A stretch of 54,877 nucleotides of DNA from Candidatus Gottesmanbacteria bacterium (GCA_016195685.1 JACPZE010000029.1:1-54877), one strand, 5' to 3'; positions 1 to 54,877 are shown, counted from the first letter of the stretch. The notes: generated by a model not told the origin, from the letters alone. Numbers and translations: made by a program.

Positions 1-60
1 GAAGAACGGATTGCCCAAATATCACAAGCTGTTTATCAATATTTTGTAAAAGAAAAATAA
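1..60 (+). CDS. 3' end of a gene entering the window (EERIAQISQAVYQYFVKEK*), product unassigned; loosely resembles C-termini of class A beta-lactamase-like serine hydrolases
   Basis: Open frame 1-60 ending in TAA, convergent with rnj; only 19 residues visible. Confidence 0.35.
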   Translation, partial: EERIAQISQAVYQYFVKEK

Positions 61-61
61 T

Positions 62-1765
62 TTAGACTTTTATAACTACAGAAAGGATAAGAGGTCGACG
101 GTGGGTTTCGCGGTATAGGAATTCTTCCAAGTTTCCTTCAATTTGTTTTCTCACATATTGCCAATCGATAAGTCTCCCTTTTTTCAGGCGCAGAGAATTG
201 ACGATAACTTTTCTTGCATCATCAAGGAGTTTGCCTGATTCTTTCATATAAATAAACCCTCTAGAAATGATATCCGGTTCAGCAGTGACACGGCCGGAAT
301 TTTGTTCAATAGGTACAACTACGATTAATATTCCATCGTTTGCCATAGTTTGCCTGTCACGCAGTACAACGTTGCCGATATCGCCAACTCCAAGTCCATC
401 AACCATAATATTTTTCAAATCTAAACGTTGGGTAATTTTGAAATTATGATTTCCATCAAATTCGATAATTTCTCCATCTTTGGGTAAGATAAGCTGTTTA
501 TCCAAGTACCCCATATTTTTGGCCATATCAGCGTAATGCCTCATTTGCCGGAAAGTTCCACCTATAGGCATGATATATTTGGGACGGGTCAGGCCAATCA
601 TAAGAGCTAAGTCATTGGCAGCACCATGTCCTGAGACATGTAATGCATCAGTGATATCTGAATAAGCGACACGCGCGCCTGAAGCAGTAAGAATATCGAT
701 AAGTTGATGCACGGCATTTTCATATCCTGGAATAGGATCTGCAGAGAAAACGACAACATCTCCAGGGTTAACTGATGCAAATTTATGTTGTCCTTGTGCC
801 ATGCGCATGAGAGCGGAATGTGGTTGTGCCTGACTGCCGGTGACAATGATAGCCAAGTCTGTTGGTTTATATTTCCTTATCTCTTTTTCATTCACTACTA
901 ACATATCCGGAAAATCCAAATATTTTAACCTTCTGGTTACTTCCACATTCTCTACAATAGAACGGCCTAAAAAGGCAATTTTACGATTATTTTTCACGGC
1001 TACATTTATAGCCTGTTGAATTCTAGAAATATTGGATGATTGGGTGGTAAAAATAAATTTGCCGGGACAGTTTCTAATTTCTTTCTCCAGGGTTTCTTCA
1101 ATTGATTTTTCGGATAAAGTGTAGCCGGGTGATTCTACCCGAACGCAATCAGAAAGCAAACATAAAATTCCATCCTGGGCAGTTTTTGCAATTTTTCCTA
1201 CTTCCGTTTGAAGGCCATCTATCGGAGTCCAGTCAAATTTAAAATCACTACCATGATAAAAAATACCTACTGGAGTTCTTATGATTAAATTTGCAGCATC
1301 CGGTATAGAGTGAGTGACATGTACAAACTCTACGGAAAAAGGACCAAAGCGAAGAACATCTTGGAGTCCTACTGTATGGACTTGCGCGTGAAGGCCGAAA
1401 TCCTGTAGTTTCACCTCTGTGAGTGCTGCGGTAAGTCTAGTGCCGTAAACCGGAACTTTTAATTCTGGCAATATATATGGAAGCGCTGCGATATGATCTT
1501 CATGTCCGTGGGTCAATACAATTGCACGAATTTTATCTTTTTTATCCCGCAAATATGAGATATCAGGAATCACTAAATCTACCCCATACATATCTTCATC
1601 TGGAAAGCCGATTCCACAGTCAACGATTAAAATATCAGAAATAGTTTTCGGATCACGCCTATACTCATAGACGTACATGTTTTTCGTTACATTTCCGCTG
1701 CCGCCCAGAGGAATTAGTCTAACAGATCCTAAATTTTGGGAGAGGGGATTATGAAAAATTGACAT
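62..1765 (-). CDS. rnj: Ribonuclease J
   Basis: PLGG...KNM start, DCG, metallo-beta-lactamase HGHEDH, THSIPD, DFK, beta-CASP region, HVSGH, C-terminal RRP motif. Confidence 0.95.
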   Translation of the reverse strand: MSIFHNPLSQNLGSVRLIPLGGSGNVTKNMYVYEYRRDPKTISDILIVDCGIGFPDEDMYGVDLVIPDISYLRDKKDKIRAIVLTHGHEDHIAALPYILPELKVPVYGTRLTAALTEVKLQDFGLHAQVHTVGLQDVLRFGPFSVEFVHVTHSIPDAANLIIRTPVGIFYHGSDFKFDWTPIDGLQTEVGKIAKTAQDGILCLLSDCVRVESPGYTLSEKSIEETLEKEIRNCPGKFIFTTQSSNISRIQQAINVAVKNNRKIAFLGRSIVENVEVTRRLKYLDFPDMLVVNEKEIRKYKPTDLAIIVTGSQAQPHSALMRMAQGQHKFASVNPGDVVVFSADPIPGYENAVHQLIDILTASGARVAYSDITDALHVSGHGAANDLALMIGLTRPKYIMPIGGTFRQMRHYADMAKNMGYLDKQLILPKDGEIIEFDGNHNFKITQRLDLKNIMVDGLGVGDIGNVVLRDRQTMANDGILIVVVPIEQNSGRVTAEPDIISRGFIYMKESGKLLDDARKVIVNSLRLKKGRLIDWQYVRKQIEGNLEEFLYRETHRRPLILSVVIKV

Positions 1766-1793
1766 TGATTTATTGTAGCATGAAATTTAGAAT

Positions 1794-3584
1794 TCATCGT
1801 CTTTTGTAACGTTGTGCTTGTGTAGTATAAAGTTTTGCATATTTACCTCTTTCATTCATAAGCGTATTATGAGTTCCTTCCTCTATAATTTTCCCTTTAT
1901 CAATCACGACGATTCTTTGTGCATCTTTAATTGTTGAAAACCTATGGGAAATAAAAATTAATGTATTTTCTTTCATCTCACCTATCAATCGGTCAAATAT
2001 TTCCATCTCACTTCTGGCGTCCACGGCAGACGTTGGCTCATCCAGGATTAAAACCGGTGCCTTTTTCGCGTATGCTCTAGCAATTGCCAGTCTTTGCCAT
2101 TGACCGCCGGATAAATCTATTCCATGGGTAAATTCGCTCCCTAGCTGCTGGTCAAGACGATCGTAGGATTTTTTTATGAATTCCCAGGAGTTTGAAAATT
2201 GAAGAAACTTCACTAGTTCTTCATCAGTCAACTTTTTCCTTGCAGCCATCTCCAGATTTTCGCGTATAGTGAAATAAAATTTTCCATAAGCTTGGAAAAG
2301 TGTTGAATATATATTAAATAACTTTTCTTCTGGAATCTCTTTGATATCCTTTCCGTTTATGGTGATTTTTCCCTCCAGCGGATCATACATACGCAGAAGC
2401 AACTTTACGAGAGTTGTTTTTCCCGCTCCATTTTCTCCAACGAGTGCGACTTTTTGACCAAAAGGAATTTCCAGATTAATATTTTTTAAGACGAAATTTC
2501 CCCCTTGTGTATATTTAAAAGAAACATTTTCTATTTTTATAACAGGATCTTTTAATTTCTCTATTAACTGTTGATCTTTCTCGCCAGTAATAATAGGAAA
2601 TGTTATATGCGGCTGTAAATCAAAAAATTCTATTGCGTCTTTCATAAATAAACTATCCGCATGTAGATGACCGATATTTTGTCCCAGATTAAATAATGTT
2701 CCATTAAAAGATAATGAATTAAAAAATAAAAATAAAAATTGTCCGGCAGAAATAATTCCACGTGTTACTTCGTTGGCAATAAAAAGCGAATAAGCAAATA
2801 TTGAGAGTGTTGGTAAAAATCCAGAAAGAGTGTTGTATGTTATGTGCTTTTTCTCGATTTTCAGCTGATGGTTGGTAAATTGTCGATACGTGCTGATTAT
2901 TTTTTCTTTAAAAAAACTAAAAGCTCTGTAAAGCTTGATTTCCGGCAACGTATCTTTGGAGAAAAGTGTATTTGTTATGTATTCAAATTTACGCTTTATT
3001 TCGTCGTCAGCCCGGTATATCAAAAATACGCCATAAGCTTGGCGGGAGTTTATATAAATATGTATAAAATTGGCAAGAATTACTAAAATACCAAGAATGG
3101 GGGACACGTAAATAAATATAGCTGTACTGATGAGTACTTTTATAAATCCGCTATAGACATCTATAATTGCCTTGAGATAATATTTGAACTGAAACTGAAA
3201 ACGATTAAAGGCTCTAGCGGCAAGACCTACATTTTTCGGATCATCAAAAATAGATAAATCAAGAGTTGATAATTTATCTATAAACTTACCATTTAGGAAA
3301 ATAGCTAAGTGAGAATCCAATAAATTCCAAATATAACCGGATATCCCGTCTAAAACTTTATATAAAAGATAATAAATCAGAAGAACAATTATAATTCCAT
3401 AAAGAGAGAGTCCAAGAATAGTTTTTGTGTGGTTGATCGTATCAATAACTTCTTTATAGCTTAAGAGGTCGATTATAAATGTAAGAGCAAGAATTGTTTG
3501 GATGAAGAAATAAATGAGTAGTAGTTTTTTACTTACTTCCCAACTAGCTTTGAGTGTAAATTTAACCGACTGCCAAATCTCCAT
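1794..3584 (-). CDS. ABC exporter, fused permease/ATP-binding protein
   Basis: N-terminal TM helices; Walker A GENGAGKTT, signature LSGGQWQR, Walker B LILDEPT, ISHR H-loop. Confidence 0.92.
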   Translation of the reverse strand: MEIWQSVKFTLKASWEVSKKLLLIYFFIQTILALTFIIDLLSYKEVIDTINHTKTILGLSLYGIIIVLLIYYLLYKVLDGISGYIWNLLDSHLAIFLNGKFIDKLSTLDLSIFDDPKNVGLAARAFNRFQFQFKYYLKAIIDVYSGFIKVLISTAIFIYVSPILGILVILANFIHIYINSRQAYGVFLIYRADDEIKRKFEYITNTLFSKDTLPEIKLYRAFSFFKEKIISTYRQFTNHQLKIEKKHITYNTLSGFLPTLSIFAYSLFIANEVTRGIISAGQFLFLFFNSLSFNGTLFNLGQNIGHLHADSLFMKDAIEFFDLQPHITFPIITGEKDQQLIEKLKDPVIKIENVSFKYTQGGNFVLKNINLEIPFGQKVALVGENGAGKTTLVKLLLRMYDPLEGKITINGKDIKEIPEEKLFNIYSTLFQAYGKFYFTIRENLEMAARKKLTDEELVKFLQFSNSWEFIKKSYDRLDQQLGSEFTHGIDLSGGQWQRLAIARAYAKKAPVLILDEPTSAVDARSEMEIFDRLIGEMKENTLIFISHRFSTIKDAQRIVVIDKGKIIEEGTHNTLMNERGKYAKLYTTQAQRYKRR

Positions 3585-3633
3585 AAATTCATTGTAGCAA
3601 AATATAAAAGAAGAAATTTATACGAGAATTTAT

Positions 3634-4725
3634 TTACCAAGTAGGTAAGAATTGCTTTACGTTTTCCACTGTGATGTGGAAAGATTGACCTTTTCCTTCG
3701 ACTATCATTCTTGCAACTTTTCTGCAAACTCCATTGATAGTTCGCTCCAATGTCCTTATCCCGGAATCAAAACCAAGAGGTCGCACAATCTGTGGCCAGA
3801 CATTATCATCTATTTGTAGTTGGCTATCATTTAATCCTGCATCCTGTTTGATCTTGGGAAAGACATAAGATTTCCCTATAATGATTTTTTCATCATCATT
3901 GTATGATGGCATCTGAATAGGTTCAAGCCTGTCCATGACGGCTGTAGAAATATTTCCGGTATTATTGGCTGTTGCTATAAAAAGAACTTCAGAAAGATTG
4001 AATGGATAATCTATGTAATGATCGACAAAAGCACTATTTTGTTCCGGATCCAATAATTCCACCAATACTCCCATAATATCGGATCGGGCCTCCTCTGTCA
4101 CACGATCCAATTCATCGAGTAGAATCACAGGATTTTTCGTTGCAGCACGTCTGAGCGCTTTCATAACTTGGCCTACTTCTGCATCCGGATGTACCCTGGA
4201 TTGTCCGCGTAAATCCAGCGCTGAACCCATACCGCCAAAAGGTATACGGACAAAGGGTCTGTTCATAGCTTCGGCAATGGATTTGGCAATTGTTGTTTTA
4301 CCTGTACCCACAAGACCTACAAAAAAAAGGATGGGCGCCCGCATAAAATTATGGTCCTCATTCTTTCCTTCTTTTTTTGACTGTTCTATATTTAGTTTCA
4401 TCACAGAAAGATACTCCAAAATTCTATCTTTTATATCTTTAAGTCCATAGTGATATTTTTCCAATATATCTTTGGCATGATTGATATCCAGATTATCGCT
4501 ACTTCTTTTATCCCAGGGAAGATTAGTTATCCAATCGACATAGCTTGCTACTTGATCAAACCCAGTGAAATACCCTCCGTATTTAAAACTTAATGCAGCA
4601 CGGTTAATCATAGAATCTGCTTTTTCTTTAAGGTCAGGAGGAAGTGATACGGCGGAGAGTTGTTGTTTTAACTTCGCCAGTTCAGCTGTTTCATTAGAAT
4701 TATTAGATTGGGCAGACGTATCCAT
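3634..4725 (-). CDS. Lon-family AAA+ ATPase module lacking the N-domain and the protease domain
   Basis: YVDW..LPW, HYGL..IK.RILEYL, Walker A GLVGTGKT, Walker B ILLDELD, LLDPEQN..F.DHY, GIR.LER; ORF ends at 363 aa where the Lon protease domain would begin. Confidence 0.88.
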   Translation of the reverse strand: MDTSAQSNNSNETAELAKLKQQLSAVSLPPDLKEKADSMINRAALSFKYGGYFTGFDQVASYVDWITNLPWDKRSSDNLDINHAKDILEKYHYGLKDIKDRILEYLSVMKLNIEQSKKEGKNEDHNFMRAPILFFVGLVGTGKTTIAKSIAEAMNRPFVRIPFGGMGSALDLRGQSRVHPDAEVGQVMKALRRAATKNPVILLDELDRVTEEARSDIMGVLVELLDPEQNSAFVDHYIDYPFNLSEVLFIATANNTGNISTAVMDRLEPIQMPSYNDDEKIIIGKSYVFPKIKQDAGLNDSQLQIDDNVWPQIVRPLGFDSGIRTLERTINGVCRKVARMIVEGKGQSFHITVENVKQFLPTW

Positions 4726-4775
4726 AAAGATGAAATAATTATATCAGTTTTTACCGAAGAAGATGTGGTGTATTT

Positions 4776-5516
4776 TTAAACAATACGAGTTATCAAGTAT
4801 ATGAGAAGTACTCCTAAAAGCGTTAAAATTATGGTTTTCATGGAAGAATGTTTGCTATGAGCTTCTGGTAAGATATCTGACGCCCCGATATATAAAAGAA
4901 ATCCTGCAAAAAAACCTAAATAGATCAAAAGTGCATCATCTGGAATTTTAAAGATAAGAGTAGAGATTGTTCCCAATATAGGTGTTAGTGCATCGAGTAA
5001 AAGGAAGAATAGTGCAGTTTTATCTGTATTTTTATTCAAAATGACAAGTGAAACAGTATTTAACCCATCAGAAAAATCATGGGCTAACACTGCCAGAGCA
5101 ACAAGAATTCCTACATGTGCAGAAACCTGGAAACCAAGACCAATCCCTACTCCATCTAAGAATGAGTGAGCAGAAAGGGCTAAAGCGGAAAGTTGACCAA
5201 CAGAGGGATGTTTGTGCGGAGTGTACTGTTTTTCATGCCCATGGTGGATGAGTAGTAGTTTTTCCATCACGTGAAAAACTAAAAATCCTATGACTAATGC
5301 AATCATGGGTTGAGTAGGATTGGTGTGTGTATTGTTTACGATATTTATTATTTCTGGAAATATATCAAAGGCTACAACTCCAAGTATGACGCCGGATGTG
5401 AAGCCCAAAATGAGGTGAAGCTTGTTTTTGTATTTTAAACTAAACAAGCCTCCACAAAATGTGGATACGAAAGTAAGAAGTGAAAGAATGATTGGTTCGA
5501 TTTGGTTTATTGACAT
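4776..5516 (-). CDS. ZIP family (ZupT/GufA-like) divalent metal transporter
   Basis: About 8 TM segments, His-rich loop HHGHE..HKH, HSFLDG and AHDFSDG metal motifs, DILPEAH. Confidence 0.9.
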   Translation of the reverse strand: MSINQIEPIILSLLTFVSTFCGGLFSLKYKNKLHLILGFTSGVILGVVAFDIFPEIINIVNNTHTNPTQPMIALVIGFLVFHVMEKLLLIHHGHEKQYTPHKHPSVGQLSALALSAHSFLDGVGIGLGFQVSAHVGILVALAVLAHDFSDGLNTVSLVILNKNTDKTALFFLLLDALTPILGTISTLIFKIPDDALLIYLGFFAGFLLYIGASDILPEAHSKHSSMKTIILTLLGVLLIYLITRIV

Positions 5517-5538
5517 CTATTACAAAGTCCAAAAAATT

Positions 5539-6711
5539 CTAATCAGTGCAATCGCTACCAAGTCCGCCGACACAATTTTCTGTGGGAGGTTTACCTCTTT
5601 CCGGACATTTTAGTGAATACATGCAAGCTGTATCCGTGACTGACGCAAGTTGGTCTTGTATATTTTTATCATTGCCAGGACCGAAACTGATTAGAATCCG
5701 ATCTAAATCTTGTGAAATATAATCACCAAACTGTGTATTTTCTTTTCCATTTACGAACATTTTCAGGGTATCACTGGAATTATTTTTGTAATCTTCACCT
5801 GTATCCATTTTTAATTCACTATTGCTTAGTTGTATTCCTAAAGACGTGAAAAATTCACCTATTGTTATACCTCTTTTATGGAGGTGAATGGTGTTTCCGT
5901 TATTATCATGAAGGTGAATATTCTGATTTAACTCTTTTCCTTCTTTCGACTGGTATTTTGCTTGGCTGAAGTCTATCGATTTTCCATCCACGTAGACTTT
6001 AAAATCTACATGGGCATGATATTTCTCTGTGGGTGATTGAGTGATGGGAGATTTGATTATTGCTGCTTTAATAAGAGTTTTAAAATCTTCCAAACTGCCC
6101 GGGTTTTCCAGTTTTTCTCCGTTTAGAAAAAAAGTAGGCGTGGCGTCTACTCCAGCAGTATTTCCGTCGGCGATATCTCTTTCTACTTTTTTCTTGATTT
6201 TATCAGAGTCTAAATCTATTTTGAATTGATTTGTATCCATGCCTAGTGATTGTGCATACTGTATAAAAATGTCTTTGGCGTTTTGGGATAGAGACCACTT
6301 TGTCTGGCTTTCATAAATCGCATCATGCATCTGCCAGTATTTTCCCTGATTGCCAGCTGCCTCAGCGGCGTATGCGGATATTTTGGCATTTTGGTGTTGA
6401 TTAAGGGGAAAATTACGGAAAATGAAAGATAAGTTGTCTTTAAATTCGACGATTAATTGTTTCACTATAGGGTGATAGGTACCGCATGCTGGACACTGAA
6501 AATCTCCAAATTCTACTAAGGTAGCAGCAACTGTAGCTGTAACTGTTTTGTAACTATCATTCCGTATCAATATATCGTTATTTACTTTAACACCGGGAGT
6601 AGTGGAAGTAGTTTTATTGTCTTTGCCGAAAAACAAAACAGCGCCGATTATAATAGCGATTGTAGCTAAAATAATGCCGATAAAAAATTTAGTTTCACCA
6701 GTCATCCTCAT
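5539..6711 (-). CDS. Membrane-anchored DsbA/thioredoxin-fold protein with an extra His/Cys-rich C-terminal domain
   Basis: N-terminal TM, EFGDFQCPAC, FRNFPL, cis-Pro ATPTFFLNG; start moved to ATG 6711, which has GGGAG 8 nt upstream. Confidence 0.85.
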   Translation of the reverse strand: MRMTGETKFFIGIILATIAIIIGAVLFFGKDNKTTSTTPGVKVNNDILIRNDSYKTVTATVAATLVEFGDFQCPACGTYHPIVKQLIVEFKDNLSFIFRNFPLNQHQNAKISAYAAEAAGNQGKYWQMHDAIYESQTKWSLSQNAKDIFIQYAQSLGMDTNQFKIDLDSDKIKKKVERDIADGNTAGVDATPTFFLNGEKLENPGSLEDFKTLIKAAIIKSPITQSPTEKYHAHVDFKVYVDGKSIDFSQAKYQSKEGKELNQNIHLHDNNGNTIHLHKRGITIGEFFTSLGIQLSNSELKMDTGEDYKNNSSDTLKMFVNGKENTQFGDYISQDLDRILISFGPGNDKNIQDQLASVTDTACMYSLKCPERGKPPTENCVGGLGSDCTD

Positions 6712-6788
6712 AAGATTTTCTCCCAAAGAAGGCTATTATACCAGTGATGAGTAAAAAATTAAAGTTAATGCGATATAATAATGCATAT

Positions 6789-7649
6789 ATGAAGTATATC
6801 CCGACAAGATTATTGTATTCATTACTATTAATCTCACTTCTTCTATTTTTCCTATTGCCGAAAACTTATGCACATATGAGTGGTCAACCTTATATCAAAG
6901 TGAATGGAGAATATGCAAATGCTAATCCTCTTGTAGAAATAAGTTCTTCTTTAAATCCCACTACTGTGTTTCAAACAGGCCAGGATGAAGCTTCTTCTTC
7001 TGGATATTTGGTAAATGACAAAATCGTTTTTGAGATCGACGAGCAATTTGCTCCTTTTGCTTACACCGGTGGAGCCAATGGTTTTGGTAGCAATCAAGGC
7101 CCGATTAATAGTATAGTTTATCGATGGAATTTTGGAGATGGAAGTACGCCTAAAGAAGGTAAAAAAGTTACTTATGAGTATACTCATACCGGAACATTTT
7201 TTATCGACTTATCTATAAAAATACCCGATAAACAAGGCGATTTTACCAGTGTTGATACTATACAAATTCATATAAAACCCACAAAAGGTTATCAATTTCC
7301 CCAGGTAAAAATTAAAACCAACGGTAAAATAGTAGATGATCCGCTTTTTGATTCCGTGGAAATAAATCCTAACAGGACCGTCAATTTTGAGGCAGTAGAT
7401 TCTGTAGGTAATATCAGATCGTACCAATGGGATTTTGGAGATAATAGCGGAGGAAATGGACAGAAAGTACGTCATAAATATAATGCCAAAGATTTTTATG
7501 GTGGGTATTCTGTGCTTAGAATAGCGGATGAGAATAATATTATGGTAGATGTTTTTATCAATTTAAGTATACCGCTGAAGAAGCCAAATTTCTTTATCGG
7601 GATATTCGATGCAATTAAAGATTTCTTTTCTAATCTTTTCCATCGTTAA
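6789..7649 (+). CDS. Secreted protein with two PKD domains
   Basis: Signal peptide ending TYA-H; WNFGDG and WDFGDN PKD motifs; start moved to ATG 6789. Confidence 0.8.
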   Translation: MKYIPTRLLYSLLLISLLLFFLLPKTYAHMSGQPYIKVNGEYANANPLVEISSSLNPTTVFQTGQDEASSSGYLVNDKIVFEIDEQFAPFAYTGGANGFGSNQGPINSIVYRWNFGDGSTPKEGKKVTYEYTHTGTFFIDLSIKIPDKQGDFTSVDTIQIHIKPTKGYQFPQVKIKTNGKIVDDPLFDSVEINPNRTVNFEAVDSVGNIRSYQWDFGDNSGGNGQKVRHKYNAKDFYGGYSVLRIADENNIMVDVFINLSIPLKKPNFFIGIFDAIKDFFSNLFHR

Positions 7650-7683
7650 TTAATTTTCACTCCATGAAAAGGGCTTTTTATAA

Positions 7684-9846
7684 TTAAAATCTTCTTCTAG
7701 GGCGGTCGTATCCGCCTTCGCGTCGAGGGGGACGTGCTTGTGGAGGGCGTTTCTTGGCATCTTCTCCAAAAAGCATGGATAAATTAATTCTGCCTTGTAG
7801 ATCCATTTCAAGTACACGGACAGTTACTTGTTGACCTATTGTGACAACAGTTGTGGGATCAGCTATAAATTCTGTAGACATCTGTGAAACATGTACCATG
7901 CCTTCTTTCCCGGGTAATATCTCTACAAAGGCTCCAAAAGGTAAGATTCTTTTGACAATTCCCTGGTACACTTCTTCTGGCTTTACTTCTTTTATGATTC
8001 CGGCAACCCACTTTTGAGCTATTTCCACTTTGGCTGGATCAGTTCCGGCTATAGTCACTTTTCCGTCATCATCCACGTTTATATCACAACCAGTATCAGC
8101 GATAATTTGTCTGATCACTTTTCCTCCGGGACCAATTACTTCCCCAATTTTATCCTGAGGTACTAAAACCATGGCTACTTTTGGCGCATATTGAGATAGG
8201 GAAGTGCGTGGAGTAGGAAGGACTGCCAACATTTTTTCCAGGATGTGTAATCTTCCATCTTTGGCGCGTGTAAGAGTTTCGGCTATAAGATCCATTGACA
8301 GACCATCTATTTTGACGTCTAACTGTATGGCAGTGATACCATCTTTAGTGCCAGCTACTTTAAAATCCATATCCCCACAAAAATCCTCGATACCAATGAT
8401 ATCTGTAAGGAGAACATTCGTTTTACCATCACTAATAAGGCCGATTGCAAGACCGGCGACCGGATTTTTGATAGGTACGCCTGCATCCATGAGAGCAAGG
8501 GTTGATCCACAGGTTGAAGCCATAGATGTTGAACCATTGGAAGACATGACTTCCGATACTAGTCGGATCGTATATGGAAAGTTATCTTGAGATGGAATAA
8601 CGGGTAATAGTGCTCTTTCCGCAAGAGCTCCATGACCAATTTCTCGGCGAGATGGAAATCCTACCCTCCCTGTTTCGCCTACAGAATAAGGCGGCATGCT
8701 GTAATGATGCATGTATCGTTTGGCGGTTTCTCCTTCAGGACTCTCTATCAGTTGTTCAAGTGAAGGAGATCCCAGCGTTGCAACTGTCAAAACCTGAGTT
8801 TGTCCTCTTTTAAACATGGCAGAACCGTGAGTTCGGGGAAGAAGACCAACTTCTCCTTCAATAGGACGAATAGTTTGAGTATCCCTGCCATCAGGTCTTT
8901 TCCCTTTATTCAAAATGTCATACCGGATTTGTTTATCAAAAAGAGTACTGAGTGCTTTTTCAATGTCTTTTCGATCGTATTCTTCTGAGTATTTTTTCGC
9001 AATGGTATCAGTTAGAAGAACCAATTCGTCGCCTTCCCGTTCTTTGGCAACACGGGATAATATTATATCGGCTATATCATCTTTGTATTCTTTTTCCAGA
9101 ATCTTTATCAATTTTTCACTCAGAGTATTCTTTTCCATTTTGATTTTTTCCTTACCTACAACTTTTGTTAATTCGTTGATACATTTTATAATCTTTTCTG
9201 TTTCCTCTTTCCCAAACCGGATTCCGTTTAATACAATTTCATCCGGTAATTCTTTTGCCCCAGCCTCTAACATGACTACTTTTTCGGCTGTTGCAGATAC
9301 TATAAGATCCAAATCAGAAAGGGGCATCTCTTTTGTCCCTGGATTTGAGAAATAAGGCTGATTACCATTTTGAGGTGGAATGTATCCGACTCGTACAGAA
9401 CCGACAGGTCCATTCCATGGTAAAGGGGAAATGGATAGGGCCGCCGATGTGGCTATTATTGCCAATATATCCGGTTCATTTTCTCCGTCAACTGATAGAA
9501 CTGTAATGATTACCTGAATGTCATGATGGTAATTTTTATCAAAAAGGGGTCGAATTGAACGATCGATAAGTCTTGCTTTCAATATTGCGTCATCAGAAGG
9601 CCGGCCCTCTCTTTTTACCCAGCGACTTCCTTTGATACGTCCTCCTGCGTATAGTCTTTCAACATACTCAACTGAAAGAGGAAAATAATCAAGTTTAGAT
9701 TCATTAGATGCTGCAACGACTGTTGCAATAACCATGGTATCACCATATCTTGCAAGAACTGCCGACGTAGCCTGTTCGGCAAATCTTCCTACTTCAAGTG
9801 TTAGAGTGCGACTACCTATTTCTACAGATTTGGAAATGGTTTTCAT
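7684..9846 (-). CDS. pnp: Polyribonucleotide nucleotidyltransferase (PNPase)
   Basis: Two RNase PH domains (FPLSVEY, RREIGHG, SNGSTSMAS, GDMDFKVAGT), then KH (IGPGGK) and S1 (GMVHVS). Confidence 0.97.
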   Translation of the reverse strand: MKTISKSVEIGSRTLTLEVGRFAEQATSAVLARYGDTMVIATVVAASNESKLDYFPLSVEYVERLYAGGRIKGSRWVKREGRPSDDAILKARLIDRSIRPLFDKNYHHDIQVIITVLSVDGENEPDILAIIATSAALSISPLPWNGPVGSVRVGYIPPQNGNQPYFSNPGTKEMPLSDLDLIVSATAEKVVMLEAGAKELPDEIVLNGIRFGKEETEKIIKCINELTKVVGKEKIKMEKNTLSEKLIKILEKEYKDDIADIILSRVAKEREGDELVLLTDTIAKKYSEEYDRKDIEKALSTLFDKQIRYDILNKGKRPDGRDTQTIRPIEGEVGLLPRTHGSAMFKRGQTQVLTVATLGSPSLEQLIESPEGETAKRYMHHYSMPPYSVGETGRVGFPSRREIGHGALAERALLPVIPSQDNFPYTIRLVSEVMSSNGSTSMASTCGSTLALMDAGVPIKNPVAGLAIGLISDGKTNVLLTDIIGIEDFCGDMDFKVAGTKDGITAIQLDVKIDGLSMDLIAETLTRAKDGRLHILEKMLAVLPTPRTSLSQYAPKVAMVLVPQDKIGEVIGPGGKVIRQIIADTGCDINVDDDGKVTIAGTDPAKVEIAQKWVAGIIKEVKPEEVYQGIVKRILPFGAFVEILPGKEGMVHVSQMSTEFIADPTTVVTIGQQVTVRVLEMDLQGRINLSMLFGEDAKKRPPQARPPRREGGYDRPRRRF

Positions 9847-9879
9847 TAATTATTTATTGTGTGTTTCGGATATACGGGG

Positions 9880-10149
9880 TTATTTAGTTAATTTTAATTT
9901 TTTAACAACTTCCTTATATCGATCTTGCGCTTTTTTTTGTAAATAAGCAAGCAATCTTCGTCTTTTGGATACTACTCCCAGAAGTCCTCGTCTGGAGTGA
10001 TCATCTTTTGGATTGATTTTCAAATGGTCGACTAGTTTTTCAATTTTATAAGTTAAAAGGGCCACTTGTACTTCTGGACTGCCGGTATCACCACTTTTGA
10101 TGGCAAATTCCTTGATAATCTTTTTTTTATCGTCTACGGGAAGAACCAT
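9880..10149 (-). CDS. rpsO: 30S ribosomal protein S15
   Basis: [20 protein letters not shown]; canonical rpsO-pnp order. Confidence 0.97.
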
Positions 10150-10229
10150 ATATAAAATAAATTAATCTTACGAAGATGAGTTATTATACAGGAAAGGCTT
10201 AGAAATCTCAATGGGTATTTGGAGAAGTT

Positions 10230-11198
10230 TTAAAGTAATGTTGATCCCTTATATATCTTCGGTTTAAGCCAATCCGGAGGAGCCTCGTTTGATTGCTGTT
10301 TTTTGGGTTGCTGAGGTTGTGGTTGCGGTTGTGTAGGTTGTATTTGAGGCGGAAACTGTATTTTGGGTTTTTGTTGAGGATTTTTGGGCATCACGGGTTT
10401 ATTAAACGATGGGATCATTGGTTGAGATGGGGGTGTAAAAGTTTTTGAAATACTAATTTTTCTTGCACCGCTGCGCAAACATTGTGCAGCAGCTTCATAA
10501 GTTGAAGCTTGGGTTTGAGGGGAATTAAAGTTGTCAGTTTCATTGGTCATTCCTGCCAAAATATTAGTAGCAGTATCATTATTTATAGTCAGTCCAAAGT
10601 TAGAAAACAGGCTAAGTGTCAGTTCAGAAATAGAAGAAATATTTGTGTCAACGATGTTTACCTTCCCAAAGCGGGTATTTTGGTTGCTGTTATCAATATT
10701 GACAATCGGTTTCTCAGCAAATAATCCCTGATTGTTGTTATAGATTTGGTTAAGATCTGCAAGTTTTGATATACCTATAGTAATAATCAAATCAGTATTT
10801 CCACCGCTACTTGCAAATCTGATAGCGTCGGCAGTTATCATGGGGTATCCTTCTCGTGGCTCGATGACCAAATTAAAAGTGTCATTTTCAATGTTGTAGC
10901 TTACTTTTTCTATAGATCCTTCTTGATACGGGAAAGAAATAACCAAGTTTTTTCCTTGACTATTTGAAACATTTCCGGTTACTTTATCCACTCCTACTAA
11001 TTGGTTAAATTCTACTGTCATCTGATCTGGGCAGACTACATTTACTTGGACTCCGCGAGCTGACAATCCCAAGTAAAAAGATAAAGCAGATGCTACAGAA
11101 TCGAAAGAAGGATTTCCAGGAAGGGCAATAAGTACTTCCTTTGCTCCTTCCAAAAGTGATCTTGCTTGACTGGTTTGATCGATTGATGAATTTATCAT
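10230..11198 (-). CDS. DHH/NrnA-like phosphoesterase homolog with degenerate catalytic motifs and a Pro/Gln-rich tail
   Basis: DHH-fold spacing (NPSFDSVAS; IVNIDNS instead of IDHH; SSISEL; A..ILAGM..ET..F); located after infB, as nrnA often is. Confidence 0.7.
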   Translation of the reverse strand: MINSSIDQTSQARSLLEGAKEVLIALPGNPSFDSVASALSFYLGLSARGVQVNVVCPDQMTVEFNQLVGVDKVTGNVSNSQGKNLVISFPYQEGSIEKVSYNIENDTFNLVIEPREGYPMITADAIRFASSGGNTDLIITIGISKLADLNQIYNNNQGLFAEKPIVNIDNSNQNTRFGKVNIVDTNISSISELTLSLFSNFGLTINNDTATNILAGMTNETDNFNSPQTQASTYEAAAQCLRSGARKISISKTFTPPSQPMIPSFNKPVMPKNPQQKPKIQFPPQIQPTQPQPQPQQPKKQQSNEAPPDWLKPKIYKGSTLL

Positions 11199-11240
11199 AT
11201 GTATATACTAAGCAACCCCCCTTACTTCAGAGGGGTATAA

Positions 11241-12704
11241 TTAGCCTATAGATATTATACTATCACCTGTCAAGAAAGTAATATTATCTGCCAAAATTAC
11301 TCCTGCTTCCATGCCTTGTTCTGCTTTTGTGATGTCTTCTTTTCCATGGCGAAGTGATTTGATACGGCTGCGTCCCAATTCTACTTCTTTTCTGACAATC
11401 TTTACCTTGTCACCACGGGCGATTCTACCTGAGGAGATTTTTACTCCGGCTACAACTTGATCTTTCATGGTAAAAACTGCCATTATTTTTGCTTCTCCCA
11501 GAATTTCCACAAGATTTCCAGTGAGTGCAGCTTCCACAACGTCATCAATTTCTTCAAGTAGCTCATAAATAATATTATAAGTTTTAAGGATGACTTTTTC
11601 CGAATCTGCTAGTTTCACTACGGAATCGGCGATTTTCATATTAAAACCAATAACGATAGCTTTTGTAGTTTTGGCCAAGAGAATATCTGATTCGCTGATT
11701 TGACCGGCTCCACTAGCAATAACAATGGCATTTTTAGGCAAACTGCCCAAAATAGCTTCAAGGGTGCCAAAATTATCAGATTTGATGATGAAATTGATTT
11801 TTTCCTGTTCTATTTCTTGTTCAGATGAAGGCGTAGTAATAATTTCTGTTTTTATGGCAGGGGTTATTTCCTCTTCCACTTTTTGTCCAAGCGCAACTGC
11901 TGATTTTTTATAAAGTGCTGATCCTACTAAAGGTACTTTTTGCCAGCCCAAAATTTCAGTTGGATCACCTGGTATCACCTGGGTTTTGTTTTGACCTAAC
12001 CAGTTAATAAATGCACGAACTTTAAATGTCTGATCTTCACAAACCACCTCTTCACCGATAGATAATTTACCGCTTCTTATAATAATTGTAGCTACTGCTC
12101 CACGGCTCTTGGAAAGAGTAGATTCTATGACAACCGCTTTGAATTTGCCGGCCATATCTTCTTGGACTTGATTGAGTTCTGATAAAAGTAAAATCATCTC
12201 CAAAAGTTTCTCTACTCCCTCACCTGTTTTGGCAGAAAGAGGAATTACTGGTATCTCTCCGCCATACTCTTCCAAATTCAAACCATGTTTGGTAAGTTGC
12301 TTTTTTATTTTATCTATATTGATGTCCGGCAGGTCAATTTTGTTTATTGCTACAATGGCTGGTATTTGTGCATTCTGGATAAGATTAATAGATTCTATAG
12401 TCTGGGGCATGACTCCGTCATTGGCAGCAACGACCAAAACTGCAATATCGGATACGTCCGCTCCTCTTCCTCTCATTTTGGCAAAAGCTTGGTGTCCTGG
12501 GGTATCAATAAAGGTTATTTTACCTTTGGGTGTTTCTATTTGATAAGCTCCGATATGCTGGGTAATACCGCCGTGTTCACGCTGTGCAATATTGGTTTTT
12601 CTTATTGTATCTAGAAGTGAGGTTTTGCCATGATCTACATGGCCCAAAATCGTTACAATAGGAGCACGTGTTGCAATATATTGAGTCTTTGACTTTTTGA
12701 CCAT
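11241..12704 (-). CDS. infB: Translation initiation factor IF-2 (short form, no N-terminal domain)
   Basis: [36 protein letters not shown]. Confidence 0.96.
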   Translation of the reverse strand: MVKKSKTQYIATRAPIVTILGHVDHGKTSLLDTIRKTNIAQREHGGITQHIGAYQIETPKGKITFIDTPGHQAFAKMRGRGADVSDIAVLVVAANDGVMPQTIESINLIQNAQIPAIVAINKIDLPDINIDKIKKQLTKHGLNLEEYGGEIPVIPLSAKTGEGVEKLLEMILLLSELNQVQEDMAGKFKAVVIESTLSKSRGAVATIIIRSGKLSIGEEVVCEDQTFKVRAFINWLGQNKTQVIPGDPTEILGWQKVPLVGSALYKKSAVALGQKVEEEITPAIKTEIITTPSSEQEIEQEKINFIIKSDNFGTLEAILGSLPKNAIVIASGAGQISESDILLAKTTKAIVIGFNMKIADSVVKLADSEKVILKTYNIIYELLEEIDDVVEAALTGNLVEILGEAKIMAVFTMKDQVVAGVKISSGRIARGDKVKIVRKEVELGRSRIKSLRHGKEDITKAEQGMEAGVILADNITFLTGDSIISIG

Positions 12705-12743
12705 AATTTTATTTCACGAAAAGTTGGACTTGCCATTTTTAAT

Positions 12744-13829
12744 CTATTTTTCTACTTTCTCTTTTATCTTTTTAGTCTTTGCCTTTTTTGTTTTTTTGTC
12801 TGATTTTGCCATTTTCGTGTCAGTTGTTTTCTTATCGTCATTTGACTTATTGGTTATAGGAGGTTGAATTACTGTAGGTTGTGATTTAGGTTTAATATCT
12901 ATTTTCCAACCCGTCAGTTTTCCAGCAAGTCTGACATTTTGTCCTTCCTTGCCTATGGCCAGTGAGAGTTGGTCATCCGGTACCAAGGCGATCACTGTTT
13001 TTTTCTTGTCGTTAAGTTCAATAACTATATCTTTAGCCGGAGCAAGAGCAGCTTGAATAAATTGTTTCTGATCCTCACCCCATTGGATAATGTCTACTTT
13101 TTCCATACCTCCCAATTCATTAATAACAGCTTGTACGCGTATTCCTTTTTGACCTACGCAACTACCTACAGGATCAACTCCGGATGCAGTGGAAGCGACG
13201 GCAATTTTACAGCGGTGCCCAGCTTCTCTTGCAATTTCCTTTAATATAACCGATCCGTTAGATACTTCAGGTACCTCTCTTTGGAAAAGACCGGAAACGA
13301 GACCTTTGTGAGCACGTGAAACGATAATCTGGTTTCCTTTCATAGAATCCCTGATTCCTTCTATATAAAATGTAAGGCGTTGGTTTAATCGGTATTGTTC
13401 GTTGGGAATTTGTTCTTGGGGAGGCATAACGGTTTCAGCCCGCCCAATATCAACTATGACATTTGGCCCGTCAAATCGAAGAACCATACCATTAATGATC
13501 GTACCTACTCGAGCAGAATATTCATCTATTATGGCCTTTTTTTCTGCCTCTCTTATTCTTTGCAGAATAACTTGTTTGGCTGTTTGGGTAGCAATTCTTC
13601 CAAATCCTGCTGGGGTAATATCTTTTTTATCTAAATATATTCTGGCTTCCCCAGTATCAGAATTTATTTTTACTTCAAGCTTGTCTAATTCAGATCCGCC
13701 ATAATCTTTGCGATAAGCAGCAAGAATGGCTGCCTTAATTGTTTCAATTACCGATTCAGGATCAATTCCACGTTCTGTGGCTACTTGATTTAATGCCAAT
13801 GCGAATTCGCTTCTAACTACAGCTGACAT
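12744..13829 (-). CDS. nusA: Transcription termination/antitermination factor NusA
   Basis: FGRIATQTAKQVILQ, S1, KH (AREAG.R.K, DPVGSCVG, SLAIGKEGQNVRLA); start moved to ATG 13829. Confidence 0.96.
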   Translation of the reverse strand: MSAVVRSEFALALNQVATERGIDPESVIETIKAAILAAYRKDYGGSELDKLEVKINSDTGEARIYLDKKDITPAGFGRIATQTAKQVILQRIREAEKKAIIDEYSARVGTIINGMVLRFDGPNVIVDIGRAETVMPPQEQIPNEQYRLNQRLTFYIEGIRDSMKGNQIIVSRAHKGLVSGLFQREVPEVSNGSVILKEIAREAGHRCKIAVASTASGVDPVGSCVGQKGIRVQAVINELGGMEKVDIIQWGEDQKQFIQAALAPAKDIVIELNDKKKTVIALVPDDQLSLAIGKEGQNVRLAGKLTGWKIDIKPKSQPTVIQPPITNKSNDDKKTTDTKMAKSDKKTKKAKTKKIKEKVEK

Positions 13830-13839
13830 ATATAAAAAT

Positions 13840-13856
13840 GGTGGGGATGTCCCACC
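13840..13856 (-). promoter_or_regulatory. Terminator-like hairpin in the nusA 5' leader (rimP/nusA-leader-like)
   Basis: Minus strand GGTGGG-ACATC-CCCACC followed by ATTTTT, 10 nt before the nusA ATG. Confidence 0.55.
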
Positions 13857-13872
13857 GCAAAATATTGAATTT

Positions 13873-13901
13873 ATCTTACCATACAAAGAAGCACTTGACA
13901 A
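13873..13901 (-). promoter_or_regulatory. Sigma70-type promoter for the nusA operon
   Basis: Minus strand TTGTCA-17-TAAGAT with extended -10 TG. Confidence 0.55.
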
Positions 13902-13922
13902 GTAGACTAAGTATGATAAAAT
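13895..13922 (+). promoter_or_regulatory. Sigma70-type promoter for rpoBC
   Basis: TTGACA-16-TAAAAT with TGn extended -10. Confidence 0.65.
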
Positions 13923-14013
13923 TTTGCTAATTTAATATCTGGCATAAGGCGTACAAAGTATGCGTACGCTTCTTTTGTCGTTGACAATTTTACTTCAAGA
14001 AGTAATTTTCCCA

Positions 14014-17000
14014 ATGCGAAAATCCAATATTAACTCTTTTAAGCAACAAGCAAATAAGCGCCTCGATTGGGGGAAAAGTTTCTCTAATTTGCCGATACTT
14101 GATCTTATTGCGGTACAAAAAGAATCTTACTCACGTTTTTTGACAGAAGGTATTTCAGAACTTTTAGCAGAAATTTCTCCAGTTGAGGATTTTACCGGTA
14201 AAAATTGGACCCTCACTTTTGGTAAACATCACTTCGATAAACCCAAATATCAACCCTCAGAATGTCTAGACAAAGGACTCACTTTTGATATGTCTTTAAA
14301 AGTAGAAGCAATTCTGACAAATAAACAAACTGGACGTCAAATAAATCAGGAAGTTTTTCTAGGTGATGTTCCGGCCATGACAGAAAACGGTACATTTATC
14401 ATAAACGGAGTTGAAAGATGTATCGTGAATCAGATAGTAAGATCTCCAGGAGCTTACTTTACAGGGGATATGGATCCTGTTACCGGAAAGATGCTTTACA
14501 TTGCCGAAGTTAGACCCATGTTTGGTTCTTGGCTGGATTTTGCAATAACAAGGAATGATGTGATTACTGTGAGAATAGATAGACGCCGAAAATATACTGC
14601 TACAACTTTTCTTCGCGCAATTGGAATAGCAGATGATGAAACAATTCTTTCACTCTTTAAAGATACAGAGAAAGATCATCCATTTATTGCAACTACAATT
14701 GAGAAAGATACAACTAAGACAAAAGAGGAAGCTTTAGTTGAGATCTATCGCAAAATGCGACCCGGAGAACCAGCAGTCGTAGAAAATGCCGCTGAACTTT
14801 TAAATAATTTGTTTTTTAATCCCAGAAGGTATTCCTTGGGTGCTGTAGGGCGTTATAAACTAAATAAGAAAATCGGAGTCAATTCTGTCAATGATAAATC
14901 AAATTGGACCTTAACGGTAGATGATGTGGTTGGAATTATTAAATATCTGATTACTCTCACAAGAGGTGCAGGGGATACAGATGATATTGATCATATGGGT
15001 AATCGAAGAATCCGTCGTGTGGGAGAGTTAGTAGCAACAAACGCTTTTAAACTGGGTCTTACTAGATTGGAAAGATCAATCCGGGAACGGATGAGCTTGG
15101 CTGGTACACAAATAGAAATTACTCCAGCTCAAGTGATCAATGCCCGTCCGATTATAGCTTCTATTAATGACTTCTTTAGGACCAGTCAGCTTTCTACAAT
15201 ACTAGATCAGACTAATCCGCTTGCTGAGGTAGATAATTTGAGAAGGTTAACAGTCATGGGTGTAGGAGGTATATCTCGTGAACGCGCTTCATTTTCTATC
15301 CGGGACATTAATTCATCTCAATATAGTCGCATTTGTCCAGTAAGAAGCCCAGAAGGTCCAAATATAGGGTTAGTGACGTATCTGGCTCTTTATGCCAGAG
15401 TAAATGAATACGGATTTTTGGAAGCTCCATATAGAAAAGTAGTTTTAGAAGGTAAATCAAAAAAACCAAGAGTGACTGATGAAATTATTTATTTGACAGC
15501 TGATGATGAGCAAAATTACTATATTACTCATGCCGAAGTGTCGATTGACAATAAAGGATATCTAACTGCCGACCGTTTACCAGCCCGTTATAAAGGTGAT
15601 TTTTTGGAGACTGAAGCCAGCAACATAAGTTTCATAGATGTTGTTCCGCGTCAGGTTGTGGGTGTGGCTGCTTCTCTAATTCCATTTTTAGCCCATGATG
15701 AAGCAAATAGGGCATTGATGGGTACTCATATGCAATGTCAAGCTGTCCCTCTTATCCAGCCGTCTTCTCCCGTAGTAGGAACAGGGATGGAGTCGGTGAT
15801 CCCGCAGGCATTAAAGCGTGCTATAGTATCTCCAGAAAACGGAAAAGTAGTATATGTGGATGCTACAAAACTAGTAGTAAAGGGAAAAAGCGGCAAAGAA
15901 TATACATATAATATAGAAAAATTCAAACGAACATCGCAAAATACTTGTTTCTCTCAAAATCCCCTCGTGTCTTTGGGTGAAAAGGTCATTAAAGATCAGC
16001 CAATCGTAGATGCTCCAGCATCAGAAAATGGAGAACTTGCGTTGGGAAAAAATGTGTTAATCGCTTATGCATCTTTTGATGGTTTAGGTTACGAAGATGC
16101 TATTGTGATATCTGATAGATTAGTAAAAGATGATGCTTTAACCTCAATCAGCATTGAAGAATATGAATCTGAAGTAGTAGATACAAAGTTAGGACCGGAA
16201 GAAACAACCAGAGATATCCCGAATGTAGGCGAGGAAGCTTTGGCTAATCTAGATGACAAAGGAATAGTTGTAATAGGAGCTGAAGTTGAGCCAAATGATA
16301 TTTTGGTTGGGAAAATAGCTCCAAAAGGAGAAACTGAGCTTACCGCGGAAGAAAGATTACTCAGGGCGATTTTTGGTGAGAAAGCCCGTGAAGTTCGTGA
16401 TACTTCTCTTCGTATGCCTCACGGTGAAAAGGGAGTGGTGATAGATGTAAAAATTTTGGATAGAGAAAAAGGTGATGAATTACAGCCCGGTACAATTAAA
16501 AAAATAATAGTGAAAGTTGCCCAAATGAGAAAAGTGGTTGTAGGCGATAAGTTAGCCGGAAGACATGGTAATAAAGGTGTCATAAGTAAAATAGTACCAG
16601 CTTCAGACATGCCTTATTTTGCCGATGGAACCCCAGTTGACGTAATTATTTCTCCACTCTCAGTTTTGTCCAGGATGAACTTGGGGCAATTGTTAGAAGC
16701 TCATCTCGGATGGGGAGCTTTTACGGGTAATTATAAAGTTGCAGTGCCGGTTTTTGAGCCTATTTCTGAGCAAAGAATAATTTCAGAATTAAAAGATCAT
16801 AATCTTCCTGTTTCAGGAAAAGCAACTCTATATGATGGTAGAACAGGACAAGCTTATAAAGAACCAATCGTAGTGGGTATAGGGTATATCATGAAACTTA
16901 TCCACATGGTGGAAGATAAAACCCACGCAAGGTCAACCGGTCCATATTCACTTGTTACACAACAGCCTTTGGGTGGAAAAGCACAAATGGGAGGTCAAAG

Positions 17001-17397
17001 ACTTGGAGAGATGGAAGTGTGGGCTCTTGAAGCTCATAGAGCAGCCTTTGCTTTACAGGAGATGTTGACACTTAAGTCCGATGATGTAGTAGGAAGAGCC
17101 AGGGCGTTTGAAGCAATTGTAAAAGGGACCGATATACCAGCTTCATCAATACCCGAATCTTTTAAAGTATTAGTGAAAGAACTTCAAGCTTTAGGCTTAA
17201 ATGTTATTCCAACAGGAGCAGTGACAGCAAGTAAGAAATTTACTGCAGTTTCCGATGATGAAACAAAAGAAGTAGAAGTGGTAAAAGAAGCAAAAGATCT
17301 AGCGAAAGCTTCAGGACAGGATTTAATTCCCGATTCAAAAGTATCAATTAGTAATGTACCTACTCCGGAAGATGAAAATATAAAAGGAGGATTATAA
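14014..17397 (+). CDS. rpoB: RNA polymerase beta subunit
   Basis: GTFIINGVER, PEGPNIGL, GDKLAGRHGNKG, GGQRLGEMEVWA, PESFKVL; start probably ATG 14014. Confidence 0.98.
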   Translation: MRKSNINSFKQQANKRLDWGKSFSNLPILDLIAVQKESYSRFLTEGISELLAEISPVEDFTGKNWTLTFGKHHFDKPKYQPSECLDKGLTFDMSLKVEAILTNKQTGRQINQEVFLGDVPAMTENGTFIINGVERCIVNQIVRSPGAYFTGDMDPVTGKMLYIAEVRPMFGSWLDFAITRNDVITVRIDRRRKYTATTFLRAIGIADDETILSLFKDTEKDHPFIATTIEKDTTKTKEEALVEIYRKMRPGEPAVVENAAELLNNLFFNPRRYSLGAVGRYKLNKKIGVNSVNDKSNWTLTVDDVVGIIKYLITLTRGAGDTDDIDHMGNRRIRRVGELVATNAFKLGLTRLERSIRERMSLAGTQIEITPAQVINARPIIASINDFFRTSQLSTILDQTNPLAEVDNLRRLTVMGVGGISRERASFSIRDINSSQYSRICPVRSPEGPNIGLVTYLALYARVNEYGFLEAPYRKVVLEGKSKKPRVTDEIIYLTADDEQNYYITHAEVSIDNKGYLTADRLPARYKGDFLETEASNISFIDVVPRQVVGVAASLIPFLAHDEANRALMGTHMQCQAVPLIQPSSPVVGTGMESVIPQALKRAIVSPENGKVVYVDATKLVVKGKSGKEYTYNIEKFKRTSQNTCFSQNPLVSLGEKVIKDQPIVDAPASENGELALGKNVLIAYASFDGLGYEDAIVISDRLVKDDALTSISIEEYESEVVDTKLGPEETTRDIPNVGEEALANLDDKGIVVIGAEVEPNDILVGKIAPKGETELTAEERLLRAIFGEKAREVRDTSLRMPHGEKGVVIDVKILDREKGDELQPGTIKKIIVKVAQMRKVVVGDKLAGRHGNKGVISKIVPASDMPYFADGTPVDVIISPLSVLSRMNLGQLLEAHLGWGAFTGNYKVAVPVFEPISEQRIISELKDHNLPVSGKATLYDGRTGQAYKEPIVVGIGYIMKLIHMVEDKTHARSTGPYSLVTQQPLGGKAQMGGQRLGEMEVWALEAHRAAFALQEMLTLKSDDVVGRARAFEAIVKGTDIPASSIPESFKVLVKELQALGLNVIPTGAVTASKKFTAVSDDETKEVEVVKEAKDLAKASGQDLIPDSKVSISNVPTPEDENIKGGL

Positions 17398-17432
17398 ATA
17401 GTTATTAGTTAGTTGGTTACTTAGTTAGTTAG
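17398..17432. repeat. AT-rich TTAGTT(A/G) short tandem repeat, left-arm type
   Basis: TAGTTATTAGTTAGTTGGTTACTTAGTTAGTTAG between rpoB and rpoC. Confidence 0.7.
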
Positions 17433-17459
17433 AAAATTACTGAGAGATGAAATAAAAAT

Positions 17460-20400
17460 ATGGATAAAAAAGGGAATTTCGGAAATATCGTAGATTTTTC
17501 AGGCTTGAAGCTGACTTTAGCATCACCTACTGATATCAACGGCTGGTCCTATGGAGAAATCACCAAACCCGAAACAATAAATTACAGGACTCTTAAACCA
17601 GAAAAAGACGGTTTATTTGACGAAAGGATTTTTGGTCCCACCAAAGATTGGGAATGTTATTGTGGAAAGTATAAACGTATAAGATACAAAGGTATTATCT
17701 GTGATAAATGTGGAGTGGAAGTGACCCAAAGTAAAGTAAGACGTGAAAGAATGGGTCATATAAAATTAGCTGCGCCTGTAGCTCATGTCTGGTTTTTCAA
17801 AGGATCACCATCAAAGTTGTCGCTCATCTTGGATCTTACTCCAAAATCACTTGAGAATGTGGTTTATTTTGCTTCGTATCTTATAACTGAAATTGACAAA
17901 GATGAACAGAAGAAAGCACAAGATGTTTTAATTGCTGTATTTGAAAAAAAGAAAAAGGATAGGACTCATGAATACGAGGTAAAAACTAAAGCAGTAGAAG
18001 AAGAATGTAATAAAGCGAGAAACGATTTGGATAATAAAATCAAGAACAAAGAAGCTAAAGATTTGGCGTCGGAAGAATTGGTATTTAGAAAGAAACAGCA
18101 ATTAACTGCACTTACAGAAGAGTATGAACGTTTGGAAGATACAGCAAAAGAAATACTAAAAACAATTGCCGATCTTATCGGAAGATTAAGACCCCTAACC
18201 ATTATTTCCGAAGATGAATACCTAAAACTGCGTGAGTATGATGTCGGCTCATTTTTCAAAGTAGGAATGGGAGCAGAGTGTATTTTGGAAGTCTTGAAAA
18301 AATTGGATTTAGCAAAGATAACTGCAGATCTTCGAAAAAAAGCCCAAGAATTATCTGGTCCTAGAAAAATCAAAGTTACGAAAAGATTGCGGGTAGCCGA
18401 AGCCATAAAAAAAGCAGGTGTAGATCCTTCATGGATGGTATGGACAGTATTACCGGTTATTCCACCAGATTTGCGGCCTATGGTACAGCTTACCGGAGGA
18501 AAATTTGCCACATCTGATTTGAATGATTTGTATAGAAGGGTTATCAATCGCAATAATAGGTTAAAACATCTTATTGAATTGGGAGCTCCGGAGATTATCC
18601 TTCGAAATGAAAAAAGGATGCTTCAAGAGGCAGTTGATTCTCTTATAGACGCCAGCCAAAGAACTGGAGGCAGGACTAATACTCAAGCTACTTTAAGATC
18701 CCTATCAGATATGTTGAGGGGTAAACAAGGAAGATTCAGGCAAAACCTATTGGGTAAAAGAGTTGATTATTCAGGGAGAACCGTAATTGTTGTAGGTCCA
18801 GAATTGTCGCTTACCTCATGTGGCATTCCGAAAGAAATGGCTTTGGAACTTTTCAAACCATTTGTACTGCGGGAACTTATTGTCCGCGGTCTTGCACCAA
18901 ATGTGAAAAGCGCAAAGAATATCCTCGAAAGACGCCAAGCACAAGTTTTTGATATTTTGGAGGAAATCACTAAAAATCACCCAGTGCTATTAAACCGTGC
19001 GCCCACACTTCATAAATTGGGTATTCAAGCTTTTTATCCGATTCTAATTGAGGGTTCAGCCATCCGAATACACCCATGTGTCTGCGCGGGTTATAATGCT
19101 GATTTTGACGGAGATCAAATGGCGGTGCATGTACCATTATCTGTTTCTGCTCAACAAGAAGCTAAAGATCTAATGATGCCATCACATAATTTACTAAAGC
19201 CTGCTGATGGTTCACCAATTACTATTCCAAACAAGGAAATGGCTTTAGGGTGTTTCTATTTGACCAGTTTTGCTCAAGGGTCGCAGACTGTCAAAGAAGA
19301 AGAAGTAAAAATATTTCTCAGCGTTGAAGAGGCAATCTATGCTTATCAGTCGGGTAAAATTGACTTGAGAGTTCCGATCAGAACGTATATAAACGGTAAA
19401 CTAATGTTTACAACAATTGGAAGAATACTTTTTAATGAAATGTTGCCAGATGAGATGCGCTATTTTAACGAACCTGTAAAGGCAGTAACTATTAAAACTC
19501 TTCTGACTCGTGCGTTTTCACTCTATCCGCAGGAAGAAGTCGCAATACTTATTGATAAATTTAAAGATTTTGGTTTTTACGGTGCCACTATGGCCGGAGG
19601 TATGTCCCTTTCAGTTTTTGATAATTTGATTATTCCCGAAAAGGCAAAGATGATCAATGACGCTGAGAAGAGAAGCGCTGACGTAAATGAGAATTACCGC
19701 CAGGGGCTTATTACCAATGAAGAACGCAAACGTTTAAATAACGAAGTTTGGATTGATATTACAGAACAATTGGCTGATAAAACCTGGAATGCAATGCCTG
19801 ATGATAATCCGGTAAAAATCATCATCAATTCAGGTGGAGCTCGTGCTTCCAAAGATCAATTAAAACAATTATGTGCTGTAAAAGGGTTGGTTGTAGATCC
19901 TTTAGGTAAAATCGTAGAACTGCCAACGAAATCAAATTACAGAGAAGGATTATCTATTTTTGAATATGTGACTTCCACTCGTGGTTCAAGGAAAGGGCTT
20001 ACAGATTCAGCGCTTAAAACTGCTGATGCAGGTTATTTGACCAGACGTCTTGTAGATGTAGCCCATGATGTGATTATAAGAAGTAAAGAGTGTGGAGGTA
20101 AAAATGGTATTGAGATTTTGCGTGGAGCATTGAGGCAAGCAACTTTAGAGACAAGAGTAAACGGGAGAGTCTTAGTAGAAGATTTGATACATCCCAAAAC
20201 CAAAAAAACTCTTCTTAAATCAGGCGAAGTGTTGACGGAAGATAAATTGTATTTATTGGATGGAATTGATAAAGTGGTGGTTCGTTCTCCATTGACTTGT
20301 GCGTTGACAACGGGATTGTGTGAAGCTTGTTATGGTATAGATCTGAGCAATAAAAAGTTTGTGAATTTGGGTACTCCGGTAGGAGTTATCGCAGCACAGT

Positions 20401-21179
20401 CTATAGGAGAACCGGGTACGCAACTGACAATGAGAGTGCGTCATGCAGGAGGTATCGTGGGACTTGATGTAACTCAAGGTTTGCCTCGTGTAGAAGAGCT
20501 TTTTGAGTCTCGGACTCCGAAGATCTATTCTCCTTTATCTGAAATCGCCGGGAAAGTAAAAGTGGAACAAACAGATTCAGGATATAAAGTAACTATACGA
20601 AGCGTAGGGATAAAGCCAGTTGAAGAAAGAGAATATCTTTTGGCAGCTACATCAGAACCTAGAGTCAAAGACGGAGATTTGATAGCAGCCGGAGAAGAGT
20701 TGACTAACGGACCATTGGATATAAAAGAAGTATTACAGATAAGAGGTCTTTTGGGAGCACAAAGATACCTTTTGGCAGAAATACAAAATGTGTACGAATC
20801 CCAAGGTATACCGATTCACGATAAACATTTCGAAGTTATTATACGGAAAATGAGTGACAAAGTGCGTATAGAAACATCAGGTGATACGATGTTTCTTTCA
20901 GGAGAATTAGCTGACAGGAGAAGATTTGAAGAAGAAAACGCCAGAGTTATTTCCGAAGGGGGAGAACCATCTAGTGCTCAAGTAATTATGCTTGGAATTA
21001 CTCGTGCAGCCCTTTATACAGAATCTTGGTTATCGGCTGCGTCATTTCAGGAAACAACTAGTATATTGACAGATGCAGCGCTTCAGGGAAAAGAAGATCA
21101 CTTGTTGGGGCTAAAAGAAAATGTTATAATCGGAAGACTTATTCCAGTGACCGCAGAAAGAGCCAAATTGGAAGAGTAA
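17460..21179 (+). CDS. rpoC: RNA polymerase beta' subunit
   Basis: Zn ribbon CYCGKYK..C..C, NADFDGD catalytic motif, AQSIGEPGTQL, GLKENVI. Confidence 0.98.
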   Translation: MDKKGNFGNIVDFSGLKLTLASPTDINGWSYGEITKPETINYRTLKPEKDGLFDERIFGPTKDWECYCGKYKRIRYKGIICDKCGVEVTQSKVRRERMGHIKLAAPVAHVWFFKGSPSKLSLILDLTPKSLENVVYFASYLITEIDKDEQKKAQDVLIAVFEKKKKDRTHEYEVKTKAVEEECNKARNDLDNKIKNKEAKDLASEELVFRKKQQLTALTEEYERLEDTAKEILKTIADLIGRLRPLTIISEDEYLKLREYDVGSFFKVGMGAECILEVLKKLDLAKITADLRKKAQELSGPRKIKVTKRLRVAEAIKKAGVDPSWMVWTVLPVIPPDLRPMVQLTGGKFATSDLNDLYRRVINRNNRLKHLIELGAPEIILRNEKRMLQEAVDSLIDASQRTGGRTNTQATLRSLSDMLRGKQGRFRQNLLGKRVDYSGRTVIVVGPELSLTSCGIPKEMALELFKPFVLRELIVRGLAPNVKSAKNILERRQAQVFDILEEITKNHPVLLNRAPTLHKLGIQAFYPILIEGSAIRIHPCVCAGYNADFDGDQMAVHVPLSVSAQQEAKDLMMPSHNLLKPADGSPITIPNKEMALGCFYLTSFAQGSQTVKEEEVKIFLSVEEAIYAYQSGKIDLRVPIRTYINGKLMFTTIGRILFNEMLPDEMRYFNEPVKAVTIKTLLTRAFSLYPQEEVAILIDKFKDFGFYGATMAGGMSLSVFDNLIIPEKAKMINDAEKRSADVNENYRQGLITNEERKRLNNEVWIDITEQLADKTWNAMPDDNPVKIIINSGGARASKDQLKQLCAVKGLVVDPLGKIVELPTKSNYREGLSIFEYVTSTRGSRKGLTDSALKTADAGYLTRRLVDVAHDVIIRSKECGGKNGIEILRGALRQATLETRVNGRVLVEDLIHPKTKKTLLKSGEVLTEDKLYLLDGIDKVVVRSPLTCALTTGLCEACYGIDLSNKKFVNLGTPVGVIAAQSIGEPGTQLTMRVRHAGGIVGLDVTQGLPRVEELFESRTPKIYSPLSEIAGKVKVEQTDSGYKVTIRSVGIKPVEEREYLLAATSEPRVKDGDLIAAGEELTNGPLDIKEVLQIRGLLGAQRYLLAEIQNVYESQGIPIHDKHFEVIIRKMSDKVRIETSGDTMFLSGELADRRRFEEENARVISEGGEPSSAQVIMLGITRAALYTESWLSAASFQETTSILTDAALQGKEDHLLGLKENVIIGRLIPVTAERAKLEE

Positions 21180-21270
21180 GTAACAAATACAATCATTACA
21201 TCAACTAATTATCCAATAAACTAATAAATTTATTAATTGGTTTTGGGACTTATTAGCTGATTGGTTTTTT
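21177..21270. repeat. AT-rich imperfect inverted repeat spacer
   Basis: TAAGTAACAAA...ATCAACTAAT...CCAATAAACTAATAAA/TTTATTAATTGG...ATTAGCTGATTGG followed by a T-run. Confidence 0.55.
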
Positions 21271-21276
21271 TAATTT

Positions 21277-21741
21277 ATGCCAACTATAAATCAATTAGTC
21301 AGAAAAGGGAGAAAAAAAGGAATAAAAAAAACTCGCGCTACGGCACTGCGTAAATATTTCAATGCGAAAGACAGAGTAATAAAACAGTTACCTGCTTCCT
21401 TTAAACGAGGAGTAGTAACTATAGTGAAAACCATGACTCCGAAAAAGCCTAATTCTGCTTTGAGAAAAGTAGCGAGAGTCAGACTTTCCAATAAGCAAGA
21501 AGTCACAGCATATATTCCAGGAATTGGACATGAACTTACAGAACATGCGATTGTTATGATACGAGGTGGAAGGGTAAAAGACCTACCAGGAGTTAAATAT
21601 CATATAGTCCGGGGTAAATATGATACTTCAGGTGTGGCGGGTAGGAAGCAAGGACGTTCACGATACGGAACTAAATTATCAGGTGGCTCCGCTGTAGCCA
21701 AAGCAGCAGTGACGCCTCAGCCGGCAGCTGCGGCCGCATAA
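21277..21741 (+). CDS. rpsL: 30S ribosomal protein S12
   Basis: [30 protein letters not shown]; Ala-rich tail. Confidence 0.98.
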
Positions 21742-21744
21742 AAT

Positions 21745-22221
21745 ATGTCTAGAACAGGTAAAATAAAACGAAAAACAGTACAAGCAGATCCGTTATTTGC
21801 AAATAAACTGCTATCCCGGTTTATAAATCGTACTATGAGGGATGGAAAAAAATCTGTCGCACAGCGTATGATTTATGCCGCTTTTGATAAAATTAAGGAA
21901 AAAAATCTAGACCCCCTTTCTGTATTCCAGGGAGCTCTACAAAATGTAGGTCCAAGATTTGAAGTACGACCAAGAAGAGTTGGAGGAGCTTCCTATCAAG
22001 TACCGATGGAAGTAAGGGGAGAAAGAAGAGTTTCTTTAGCTATACGTTGGCTGATAGCCGCAGCAAATAATAGATCTAGTAAGGAATACCATACATTTGC
22101 CGATAAACTTTCTGCAGAACTTCTAGATGCTTACAATAATGCAGGAGAAGCTATAAAGAAAAGAGATTTAATGCAAAGAAATGCTGAGGCGAATAGGGCC
22201 TTTGCACATTTTAAGTGGTGA
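21745..22221 (+). CDS. rpsG: 30S ribosomal protein S7
   Basis: RRVGGASYQVP, AEANRAFAH. Confidence 0.98.
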   Translation: MSRTGKIKRKTVQADPLFANKLLSRFINRTMRDGKKSVAQRMIYAAFDKIKEKNLDPLSVFQGALQNVGPRFEVRPRRVGGASYQVPMEVRGERRVSLAIRWLIAAANNRSSKEYHTFADKLSAELLDAYNNAGEAIKKRDLMQRNAEANRAFAHFKW

Positions 22222-22224
22222 TTT

Positions 22225-22345
22225 TAAAAATTCAAATTACAAAATCCAAATGACAAATAAAGTTCAAAATCCAAATTTCAAATAATTAATTTATTCATTT
22301 GAGTTTTGGATTTGATTTGATATTTGAGTTTTGACATTTGGATTT
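22225..22345. repeat. Long imperfect palindrome built from ~7-nt CAAA(T/A) units
   Basis: Left arm ...CAAAATCCAAATGACAAA...TCAAAATCCAAATTTCAAAT; right arm ATTTGAGTTTTGGATTTG...TTTTGACATTTGGATTT. Confidence 0.8.
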
Positions 22346-22355
22346 ATTTTATTTT

Positions 22356-24473
22356 ATGGCAGGAAATATTACTATTACAAAAAATAGAGATGTACCCCAG
22401 GATAAAATCCGAAACATCGGTATTATCGCGCATATTGATGCCGGTAAAACTACAACAACGGAAAGAATACTTTATTACACTGGTAGGACATATAAAATCG
22501 GTGATATAGACGAAGGTACAACCCAGATGGACTGGATGCCCCAAGAAAAAGAGCGTGGTATTACTATTACAGCTGCAGCCACAACTACATTTTGGAAAGA
22601 TGTGCGTATCAATATTATTGATACTCCTGGACATGTGGATTTCACCGCAGAGGTAGAAAGATCACTCAGAGTCCTCGATGGTGGCGTTACAGTGCTTGAT
22701 GCAGAAGAAGGGGTACAATCTCAATCAGAAACTGTTTGGCATCAGGCTGACAAATACAATGTTCCCCGTGTTTGTTTTGTAAATAAAATGGATAAGCTTG
22801 GTGCGAATTTCTTTCGAACCGTGGACATGATTAGGGATCGTTTAGGCGCAAATCCGGCAATTATGGTATTACCAATAGGGAAAGAATCTACTTTTGTAGG
22901 ATCGGTCGATTTGCTTACGAAAAAATGTTATATCTGGGGAAGTGATGAGTTGGGTGCTAAATACGATATAAAAGACGAAATTCCAGAAGATATGAAGGAA
23001 GATGTTGAAAAATACCGTCATAAACTGATAGAACAGATTTGTGAACAAGATGATCAGCTTTTGGAAAAATATCTAGGTGGTACAGAACCTACATTAGAGG
23101 AACTCAAAAAAGTTTTACGAAAAGCAACAATTGCTTATAAACTCGTTCCTATATATTGTGGTACATCTCTTCGGAATAAAGGAGTGCAACCTCTTTTGGA
23201 TGCTGTAGTGGATTATCTTCCTTCACCTTTGGATATTGCATCTATCAAAGGAGTCAATCCTAAGACTAATACAGAAGAAGTCCGACTGACCAATAAAACT
23301 GCTCCTTTTTCAGGATTGGCATTTAAGATTCAACTTGATCCTCATGTGGGAAAACTTACATATGTGCGTATTTATTCAGGTAAGATTAGTTCAGGTTCTT
23401 ATACTTATAACTCAACTAAAGACAAACAGGAGCGTATCGGAAGACTTCTTATGATGCACGCAAACGAAAGAGAAGAAATTACTGAAGCATTGGCGGGTGA
23501 AATAGTAGGAGTAGTAGGTTTTAAAGATACAGGTACAGGCGATACTATTTGTGATAGCACAAACCCCATTATTTTGGAAAAAATTACTTTTCCAGAACCG
23601 GTTATTTCACTAGCTATTGAGCCTAAAACAAAAGCTGATCAGGAAAAAATGGGTTTAGCATTGCAACGATTATCAGAAGAAGATCCTACTTTTATAATAA
23701 AGTCAAATCCGGAAACAGGGCAAACAATCATTTGGGGAATGGGAGAATTACATTTGGATGTTTTGGTAGACAGGATGAAGAGAGAATTTAAGGTAGATGC
23801 AAGTGTAGGGGCACCACAAGTAGCATATAAAGAAACTATCAAAAAATTGGCAGAAGGTGAGGGAAAATACATAAGACAAACAGGTGGACGGGGACAATAC
23901 GGCCACTGTTTTCTACGAGTGGAACCCAAAGCACGAGGAGAAGGTTACGAATATGAAGATGCTATAAAGGGAGGAGCTATCCCCAAGGAGTTTATTCCAT
24001 CAATAGAAAAGGGTGTGAGAGAAGCATTGGAAAAAGGAGTTCTAGCAGGTTATCCAGTTGTCGATATCAAAGTTACTCTATATGACGGTACATATCACGA
24101 CGTTGATTCATCAGATATCGCTTTTAAGATCGCCGGCAGTATGGCTTTACAAGCAGCAGTGAAACAAGCAGGCCTTGTTCTTCTTGAGCCTATCATGAAA
24201 GTAGAGGTGACGACACCTGATGAGTTTATGGGTACGATTATTGGGGACCTTTCCAGTAAGAGGGCGCAAATTCTAGGTACTGAAAAAAGAGGTCATATTA
24301 CTGTAATTTTAGCCATGTTACCTCTTGCTGAACTTTCAGGTTATGCGACATCACTGCGAAGTCTTTCTCAAGGCCGCGCCGCTTATTATATGGAACCTTC
24401 TCATTATGAAGAGGTTCCCAAAAACATTACCGAAAAAATAGTTTCCGCTACTAATCCCACAAGCGTAAGGTAA
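22356..24473 (+). CDS. fusA: Elongation factor G
   Basis: [34 protein letters not shown]; start moved to ATG 22356. Confidence 0.98.
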
Positions 24474-24479
24474 ATATTT

Positions 24480-25361
24480 CTATTTTTCTTTCGTTGCTAA
24501 AATTATCCCGGAGGAAATAATTATCATCCCTAAAATAGATGTTATTTGCGGTATCTCCATATAAAATATTATCCCTAAAATCGAGGCTAAAACAGGTTCG
24601 ATAAGCAAAATAATACTACTAGTTCCCGCTTTTACTGTTTGTAGTCCTTTGTTTAGCAAAAGCCACGCCAGAAAATTATCTATACCAAAAAGGAAAACGA
24701 TAATCCAGCTAAATTTTGATAAGGAAAAGATATTTGGGGTGATTCCTTGAATATAAAAATTCCTTTCAAAAAAGAGAGAGATTATTCCCATAGAAATTAC
24801 TCCACATATAGTAGAGTAAAAAAGAAGTAACTTTGCTGGATAATTTCGTAATTTACGACTCCCAATAAAATAAGATGCATTGAGAATTGCTCCAATGAGA
24901 GCAAAAATTCCCCCGAGTGAACTATTCAGATTAGCGGGATTTAAAAGTAAATAAAGACCAATAAAAGACAGAATTAAAGCTAAAATTATAAATCGCGAGA
25001 TTTTTTCATGGAGAAATATAAAACCGAGTATCGGTGTAATAATTACATATGTTGAGAATATAAATATAGTATTAGCAATTGTAGTATGAAGAACAGCGAA
25101 AGTGAAAAAGAGAGTAGATAGACTATAACCAACAACGGCAATAAATAACATAACAAAATAATCCCTAGCATTTTTCATTTTCAAATCCGTTTTAGTAACT
25201 TTGGCAAAACTAAATGCAACTGTACTAGCCACGATGTACCTCAAAAATACCTGGGAAAAGACTGGAATTTCTTTTGCTAAAAGTCGTACAAATACCGCCA
25301 TTACTGCGTAAAAAAATCCTGCGAAGATAATATAAGCAAAACCTTTATTGATTGTTTGCAT
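24480..25361 (-). CDS. EamA/DMT family transporter
   Basis: 10 TM segments in two EamA repeats (FLRY..A; G.IFLHEK; IEPV.A..LG...Y.E). Confidence 0.88.
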   Translation of the reverse strand: MQTINKGFAYIIFAGFFYAVMAVFVRLLAKEIPVFSQVFLRYIVASTVAFSFAKVTKTDLKMKNARDYFVMLFIAVVGYSLSTLFFTFAVLHTTIANTIFIFSTYVIITPILGFIFLHEKISRFIILALILSFIGLYLLLNPANLNSSLGGIFALIGAILNASYFIGSRKLRNYPAKLLLFYSTICGVISMGIISLFFERNFYIQGITPNIFSLSKFSWIIVFLFGIDNFLAWLLLNKGLQTVKAGTSSIILLIEPVLASILGIIFYMEIPQITSILGMIIISSGIILATKEK

Positions 25362-25416
25362 TGATGTGATTATATATCATTACAAATTCACCCCTAAACA
25401 GATTTCAAACAGCCTC

Positions 25417-25445
25417 TTGCGCAAAAGAAGTTTGTTTTGTATAAT
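25417..25445 (+). promoter_or_regulatory. Sigma70-type promoter for tuf
   Basis: TTGCGC-17-TATAAT. Confidence 0.6.
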
Positions 25446-25496
25446 TTGCGATGCCCCAAAAATATTGGGATTATTTTATTTATTATAAATATTAGG

Positions 25497-25515
25497 ATCC
25501 GCCTAAGCGGCGGAT
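25497..25515. repeat. CCGCC/GGCGG palindrome (REP-like) before the tuf SD
   Basis: ATCCGCC-TAAGC-GGCGGAT. Confidence 0.6.
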
Positions 25516-25536
25516 ATAAGAAAAAAGGAGCTCAAA

Positions 25537-26721
25537 ATGGCAACAGGAGTATTTAATAGAAGTAAACCTCATCTTAATATCGGTACAATTGGTCACGTTG
25601 ACCACGGTAAAACTACTCTAACTTCAGCTATTACTCATGTATTGGCAAAGAAAGGATTTGCCAAGGCACTCAAATACGAAGAAATTGATAATGCTCCAGA
25701 AGAAAAAGCTCGTGGAGTCACCATCAATATTCATCATTCCGAATACGAGACAGAAAAGCGACATTATGCACATATAGACGCTCCTGGTCACGCAGATTAC
25801 ATCAAAAACATGATTACCGGTGCAGCCCAGATGGATGGGGCTATTTTGGTCGTATCAGCTCCGGATGGACCCATGCCTCAGACTAGAGAGCATATACTTT
25901 TAGCCAAACAAGTCAACGTACCTGCGGTAGTAGTTTTCTTAAATAAGGTGGATATGGTGCAGGACAAAGAACTTTTGGATTTAGTCGAGATGGAAGTAAG
26001 GGAACTGCTTACAAAATACGGATTCCCGGGTGATAAAATTCCTGTGATACGCGGAAGTGCATTAAAAGCTGTCCAGGGAGACCCAGACGCAGTTAAATCA
26101 GTTGAGGAACTCATGAAGACTATAGATGAATATGTCCCTACTCCTACAAGAGATGTGGATAAGCCATTTCTCATGCCTATAGAGGATGTATTTTCTATCA
26201 AAGGTAGAGGAACGGTTGTGACAGGGAGAGTTGAAAGGGGTAAGGTTAAAGTGAACGAGGAAGTAGAAATTGTAGGTATTAAACCAACACAAAAAACAGT
26301 TATTACCGGGGTTGAGATGTTTAGGAAAACTCTGGATGAAGCAATGGCCGGAGATAATGTAGGTCTTCTGCTTCGGGGAGTTGAAAAACACCAAGTTGAG
26401 AGAGGACAAGTTATAGCCAAACCCGGTTCAATTACTCCTCATACTGAGTTTGAGGCGGAAATTTATGTCCTGACAAAAGAAGAAGGTGGACGTCATACTC
26501 CATTCTTTACTGGTTACAGACCTCAGTTTTATGTAAAAACTACGGATATCACCGGTGAAATAACATTGCCAAAAGGGGTAGAGATGGTTATGCCAGGTGA
26601 TAGTATAAAAATGACATGTAAGTTGATTGTAGAAGTAGCCATGGAAGAAGGACAAAGATTTGCAGTAAGAGAAGGTGGTCATACAGTCGGAGCTGGGGCT
26701 ATCACAAAAATAATTAAGTAA
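25537..26721 (+). CDS. tuf: Elongation factor Tu
   Basis: [33 protein letters not shown]; SD AAGGAG. Confidence 0.99.
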
Positions 26722-26751
26722 AACCTACCTGCTTGCAGGTTTAAAAATTGA

Positions 26752-27060
26752 ATGCCAAAGGGAAGAATACGTGTACGTTTAAAAGCATATGACGGCAGAA
26801 TCATTGATGATTCATGCCAAAAAATATTGGATACGGCCGTGCGGACCGGAGCAAAAGTCGTGGGTCCGATACCTCTGCCTACCGATAGACAGCATTTTAG
26901 CGTAAACAGGTCTCCATTTACCGATAAAGACAGTCGGGAAGATTTTTGGATGAGAGTTCATAAGAGACTGATAGATATTCTTGAACCTACAGATAAGACA
27001 ATCGATTCACTTATGCATCTGGAACTTCCTGCCGGTGTGGATATAGAGATAAAGATGTAA
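26752..27060 (+). CDS. rpsJ: 30S ribosomal protein S10
   Basis: [34 protein letters not shown]. Confidence 0.98.
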
Positions 27061-27071
27061 GTTGGGAAAAA

Positions 27072-27100
27072 TTGAAATCCGGTCTTATTCATTGTATAAT
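27072..27100 (+). promoter_or_regulatory. Internal sigma70-type promoter upstream of rplC
   Basis: TTGAAA-17-TATAAT. Confidence 0.65.
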
Positions 27101-27170
27101 TTATATACAAATCATGGAGGTAAGAAGACTGTAAATTTTGTTTATTAACGGATTTTGGGAGAAAGATCAA

Positions 27171-27195
27171 AGCCCCTATCCGGGGCTATTTTTTT
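27171..27195 (+). terminator. Intrinsic terminator/attenuator-like hairpin immediately before rplC
   Basis: AGCCCC-TATCC-GGGGCT-A-T7, ending 6 nt before the ATG. Confidence 0.6.
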
Positions 27196-27201
27196 ATCTA
27201 G

Positions 27202-27861
27202 ATGATTACATCAATTTTAGGTACAAAAATCATTCAATCTCAGGCATTTACAACTGAGGGGAAAAGGATTCCAGTTACGAAAGTATTAGCTGGACCATGT
27301 TTAGTGGTTAACATAAAGACTAAAATAAATGATGGTTATGATGCCGTCCAGATTGGTCTTGGCCAAAGACGAATTATTACCGTCACTAAGCCACAATTAG
27401 GTAATCTCAAAAAAGCGGGGTTGGAAAAAAATCCACCCCGTTTTTTAAAGGAAATAAAAATCGAGAATGCAACAATGGACAATGAAACAATGGAAAAATT
27501 AAAACCAGGGACGGTTATTAATGTTAATGACGTATTAAAACCCGGTGACACAATTCAAGTTACGGGGATATCCAAGGGTAAAGGATTTCAAGGTGTTGTG
27601 AAGAGACATCATTTCCGAGGCGGACCCAGAACTCATGGACAATCGGATCGGGAACGTGCGCCGGGTTCCATAGGTTCCACTACTACCCCAGGGCGAGTTT
27701 ACAAAGGAAAAAGAATGGCTGGGAGGATGGGTAATGATCGTGTAACACTAAAAAATCTAAAAGTAGTATCAATAGATGCAGAGAAAAATATCTTGACAAT
27801 TTCAGGTTTAGTGCCGGGTGGTAGGAATGCTCTTTTGATTATAAAGAAGACGAGTTCTTAA
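27202..27861 (+). CDS. rplC: 50S ribosomal protein L3
   Basis: SKGKGFQGVVKR, PGRVYKGKRMAGRMG. Confidence 0.98.
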   Translation: MITSILGTKIIQSQAFTTEGKRIPVTKVLAGPCLVVNIKTKINDGYDAVQIGLGQRRIITVTKPQLGNLKKAGLEKNPPRFLKEIKIENATMDNETMEKLKPGTVINVNDVLKPGDTIQVTGISKGKGFQGVVKRHHFRGGPRTHGQSDRERAPGSIGSTTTPGRVYKGKRMAGRMGNDRVTLKNLKVVSIDAEKNILTISGLVPGGRNALLIIKKTSS

Positions 27862-27869
27862 ATTTAAAT

Positions 27870-27925
27870 ATGTTTACACTAAGCCCTTCGAAAACTCAGG
27901 GTAAACGCTGAAAGGAGCGAATGTG
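27870..27925 (+). repeat. Start-codon cassette copy 1 (rplD), 32-nt module plus a 21-nt nested inverted insert; mini-ORF MFTLSPSKTQGKR* at 27870-27911
   Basis: ATGTTTACACTAAGC...GCTGAAAGGAGCGAATGTG. Confidence 0.85.
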
Positions 27926-28750
27926 CCGAACAAAAAAACAATTAAAACAGAAAAAACTCAAGTAAGGCCTAAAACTGATCTCAAAACTGAAGTCTATAAT
28001 CTTTCCGGAGAAATTGTAGGTAAGTTGTCTCTTCCAGGAGAAATTTTTGCAGTGAAAGGCAGTAACCATCTTCTTGCTCAAGCTGTCAGAGTTTATCAAG
28101 CCAATAAAAGGTTAGGTACCCATGACAGTAAAACTAGATCAGAAGTGGTAGGTTCTACCCGTAAAATATACCGACAAAAAGGTACCGGTCGCGCAAGGCA
28201 TGGTAGTATCACTGCGCCTATATTTGTCGGGGGTGGAGTTGCACATGGTCCTCATCCCAGAGATTATTCCTTGACCTTACCCCAAAAAATGAAGAAAGCC
28301 GCACTTTTTGCAGTGTTATCTGATAAATTGCACAACGGATCGCTTAAAGTTGTCAGAGGTTTTGAAAAAATCGCATTGAAAACTAAAATAATGAATGAAA
28401 CTTTAAATAATTTAAAGTTTAATGAGGAAACAAAGAAAAAAGAAAATATTCTTCTGATCACGTCAGAAAATCTAAAAAACATAATTCTCTCTGGCAGGAA
28501 TATAGATAACTTAACTATTGAAAACGTAAAATTATTAAATACTTTGAAAGTCATTTCTCATAGGAATTTACTACTTATGGAAGAGGCGGTACCTGTATTA
28601 GCGAGTCATTTTCTTTCCCAGAATAAACAAAAACTTCTTTCCGGTATTTCAACCAAAAAAGAAAAAGTAGTAAAAAAATCAGCCTCAACTAAAAACAGAT
28701 CAGCCAAAAAAGAAATCAAGCCAACAAAAAAACTGAAAGCTAAAAAATAA
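27923..28750 (+). CDS. rplD: 50S ribosomal protein L4 (GTG start, Lys-rich tail)
   Basis: KTRSEV, QKGTGRARHG, GGGVAHGP. Confidence 0.97.
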   Translation: MPNKKTIKTEKTQVRPKTDLKTEVYNLSGEIVGKLSLPGEIFAVKGSNHLLAQAVRVYQANKRLGTHDSKTRSEVVGSTRKIYRQKGTGRARHGSITAPIFVGGGVAHGPHPRDYSLTLPQKMKKAALFAVLSDKLHNGSLKVVRGFEKIALKTKIMNETLNNLKFNEETKKKENILLITSENLKNIILSGRNIDNLTIENVKLLNTLKVISHRNLLLMEEAVPVLASHFLSQNKQKLLSGISTKKEKVVKKSASTKNRSAKKEIKPTKKLKAKK

Positions 28751-28752
28751 AT

Positions 28753-29052
28753 ATGATTATCGCAAACATTATTAGAAAACCTATCATTACAGAAAGATCT
28801 TTGATTGATGCTAGACTTGGAGTTTTTACATTTGAAGTGGATAAAAACGCCAATAAACACCAGATCAAAGAAAAAATAGAAAACCTTTTTAAAGTGCACG
28901 TAAAAAAAATCACCAGCGCAAATTTCAAAGGTAAAAAAAGATTAGTCGGTAAAAAAAGAACCCCTGTATATCAACCTGACAGGAAAAAAGTTTGGGTGAG
29001 GTTAGCAAAAGACGAGAAAATCGATTTATTTGAAGTAGGAGAGAAAAAATGA
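28753..29052 (+). CDS. rplW: 50S ribosomal protein L23
   Basis: PIITE, FEV...ANK.QIK, operon position. Confidence 0.95.
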   Translation: MIIANIIRKPIITERSLIDARLGVFTFEVDKNANKHQIKEKIENLFKVHVKKITSANFKGKKRLVGKKRTPVYQPDRKKVWVRLAKDEKIDLFEVGEKK

Positions 29053-29816
29053 ATACATCAACTTATTTCCACCCGGAAAAAACGTTGATGGCAATACTAC
29101 CGAAGAATTCAGGTAGGAATAATATTGGTCATGTAACAAGTAGGCATCAAGGCGGTAGAGAAAAACGTTACTATAGAGCTATTGATTTCAAAAGAAATAA
29201 ATATGATATTGTTGGTCGTGTAATTACATTTGAATATGATCCGAACAGAAATGTTGATATCTCGCTTATACATTATGCTGATGGAGAAAAAAGATATATT
29301 TTAAGACCAGTAGGACTTAATATTGGTGACAGTGTTTCTTCTGGAGAAAATGTTGAAGTGAAAGTGGGAAATAGTTTACCGCTTAGCCAGGTTCCGTTGG
29401 GCACGCCAATCCATAATCTGGAGTTATCCAAGGGTCGAGGAGCTCAAATAGTGCGTGGGGCAGGTACGATGGCTGTAGTGTTGTCGAAAGAAGGTAAATT
29501 CGCCCAAGTAAAATTGCCATCAGGAGAAGTCAGGAAAATTGATGTAGGTTGTCATGCTACTATCGGTCAGATCTCTAATCTAGATTGGAAGAATAAAAAT
29601 TTGGGTAAAGCCGGTAGATCAAGACATATGGGGATTAGGCCAAAAGTCCGAGGAACAGCCCAGAACCCGCGTTCTCATCCTCACGGTGGAGGAGAAGGTA
29701 GAAGCGGTGAAGGATTAAAACAAGCAAAAACTCCTTGGGGTAAACCGGCAAGAGGTTTAAAGACACGCAAGAAGAATAAATATAGTAATCGTTATATAGT
29801 ACAAAGGAGAAAATAA
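29049..29816 (+). CDS. rplB: 50S ribosomal protein L2 (N-terminally shortened)
   Basis: [30 protein letters not shown]. Confidence 0.97.
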
Positions 29817-29818
29817 AA

Positions 29819-30103
29819 ATGTCTAGATCTAGTAAAAAAGGACCATATATAGATAAAAGATTACTGAAAAAAGTTATAATCCAAAAAAATTCCGGTCAAA
29901 ATACGCCGATAAAAACATGGTCAAGAGCTTGCCAGATTCCGCCAGATTTTGTCGGTCACAAATTTGCAGTTTACAACGGTAAGAATTTTATCGAGGTATT
30001 TGTAAGCGAAGGTATGGTAGGACATAGACTTGGAGAATTCTCTCAAACAAGAACATTCCGAGGTCATGGTCAAGTGACTAAGAGAATTTTGGAAAAGACA
30101 TAA
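29819..30103 (+). CDS. rpsS: 30S ribosomal protein S19
   Basis: [25 protein letters not shown]. Confidence 0.98.
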
Positions 30104-30107
30104 TATT

Positions 30108-30142
30108 ATGTTTACACTGAACGAATTAAAGGAGTGAACGTG
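30108..30142 (+). repeat. Start-codon cassette copy 2 (rplV); mini-ORF MFTLNELKE* at 30108-30137
   Basis: ATGTTTACACTGAACGAATTAAAGGAGTGAACGTG. Confidence 0.85.
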
Positions 30143-30520
30143 GAAATTATTGCACAAATAAAATATTTGCACATCTCGCCTAAAAAAATGAAAGCTTTAG
30201 CGAGAATTGTCGTGGGTTTAAATCCTGCTGATGCAGTAGAAAAGTTGCTTTTGGGTAGCGGTAAGGGTACAAGATTACTGTTACAAGCTATAAAATCTGC
30301 ACAAGCTGACGCCCAAAATAATCTGAAACTTGATGTAGCAACCTTAACAATCAAATCAGTCTCTATTTTGAAAGGGCCAGCGATGAAGAGGTTTCAACCG
30401 GTTTCCAGAGGTATGGCCCATTCGATAAAAAAAAGGATGTCACATATCACAGTAGTGTTAACTCAAAAAGAAGCTAAGGTAGTAAAAAAATTAGAAGAAC
30501 CTAAAAAGGAGAACATTTAA
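30140..30520 (+). CDS. rplV: 50S ribosomal protein L22 (GTG start)
   Basis: ISPKK, SA.A.A.NN, GP.MKR..P..RG, KR.SHITV; GTG 30140 lies 5 nt after AAAGGAG. Confidence 0.96.
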   Translation: MEIIAQIKYLHISPKKMKALARIVVGLNPADAVEKLLLGSGKGTRLLLQAIKSAQADAQNNLKLDVATLTIKSVSILKGPAMKRFQPVSRGMAHSIKKRMSHITVVLTQKEAKVVKKLEEPKKENI

Positions 30521-30522
30521 TT

Positions 30523-31185
30523 ATGGGTAAGAAAATACATCCAAAAGGTTTTAGGCTCGGTCCATTATATACTTGGGATTCCCGCTGGTTTGCGGGTGGT
30601 CAACAATACAATCAATTTGTGATTGAAGATGCCAGGATTAGGCGATTACTTCTTCAGAAATTACAGCCTGCGGGAGTAGCAAAAGTTGAGATTGAGCGTT
30701 CGATAAATAAAATTAATATTACTTTACATGTGGTGAGACCTGGTATGGTTATCGGACGTGGGGGTCAGGGTATGGAGGAAATCAAAAAGTTCACTCAACA
30801 AGTTATCTTAAAACATAGAAAAACCTTTAAACAATTGGGTAAACAAGCTGCTTTTAAGTTAGATGTGAAAGTAGAACCGGTGAAAGATCCATATCTGAAT
30901 TCATACTTTTTGGCCAATCAAATTGCGGAGCAAATAGCAAAAAGACTTCCTCATAAAAGAGTAGTCCATTTTGCTCTTGAAAAAGTGATGACAGCTGGAG
31001 CAAAAGGCGTAAAAATTATTCTTTCCGGAAGGATAAATGGAGCTGAAATTTCACGTAGGGAAACTTACAAAATTGGGACAATACCACTATCAACTATCCG
31101 TGAAGATGTTGATTTTACGGCTGTGCCATCATTGACTAAATCAGGATATGTGGGTGTAAAAGTATGGATATGTCGTAAGAGTTAG
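30523..31185 (+). CDS. rpsC: 30S ribosomal protein S3
   Basis: MGKKIHPKGFRLG, RPGMVIGRGG, GRINGAEI, GVKVWI. Confidence 0.98.
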   Translation: MGKKIHPKGFRLGPLYTWDSRWFAGGQQYNQFVIEDARIRRLLLQKLQPAGVAKVEIERSINKINITLHVVRPGMVIGRGGQGMEEIKKFTQQVILKHRKTFKQLGKQAAFKLDVKVEPVKDPYLNSYFLANQIAEQIAKRLPHKRVVHFALEKVMTAGAKGVKIILSGRINGAEISRRETYKIGTIPLSTIREDVDFTAVPSLTKSGYVGVKVWICRKS

Positions 31186-31264
31186 TTTGTTAATTAGTTA
31201 CTTGGTTACTTAGTAGATATTAATAATTTTTCTAAGTAACAAATAACAAAGTAACTAAGTAACT
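31182..31264. repeat. AT-rich 8-mer tandem/inverted repeat (TTAGTTAC / GTAACTAA)
   Basis: Left arm TTAGTTTGTTAATTAGTTACTTGGTTACTTAG; right arm CTAAGTAACAAATAACAAAGTAACTAAGTAACT. Confidence 0.8.
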
Positions 31265-31270
31265 TTAATT

Positions 31271-31675
31271 ATGTTAGTACCAAAAAGAGCAAAATACAGA
31301 AAACAATTTAGAGGCACCATGGGTGGAGTTGCCAGTCGCGGAACGCAGGTCAATTTCGGAGAATATGGGCTGAAGGCTTTTGAGTCAGGTTGGGTTTCTT
31401 CCCGTCAGATAGAATCTGCGAGAAAAGTGATGACTCGTTTTACGGCCAAAGGAGGTCGTGTTTGGATTCGAATATTTCCTGATAAACCGGTATCAGATAA
31501 ACCTCCGGAAGTCAGAATGGGTGGAGGAAAAGGGGATGTAGTAGATTATGTAGCAGTGATAAAACCCGGCAGAATTCTTTTTGAAATGGGAGGTTTAGAA
31601 GAATCATTGGCCCGTGAAGCCTTGGAGTCGGCTGCCAGCAAATTACCTATTCAGGCTAAATTTGTAAAAAGATAA
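31271..31675 (+). CDS. rplP: 50S ribosomal protein L16
   Basis: [31 protein letters not shown]. Confidence 0.98.
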
Positions 31676-31706
31676 ATATATTTATAACGGTTAGTTAAAA
31701 AATAAT

Positions 31707-31913
31707 ATGAAAAAGAGTCAAATTAAAGAATTAAATGCGAAAACAGAAGCAGAATTAAACAAAATGCTTTCTAGCCAAAAAGAAGACTTGGCTAAAATAA
31801 TGATTGAGCTGCAGTCTAAAAAGTTGAAAAATGTTGCTTTAGTGACCAACAAGAAAAAAATGATTGCAGTAATTTCAACAAAACTTACTGAAAAGGAGTT
31901 AGCAAAAGTATGA
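31707..31913 (+). CDS. rpmC: 50S ribosomal protein L29
   Basis: Size, position between rplP and rpsQ, EL...L / KK.IA...T pattern. Confidence 0.9.
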   Translation: MKKSQIKELNAKTEAELNKMLSSQKEDLAKIMIELQSKKLKNVALVTNKKKMIAVISTKLTEKELAKV

Positions 31914-32137
31914 AAAATATAATTGGAAAAATAGTCTCAACCAAGATGATGAAAACTATAGTAGTAGAAGTGGCAAGACAAAGAGTCCACCCTCTTTACA
32001 AGAAAATCATGAGAAGAACGGCACGGATTAAAGTACATAACGAGGATGAGACATTAAAAGTTGGCGATATGGTTAAGATTACCTCAACGAGACCATTATC
32101 AAAGACTAAACATTTTAAAGTGACAGGAAAAATATGA
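31910..32137 (+). CDS. rpsQ: 30S ribosomal protein S17
   Basis: [21 protein letters not shown]. Confidence 0.97.
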
Positions 32138-32508
32138 TTCAACTGCGTTCTATTTTAGACGTTGCAGATAATACCGGAGCACATAGACTATCAGTGATCC
32201 AGGTAATGGGTCACGGAAACCGTAAAATTGCTTATATAGGAGACATTATAAATTGCGTTGTCAAAAAAGCAGATGCGGAGGGAATGGTAAAAACAAGTGA
32301 AAAGGTAAAGGCAGTACTTGTGCGAACCAGAAAAGAAAAAAGAAGAACAGACGGGTCTTATATAAGATTTGATGATAATGCAGCTGTAATTATAGATAAC
32401 CAAAAAGATAAAAATCCAAAAGGGACAAGAATTTTCGGGCCAATTGCCCGTGAGCTTAAAGATCTGGGTTTTGCCAAAATTGTATCTATGGCGCAGGAGG
32501 TATATTGA
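32134..32508 (+). CDS. rplN: 50S ribosomal protein L14
   Basis: [26 protein letters not shown]. Confidence 0.98.
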
Positions 32509-32509
32509 T

Positions 32510-32815
32510 ATGAAACTATTAAAAGGTGACGAAGTTATTATTACGACAGGAAAAGATAAAGGTAAAAAAGGCAAAATAGAAAAGATTTTACATAAGCAGG
32601 GTAAAATTGTCCTGCCGGGATTAAATATATACAAGAGGCATCTGAAAAAAAGAGATGAGAAAAACCCGGGAGGAATAGTAGAGTTTAGTAGACCAGTTCC
32701 GGTTGGGAATGTCGCTATTATATGTCCTAAATGCGCAAAACCAACAAGGATAGGTTACAAATTAACAGGAGATAAAAAAGTACGCATTTGCCGAAAATGC
32801 AAAGCGACGCTATAA
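32510..32815 (+). CDS. rplX: 50S ribosomal protein L24
   Basis: KGDEV...GKDKGK.G KOW motif; start moved to ATG 32510, which follows GGAGG. Confidence 0.96.
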   Translation: MKLLKGDEVIITTGKDKGKKGKIEKILHKQGKIVLPGLNIYKRHLKKRDEKNPGGIVEFSRPVPVGNVAIICPKCAKPTRIGYKLTGDKKVRICRKCKATL

Positions 32816-32819
32816 TCCT

Positions 32820-33389
32820 ATGTCACAACTATTTCAACAATACCAAACAGAGATAAAGAAAAAATTAGCAGAAGAATTAAACATCAAAAATGTCATGGCT
32901 ATTCCGAAACTTACGAAGGTTGTATTAAACTGTAGTTTAGGTGAAGCGCTGGAGAATAAAAAAGTAATCGAAGAAGTGACGAGTGAGTTTACCCAGATAG
33001 CCGGACAAAAACCAGTAATTACTCATGCCAAGCATGATATTTCTGCCTTCAAGCTAAGAAGAGGTGACGCAATTGGGATAAAAGTGACACTAAGAGGACA
33101 AAGGATGTATGATTTTGTTGAAAAGTTAGTGAAAATTGTACTTCCGAGAATTCGCGATTTCCGAGGAGTACCCAGTTCTGGTTTTGCCGGTTTCGGAGAT
33201 TACAGTTTGGGATTATCTGAGCAGATTGTATTTCCAGAAATAGAGTACAGCAAAGTAAGCAAGGTTAGAGGTCTACAAATAACTTTTGTGACGACAGGGA
33301 AAAATAAAGAGCAAACGAGTAAATTATTAGTGGCATTAGGGATGCCCTTCACTAAAGCTCAGGGTAAACCGTCTGTTATTAAAAATTAA
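32820..33389 (+). CDS. rplE: 50S ribosomal protein L5
   Basis: IAGQKP, FKLR.G, VTLRG, LPRIRDFRG, LGMPF plus a C-terminal extension. Confidence 0.98.
   Translation: MSQLFQQYQTEIKKKLAEELNIKNVMAIPKLTKVVLNCSLGEALENKKVIEEVTSEFTQIAGQKPVITHAKHDISAFKLRRGDAIGIKVTLRGQRMYDFVEKLVKIVLPRIRDFRGVPSSGFAGFGDYSLGLSEQIVFPEIEYSKVSKVRGLQITFVTTGKNKEQTSKLLVALGMPFTKAQGKPSVIKN
33345..33369 (-). repeat. Reverse-orientation relative of the cassette inside the rplE 3' end
   Basis: CCCTTCACTAAAGCTCAGGGTAAAC (reverse complement GTTTACCCTGAGCTTTAGTGAAGGG), similar to CCCTTCGAAAACTCAGGGTAAAC at 27884-27906. Confidence 0.7.
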
Positions 33390-33425
33390 TATTTGTCCTG
33401 AGCGAGTGAAAGGAATAAAAGTATG
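33389..33425 (+). repeat. Degenerate start-codon cassette copy (rpsN)
   Basis: ATATTTGTCCTGAGCGAGTGAAAGGAATAAAAGTATG aligns without gaps to the 32-nt module (ATG to ATA, GTG to GTA). Confidence 0.65.
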
Positions 33426-33608
33426 GCAAAAGTATCTGACATAATTAAATTCAGGAAAAAACAAAAATTTAAAGTTCGAGCAAGAAATCGCTGTCAACTC
33501 TGTGGTAGAGCTAGAGGTTACATGAGAAAATTTGCACTGTGTAGACTTTGTTTTAGAGAAATGGCACATAGAGGAGAATTGCCAGGAGTTGTAAAAGCTT
33601 CTTGGTAA
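33423..33608 (+). CDS. rpsN: 30S ribosomal protein S14, Zn-binding type Z
   Basis: 61 aa, RCQLCGR...[16 protein letters not shown]. Confidence 0.97.
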
Positions 33609-33643
33609 ATAAGAAACTTATATTATTAATTAATAAATAAAAT

Positions 33644-34039
33644 ATGCTAACAGATCCAATATCAGACTTATTGATCCAGATAAAAAATGGGTATATGGCC
33701 CGGAAAAAAAATGTTGTTGTAACACACAGTAATATAAAAAATGAGATTGCGCACCTTTTATCCAAAGAAGGATATGTCGGAAAAGTTGAAGTAAAAAATG
33801 TTGGAAAGGTGAAAAAAAATATCTCAATAGATCTTGTTTACATAGGTAAAGAACCGAGATTAACCGATGTGGTCAGAGTAAGTAAAATTGCAAGAAGAAT
33901 CTATGCAAAGAAAGGCACAATACCCAGAGTTTTAAGCGGCTTAGGTATGACAATTCTTTCCACATCAAGCGGTCTTATGACAGGTAAAGAAGCAAGGAAA
34001 AAGGGACTTGGTGGAGAGATAGTCTGTAAAGTTTGGTAA
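33644..34039 (+). CDS. rpsH: 30S ribosomal protein S8
   Basis: DPISDLL..IKN, STSSGLMT..EAR..GLGGE. Confidence 0.98.
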   Translation: MLTDPISDLLIQIKNGYMARKKNVVVTHSNIKNEIAHLLSKEGYVGKVEVKNVGKVKKNISIDLVYIGKEPRLTDVVRVSKIARRIYAKKGTIPRVLSGLGMTILSTSSGLMTGKEARKKGLGGEIVCKVW

Positions 34040-34043
34040 AAAT

Positions 34044-34079
34044 ATGTTTACACTGAGCGACAGAAAGGAGCGAATGTGA
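34044..34079 (+). repeat. Start-codon cassette copy 3 (rplF); mini-ORF MFTLSDRKERM* whose stop overlaps the GTG start (GTGA)
   Basis: ATGTTTACACTGAGCGACAGAAAGGAGCGAATGTGA. Confidence 0.85.
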
Positions 34080-34630
34080 CACGAATTGGAAGAAAACCGA
34101 TATCATTTGAAAACGATGTAAAAATTTCCCAAAATATGGGGATAATTTACGTGGAGGGACCTGTTGGAAAAATGGAACTTCCTGTACCATCCGAGATGGA
34201 AGTGAAAATCTCAGGAAATACTATAGAAATTGCAGAAAAAAACGGCGTTACCGCCAGAAACATTCAGGGTTTATTTCGCAGTTTATTACAAAATGCCGTA
34301 ACAGGAGTAAAGACTCAATGGAATAAAACTTTGGAATTAGTAGGAGTAGGATACAGAGCACAAACAAGCGGAACAGAATTAGAATTGAATTTAGGGTTTT
34401 CACATCCTATCAAAATGAAAGCACCAATGGGAATCACTTTTAAGGTTGTTGAAAATAAGATTATAGTCAGCGGGGCGGATAAATACATGGTAGGAGAAGT
34501 ATCTGCCATAATTCGGAAGTTAAAGCCGCCTGAACCTTATAAAGGTAAGGGTATTCGTTATGATAAAGAGTTTATTAGAAAGAAACTTGGTAAAGCTGCC
34601 AAAGCAGTAGGAGCTACCGGTGCTAAATAA
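34076..34630 (+). CDS. rplF: 50S ribosomal protein L6 (GTG start)
   Basis: RIGRKPI, GVGYRA, LGFSHP, PEPYKGKGIRY. Confidence 0.98.
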   Translation: MTRIGRKPISFENDVKISQNMGIIYVEGPVGKMELPVPSEMEVKISGNTIEIAEKNGVTARNIQGLFRSLLQNAVTGVKTQWNKTLELVGVGYRAQTSGTELELNLGFSHPIKMKAPMGITFKVVENKIIVSGADKYMVGEVSAIIRKLKPPEPYKGKGIRYDKEFIRKKLGKAAKAVGATGAK

Positions 34631-34632
34631 AT

Positions 34633-34992
34633 ATGAAAAACTCAAAAGCAAAAGGAAGAATTAAAAGAAGTATAAGGATCAGGGCAAAAATCGCCGGGTC
34701 AAAAGACAGACCCAGACTTTGCGTTTTTAGGTCAAGCCGCTATATATACGCTCAGATAATAGATGATGTAAGCGGTAAAACTCTAGTAGCTGCAAGTGAA
34801 AAAGAACTCAACATCAAAAAAGGCGAGAAAATTAAAAAGATTGAAAAGGCAAAATTAGTCGGTCAACTGCTGGTTAAAAAAGCCGTCAAAGCGAAAGTTG
34901 CAGCTGTGGTTTTTGACCGTAACGGTTATAAATATCATGGCAGAGTTAAATCTCTTGCAGAAGGTGTAAGGGAAGGAGGCTTAAAATTTTAA
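34633..34992 (+). CDS. rplR: 50S ribosomal protein L18
   Basis: RPRL.VFRS, VFDRNGYKYHGRV, GGLKF. Confidence 0.98.
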   Translation: MKNSKAKGRIKRSIRIRAKIAGSKDRPRLCVFRSSRYIYAQIIDDVSGKTLVAASEKELNIKKGEKIKKIEKAKLVGQLLVKKAVKAKVAAVVFDRNGYKYHGRVKSLAEGVREGGLKF

Positions 34993-34994
34993 TT

Positions 34995-35429
34995 ATGAAT
35001 GATGAATTTAATGAAAAAGTAATTCAAGTCAACCGGGTATCGAAAAAAACAACCGGAGGAAATAAGATTGGTTTTTCGGTTCTTATAGTTGTAGGCGACA
35101 AAAAAGGTAGGGTGGGAGTAGGTTTGGGCAAAGCAGCAGATGTTGCTTCTGCCGTGAGGAAAGGCTCTGCTTATGCCAGAAAACATATGATCACGGTTCC
35201 AATGGTAAAAACAACTATTCCGCACGAAATTAGGATAAAAATGGGAGCAGCCAAGATACTCCTGAAGCCAGCTCCGGCAGGTACTGGTATCCGTGCTGGT
35301 GGTGCGGTAAGGGCTGTAGTTGAAGCTGCAGGAATTCGCGATATCGTATCAAAAATATTAGGAACTGACAACAAAGCCTCAAATGTATACGCAACATTTG
35401 CAGCTTTAAGTAAACTCAAAACACTATGA
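34995..35429 (+). CDS. rpsE: 30S ribosomal protein S5
   Basis: RVSK...GG, VVGD..G.VG.G.GKA, PA..GTG..AGG. Confidence 0.98.
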   Translation: MNDEFNEKVIQVNRVSKKTTGGNKIGFSVLIVVGDKKGRVGVGLGKAADVASAVRKGSAYARKHMITVPMVKTTIPHEIRIKMGAAKILLKPAPAGTGIRAGGAVRAVVEAAGIRDIVSKILGTDNKASNVYATFAALSKLKTL

Positions 35430-35881
35430 TAAATCTAAATAAACTTCCCAAAACCACAACAAGAGGAAAAAAGAGATTAGGTCAAGGACATGGAAGCGGG
35501 CGAGGTAAGACCGCCGGACGAGGTACCAAGGGTCAAAAAGCCAGAGGAAAAATGTCTCTTACCTTTAATGCGTCCGGATTATCGTTGATCAGGCGTCTTC
35601 CTCTTATCCGTGGAAAATACCGCAATAAACAACATAAAAATCGGGCATTAGTAGTAAATGTAAAATACCTTAACTTATTACCTGCAAATTCTACTGTCGA
35701 TATAGCTACTTTGATAGCTCATCATATAGTTGACAAAGGAGAAGTATTACTTTCCGGAGTGAAAATTTTAAGCAACGGAGATTTGAAAATTCCATTGATT
35801 GTAAAATTGCCATGTTCTAAAAAGGCACAGAAAAAAATAGAAGCCGCTGGGGGAAAATGTGTTACAGAAAAAAGTAAATGA
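35426..35881 (+). CDS. rplO: 50S ribosomal protein L15
   Basis: [31 protein letters not shown]; directly follows rpsE (no rpmD). Confidence 0.97.
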
Positions 35882-37167
35882 ATAAATTTCTAAGTCCGAT
35901 AATCAACGCCTTTAAGACAAAAGAGCTAAGAAGAAAAATTCTCTTTACTGCACTTATATTTTTGATTTTCCGCATTTTTGCTCATATTCCCATACCCGGT
36001 GTCAATCTTTTGAAGCTAAAAAACCTTTTTTCCCAGAGTGAATTTTTGGGACTATTGGATATTTTTTCCGGCGGAACACTGGTAAATTTTTCTGTTATGG
36101 CGACAGGACTTAATCCATACATTAACGCATCTATTATTTTGCAACTTTTGACAATGGTATTCCCCAAATTGGAGGAACTTTCCAAGGAAGGAGAATTCGG
36201 TCGCGAGAAAATAAACCAATATACCAGACTTTTGGCAGTACCTTTGGCTGCAATTCAGTCATTGGGTATGTATGCATTACTGAAAAGCCAGGGAATTATA
36301 GCGATACAGTCGCCATTAACTCTTCTGTCTATGATACTGACGATGACTACGGGAACGATACTCTTGATGTGGTTAGGTGAGCTAATTTCAGAATTTGGCG
36401 TCGGAAACGGAATTTCACTTTTGATTTTTGCGGGTATAGTGGGAAGACTTCCAGTAGTAGCAACGCAGACCATTTCTATAGTAACCGGGGAACTTTTGGT
36501 AAATGCGATCGTATTTTTAGCCTTGGCTTTTTTGGTGATAGCAGGAATTGTGCTTATCAATGAGGCAGTTCGGCAGGTACCAGTCCATTATGCAAAAAGA
36601 ATAAGGGGAAATAAAATTTATGGTGGTTCGACTACGTATCTTCCACTTAGATTAAACCAGGCAGGAGTTATCCCCATCATATTTGCTGTTTCTATCGTGT
36701 TGCTTCCATCATTGGTTGGGCGGTTTGTATCGCTTATACCGAACAAAGTTTTGGCAAATATCGCCTCCGGAATGGTTTCTATTTTTAACACAAACGGGGT
36801 CTTTTATAATATTATTTACTTTATTTTAGTGATAGGATTCACTTATTTTTACACAGCTATTACTTTTAATCCGCAAAAAATCGCCGGAGAAATACAAAAA
36901 TACGGAGGATTTATTCCAGGTATAAGACCAGGTACCCCAACAGCAAATTATCTAAATTACATCCTTACCCGGATCACTTTGGCGGGAGCAATTTTTTTGG
37001 GAGTAGTCGCAATTCTTCCGGCAATACTGAAACAAGTCACCGGTATTGCATCGCTGACGATCGGTGGAACTAGTATTTTGATCGTTGTTTCTGTAGTTTT
37101 GGAAACCGTAAAAAGCTTCGAAGCACAATTACTTATGAGAAATTACGAAGGATTCCTTAAAAGTTAA
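35878..37167 (+). CDS. secY: Preprotein translocase subunit SecY
   Basis: 10 [38 protein letters not shown]. Confidence 0.98.
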
Positions 37168-37236
37168 TTAGTTAATTAGTTAATTAGTTACTTAGAAAAT
37201 ATAAATACTAATTCACCAACTAACAAATTAACTAAG
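37162..37236. repeat. AT-rich 8-mer tandem/inverted repeat
   Basis: (AGTTAATT)x3 AGTTACTTAG ... CTAATTCACCAACTAACAAATTAACTAAG. Confidence 0.8.
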
Positions 37237-37245
37237 AACCTATCT

Positions 37246-37827
37246 ATGCATCTTGTATTTTACGGACCGGAAGGGTCAGGAAAAGGTACACAGGCAAAAC
37301 TTTTATCAGAAAAACTCAAATTGCCTATTTATACAACCGGAGATTTAGTCCGAGAAGCAGCGGCAAATGATAAGACTGATGTTGGAAATCTTTGCAGGAA
37401 GGTTTTAGAAGAGGGTAAATATTTGCCAGATGTTGTTGTAAGTCAACTTATAGCAAACAAGGTAACAGGAAGTTCAGCAGTCAACGGTTTTATTCTTGAT
37501 GGATTTCCCAGAACAAAAGGTCAGGCAGAATTTTTAGATAAGACCGTAGAAAAATCAGGTTTTAAAATAGACAAATTTATATACCTAAATCTTTCAGATG
37601 AAGAATCAGTAAAAAGGCTTTCCAAAAGGAAAAGAGTATTATTTGGGGGTAGTAATATTCTTCACGATGATCCAAAAAGGGTAAGACAAAGATTGGCAGT
37701 TTATCACAAAAATGAAAAAGATGTTATAGATTTTTATACGAAAAAAAATTTGATATTAGAGGTAAACGCTGGACAAACAGTGGAAAAGGTATTTAGGGAC
37801 ATTGTTTTAGGATTAAAACTTGCATAA
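37246..37827 (+). CDS. adk: Adenylate kinase (short LID)
   Basis: GPEGSGKGTQA, TGDLVR, GFILDGFPRT; secY-adk-map order. Confidence 0.93.
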   Translation: MHLVFYGPEGSGKGTQAKLLSEKLKLPIYTTGDLVREAAANDKTDVGNLCRKVLEEGKYLPDVVVSQLIANKVTGSSAVNGFILDGFPRTKGQAEFLDKTVEKSGFKIDKFIYLNLSDEESVKRLSKRKRVLFGGSNILHDDPKRVRQRLAVYHKNEKDVIDFYTKKNLILEVNAGQTVEKVFRDIVLGLKLA

Positions 37828-37828
37828 T

Positions 37829-38590
37829 ATGGTAGATCTTAAAACTCCAGAGGAAATTTCGCTAATGCGAAAAGGGGGAGAAATTTTACACAAAATACTG
37901 CTGAAACTATTGGATGATGCTAGGGTTGGAGTACGTCTAAAAGATTTAGATCAGACAGCAGAAAATTTGATCTTCTCGGCAGGAGGAAAACCTTCCTTTC
38001 AAATGGTACCAGGATATAAATGGACAATATGCGCTTGCGTGAATGACGTAGTAGTGCATGGAATACCGGATGAATACATTTTACAGGAGGGGGATCTGCT
38101 TGGTATAGATTGCGGAATATACCTTGATGGTTTTCATACCGATCATGCTTGGTCAAAGATCGTTACGAATGGTAAACAGAGCGATTACAAAGAGAAAACA
38201 AATTTTTTAGACACAGGAGAGAAAGCATTTACAGAGGCAATCAAACAGGCACAACCAGGAAATTATATCTATGATATTTCAAAAGCAATTCAGGATAATA
38301 TTGAAGCGGATGGTTACTCTGTAGTAAGAAGCCTAGTTGGGCATGGCGTCGGCAGAAAACTGCATGAGGATCCAGAAGTACCGGGTTTCACAAAAGGCAA
38401 AAGACAAAGCTCTCTTAAAATTATCCCGGGTATGGTATTAGCTACCGAAGTGATTTATAATTTAGGTTCTGCCGATGTGGTTTATAAAGGAAATGACGGA
38501 TGGACAATTGCCACAAAAGATGGTAAAATATCTGGACTTTTTGAAGCAACCGTGGCGATAACATCCCGCGGAGGTTTTGTTTTGACTTAA
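37829..38590 (+). CDS. map: Methionine aminopeptidase type I
   Basis: VVHGIP, DCG, TD.A, GHGVG..LHEDP; start moved to ATG 37829. Confidence 0.95.
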
Positions 38591-38596
38591 TCCCTC

Positions 38597-38651
38597 TCCG
38601 CCAGCTGGCGGATTCGGAATTAATTCGACTAACGTCCCGCCTGGCGGGACG
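38597..38651. repeat. Two tandem CCGCC/GGCGG palindromes (REP-like)
   Basis: TCCGCCAGCTGGCGGA (38597-38612) and CGTCCCGCC-T-GGCGGGACG (38633-38651). Confidence 0.7.
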
Positions 38652-38666
38652 AGTCTCATTGAAATT

Positions 38667-38885
38667 ATGGCTCATCAGGGAACGACAGAAATTGTTGGAC
38701 ATGTTACAGAGGCTTTACCAAATACTATGTTTCGCGTGAAACTGCCTAATGGTAAGATAATACTTTGCCATTTAGCCGGCAGGATGCGGATACACTACAT
38801 AAGGATTATGCCAGGCGATCAGGTCAGGTTGGAATTAACTCCATATGATGATACAAAAGGTAGGATAGTTTATAGAATGAAGTAA
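38667..38885 (+). CDS. infA: Translation initiation factor IF-1
   Basis: [15 protein letters not shown]...IRI.PGD.V, PYD.TKGRI.YR. Confidence 0.98.
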
Positions 38886-38887
38886 TT

Positions 38888-39001
38888 ATGAAAGTTCATG
38901 CATCAGTAAAACCAAGATGTCAAAAATGTAAAAGCGTTCTTCGTCGTGGGAAAATTTATATAGTTTGTGACAATCCGAAACATAAACAAAGACAAGGATA
39001 A
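38888..39001 (+). CDS. rpmJ: 50S ribosomal protein L36 (not in the ORF track)
   Basis: Translates as [37 protein letters not shown]. Confidence 0.97.
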
Positions 39002-39004
39002 AAT

Positions 39005-39424
39005 ATGGCTAGAATTTCAGGAATAGATTTACCAGATCATAAAAGACTAGATATAGCGTTAACCTATATTTATGGAATAGGAAGAAAAAATGCTGTAGTA
39101 ATTCTGAGAGAAGCTTCTGTTCTCGGTTCCAAGAGAATTAAGGAATTGTCTGAAGAAGAAGTAGGAAAGATACAAAAAGTGATTGAAGAAAAATTTAAAA
39201 TCGAGGGAGATTTAAAGACCGAAATTGTAGGAAATATAAAAAGATTAAAAGAAATAGGTAGTTATAGAGGCCTTCGTCATATAAAAGGACTCCCGGTAAA
39301 CGGACAAAGGACTCGTTCAAATGCTAGAACAAAAAGAGGTAAACGAAAGACTGTAGGAGCGCTTAGAAAAGAAGTAAGGGCTCAACTTGATTCGACAAAA
39401 ACAACCGATAAAGCAGCCGCTTAA
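39005..39424 (+). CDS. rpsM: 30S ribosomal protein S13
   Basis: MARISGID, IYGIG, YRGLRH..GLPV.GQRTRSNART. Confidence 0.98.
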   Translation: MARISGIDLPDHKRLDIALTYIYGIGRKNAVVILREASVLGSKRIKELSEEEVGKIQKVIEEKFKIEGDLKTEIVGNIKRLKEIGSYRGLRHIKGLPVNGQRTRSNARTKRGKRKTVGALRKEVRAQLDSTKTTDKAAA

Positions 39425-39431
39425 AATTATT

Positions 39432-39803
39432 ATGCGTAATAAACAATCAAAAGTTGTAGAAAGAGGCCGCATCTATATAGCCGCGACATTTAACAATACC
39501 TTAATCACGGTGACCGATGAAAAAGGAAACACATTAGGGTGGGGATCTGCCGGTAACGTAGGGTTTAAAGGTACAAGAAAATCTACACCTTTCGCTGCTA
39601 CCACTGCCGTTGATCAAGTGATGAAAAAAGTCATCGCCGCAACCGGACTTCGAAGTGTAGAAGTTTACATGAAGGGACCAGGTGCCGGTAGAGACGCAGC
39701 ACTAAGAGCTCTAAAAAGTGCCGGACTTTCCGTAACTATGATAGCAGATATTACTCCTATGCCACATAATGGCGTAAGGCCAAAAAAGAAAAGAAGGGTA
39801 TAA
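39432..39803 (+). CDS. rpsK: 30S ribosomal protein S11
   Basis: ATFNNT, GFKG.RKSTPFAA, GPGAGR, TP.PHNG.RP; start moved to ATG 39432. Confidence 0.98.
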   Translation: MRNKQSKVVERGRIYIAATFNNTLITVTDEKGNTLGWGSAGNVGFKGTRKSTPFAATTAVDQVMKKVIAATGLRSVEVYMKGPGAGRDAALRALKSAGLSVTMIADITPMPHNGVRPKKKRRV

Positions 39804-39806
39804 AAT

Positions 39807-40427
39807 ATGGCAAGATACACTGGACCCAAAAACAGACTAGCACGAAGAGAAGGAGCTGATTTAGGTTTAAAAACAACTGGTATGTCAGCTCATTCTTCGC
39901 TCCTTCGAAGGATGAAAATTCCTCCGGGACAGCATGGACAAAAAGGGACCAGAAAAATTTCTGACTACGGAAAACAGTTGCGGGAAAAACAAAAAGTTAA
40001 AAGGATTTATGGACTTTTAGAAAAACAATTCAGAAACTATTTTGAAAAGGCGAGTCGGAATCCTGCTAACACAGGAGAAGTATTTCTGACTTTGCTTGAG
40101 AGGAGACTTGATAATGTAGTTTATAGATTGGGTATGGCACCAACTAGAGCTTCGGCGCGACAATTTGTAAGTCATGGACATATCCAAGTAGACGGGAAGA
40201 GAGTAAATATCCCCTCGTTTCAAACAAGTGAAGGCATGGTTGTGTCTCCGAAACAAAAACTTTTAGAGACACCTCTATTGAAAAAATTAATGGAAGATAA
40301 AGACTTACCACTGCCAGATTGGCTCAAAAGACAAGGGCCGGTAGGTAAAATATTGCGTCTCCCAAAAAGAGAAGATATTCTTGACGATATAGCAGAGCAG
40401 CTTATTATTGAGTTTTATTCACGTTAA
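39807..40427 (+). CDS. rpsD: 30S ribosomal protein S4
   Basis: [35 protein letters not shown]. Confidence 0.98.
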
Positions 40428-40454
40428 TTAATTATTTTAAGGAGGTATAAATTT

Positions 40455-41369
40455 ATGATCGAACCTAATTTTACAGTCAAAGCCGAAACTGACAAGCCAG
40501 ATTATGGCAAATTTATTATAGAACCTTTGGATTTTGGTTATGGTCATACTCTGGGAAATAGTCTAAGAAGAGTTCTGCTTACATCCTTAAAAGGTGTTGC
40601 AGTTACTCAAGTAAAAATTGATGGAGTGAAGCATCAATTTTCTACATTACCTGGTTTGAAAGAAGATATAGTCCAGCTTATTTTAAATATCAAAAAGATC
40701 AGATTTACTCTGGATGGGGATAAGCCAGTGATTATGAGATTAAATGCCAAAGGTCCCAAAAAATTGGTCGCTGGAGATTTGGAAGGTGAAGCAGAGGTAA
40801 TTAATAAAGATATTTACCTTGGAGAATTAACTAACAATAAAGCAAAAATTTCTATGGAGGTTACAGTTGAGGGAGGATACGGATATGTCACGGCAGAAGA
40901 ATTCGAAGGTAAAAAAGAGTTAGGTTCGATCATTGTTGATGCTCTTTTTTCTCCCATATCACGTGTGAATTATAAAGTAGAAGCTACTCGTGTGGGAAGG
41001 ATGACAAATCTGGATAAGCTTATATTGGAAGTGTGGGGAGACGGTAGTATTTCTCCTCTTGATGCGCTTAAAACTACATCGAAAATTTTGGTATCCTATT
41101 TCCTGCAGATTTACGAACCGAAGGCAAAACCTACAGAAGGAGTAGCGCTTACACCTACACTTTCTGAGGAAATTCTCAAAATGACATTGGAAGAGCTAGA
41201 TCTACCTACTAGAATAGTAAACGCTCTACACAACGGAGGAGTAGATACGGTAGGACAATTGCTAGGTACACCCAAAAAAGAGCTCTATAAAATAAAAAAC
41301 TTGGGTGCAAAATCCATCACCACAATTGAAGAAGTTTTAAGAGAAAAGGGTATTGCCTTAACTGTATAA
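40455..41369 (+). CDS. rpoA: RNA polymerase alpha subunit
   Basis: GYGHTLGNSLRRVLL, DALFSP, alpha-CTD NLG.KS; SD AAGGAGG. Confidence 0.98.
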   Translation: MIEPNFTVKAETDKPDYGKFIIEPLDFGYGHTLGNSLRRVLLTSLKGVAVTQVKIDGVKHQFSTLPGLKEDIVQLILNIKKIRFTLDGDKPVIMRLNAKGPKKLVAGDLEGEAEVINKDIYLGELTNNKAKISMEVTVEGGYGYVTAEEFEGKKELGSIIVDALFSPISRVNYKVEATRVGRMTNLDKLILEVWGDGSISPLDALKTTSKILVSYFLQIYEPKAKPTEGVALTPTLSEEILKMTLEELDLPTRIVNALHNGGVDTVGQLLGTPKKELYKIKNLGAKSITTIEEVLREKGIALTV

Positions 41370-41375
41370 AATATT

Positions 41376-41846
41376 ATGCGACACCAAGTATTTGGTAAGA
41401 AATTAAATCGCGATGTCAAAGAAAGAAAAGCATTATTTAGAAGCCTTATATGGGCTCTAATATCTTATGGTAAAATCAAGACTTCAATAGCTAAAGCAAA
41501 AGCCATACAACGTTTGGCAGATAAGTTGGTGACAAAAGCTAAAGACGGTTCTGATAATGCGATTAGGCAAGTTTCTGCATTTCTGACAAAGAAAGACGTC
41601 ATAAATAAGCTTACAAAAGAGATTGCCCCCAGATTTGCCAAGATATCAGGGGGATATCTTCGTTTAAGAAGAATCGGGAAAAGGTCGGGTGATGATGCAG
41701 AAGAAGTAGTTTTGGAGTGGAGTGTCCCAGAAGAAAAAAAGACAGAGGTAAAACCTGTAAAAGCAGAAGCATCAAAATCTGAATTAAAGAAAATAGAAAA
41801 AAAGGTGCAAAAAAAGACAAAAACGTCGACCAAAGGACGAAAATAA
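41376..41846 (+). CDS. rplQ: 50S ribosomal protein L17
   Basis: MRH, R.AL.R.L, GGYLR, R.GD.A; Lys-rich tail. Confidence 0.96.
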   Translation: MRHQVFGKKLNRDVKERKALFRSLIWALISYGKIKTSIAKAKAIQRLADKLVTKAKDGSDNAIRQVSAFLTKKDVINKLTKEIAPRFAKISGGYLRLRRIGKRSGDDAEEVVLEWSVPEEKKTEVKPVKAEASKSELKKIEKKVQKKTKTSTKGRK

Positions 41847-41849
41847 ATT

Positions 41850-41884
41850 ATGTTTACACTGAGGGAGAGAAAGGAATGAATGTG
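41850..41884 (+). repeat. Start-codon cassette copy 4 (rplM); mini-ORF MFTLRERKE* at 41850-41879
   Basis: ATGTTTACACTGAGGGAGAGAAAGGAATGAATGTG. Confidence 0.85.
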
Positions 41885-42307
41885 CAAATGACTACATCTA
41901 CAAAACTTAAGGATATAAAAAGAAAATGGCACTTGGTAGACGTGCAAGGGAAAATACTTGGTAGAGTAGCAAGCAGTATTTCCCAACTTTTGATAGGAAA
42001 AAGCAAACCCTACTTTGTATCTTATCTTGATTGCGGAGATTACGTAGTTGTCGTGAATTCATCAAAAGTAAAAGTAACAGGTAAAAAAGGAGAACAGAAA
42101 ATGTACATGAGATATTCAGGCTTTCCGGGAGGATTAAAAGCCAAATCGTTTGATCAGGTGCAAAAAGAAGATCCTATCAGGATTATAGTCGAAGCAGTGT
42201 CGGGAATGCTTCCGCAAAATAAACTGCGGGCCTCGATGCTCAAAAGACTATTTGCTTTCACTGACGAAGAACATCCTTATAAAGAAAAACTAAATCAATC
42301 TAGTTGA
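41882..42307 (+). CDS. rplM: 50S ribosomal protein L13 (GTG 41882 by cassette homology; in-frame ATG 41876 is the alternative)
   Basis: W..VD....LGR.AS, DCGDYVVV.N, SG.PGG, GMLP. Confidence 0.96.
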   Translation: MQMTTSTKLKDIKRKWHLVDVQGKILGRVASSISQLLIGKSKPYFVSYLDCGDYVVVVNSSKVKVTGKKGEQKMYMRYSGFPGGLKAKSFDQVQKEDPIRIIVEAVSGMLPQNKLRASMLKRLFAFTDEEHPYKEKLNQSS

Positions 42308-42347
42308 TAATTGTTAACCAGTCCTCCACTAAAAACCATATTTAAAT

Positions 42348-42851
42348 ATGCCAAAAACTAAAAAACAAGAAACAGAAAAAAAAGTAGAAAAAGTTACGCT
42401 AAAGAAAGAAACAAAGAAACATACTTACTACGAAGCGGTAGGCCGAAGGAAAGAAGCCACCGCCAATGTACGTCTTTATGTGATTTCCGAAGGCGAATTG
42501 GCGATGGGCGGGTATAATGTAAAGAAGGGAGATATCCTTGTCAATAAGCGACCGATAGAGAAATATTTTGCTGGAGAAGTATTTAAGAAAATTTACAGCG
42601 AGCCTTTTCGGGTTACCAATACCGTTGGCCGTTTTGCAGTAACTGCCGTCACAGTAGGAGGCGGACCAAACGGACAAGTAGGTGCTTTTGTACATGCAGT
42701 ATCCAGAGCTTTGGAGAAAGTGGATAAAGATAAATTTAGGGTGATTTTAAAAAAGAGCGGTTTTCTGACAAGAGATTCAAGAATGAAAGAAAGACGCAAA
42801 GCAGGTTTTGCCCAAAAGGCCAGAGCAAGAAAACAATCCCCGAAGAGATAA
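42348..42851 (+). CDS. rpsI: 30S ribosomal protein S9
   Basis: GRRKEA.A.V, GGG..GQ..A, LTRDSR.KER.K.G..KAR...Q..KR. Confidence 0.97.
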   Translation: MPKTKKQETEKKVEKVTLKKETKKHTYYEAVGRRKEATANVRLYVISEGELAMGGYNVKKGDILVNKRPIEKYFAGEVFKKIYSEPFRVTNTVGRFAVTAVTVGGGPNGQVGAFVHAVSRALEKVDKDKFRVILKKSGFLTRDSRMKERRKAGFAQKARARKQSPKR

Positions 42852-42858
42852 TTTTTTG

Positions 42859-43656
42859 TCACGACATTTTTTTGTTTACGAAAATAGAGGTTATTGTGAC
42901 AGTTATAAAGGATATAGCAAAAGAGATAAAAGTACCGGTGATAATTCCAAAGGCAGGATATAGGAAATGTACCCCGATTGAATAAATCGTAACATTTACG
43001 CTACCACTTACCATCATAACTTTCATAACAGCGGCAGAAAAATCTCTACCGTGGTTAAGATAAGTAATGATCATTGTTGAAAGCATAATAGCAGGGAATG
43101 ATGCAAAAACTCCGCCTAGAATATAGCCCCCCACTTTTGCCATGAAGACAGATAGCAAAATTATACCCCCGCTTAATAAAATTCGGAAAATTATTTGCGA
43201 AGTGGTGAAATTTAATTGTCTTTTTCCTTGAGATTTAACTTTCACGATTTTCTCTACTAGAAGATACGAAACCAAAACAAAAAATATAAAAAACAAAAGC
43301 GAAATTGTATAGTTATCAAATTTTAATAGAACTAGAATAAACGAACTTATAAACCATACAAATAATGAAATTCCCAAGGATATAAATAATTTATGACGCA
43401 ATAATAGTATATAGATTGCGATAAATAATGAATCTAATCCCATAATGGCTGGAATGATAGTTGTCGTTTTGGTGGCAGTTTCTACTGATTGAGTCGATCC
43501 AATAAAGAATAAAGCTATAACTATTGTTGATGGCATTCCAGCAATAATACCACCAACTTTAGAACCGAATTTTTCGGCAATTATTGTAGCGGTAGTAATC
43601 CACAAGGCACCAACTATAAAAGCAAGAAGAAGTTGCAGTAAAAAGATATTAGTCAC
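42859..43656 (-). CDS. Multi-pass membrane protein (DUF3147-like, internally duplicated)
   Basis: Two repeats of a GG..A..P motif (GGIIAGMP, GGVFASFP); highly hydrophobic. Confidence 0.6.
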   Translation of the reverse strand: MTNIFLLQLLLAFIVGALWITTATIIAEKFGSKVGGIIAGMPSTIVIALFFIGSTQSVETATKTTTIIPAIMGLDSLFIAIYILLLRHKLFISLGISLFVWFISSFILVLLKFDNYTISLLFFIFFVLVSYLLVEKIVKVKSQGKRQLNFTTSQIIFRILLSGGIILLSVFMAKVGGYILGGVFASFPAIMLSTMIITYLNHGRDFSAAVMKVMMVSGSVNVTIYSIGVHFLYPAFGIITGTFISFAISFITVTITSIFVNKKMS

Positions 43657-43696
43657 ACGCTAATTATAACGAATATTGAATTTTCATGGTTAATCA

Positions 43697-44815
43697 TTAA
43701 AATTTAACTGTTAACGGACTTCCTAACCCCGTTACGTAATCGTATCGTTTTCTGGACTCACAATAATATGTACATGTGCCATTAGCACCACTTACGATAT
43801 CTCGGAAAAATTGTGCATGACTACTCGAAGCTTTATCAGCATAAAATTTCTCATTTGAGGCAGAAAGTCCAAGGGCTTTAATAGCTGCCCATTGGGGTGG
43901 GCCGGCGCTAGTACCGCCTACTGTATACCAACCATTTTGTGTCCGGCTGCTGACAGTTTTATAAACCGGAAATCCAGAGGCTGGATCCGCATCATAAGAG
44001 ACATCGGGGACAGCTCTTTTACCATAAGCTTTGGGGATATCATATGAGGTTTGATAGGAAGGTTGAGTTTCATATTTGCTAACTCCCCCTCCACTTCCGG
44101 TCCATGCCTTTTCTGATGAAAAATTACCATCAGTTTTAAAATTTAGGGTGGTTCCCCCAACGCCTACTACATTTGCAGATGCTGCAGGCCAACTGACTCC
44201 CGCGCCATTATCTCCTGAGGAGGCAAAAAAAGTGATGCCATAGTTACTTGTAAAATGATTATCTAGTTCCACTTCTGTCGGAAATTCCCGCCCGCCCCAA
44301 CTCATAGATATAGCTACTACATCTTTTCTTTCTCTAGCATAATCCACAGCTTGAAGTAGATGCAGGCCGCTACTGCTTTTAGCTTCAACTAGGAGTATTT
44401 TCGCTTGTGGTGCTATCGCATGTGACCACTCGACATCAAGTGAAGTCTCAAGCGCCCACCCATTATTTTTCGCAATATTACTATCCATTTTGTGTTTTTC
44501 AAAACAACTATTAGCAGTTGTGCAGGCAGCTATACCAAATTGCTTGCTAAAAATATTTAGATCCTTTTCGATAGTGGGATTATCGTAAGCAGCAATTATA
44601 GCTATGGTTCCACGACCTCCATTTTCCGGTAGATTATAGATATTCTTGATTTGGGTTGGTGTTAATCCGGATGGTATAGTCCGTGCACTTTTATACACAT
44701 GAATAGGTGGCCTCGCCCAAAAATTTTCAATCCGTGAAGCTGCATAAGTAGTGGAGAGAGAAATTACGAAAAATACAAACACTACCAGAAATAAAACCCT
44801 AATTATTCTTGGCAT
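43697..44815 (-). CDS. Secreted S53 (sedolisin/kumamolisin-like) serine peptidase
   Basis: Signal peptide; catalytic E..LD (ETSLDVE), oxyanion SSGDNG, GGTS, YD.VTGLGSP; start ATG 44815 because the longer ORF runs through the tRNA. Confidence 0.88.
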   Translation of the reverse strand: MPRIIRVLFLVVFVFFVISLSTTYAASRIENFWARPPIHVYKSARTIPSGLTPTQIKNIYNLPENGGRGTIAIIAAYDNPTIEKDLNIFSKQFGIAACTTANSCFEKHKMDSNIAKNNGWALETSLDVEWSHAIAPQAKILLVEAKSSSGLHLLQAVDYARERKDVVAISMSWGGREFPTEVELDNHFTSNYGITFFASSGDNGAGVSWPAASANVVGVGGTTLNFKTDGNFSSEKAWTGSGGGVSKYETQPSYQTSYDIPKAYGKRAVPDVSYDADPASGFPVYKTVSSRTQNGWYTVGGTSAGPPQWAAIKALGLSASNEKFYADKASSSHAQFFRDIVSGANGTCTYYCESRKRYDYVTGLGSPLTVKF

Positions 44816-44851
44816 TGGCAGACAGAATAAATTTTGGATACTTGAGATTTC

Positions 44852-44926
<75 letters not shown>

Positions 44927-45034
44927 TAGTTAGGATTTAGCCGTTTTGAGCGACTTTGTTACCTTTTACAACTATTGTATTTTAGCATAGGCCGTGTAAA
45001 AATGATAACAATTTCCTGTCCAGAGAGGATATTT

Positions 45035-46069
45035 ATGGCAACTACCAATCCCAAACTTCAAGCTGTGAATGTAGCCATGGAACAGATAGAGAAACAGTAT
45101 GGCCGCGGATCTATTATGAGGCTAGGTGATCAAAGTGCTAGTAAACTGAGTATAGAAGTTGTTCCTACAGGTTCTTTAGCTTTGGATCTTGCATTGGGTG
45201 CAGGAGGCGTGCCGCGTGGGAGAATTATTGAGATATTCGGACCAGAAGCATCCGGGAAAACTACAGTGACATTATCAATTATTGCTGAAGTTCAAAAAGA
45301 GGGTGGTACGGCAGCTTTTATAGATGCGGAACATGCATTGGATCCTGTCTGGGCGGAAAAATTAGGTGTGAAACTCGATGACCTTTTAGTCTCTCAACCG
45401 GATACAGGGGAGCAAGCGCTTGAGATTGCGGAAACCCTCATCAGATCAGGGGGGGTGGATGTCATAGTAATTGATTCTGTTGCCGCTCTCGTACCCAGAG
45501 CTGAAATTGAGGGAGAAATGGGGGATTCTATGATGGGTGTACAAGCAAGGCTTATGTCACAGGCTCTACGTAAACTTACCGGAGCAATCTCCAAATCAAA
45601 AACAGTGACTATTTTTACCAATCAACTTCGGCAAAAGATTGGCGTAATGTTTGGTAATCCAGAGACTACTCCCGGAGGATTGGCTCTGAAATTTTATGCC
45701 TCAGTCCGTATGGATACGAGGAAGATTGAGACTCTCAAAGACGGAGATAAAGTAGTCGGTAGTAGACACAGAGTTAGGATAGTAAAAAATAAGATCGCTC
45801 CGCCTTTCCGTATTGCCGAATTTGATATTTTAGCCAATGGTATTTCCCGCGAAGGTGAAATCATAGATGTAGGACTAGAGTTAGAAGTTTTGACGAAGTC
45901 AGGTGCTTTTATCAGACTTGGAGAAAAAATGCTGGGACAGGGTAAAGAAGCAGTGAGGATATACCTTTCTGAAAATCCCAAAGTCGCAAAAGAAATTCTT
46001 GAAGCAATTTGGAAATCATATAAAGCCGGAGATATGAAAGAGAAGGTAGTAGGGAAAGAGGAAGACTAA
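45035..46069 (+). CDS. recA: Recombinase RecA
   Basis: [46 protein letters not shown]; start moved to ATG 45035. Confidence 0.98.
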
Positions 46070-46144
46070 ATTTATGAGATCCAAAAAAAACTTCAGACGT
46101 GTACGCTATAAAGATGTCTATTTTATCCAAATATTTTATAATGC

Positions 46145-46633
46145 ATGGAAGAAGATAATTATCAAAGGCTTAGAGATTATTCTTTAAAACTTCTTTCGTT
46201 TCGACCCCGAAGCACCAATGAAATTTCCGCAAAACTACGCGAATACTGTGCCAAAAAGAAATTCCCTCAAAATTTATCCGACAAAGTTATAGACTATCTT
46301 AAAAAGCAAAAATTCATTGATGATTTAGAATTTGCACGGTGGTGGATCGATCAAAGACATTCTTTTAAACCAAAGGGCTTGCTGGCAATAAAATTGGAAC
46401 TATTGAATAAAGGAATTGATAAGGAAACGATCAGTGAAGCATTAAAAGGCGATAAAGAAGAAAAGGTCAGCGAATACGATTTGGCAACAAAAGTTATAAA
46501 CAAAAAAATAATTTTATTTAAAAAATTATCTCGCGAAAAGATGATTATGAAAATCCGAGATTTACTTCTGAGACACGGGTTTGACTGGGATACGATTCAT
46601 AAAGTGATTGACTCTTATGTACAAAAAGCATAA
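46145..46633 (+). CDS. recX: Regulatory protein RecX
   Basis: LLSFRPRS..E, IDD.EFA, KG...I..EL..KGI, L.RHGF; downstream of recA. Confidence 0.9.
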   Translation: MEEDNYQRLRDYSLKLLSFRPRSTNEISAKLREYCAKKKFPQNLSDKVIDYLKKQKFIDDLEFARWWIDQRHSFKPKGLLAIKLELLNKGIDKETISEALKGDKEEKVSEYDLATKVINKKIILFKKLSREKMIMKIRDLLLRHGFDWDTIHKVIDSYVQKA

Positions 46634-46636
46634 AAT
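46608..46636 (+). promoter_or_regulatory. Sigma70-type promoter overlapping the recX end
   Basis: TTGACT-17-TAAAAT. Confidence 0.55.
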
Positions 46637-46806
46637 ATATATAGGATCATGATAGTAATATAAAGGTTTAGAGAGAAACTACATGAAGTTTAATAAATTA
46701 CCAATCGGACAAAATATATCCACGTACGAACTTCATCCTGATACACGATAAAAATCGTGTTTCTCTTTATTCCTTAATTTCACTTTATTGATCTGTTATT
46801 AGTATA

Positions 46807-46835
46807 GTCCGCCTTCGCATGAAGCTGCGGCGGAC
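46807..46835. repeat. CCGCC/GGCGG REP-like hairpin abutting the rny SD
   Basis: GTCCGCC-TTCGCATGAAGCTGC-GGCGGAC then GAAGGAGG. Confidence 0.6.
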
Positions 46836-46848
46836 GAAGGAGGATTTT

Positions 46849-48384
46849 ATGTTACCGGTACTTAAAACTATTTTAGACAGGTTGGAGAAAATAGAGAAAT
46901 CACTAGATAAGAAAGAGCCAGTCGTTGGAGAAGTGAAAACTACGGTTGCTGCGCCAATGCAACAACCTGTATCAGATAAAGCAGTAATTTCACAAGCCCA
47001 GCAGGAAGCAAGATCGATAATTTTAGAAGCTAAAGATGAAGCATTCCGTATAAAAAAAGATGCTGAGGAAGAGACGAGAAAAGTCCGCGCGGAAGCATTA
47101 TCTTTGGAACAGCGCTTGATTGCTAAAGAAGAATCTATCGACCAGAAGCTGAATTCTTTTTCTGCCAAAGAAAAGGAATTATACAAAAAAGAGGGTTTTA
47201 TTACGCAAAGACTTGCAGATGCAGATAAATTGCGGACAGATCTCATCGCTAAATTAGAAAAAGCCGCAAATATGACTAGGGATGAAGCGAAAAACCTCAT
47301 TATGGTGGCGGTGGAAGATAAACTTAAAGAAGAAATTGCCAAAAAAATAAAAGAAGCTGAAGCTTTGGTAAAACAGGAGTCAGAAAAAAGAGCAAAAGAG
47401 ATAATCGTAGATGCCATGCGGCATGGGGCTACGGATTATGTAGCAGAATATACCGTTTCTACTATCAAAATTACAGATGAAGAATTTAAAGGCAGGATTA
47501 TAGGTAAAGAGGGAAGAAATATAAGAGCTTTTGAGATGGCCACTGGTGTTGATGTAGATCTGGATGAAGAAGGAGTGATAAGGCTTTCATCATTTGATTC
47601 GGTGAGACGAGAAATCGCCAGGGTAACTTTGGAAAAGCTTGTTCGTGATGGTAGGGTACAACCTGTAAGAATTGAAGAACTCGTCAAACAAACAAAGGAA
47701 GAAATAGAAAAAATTATGTTTGCCGAGGGTGAAAAATTATGTCATCAGGTTGGAGTGTATAATCTTCCGGCGGAAAACGTGGCGTTATTAGGGCGATTCA
47801 AATACCGTTTTTCCTACGGCCAAAATATGATTGTTCATACACTTGAAGAAACTAAAATCGGTATCGCTTTAGCACAGGAATTGGGAGCAGATGTAAACGT
47901 AGTCAAATTAGGATGCTTACTTCATGATATCGGAAAAGTCATCACCGACAAAGATGCTTCTCATGTCCAATTGGGAGTGGACTTACTGAAAAAAAATGGC
48001 ATGCCTCAGTCAGTTATAGATTGTGTAGCCGCACATCATGAAGATATTCCATTTCCCTCCATTGAAGCAGTGATCGTTTATATCGCAGATGCCATCTCTG
48101 GTGGAAGACCTGGGGCAAGATATGAAGATATCGAAGAATACGTAAAACGTTTGACAACATTGGAAGATATTGCCAAATCATTTGAAGGAGTAGAAAAAGT
48201 ATTTGCCTTACAAGCAGGAAGGGAACTGCGGGTATTGGTGGATCCTGGGAAATTAGACGATGCAAGTGCTACGATAACCGCCAATAAAATCGCAAAAGAA
48301 ATAGAGAAAAAATTCCCAACATATCCCGGACAAATAAAAATAACGCTCATTCGGGAATTACGTGTCGTAGAGACTGTCCATTAA
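46849..48384 (+). CDS. rny: Ribonuclease Y
   Basis: Coiled coil, KH KGRIIGKEGRNIR, HD LLHDIGK, AHH, ADAISG.RPGAR, QAGRE.RV, YPGQIK; start ATG 46849 after AGGAGG. Confidence 0.96.
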   Translation: MLPVLKTILDRLEKIEKSLDKKEPVVGEVKTTVAAPMQQPVSDKAVISQAQQEARSIILEAKDEAFRIKKDAEEETRKVRAEALSLEQRLIAKEESIDQKLNSFSAKEKELYKKEGFITQRLADADKLRTDLIAKLEKAANMTRDEAKNLIMVAVEDKLKEEIAKKIKEAEALVKQESEKRAKEIIVDAMRHGATDYVAEYTVSTIKITDEEFKGRIIGKEGRNIRAFEMATGVDVDLDEEGVIRLSSFDSVRREIARVTLEKLVRDGRVQPVRIEELVKQTKEEIEKIMFAEGEKLCHQVGVYNLPAENVALLGRFKYRFSYGQNMIVHTLEETKIGIALAQELGADVNVVKLGCLLHDIGKVITDKDASHVQLGVDLLKKNGMPQSVIDCVAAHHEDIPFPSIEAVIVYIADAISGGRPGARYEDIEEYVKRLTTLEDIAKSFEGVEKVFALQAGRELRVLVDPGKLDDASATITANKIAKEIEKKFPTYPGQIKITLIRELRVVETVH

Positions 48385-48473
48385 TTTCTGCGCTTGTATT
48401 TTTTTTGATATATTACATCTACAAAAAATTGCATCACAATAGGATAAAACTATAACAATTTTTAAATTGGGGC

Positions 48474-48502
48474 TTGACACCAGTATAAAAATTGACTAGA
48501 GT
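48474..48502 (+). promoter_or_regulatory. Sigma70-type promoter for HU
   Basis: TTGACA-17-TAGAGT; a second TTGACT-16-TATTGT overlaps it. Confidence 0.5.
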
Positions 48503-48546
48503 TTACCTCGGACTATTGTAATCTGCCAAAATAAATTCTCTTGCCC

Positions 48547-48561
48547 TCCGCCAAAGGCGGA
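48547..48561. repeat. CCGCC/GGCGG palindrome before the HU SD
   Basis: TCCGCC-AAA-GGCGGA then AAGGAGGT. Confidence 0.6.
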
Positions 48562-48585
48562 TAAAGAAGGAGGTGAAAATATTAA

Positions 48586-48858
48586 ATGACAAAAGCAGAT
48601 TTAGTGGCATTCGTTGCCAAAAAAGCTAGCCTTACCGCTAAAGCAGCCAAAGATGCAGTCAATGCAGTTTTTGGATCAATCAGCGATTCCCTTAAGAAAG
48701 GTGATAAAGTAGTTGTAACCGGTTTTGGAACATTTATGGTTCGCAACAGAGCAGCCAGGAAAGGTCGAAATCCACAAACAGGTGCACCTATCAGCATCCC
48801 GGCCAGAAAAACTCCAGGATTTACAGCCGGAAAAGCTCTTAAGAAAGTCGTCAGATAA
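48586..48858 (+). CDS. hup: DNA-binding protein HU
   Basis: MTK.DLV, GFGTF, RAARKGRNPQTG, F.AGK.LK. Confidence 0.97.
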   Translation: MTKADLVAFVAKKASLTAKAAKDAVNAVFGSISDSLKKGDKVVVTGFGTFMVRNRAARKGRNPQTGAPISIPARKTPGFTAGKALKKVVR

Positions 48859-48876
48859 AATCGAAGTTTTAAAATT

Positions 48877-48917
48877 AGAAGAACTCTCTAATTTCGAAAA
48901 GAGAGTTCTTCTGTTTT
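48877..48917 (+). terminator. Intrinsic terminator after HU
   Basis: 12-bp stem AGAAGAACTCTC/GAGAGTTCTTCT followed by GTTTT. Confidence 0.7.
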
Positions 48918-48935
48918 AGATGATATACTATCCAC

Positions 48936-49919
48936 ATGCAAACGATAAGCGTATCACAACTGAAAAAACACTTTAAAGTTTTCAAAAAAGCACCTGGTTT
49001 AGGAGCGACTTTCCGTTCTGTATTTTCCCGGCCTACAGAGATTATATCTGCCGTAGATGGCATCTCATTTTCTATAGAGCAGGGAGAATTAGTTGGATTT
49101 ATCGGTCCCAACGGTGCAGGTAAAACGACAACGCTGAAATGTTTATCGGGACTATTATATCCTTCCGGCGGAGAAGTAAAAGTGTTGGGATTTGACCCGT
49201 TTCTGCGCAATAGTAATTATTTAAAACAGATTAGTCTAGTGATGGGTCAGAAAAACCAGTTATGGTGGGATTTGCCGTCTTTGGAAACCTTCCGACTGAA
49301 CAAAGAAATTTATGACATTCCCGAAAAGGATTTTGAAAAAAACTTGGATGAATTGTTGGTGCTATTGGAAGTGAAAAATATTATATCGACTCCAGTAAGA
49401 CAATTATCTTTGGGACAGAGGATGAAGATGGAGCTTATCGCGTCTCTTATCCATAGACCCAAAGTTCTATTTTTAGATGAACCCACGATTGGCTTAGATG
49501 TCGTGATGCAGAAAAAAATCCGTGATTTTATCGCTGAATATAATAAAAGATTCAACGCTACAATTATTTTAACAAGCCATTATATGGCGGATGTGAAACA
49601 ACTATGTAAGCGAGTAATAATTATAGACCACGGAAAGATCATGTATGATGGGAGCTTGGAAAGACTTGTAGAAAAGTATGCTGATTTTAAAATAATCACC
49701 GCGCAGTTAAGATCCGATAAAGTAGATAAAAAAGATTTTACAAAATTAGGCAAGATAAACTACTTTGAATATCCCAAAGTATCCATTACAGTTTCTAAGA
49801 AAAATATCAAAGAAGCCGCGACAATATTGCTGAAAAAATTTCCCATAGAAGATCTCACAATTGAAGAACCGGAAATAGAAAATGTCATACGGATGGTTTT
49901 TACCAAGAAGAAAACATGA
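48936..49919 (+). CDS. ABC-2 type transporter ATP-binding protein
   Basis: GPNGAGKTT, LSLGQRM, FLDEPTIGLD, TSHYM. Confidence 0.93.
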   Translation: MQTISVSQLKKHFKVFKKAPGLGATFRSVFSRPTEIISAVDGISFSIEQGELVGFIGPNGAGKTTTLKCLSGLLYPSGGEVKVLGFDPFLRNSNYLKQISLVMGQKNQLWWDLPSLETFRLNKEIYDIPEKDFEKNLDELLVLLEVKNIISTPVRQLSLGQRMKMELIASLIHRPKVLFLDEPTIGLDVVMQKKIRDFIAEYNKRFNATIILTSHYMADVKQLCKRVIIIDHGKIMYDGSLERLVEKYADFKIITAQLRSDKVDKKDFTKLGKINYFEYPKVSITVSKKNIKEAATILLKKFPIEDLTIEEPEIENVIRMVFTKKKT

Positions 49920-50710
49920 AAAAATATGTAATGGTAGTTTCCAATTCGCTGCAGGAATACTTTGCCTACCGGTTGAATTTTATTTTATGGCGCGTCAGAG
50001 TGATAGTATCCATACTAATAAGCTTTTTCCTTTGGCAGACGATCTTTAAAACAAAAAGCCAGGTTTTCGGATACCAGCAGTCTCAAATGCTTACATATAT
50101 TCTGCTGATTACATTCCTAAACGGAATAGTTTTATCGACGCAAACTTTTCGGGTAGCAGAGGAAATAAATTTAGGCACTTTAAGTAATTTTCTCATAAGG
50201 CCTTTTAGTTATTTTGGTTATGTGATGTCCCGTGATATTTCCGATAAAATAGTCAACACATTTTTTTCTATTTTTGAAATTATTTTTCTCATTATCATAC
50301 TTCATCCTCCAATTTTTGTGCAGACTTCTGTCTACTGGTTGGGATTATTTTTTGTTACTTTCATCCTGGCGGCGCTACTTTTTTTTGAGATAGGGATGAT
50401 GCTGTCAATCATTGGATTTTGGTCCAGAGATACCTGGGCGCCGAGATTTATATTTTTTATATTAGTCACTTTTCTTGCCGGGACTTATTTTCCGTTGGAT
50501 ATCTTGCCCAAACCGATTTATTCTTTCCTCCAGTTTCTTCCTTTTACTTACCTTATCTTTTTTCCATTGAAAATTTACCTGGGCCAGATGGACTCTTTTT
50601 TCTTACTGAGAGGATTGGGTATCATGATTTCCTGGATAATATTAATGTCTGTAATTTTACGCTACAGTTGGAGGAGAGGACTGAAAATTTATACGGCTGA
50701 AGGAATATAA
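49916..50710 (+). CDS. ABC-2 family permease (DUF990-like)
   Basis: 6 TM; YR.NF, I..G.LS..L.RP, G..FPLD.LP. Confidence 0.85.
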   Translation: MKKYVMVVSNSLQEYFAYRLNFILWRVRVIVSILISFFLWQTIFKTKSQVFGYQQSQMLTYILLITFLNGIVLSTQTFRVAEEINLGTLSNFLIRPFSYFGYVMSRDISDKIVNTFFSIFEIIFLIIILHPPIFVQTSVYWLGLFFVTFILAALLFFEIGMMLSIIGFWSRDTWAPRFIFFILVTFLAGTYFPLDILPKPIYSFLQFLPFTYLIFFPLKIYLGQMDSFFLLRGLGIMISWIILMSVILRYSWRRGLKIYTAEGI

Positions 50711-50711
50711 A

Positions 50712-51494
50712 ATGAAAAAATATTTTCATGTCTGGTGGAGATTAACCGATGCATCTTTCCAGAATTTTTTTGTATCCAGGATCGGTGCGATACTTTTTCT
50801 TTTTGGAAAAGTAGTCCGGTTCGTATTTTATCTGGCTTTTTTGATTATTCTGATATCTCGGACACAGATATTTGCCGGATACAATCTCTGGCAGGTGATA
50901 CTTTTTTACCTGACATTTAACTTCATAGATTCCGCAACACAGATGGTCTTTAGGGAAGTATATAGGTTTCGCCAACTTGTATTGAGCGGAAATTTCGATC
51001 TTATTTTGGTGAAACCGGTGAACAGTCTATTTCGTTCACTTTTTGGAGGTGCAGACCTATTAGATATGATTACCTTGTTACCCTTTGTCATTTTCGTAGG
51101 AATAGCCGCTTATCACGTCCCCGGGGTTACAATTTTTAGTATCACCCTTTATTTATTATTGATCTTTAATGCATTATGGATTGCGATGTCATTCCATATC
51201 ATGGTTTTGGCTTTGGCGATCCTGACTACCGAGATAGATCACGCAATCATGATCTATCGTGATTTTACCAGTATGGGGAAACTGCCGGTAGATATTTACA
51301 GTGAGCCCCTACGGTCTTTTGTAACTTTTGTGATTCCGGTGGGCGTGATGATGACTTATCCGGCCAAAGCAATGATGGGCCTTTTAAATATAAATGGTAT
51401 AATTTTTGCACTTTCCCTATCTCTAACTATTTTTTTGTTCAGTATAATTCTCTGGAGATTTTCGCTAAGACGTTATACTTCTGCCTCAAGCTAA
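50712..51494 (+). CDS. ABC-2 family permease (DUF990-like), second subunit
   Basis: 6 TM; G.FD..LVKP, P..IY, TFVIP, YPA, RY.SASS. Confidence 0.85.
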   Translation: MKKYFHVWWRLTDASFQNFFVSRIGAILFLFGKVVRFVFYLAFLIILISRTQIFAGYNLWQVILFYLTFNFIDSATQMVFREVYRFRQLVLSGNFDLILVKPVNSLFRSLFGGADLLDMITLLPFVIFVGIAAYHVPGVTIFSITLYLLLIFNALWIAMSFHIMVLALAILTTEIDHAIMIYRDFTSMGKLPVDIYSEPLRSFVTFVIPVGVMMTYPAKAMMGLLNINGIIFALSLSLTIFLFSIILWRFSLRRYTSASS

Positions 51495-51500
51495 TTTGGA

Positions 51501-51590
51501 TTCGCTGAGGTCGGAAAATTTTTTTGAGTCTGCGATTCGCTTCGCTACCCCTTCGGCGCAAACTCTTCAAAAAATTTTCCTCCCCGCGAA
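51501..51590. repeat. About 90-nt long imperfect hairpin (MITE/REP-like)
   Basis: TTCGC/GCGAA outer, GGAAAATTTTTT/AAAAAATTTTCC middle, GAGTCTGCG/CGCAAACTC inner arms. Confidence 0.7.
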
Positions 51591-51605
51591 TAATCGATAA
51601 ATATT

Positions 51606-52811
51606 ATGAAACATAAAGTCGTTATCGGAATTACATCAGGAATAGCTGCTTACAAAATTGTCGACCTGATCAAAATTTTAAAAACCCAAAATATAAAGGT
51701 AGAAATTATCATGACGGCAACTGCCGTTACGATGTTTGGAAAAGAGATGTTTGAGAAAGCGAGCGGGAAAAAAGTTTATACAGACCTTATCACAAATGAT
51801 TTTGATTATCAGGAAGTTTTAAAAAAGAGGGAAGTGGAACATATAAAAATTGCCGATACCGCATCTCTTTTTGTGATAGCTCCATCTACTGCCAACATCA
51901 TAGCAAAAGTTGCAGCAGGTATTGCCGATGATTTCCTTACTACAACTCTTCTTGCGACGACTGCCCCGGTTTTAGTGTGTCCATCTATGAATGTCCATAT
52001 GTGGACAAACCCAATTGTCCAAGAAAATTTGGCGAAGCTGAAAGGTATGGGTTACTTTATCAAGGAGCCTGATAGTGGGGAATTAGCCTGCGGGTATAAA
52101 GGAGTAGGAAGGTTATCCGAACCGGCTAAAATCGCCGATGAGATTCTAAAGTTACTATCTAATAGTGATAAATTGAAGAGGAAGAAAATCATTGTTACAG
52201 CTGGTGGAACATCTGAACCGATTGATGCAGTCCGGACTATCACCAATCGCGCATCCGGGAAAATGGGATCAGCTATTGCAGAAGCTTGTTTTTTACAGGG
52301 AGCGGAAGTACTTATTCTTCGGGCAAAAAATTCAATTATCCCAAGATACGATATAAAATCAGAGGTTTTTGAAACAGCGAAAGATTTGGAAAATTTAGCC
52401 AAAAAATATGTGAAAAGTTATGATGTCATATTCCACACAGCAGCTGTATCTGATTTTATTCCTGAAAATAAATTGGATAAGAAGTTAGATAGCGGACAAT
52501 CTTTTACGTTGAAACTGAAAAGTGTTCCAAAAATTTTGCATAAAATAAAATCTTGGAATCCGAAGATAAAACTGATCGGATTTAAAGCAGTCTATAAATT
52601 ATCAGAGAAGGAATTAATTGATACCGGGATGAAAAAGCTTAGAGAAAGTAAGTCAGATTTCATTATTGTAAATGACGTAGGGAAAGAAGGAGTAGGTTTT
52701 GCGGTAGATACCAACGAAGTTTATATAATTTCTACGAAAGGATTTGTAGAAAAGATTAAGAAAGCTCCCAAGAAAGAAATTGCCGGAAAAATACTAGATT
52801 TTGTCTTTTAA
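51606..52811 (+). CDS. coaBC: Bifunctional phosphopantothenoylcysteine decarboxylase/synthetase
   Basis: G.IAAYK, APSTAN.IAK, PSMN..MW, G.LACG..G.GRL, TAGGT.E.ID.VR.ITN.ASGKMG, AAVSDF, GFKA, V.NDV. Confidence 0.95.
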   Translation: MKHKVVIGITSGIAAYKIVDLIKILKTQNIKVEIIMTATAVTMFGKEMFEKASGKKVYTDLITNDFDYQEVLKKREVEHIKIADTASLFVIAPSTANIIAKVAAGIADDFLTTTLLATTAPVLVCPSMNVHMWTNPIVQENLAKLKGMGYFIKEPDSGELACGYKGVGRLSEPAKIADEILKLLSNSDKLKRKKIIVTAGGTSEPIDAVRTITNRASGKMGSAIAEACFLQGAEVLILRAKNSIIPRYDIKSEVFETAKDLENLAKKYVKSYDVIFHTAAVSDFIPENKLDKKLDSGQSFTLKLKSVPKILHKIKSWNPKIKLIGFKAVYKLSEKELIDTGMKKLRESKSDFIIVNDVGKEGVGFAVDTNEVYIISTKGFVEKIKKAPKKEIAGKILDFVF

Positions 52812-53262
52812 AGCAATTTCTCCATGAAGATATTGCACCGGCAATCTGTGATTTTATCTTCTTTGATCAATTTAAATCCCCGCTTTTTATACATTTTCGA
52901 AGCAATGGAAAAATTGCTCCAAGTATCCAGAATTATTTTATGAAATTTATTATTCCTACAAAATTCTATAGCCTTATCTACTAATTGCGATCCGTATCCT
53001 TTACCCCTGTAATTTTTGTCGATATAAAATCTTTTTAGCTCCGCGATTCCTTGTCCTTTATTTTTATCGCGATCGTTCCGATGATTTTGTTTTCCTTTTT
53101 AATAACATAAAAAATTCCGCCGGTATCAGGATAATATTTCTCTGGATCTTCCAGGTCGTAGTCTAATTTCTTATCATAATTAAATCCAAATTCCCTAAGT
53201 ACCCCAAGTACAAATTTCTTCACCCCCGGTTGGTCAAGCGAATTATACACAATTATTTCCAT
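52808..53262 (-). pseudogene. GNAT N-acetyltransferase split by a 1-nt frameshift in an A5 run (53061-53065)
   Basis: The 75-aa ORF continues in another frame as NKGQGIAELKRFYIDKNYRGKGYGSQL...ILDT...MYKKRGF...KLL*; adding one base gives 151 aa. Confidence 0.85.
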
Positions 53263-53267
53263 TTTAT

Positions 53268-54026
53268 TTATATCTTATTTCCCGAATTTGATTCACTTCG
53301 AAGTAAATCGATTCCGAGTGTAGTGGCAACGATTGCTTCGTAATCATATGGTAAATGAGTAAGTGCAACTTTTTCCACAACATGACCCGGTTTTCCATAA
53401 ACATCTTTTCTTTGAATAGTGAAACTTCTAGCTCCCCACTTTTCATAGAATGATCTTCCAGTACCTGATAAATGGGAGGAAGAATCAGCTGCAATCCGAA
53501 CCCATTTTGCTTTCTGTTCTTCCATATACCCTAAGCCAAATAACCATAAATCCCGCCCGAAAACTTTGTGCCTGTAATCACTTATTACCTCCATCCCTAG
53601 CCCTTTCTTATTTTCCGGACAAAAAAGAGCTACGGCTTTTTGTATATAAGGAGGTAATAGATCTATTGATCGGGTTAATTCTAGAGGTAAATTACCAATA
53701 TCCCAAAAATCAGCTTCACTGGGGTTTTTATCTTTGGTCAAAAAATCTATATGTCCGATTGGTTCGATTTCATTTTCTTTTTCGGCAAACATAAAAAGAG
53801 AATAGTTTTTACCAGTTTCTCCTACTGTATTTTGGAATGGATTAGTTATTGCACATAAGTAAAACTTTTTCGCTGGGTTATCTGTATCGGATACGCCCGG
53901 AAGATGGATTAGGTCCGTAAAGCTTACTTCCCCAATTTTATTTTTGGGGGAAAATCTGTCGGCTATACCAAGATAATCAAAGGAAGTAAATGGAGGTATC
54001 GGTGTTTCGGCTCTTAAGTCAATCAT
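53268..54026 (-). CDS. Hypothetical protein with a divergent C-terminal GNAT-like region
   Basis: V..DYRHKVFGRDL (motif A-like) and RSFYEKWG (motif B-like). Confidence 0.55.
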   Translation of the reverse strand: MIDLRAETPIPPFTSFDYLGIADRFSPKNKIGEVSFTDLIHLPGVSDTDNPAKKFYLCAITNPFQNTVGETGKNYSLFMFAEKENEIEPIGHIDFLTKDKNPSEADFWDIGNLPLELTRSIDLLPPYIQKAVALFCPENKKGLGMEVISDYRHKVFGRDLWLFGLGYMEEQKAKWVRIAADSSSHLSGTGRSFYEKWGARSFTIQRKDVYGKPGHVVEKVALTHLPYDYEAIVATTLGIDLLRSESNSGNKI

Positions 54027-54044
54027 ATCTTAATTATACTCATT

Positions 54045-54557
54045 TCACTTATTACAATTCGGCCAGGCATGGATGCCTTCTGTGGCGACCTTAAAAGCCG
54101 CAGTTTTTATGGCTTCTTCAGGATTAAATCTAAGTGCGGGATCTGTAGGTAGATTCATATTTGTTCTTGTTGAAATCCAGGAACTTGTGGAAAATTGGAA
54201 TAACCCACCATAATCTAGAAATCTTGCATTTGGGTTTAATCCGGATTCACAAACAGCAATCCTTTTTAGTTTCTCGCGGTCGATACTTTCCTTACTGGCG
54301 TATTTATTAAACCAATCTTCCATAGCACCTACAGGAATAGGGGTCGGAGTAATAGTCGGAGTCGGCGAAGGTCTTTTTGTCGGAGTAGGAATCGGAGTTT
54401 CTGTAATGACGATAATATCAAGAGTCGGTGAAGGAATTGTTTCCGCAGGTGTGACTGCAATTCCTTCTACTTTGGGATTATTTTGTTTTTTTATTAGTGT
54501 AGGAATAATCAGTATGATTATTATAAGAATCAGTAATACTACTTGCCGTATTTTCAT
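54045..54557 (-). CDS. Membrane-anchored lysozyme-fold/Rpf-like transglycosylase with a Pro/Thr linker
   Basis: N-terminal TM, (PT)n linker, IAVCESG, YGGLFQF...SW, AWPNC. Confidence 0.82.
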   Translation of the reverse strand: MKIRQVVLLILIIIILIIPTLIKKQNNPKVEGIAVTPAETIPSPTLDIIVITETPIPTPTKRPSPTPTITPTPIPVGAMEDWFNKYASKESIDREKLKRIAVCESGLNPNARFLDYGGLFQFSTSSWISTRTNMNLPTDPALRFNPEEAIKTAAFKVATEGIHAWPNCNK

Positions 54558-54589
54558 GCAGAGAAATTATACATGATATACTGGTGGAG

Positions 54590-54877
54590 ATGAAAAAAGG
54601 ACTTATAATTTTGGCCAGTTTGCTTATTTTCCTTGCCGGAGCATACTTCCTTTTTAACAAAAAAGTCGGCGATGTCATACCGATTGTGCTTCCTCCCAAA
54701 GATTTAGAAATTCCAGCAAAAATAGGGGAGAAAAGTAGTCTTCCTTTTTCACTCCCTACCGGATTCTCAATCGGCATTTTCGCGAAAAAATTAAATGGCG
54801 CCAGGGATTTAGAATTTGCTTCCGACGGGACATTATTCGTCAGTCTAACTTCCCCCGGCAAAATCGTTGCTCTGGCC
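54590..54877 (+). CDS. 5' part of a PQQ-dependent sugar/sorbosone dehydrogenase-like beta-propeller protein (truncated by window end)
   Basis: MKKGLIIL... TM anchor, then LPTGFSIGIFA..L.GARDL.F..DGTLFVS....GKI.AL. Confidence 0.7.
   Translation, partial: MKKGLIILASLLIFLAGAYFLFNKKVGDVIPIVLPPKDLEIPAKIGEKSSLPFSLPTGFSIGIFAKKLNGARDLEFASDGTLFVSLTSPGKIVALA

Follow-up and report, generated by a model that had tools for sequence, protein, structure and literature searches.

A small hairpin-type dispersed repeat at the start codons of ribosomal protein genes in Candidatus Gottesmanbacteria

Four ribosomal protein (r-protein) genes of an uncultivated groundwater bacterium (Candidatus Gottesmanbacteria, GCA_016195685.1) begin with copies of the same short cassette, an unusual small and apparently mobile repeat. 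This locus raises the question of whether the cassette is a translational control module of the host or an inserted element that has taken over the start codons of the genes behind it. The window analysed is the whole 54,877-nt stretch (JACPZE010000029.1:1-54877), and the genome carrying it (G000) is 93% complete.

Results

Cassettes at the start codons of rplD, rplV, rplF and rplM

The exact 13-mer ATGTTTACACTRA forms the head of four cassettes, beginning at 27870, 30108, 34044 and 41850. Seven further matches in the window each have two mismatches, bringing the total to 11, compared with 3.95 +/- 2.07 in shuffled sequence (0/100 shuffles reached 11). All four cassettes end in AAAGGA(G/A)(C/T)GAA(T/C)GTG, the terminal GTG being the start of rplD, rplV, rplF and rplM, respectively. 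Cassettes 2 (30108-30142, rplV), 3 (34044-34078, rplF) and 4 (41850-41884, rplM), all on the plus strand, are 35 nt long with an ATG-to-GTG distance of 32 nt; the Shine-Dalgarno sequence (SD) is AAAGGAG in the first two and AAAGGAA in the last, and the GTG codons lie at 30140-30142, 34076-34078 and 41882-41884. At rplM, in-frame ATGs at 41876 and 41888 are other possible starts. Cassette 1 (27870-27925, plus strand, 56 nt, GTG at 27923-27925) has an ATG-to-GTG distance of 53 nt and is made up of ATGTTTACACTAAG, a nested hairpin unit in reverse orientation, GCTGAAAGGAGCGAAT and GTG. This nested unit (27884-27906, minus strand, GTTTA-CCCTGAG-tttt-CGAAGGG) is complete and corresponds to the extra 21-23 nt of cassette 1 (previously given as '32+21'). 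Measured from ORF ends, the cassette ATG follows the upstream stop by 8, 4, 4 and 3 nt in cassettes 1-4, and contigs from four independent runs span the cassettes without differences.

N-termini read from the terminal GTG are canonical for L22 (EIIAQIKYL), L6 (TRIGRKPI) and L13 and extended for L4, and align with those of relatives from residue 1-3. GTG starts are confined to the four cassette genes, the other 27 genes of the cluster all having ATG. The 3′ end of the 16S rRNA of this genome carries CACCTCCTTTC, the canonical anti-SD, and the cassettes, complementary to it, have the make-up of an SD-led start (GGAG, a 5-nt spacer and GTG). Judged on these sequence features, translation of the cassette genes most likely relies on the SD and GTG brought by the element, with the GTG as the probable start in use. 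The preliminary description had reported the same coordinates and GTG ends, the same ATG-to-GTG distances, a gap of 3-8 nt after the upstream stop and the restriction of GTG starts to these four genes, all of which were confirmed; its statement that most neighbours lack an SD is accurate for 16 of the 27 other genes, in which no SD-like 4-mer is present, and not for the 11 that have one.

Empty sites in related genomes

As had been predicted for an inserted element, the typical junction in a relative reads stop, a few bases, then ATG and the gene, with no cassette. Between rplC and rplD the cassette is present in 0/11 readable relatives, and at rplM in 0/9. Between rpsS and rplV, 10/12 relatives have a stop, short spacer and ATG with no insertion, the exceptions being G012, with a 61-nt cassette, and G020, with another unit of the hairpin family described below. 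Among 11 relatives, the rplF junction is short and empty in eight, contains a long spacer without a cassette in two and carries a tandem cassette in G012. The converse was also found: at rpmJ the sequence in the window is TAATT-ATGAAAGTT, and it is G012 that carries a cassette. G000 and G012 both have cassettes at rplV and rplF (the latter site also bears one in three metagenome contigs); these copies could have been inherited vertically, and the number of independent insertions is therefore uncertain.

Dispersal to unrelated genes and genera

A covariance model run on the 1.19 Mb genome gave nine matches, six of them start-codon cassettes, quite different from the hundreds of randomly placed copies that the preliminary description had associated with an ordinary REP. 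A feature private to this operon is ruled out by these genome-wide matches and by the copies in relatives. The cassette subfamily is lineage-restricted, occurring in 3/301 genomes of the class (G000, G012 and G001); it is found in two other genera of the family, at unrelated genes, and also in seven metagenome contigs. It is missing from G008 (sister of G012) and G016 (sister of G001), and its presence or absence takes three changes to explain on a tree comprising 13 of the 21 genomes of the family. One related genome has >20 cassettes, which precede unrelated genes. In all 25 non-redundant cassettes catalogued from G000, G012 and G001 an ORF begins at the terminal RTG, and in 7/7 metagenome contigs with the pattern the cassette lies at an ORF start. 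In the 301-genome scans, control matches numbered zero.

Genes behind cassettes encode L4, L22, L6, L13, L36, S6, S18, GltX, DHODH, DHQ synthase, a Fic protein, nucleotidyltransferases, an endonuclease III-like protein and an HMA P-type ATPase. Those for r-proteins account for 4/6 cassettes in G000, 4/7 in metagenome contigs and five of 18 listed cassette ORFs in G012 (L22, L6, L36, S6 and S18), an enrichment that points to selection or function rather than purely selfish spread. Cassette 1 matches, at 55/56 positions, a cassette that precedes an unrelated gene in G012, and cassette 3 matches a G012 cassette of rpsR at 34/35, while the concatenated operon proteins of G000 and G012 are only 70% identical. 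Composites were seen as both tandem and nested cassettes. Retention of the old ATG at the cassette head is not established, as the copies next to tRNA genes begin with ATG too, and in one copy from a metagenome CTG takes its place.

The parent hairpin repeat

The cassette is one subfamily, a derivative, of short hairpin-type dispersed repeats. The parent, (G)TTTA-YCCTGAG-loop-CGAAGGG, was identified in 132/301 genomes of the class with 0 control matches, and about 35 hairpin units are present in G000. Units consist of a 5′ tail, (G)TTTA, a YCCT/AGGR or CACT/AGTG stem, G.A/A.G mismatches in tandem and a variable loop closed by a G-C pair, the loop being extended in some units as a perfect stem; the result is an imperfect palindrome of 20-40 nt able to form a hairpin (YCCTGAG-loop-CGAAGGR or CACTGAG-loop-CGAA(T)GTG). 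Stem arms covary in G000, CCC/TCC occurring with GGx in 17/19 units and CAC/TAC/CAT with GTG in 9/10, and in the G012 rplF copy CAT...ATG replaces CAC...GTG; the mismatch is never 'repaired' to Watson-Crick pairs. Covariation among nine simple cassettes is modest (two double changes, equalled in 42-52/500 shuffles) and predicted folding of the 35-nt cassette is weak (-0.8 to -6.8 kcal/mol; z -2.0 to +0.8).

Units occur in both orientations and within coding sequence, and in every case their 3′ arm falls on an initiation signal, namely the SD for CCCT-type units (e.g. CGAAGGGAGGTGAATATATG), the GTG for cassettes and the ATG of nrdR for the units found there. Inverted doublets of forward and reverse units are found inside cassettes (27870-27925 in the window, and L023) and elsewhere in G000 (C32:26796-26826). 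The degenerate fifth copy previously noted at 33389 is real, as a TCCT-type unit before rpsN (33390-33425, plus strand) comprising TATTTG-TCCTGAG-cgag-TGAAAGGA (33390-33414; hairpin core 33396-33414), with AAAGGA ahead of an 8-nt spacer and the rpsN ATG (33423); with no 5′ ATG and no GTG it represents a sister type and not a cassette. Apart from G012, the relatives lack a unit at this junction, where their sequence has a TATAAT-like hexamer. A CCCT-type unit on the minus strand (33345-33370) lies in the 3′ end of rplE and encodes the L5 C-terminal tail, ...PFTKAQGKP. The arrangement in G012 matches that of the window with a loop 12 nt longer, and L5 of the remaining relatives stops shortly past MPF. 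Rfam gave no relevant match in 25000-44000 of the window (E<=5) and only tRNA at 13 unit-bearing loci (E<=1), and no published description of the cassette was found in the literature searched.

Comparison with known element classes

REPs usually lie in extragenic DNA on the 3′ side of genes, from which the cassette subfamily differs in lying at start codons and carrying an SD and start codon; copy number is also low here (six cassettes and about 35 units in G000). Similarities to REP/REPIN-RAYT systems (PMC3337134, PMC3733652) include the imperfect palindrome of only 20-40 nt, the conserved tail at its 5′ end, dispersal in the genome, occurrence in both orientations, inverted doublets and a conserved stem mismatch. 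Two REP super-families have been described, with a GTAG or CGTC tag (PMC3733652); both tags are absent here, the tail being GTTTA, GCTTG or ATGTTTA. Y1 (HUH) transposase-like genes are frequent in genomes related to G000 and common in cassette-rich relatives (14 matches in G012), but PF01797 had 0 matches in G000 (93% complete). The RAYT/IS200-like genes inspected in G012 (nine flanks read and four more loci scanned) have other palindromes alongside, and units were found beside 0/30 Y1 loci in a survey covering a subset of the Y1 genes of five unit-rich genomes. No cognate single-copy RAYT flanked by these units was seen in G000, G012 or the five unit-rich genomes inspected.

IS200/IS605-type elements, which transpose as single strands, and their hairpin-only derivatives, PATEs, insert 3′ of a short fixed sequence without target duplication, have a subterminal hairpin and excise seamlessly. 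By analogy, the fixed preceding sequence here would be ATG, and seamless excision would restore the ATG start of the sister genomes; however, the cassette has one hairpin only within 32 nt, no linked TnpA, and CTG before one copy. Like MITEs such as the Neisseria Correia elements and like Rickettsia palindromic elements (RPE), the units may be viewed as small non-autonomous repeats that are tolerated as genes stay working, and the reverse unit encoding the L5 tail recalls RPE in particular. Correia-type MITEs alter expression of neighbouring genes and RPE insert in frame into genes, but elements of these types measure about 100-150 bp, carry long terminal inverted repeats and generate duplications of TA or another kind. 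Of the features defining MITEs (terminal inverted repeats, target-site duplication and a related autonomous IS), the cassette has no clear terminal inverted repeats (ATGTTTAC pairs with G(T/C)GAA(C/T)GT in 87.5% of cells, with no covariation) and, as to target duplications, only RTG, or ATGAAG(T) at nrdR, and no parent IS was found. To our knowledge, no MITE or RPE replaces a start codon and supplies both SD and start codon.

Discussion

The cassette is probably a dispersed repeat of REP/MITE-like type that inserts at start codons and supplies the gene with its present SD and start codon. At the sequence level the insertions, the dispersal to unrelated genes and genera, the nested and tandem arrangements and the in-frame junctions are established. 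On this reading the purine-rich 3′ arm, CGAAGGG-AG, has become AGAAAGG-AG in the cassette subfamily, giving a free Shine-Dalgarno; after a spacer of 5 nt comes a GTG able to pair with CAC of the 5′ arm. Copies were added exactly at start codons with a net gain of 32 nt, or 32 plus nested units, fusing the second codon of the gene in frame to the GTG of the element. Spread may have been by copy-or-cut-and-paste, possibly through a single-strand, Y1-transposase-like process in which the element enters 3′ of ATG and is excised precisely. Copies presumably survive at start codons because a 32-nt insertion would leave the gene expressible only there.

More tentatively, the cassette could be a start-codon-seeking mini-element, a 32-nt hairpin still or recently moving with precision at ATG starts, whose portable SD, spacer and stem-paired GTG avert purging, such that SD-less, coupled or leaderless genes, preferentially for r-proteins, become SD-led GTG genes; a dedicated factor might then read the tandem-G.A hairpin conserved throughout this class of CPR bacteria.

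It is unlikely that the cassette is a host regulatory operator, in which a trans-acting protein or RNA binds the tandem-G.A hairpin with SD or start codon inside and co-regulates an r-protein-rich gene set, the sequence being kept by selection even if it first spread as a repeat. MS2/R17 coat-protein operators and r-protein autoregulatory sites likewise place the initiation codon in a hairpin whose loop contains or adjoins the SD, the latter also in r-protein operons. Near-invariance of 35 nt across genera with proteins about 70% identical, the unrepaired mismatch, the constant position of the 3′ arm over the initiation signal, enrichment at r-protein and translation genes and conservation of the unit across the class are all consistent with an operator. 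However, known translational operators are gene-specific rather than one repeat at many genes, while here the downstream genes have no common function and differ between genera, units lie in both orientations and inside coding sequence, predicted stability is low and no candidate binding factor was identified. The deliberate r-protein control module proposed in the preliminary description is not borne out as stated, given diverse downstream genes and weak predicted structure, while its alternative of an inserted element gains support from empty junctions, recurrence at unrelated genes, nesting and tandem copies. Given the over-representation of r-protein genes, the cassettes may nevertheless have some regulatory role.

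The 5′ ATG opens a short out-of-frame ORF in cassette 1 (27870-27911, plus strand, peptide MFTLSPSKTQGKR, then stop) and equivalent plus-strand ORFs at 30108-30137, 34044-34079 and 41850-41879, the stop of the second of these overlapping GTG as ATGTGA. Within the favoured reading, such an ORF may hand coupled or leaderless-initiating ribosomes to the new start. That it is a required relay or leader peptide (MFTL...), bringing ribosomes to the GTG or sensing a signal, is quite improbable. The ATG does lie 3-8 nt past the upstream stop, a -10-like hexamer ends 5-8 nt before it in 13/27 cassettes (20.6% for random ATGs), in 3/4 window copies and 11/25 overall the ORF stops no more than 2 nt from GTG or shares bases with it (ATGTGA), and 16/25 cassettes have one frame offset in common. 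The other offsets nevertheless occur in 6/25 and 3/25 and the frame is not strict; several copies stop early, after 6-13 codons, or run far into the gene, the non-coding tRNA-adjacent copies also have the ATG and one copy has CTG. The peptide is not conserved: MFTL is invariant because the underlying DNA is, and beyond it stop positions vary and the sequence changes with nested modules.

We give similarly little credence to an RNA processing or transcription signal, with the hairpin marking a 5′ end (transcription start, promoter element or nuclease site) and creating new transcript ends before the gene. Units that abut the 5′ ends of mature tRNAs in three relatives (L013, L015 and L098), and the -10-like hexamer often found before cassettes, would suit such a role, but other units are antisense to the adjoining tRNA, operon cassettes lie 3-8 nt after a stop codon with no promoter, and no sigma-70-like site coincides with the window cassettes (33 sites, 43.8 expected). 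Chance or convergent SD regions, for which the AT-rich background is the only argument, or an assembly artefact are refuted by exact 13-mers, 35-56-nt near-identities, zero control matches in 301 genomes and the agreement of the four runs.

Small dispersed repeats are commonly regarded as passengers of intergenic DNA, whereas the REP/MITE-like repeat favoured here occupies the start codons, the three most sensitive bases, of essential genes, whose initiation signals it substitutes with its own while leaving them functional. The parent hairpin, for which there is no Rfam family, also stands by itself as a conserved but uncharacterised nucleic-acid motif. If confirmed, the cassette would mean that a repeat can rewrite start codons (ATG to GTG) and Shine-Dalgarno usage in bulk, which would bear on the annotation of gene starts in CPR bacteria and offer a way into the study of translation initiation in unculturable organisms.

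Start-codon cassettes in the ribosomal protein cluster

Exact copies of ATGTTTACACTRA lie at 27870, 30108, 34044 and 41850 of the window, at the starts of rplD, rplV, rplF and rplM, with ATG-to-GTG spacings of 53, 32, 32 and 32 nt, respectively, as the preliminary description had reported. The repeat unit of 32 nt (35 nt with the GTG, longer with nested units; hereafter cassette) ends in AAAGGA(G/A)(C/T)GAA(T/C)GTG in all four. With up to two mismatches the window contains 11 matches to ATGTTTACACTRA, compared with 3.95 ± 2.07 in shuffles, and only these four are exact. rplD, rplV, rplF and rplM are in frame with the terminal GTG and their N-termini align with those of relatives from the first residues. 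According to the ORF readings made here, GTG starts are confined to the four cassette genes, as had been claimed, and ATG is the start codon of the remaining 27 cluster genes (an SD-like 4-mer is present in 11 of these 27). The 3′ end of the 16S rRNA is CACCTCCTTTC, so SD pairing is available. The four-copy start-codon observation is thus confirmed.

Empty sites in relatives

The S10-spc-alpha region was fetched from 12 relatives within the family, all from other genera, and the junctions were read. The rpsS/rplV junction consists of stop, 0–26 nt and ATG in 10/12, the exceptions being G012 (a relative from another genus), with a 61-nt cassette, and G020, with another unit of the family. The rpsH/rplF junction is short and empty in 8/11, has spacers of ~100 nt without a cassette in two and carries a tandem cassette ending in ATG in G012. 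In the G008 spacer (L041; ~95 nt) the 3′ end of rpsH is partly duplicated. No cassette was found at any of 11 readable rplC/rplD junctions or at rplQ/rplM in nine relatives; at rplC/rplD of G012 (L037) a different repeat, CGCAATGACAG, is present twice before rplD. rpmJ is the reverse case, with a cassette in G012 and an empty site in the window. The ortholog alignment proposed in the preliminary description gave a net difference of exactly the cassette, with the gene unchanged from codon 2 onwards. Insertion of the element at the start codon, followed by domestication, is supported as the probable origin of this arrangement at the level of sequence comparison.

The endonuclease III-like gene on contig C27 was dropped as an empty-site test outside the operon, since its orthologues differ in N-termini and neighbours and give no clean comparison. 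Contigs from a single study of groundwater DNA (four runs) cover the cassettes with no differences and no 32-nt skip; such contigs drop rare variants, and sameness of the cassettes there says nothing about mobility.

Anatomy of the parent unit and the cassette

The cassette is a subfamily of a hairpin repeat, (G)TTTA-YCCTGAG-loop-CGAAGGG and variants (hereafter unit), present in ~35 copies in G000, the genome holding the window. Each unit has a 5′ tail (GTTTA, TTTA or GCTTG) and a 4-bp stem (CCCT/AGGG, TCCT/AGGA or CACT/AGTG). After the stem come a tandem G.A/A.G mismatch and a closing pair, which is G-C or, in some units, A-T or G-T; the loop spans 3 to >20 nt and is in some copies a perfect stem-loop itself. 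Stems are compensatory, with CCC/TCC matched by GGx in 17/19 units and CAC/TAC/CAT by GTG in 9/10. In about a third of units a gene starts no more than 13 nt downstream, typically as CGAAGGGAGGTGAATATATG, so that the purine-rich 3′ arm also serves as SD. The sequence of the 35-nt cassette is GTTTA-CACTGAG-cgac-AGAAAGG, then AGCGAAT and GTG; its 3′ arm is degenerate, which leaves the SD free, and the GTG is able to pair with CAC. The copy at rplD contains a complete nested unit in reverse orientation (27884–27906). A degenerate fifth copy had been proposed at rpsN (33389); a unit does precede the rpsN ATG, but it is of the TCCT type and not a cassette. In the 3′ end of rplE a reverse-orientation unit (33345–33370, minus strand) has become coding sequence, supplying the last ~15 codons of L5 (..PFTKAQGKPSVIKN*); G012 rplE has the same arrangement with a loop 12 nt longer, while L5 of other relatives stops soon after MPF.

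Support for the hairpin is good across the whole family and only modest within the cassette subfamily. An alignment of nine simple cassettes has 97.8% of cells paired in the CAC...GTG hairpin and shows two double changes there (CAT...ATG at G012 rplF; GAA...TGAA at G000 rplV), a level of covariation that 42–52 of 500 shuffles match. Strong RNA structure was rejected, as predicted folding is weak (−0.8 to −6.8 kcal/mol for 35-nt cassettes; −11.6 for the 56-nt form) and z-scores (−2.0 to +0.8) are non-significant. An alternative terminal pairing, AUGUUUAC/GYGAAYGU, showed zero covariation and was also rejected. No known RNA family matching cassette or unit was found in Rfam, and integron attC, CRISPR repeat, hammerhead and K-turn were dropped because their defining cores misfit the sequence.

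Census and dispersal

The 11-mer ATGTTTACACT occurs seven times in the 1.19-Mb G000 genome. The genome scan suggested in the preliminary description, run with a covariance model trained on the nine simple cassettes, gave nine matches at E ≤ 1; the element is therefore rare, and the genome does not fit the refuting case of hundreds of randomly placed copies. Four matches are the window copies and the others precede an endonuclease III-like gene (C27, itself preceded by a degenerate tandem copy) and an HMA/P-type ATPase gene (C32), adjoin tRNA-Asn and an att-like partial duplicate of it (two matches, C9), or represent a unit of the CCCT type that precedes a gene start (C20). The 16-kb ribosomal protein cluster holds four of the six start-codon cassettes of G000.

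G012 has 18 exact 13-mers and 29 cassette 3′ ends (0 in controls). An ORF runs from the terminal RTG after all 25 non-redundant cassettes catalogued from G000, G012 and G001, and the downstream genes are functionally diverse. The rplD cassette of G000 shares 55/56 positions with one found at an unrelated G012 gene, and the rplF cassette of G000 34/35 with that of G012 rpsR; identity between the two genomes is 70% over the concatenated operon proteins. Composite cassettes recur as wholes, and tandem cassettes are joined as ...GAAT|ATGTTTAC....

The cassette pattern was identified in 3/301 sampled genomes of the class, all inside the family, and not in controls. Of the 21 family genomes, 13 were placed in a tree, where G012 and G008 together form the sister group of G000, and G016 that of G001; no cassette was found in G008 or G016, which requires at least three changes on the tree. 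In a species-level genome collection the strict pattern was present in contigs of one other MAG, labelled Candidatus Gottesmanbacteria, which is consistent with the Microgenomates affinity assumed in the preliminary description. The pattern was also present in seven metagenome contigs, each time at an ORF start (rplF ×3, two of them identical; rplR; phosphoglycerate-kinase-like, membrane protein and pilin-like genes), and no viral contig with it was found. The parent unit, matched as TTTAYCCTGAG-N3-20-CGAAGG, is old and widely distributed, being present in 132/301 class genomes and in most listed families, with no control matches (39 in G012, nine in G000), in settings that vary across the class (before genes, after genes, abutting tRNA 5′ or 3′ ends).

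Mechanism of spread

Single-strand transposition of the Y1 type is characterized by an invariant short preceding sequence, no duplication and seamless excision. ATG directly precedes the family copies of G000 in 7/7 cases and, with this invariant ATG, absent duplication and apparently seamless absence in sister genomes, such a route would fit the spread of the cassette by analogy. A cognate RAYT or IS was not found in G000 or at the Y1 loci inspected in G012 and five unit-rich genomes: G000 has no Y1_Tnp match (14 in G012; 3–10 in other relatives), inspected RAYT/IS200-like genes are flanked by their own, different palindromes, and units flank none of 30 Y1 loci from the five unit-rich genomes. 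The nrdR start carries units in G000 (C3:2598–2640) and three relatives (loci L124, L127 and L135), one in G015 and two each in G012 (tandem) and G001; ATGAAGTG of the gene itself forms the 3′ arm and ATGAAG(T) is duplicated upstream, which hints at a short stretch of homology, or a duplication, at the target site. Among the other relatives that the pattern matched at nrdR, none has the unit.

Most of the 14 Y1_Tnp matches of G012 (L079–L091) are diverged RAYT-like genes of ~215–235 aa with their own short palindrome on both sides, e.g. CACCTCCGAGGTG or CACCTCTAAGGTG; this 1-Mb genome houses several coexisting REP-RAYT-like systems. A CACT hairpin near Y1 matches in G018 and G255 was rejected as a transposase lead, as it precedes a 13–19-codon ORF (MRQYKK...). 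At loci of three genomes (L009, G003; L078, G018; L184, G255) a TATAGT-like hexamer, a CACT-type hairpin and this ORF follow one another; the leader is common to two families, and a response-regulator-like gene is next in G018.

Other repeats

Between rpsC and rplP (31186–31266) lies another dispersed repeat, in which AGTAAC-N1-3-AGTAAC forms inverted arrays (12 in the genome, one in the reversed control), and many contigs of the four groundwater runs break or diverge at 31180–31303. On C9 (13340–14940; L001 2340–3940) a CACT hairpin follows tRNA-Asn (minus strand), upstream of which three att-like partial duplicates (..TTCGACTCCAAAATGTTTACA..CGAAGTGCTCCCCC) are spaced 0.5–0.9 kb apart with small ORFs between; this region resembles a series of small integrated elements arranged in tandem. 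Hairpins of the form CACCGAA-AAAATC..GATTTT-TTCGGTG, then TAAACA, follow tRNA genes at C13:1980, C13:10332, C27:3580 and C8:24146; TGTTTACAC is common to them and, on the opposite strand, to the cassette.

Function of the cassette

On the most economical reading of the sequence, initiation would now be driven by the SD and GTG that the element carries. In three of the four window copies, a short ORF from the 5′ ATG of the cassette stops 2 nt short of the GTG or overlaps with it, and this ORF could pass coupled ribosomes to the GTG. Ribosomal protein genes are enriched for cassettes in G000, G012 and the metagenome contigs, and cassettes may therefore have a regulatory or selective role. A −10-like hexamer ends 5–8 nt before the cassette ATG in 13/27 cases (20.6% of random ATGs), an excess suggesting that outside operons the element is often at the first base of the transcript, possibly on formerly leaderless genes. 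A strict frame rule or conserved leader peptide is disfavoured, as frame and stop vary over 25 cassettes. An internal promoter was rejected, with a sigma-70-like site at none of the window cassettes.

A full-text literature search found no description of such an element in CPR/Microgenomates. In the passages on pneumococcal BOX elements in PMC3049150, a start codon can be encoded and a good SD is absent. Among small dispersed repeats, the cassette stands out by its start-codon position together with its self-contained initiation signals.
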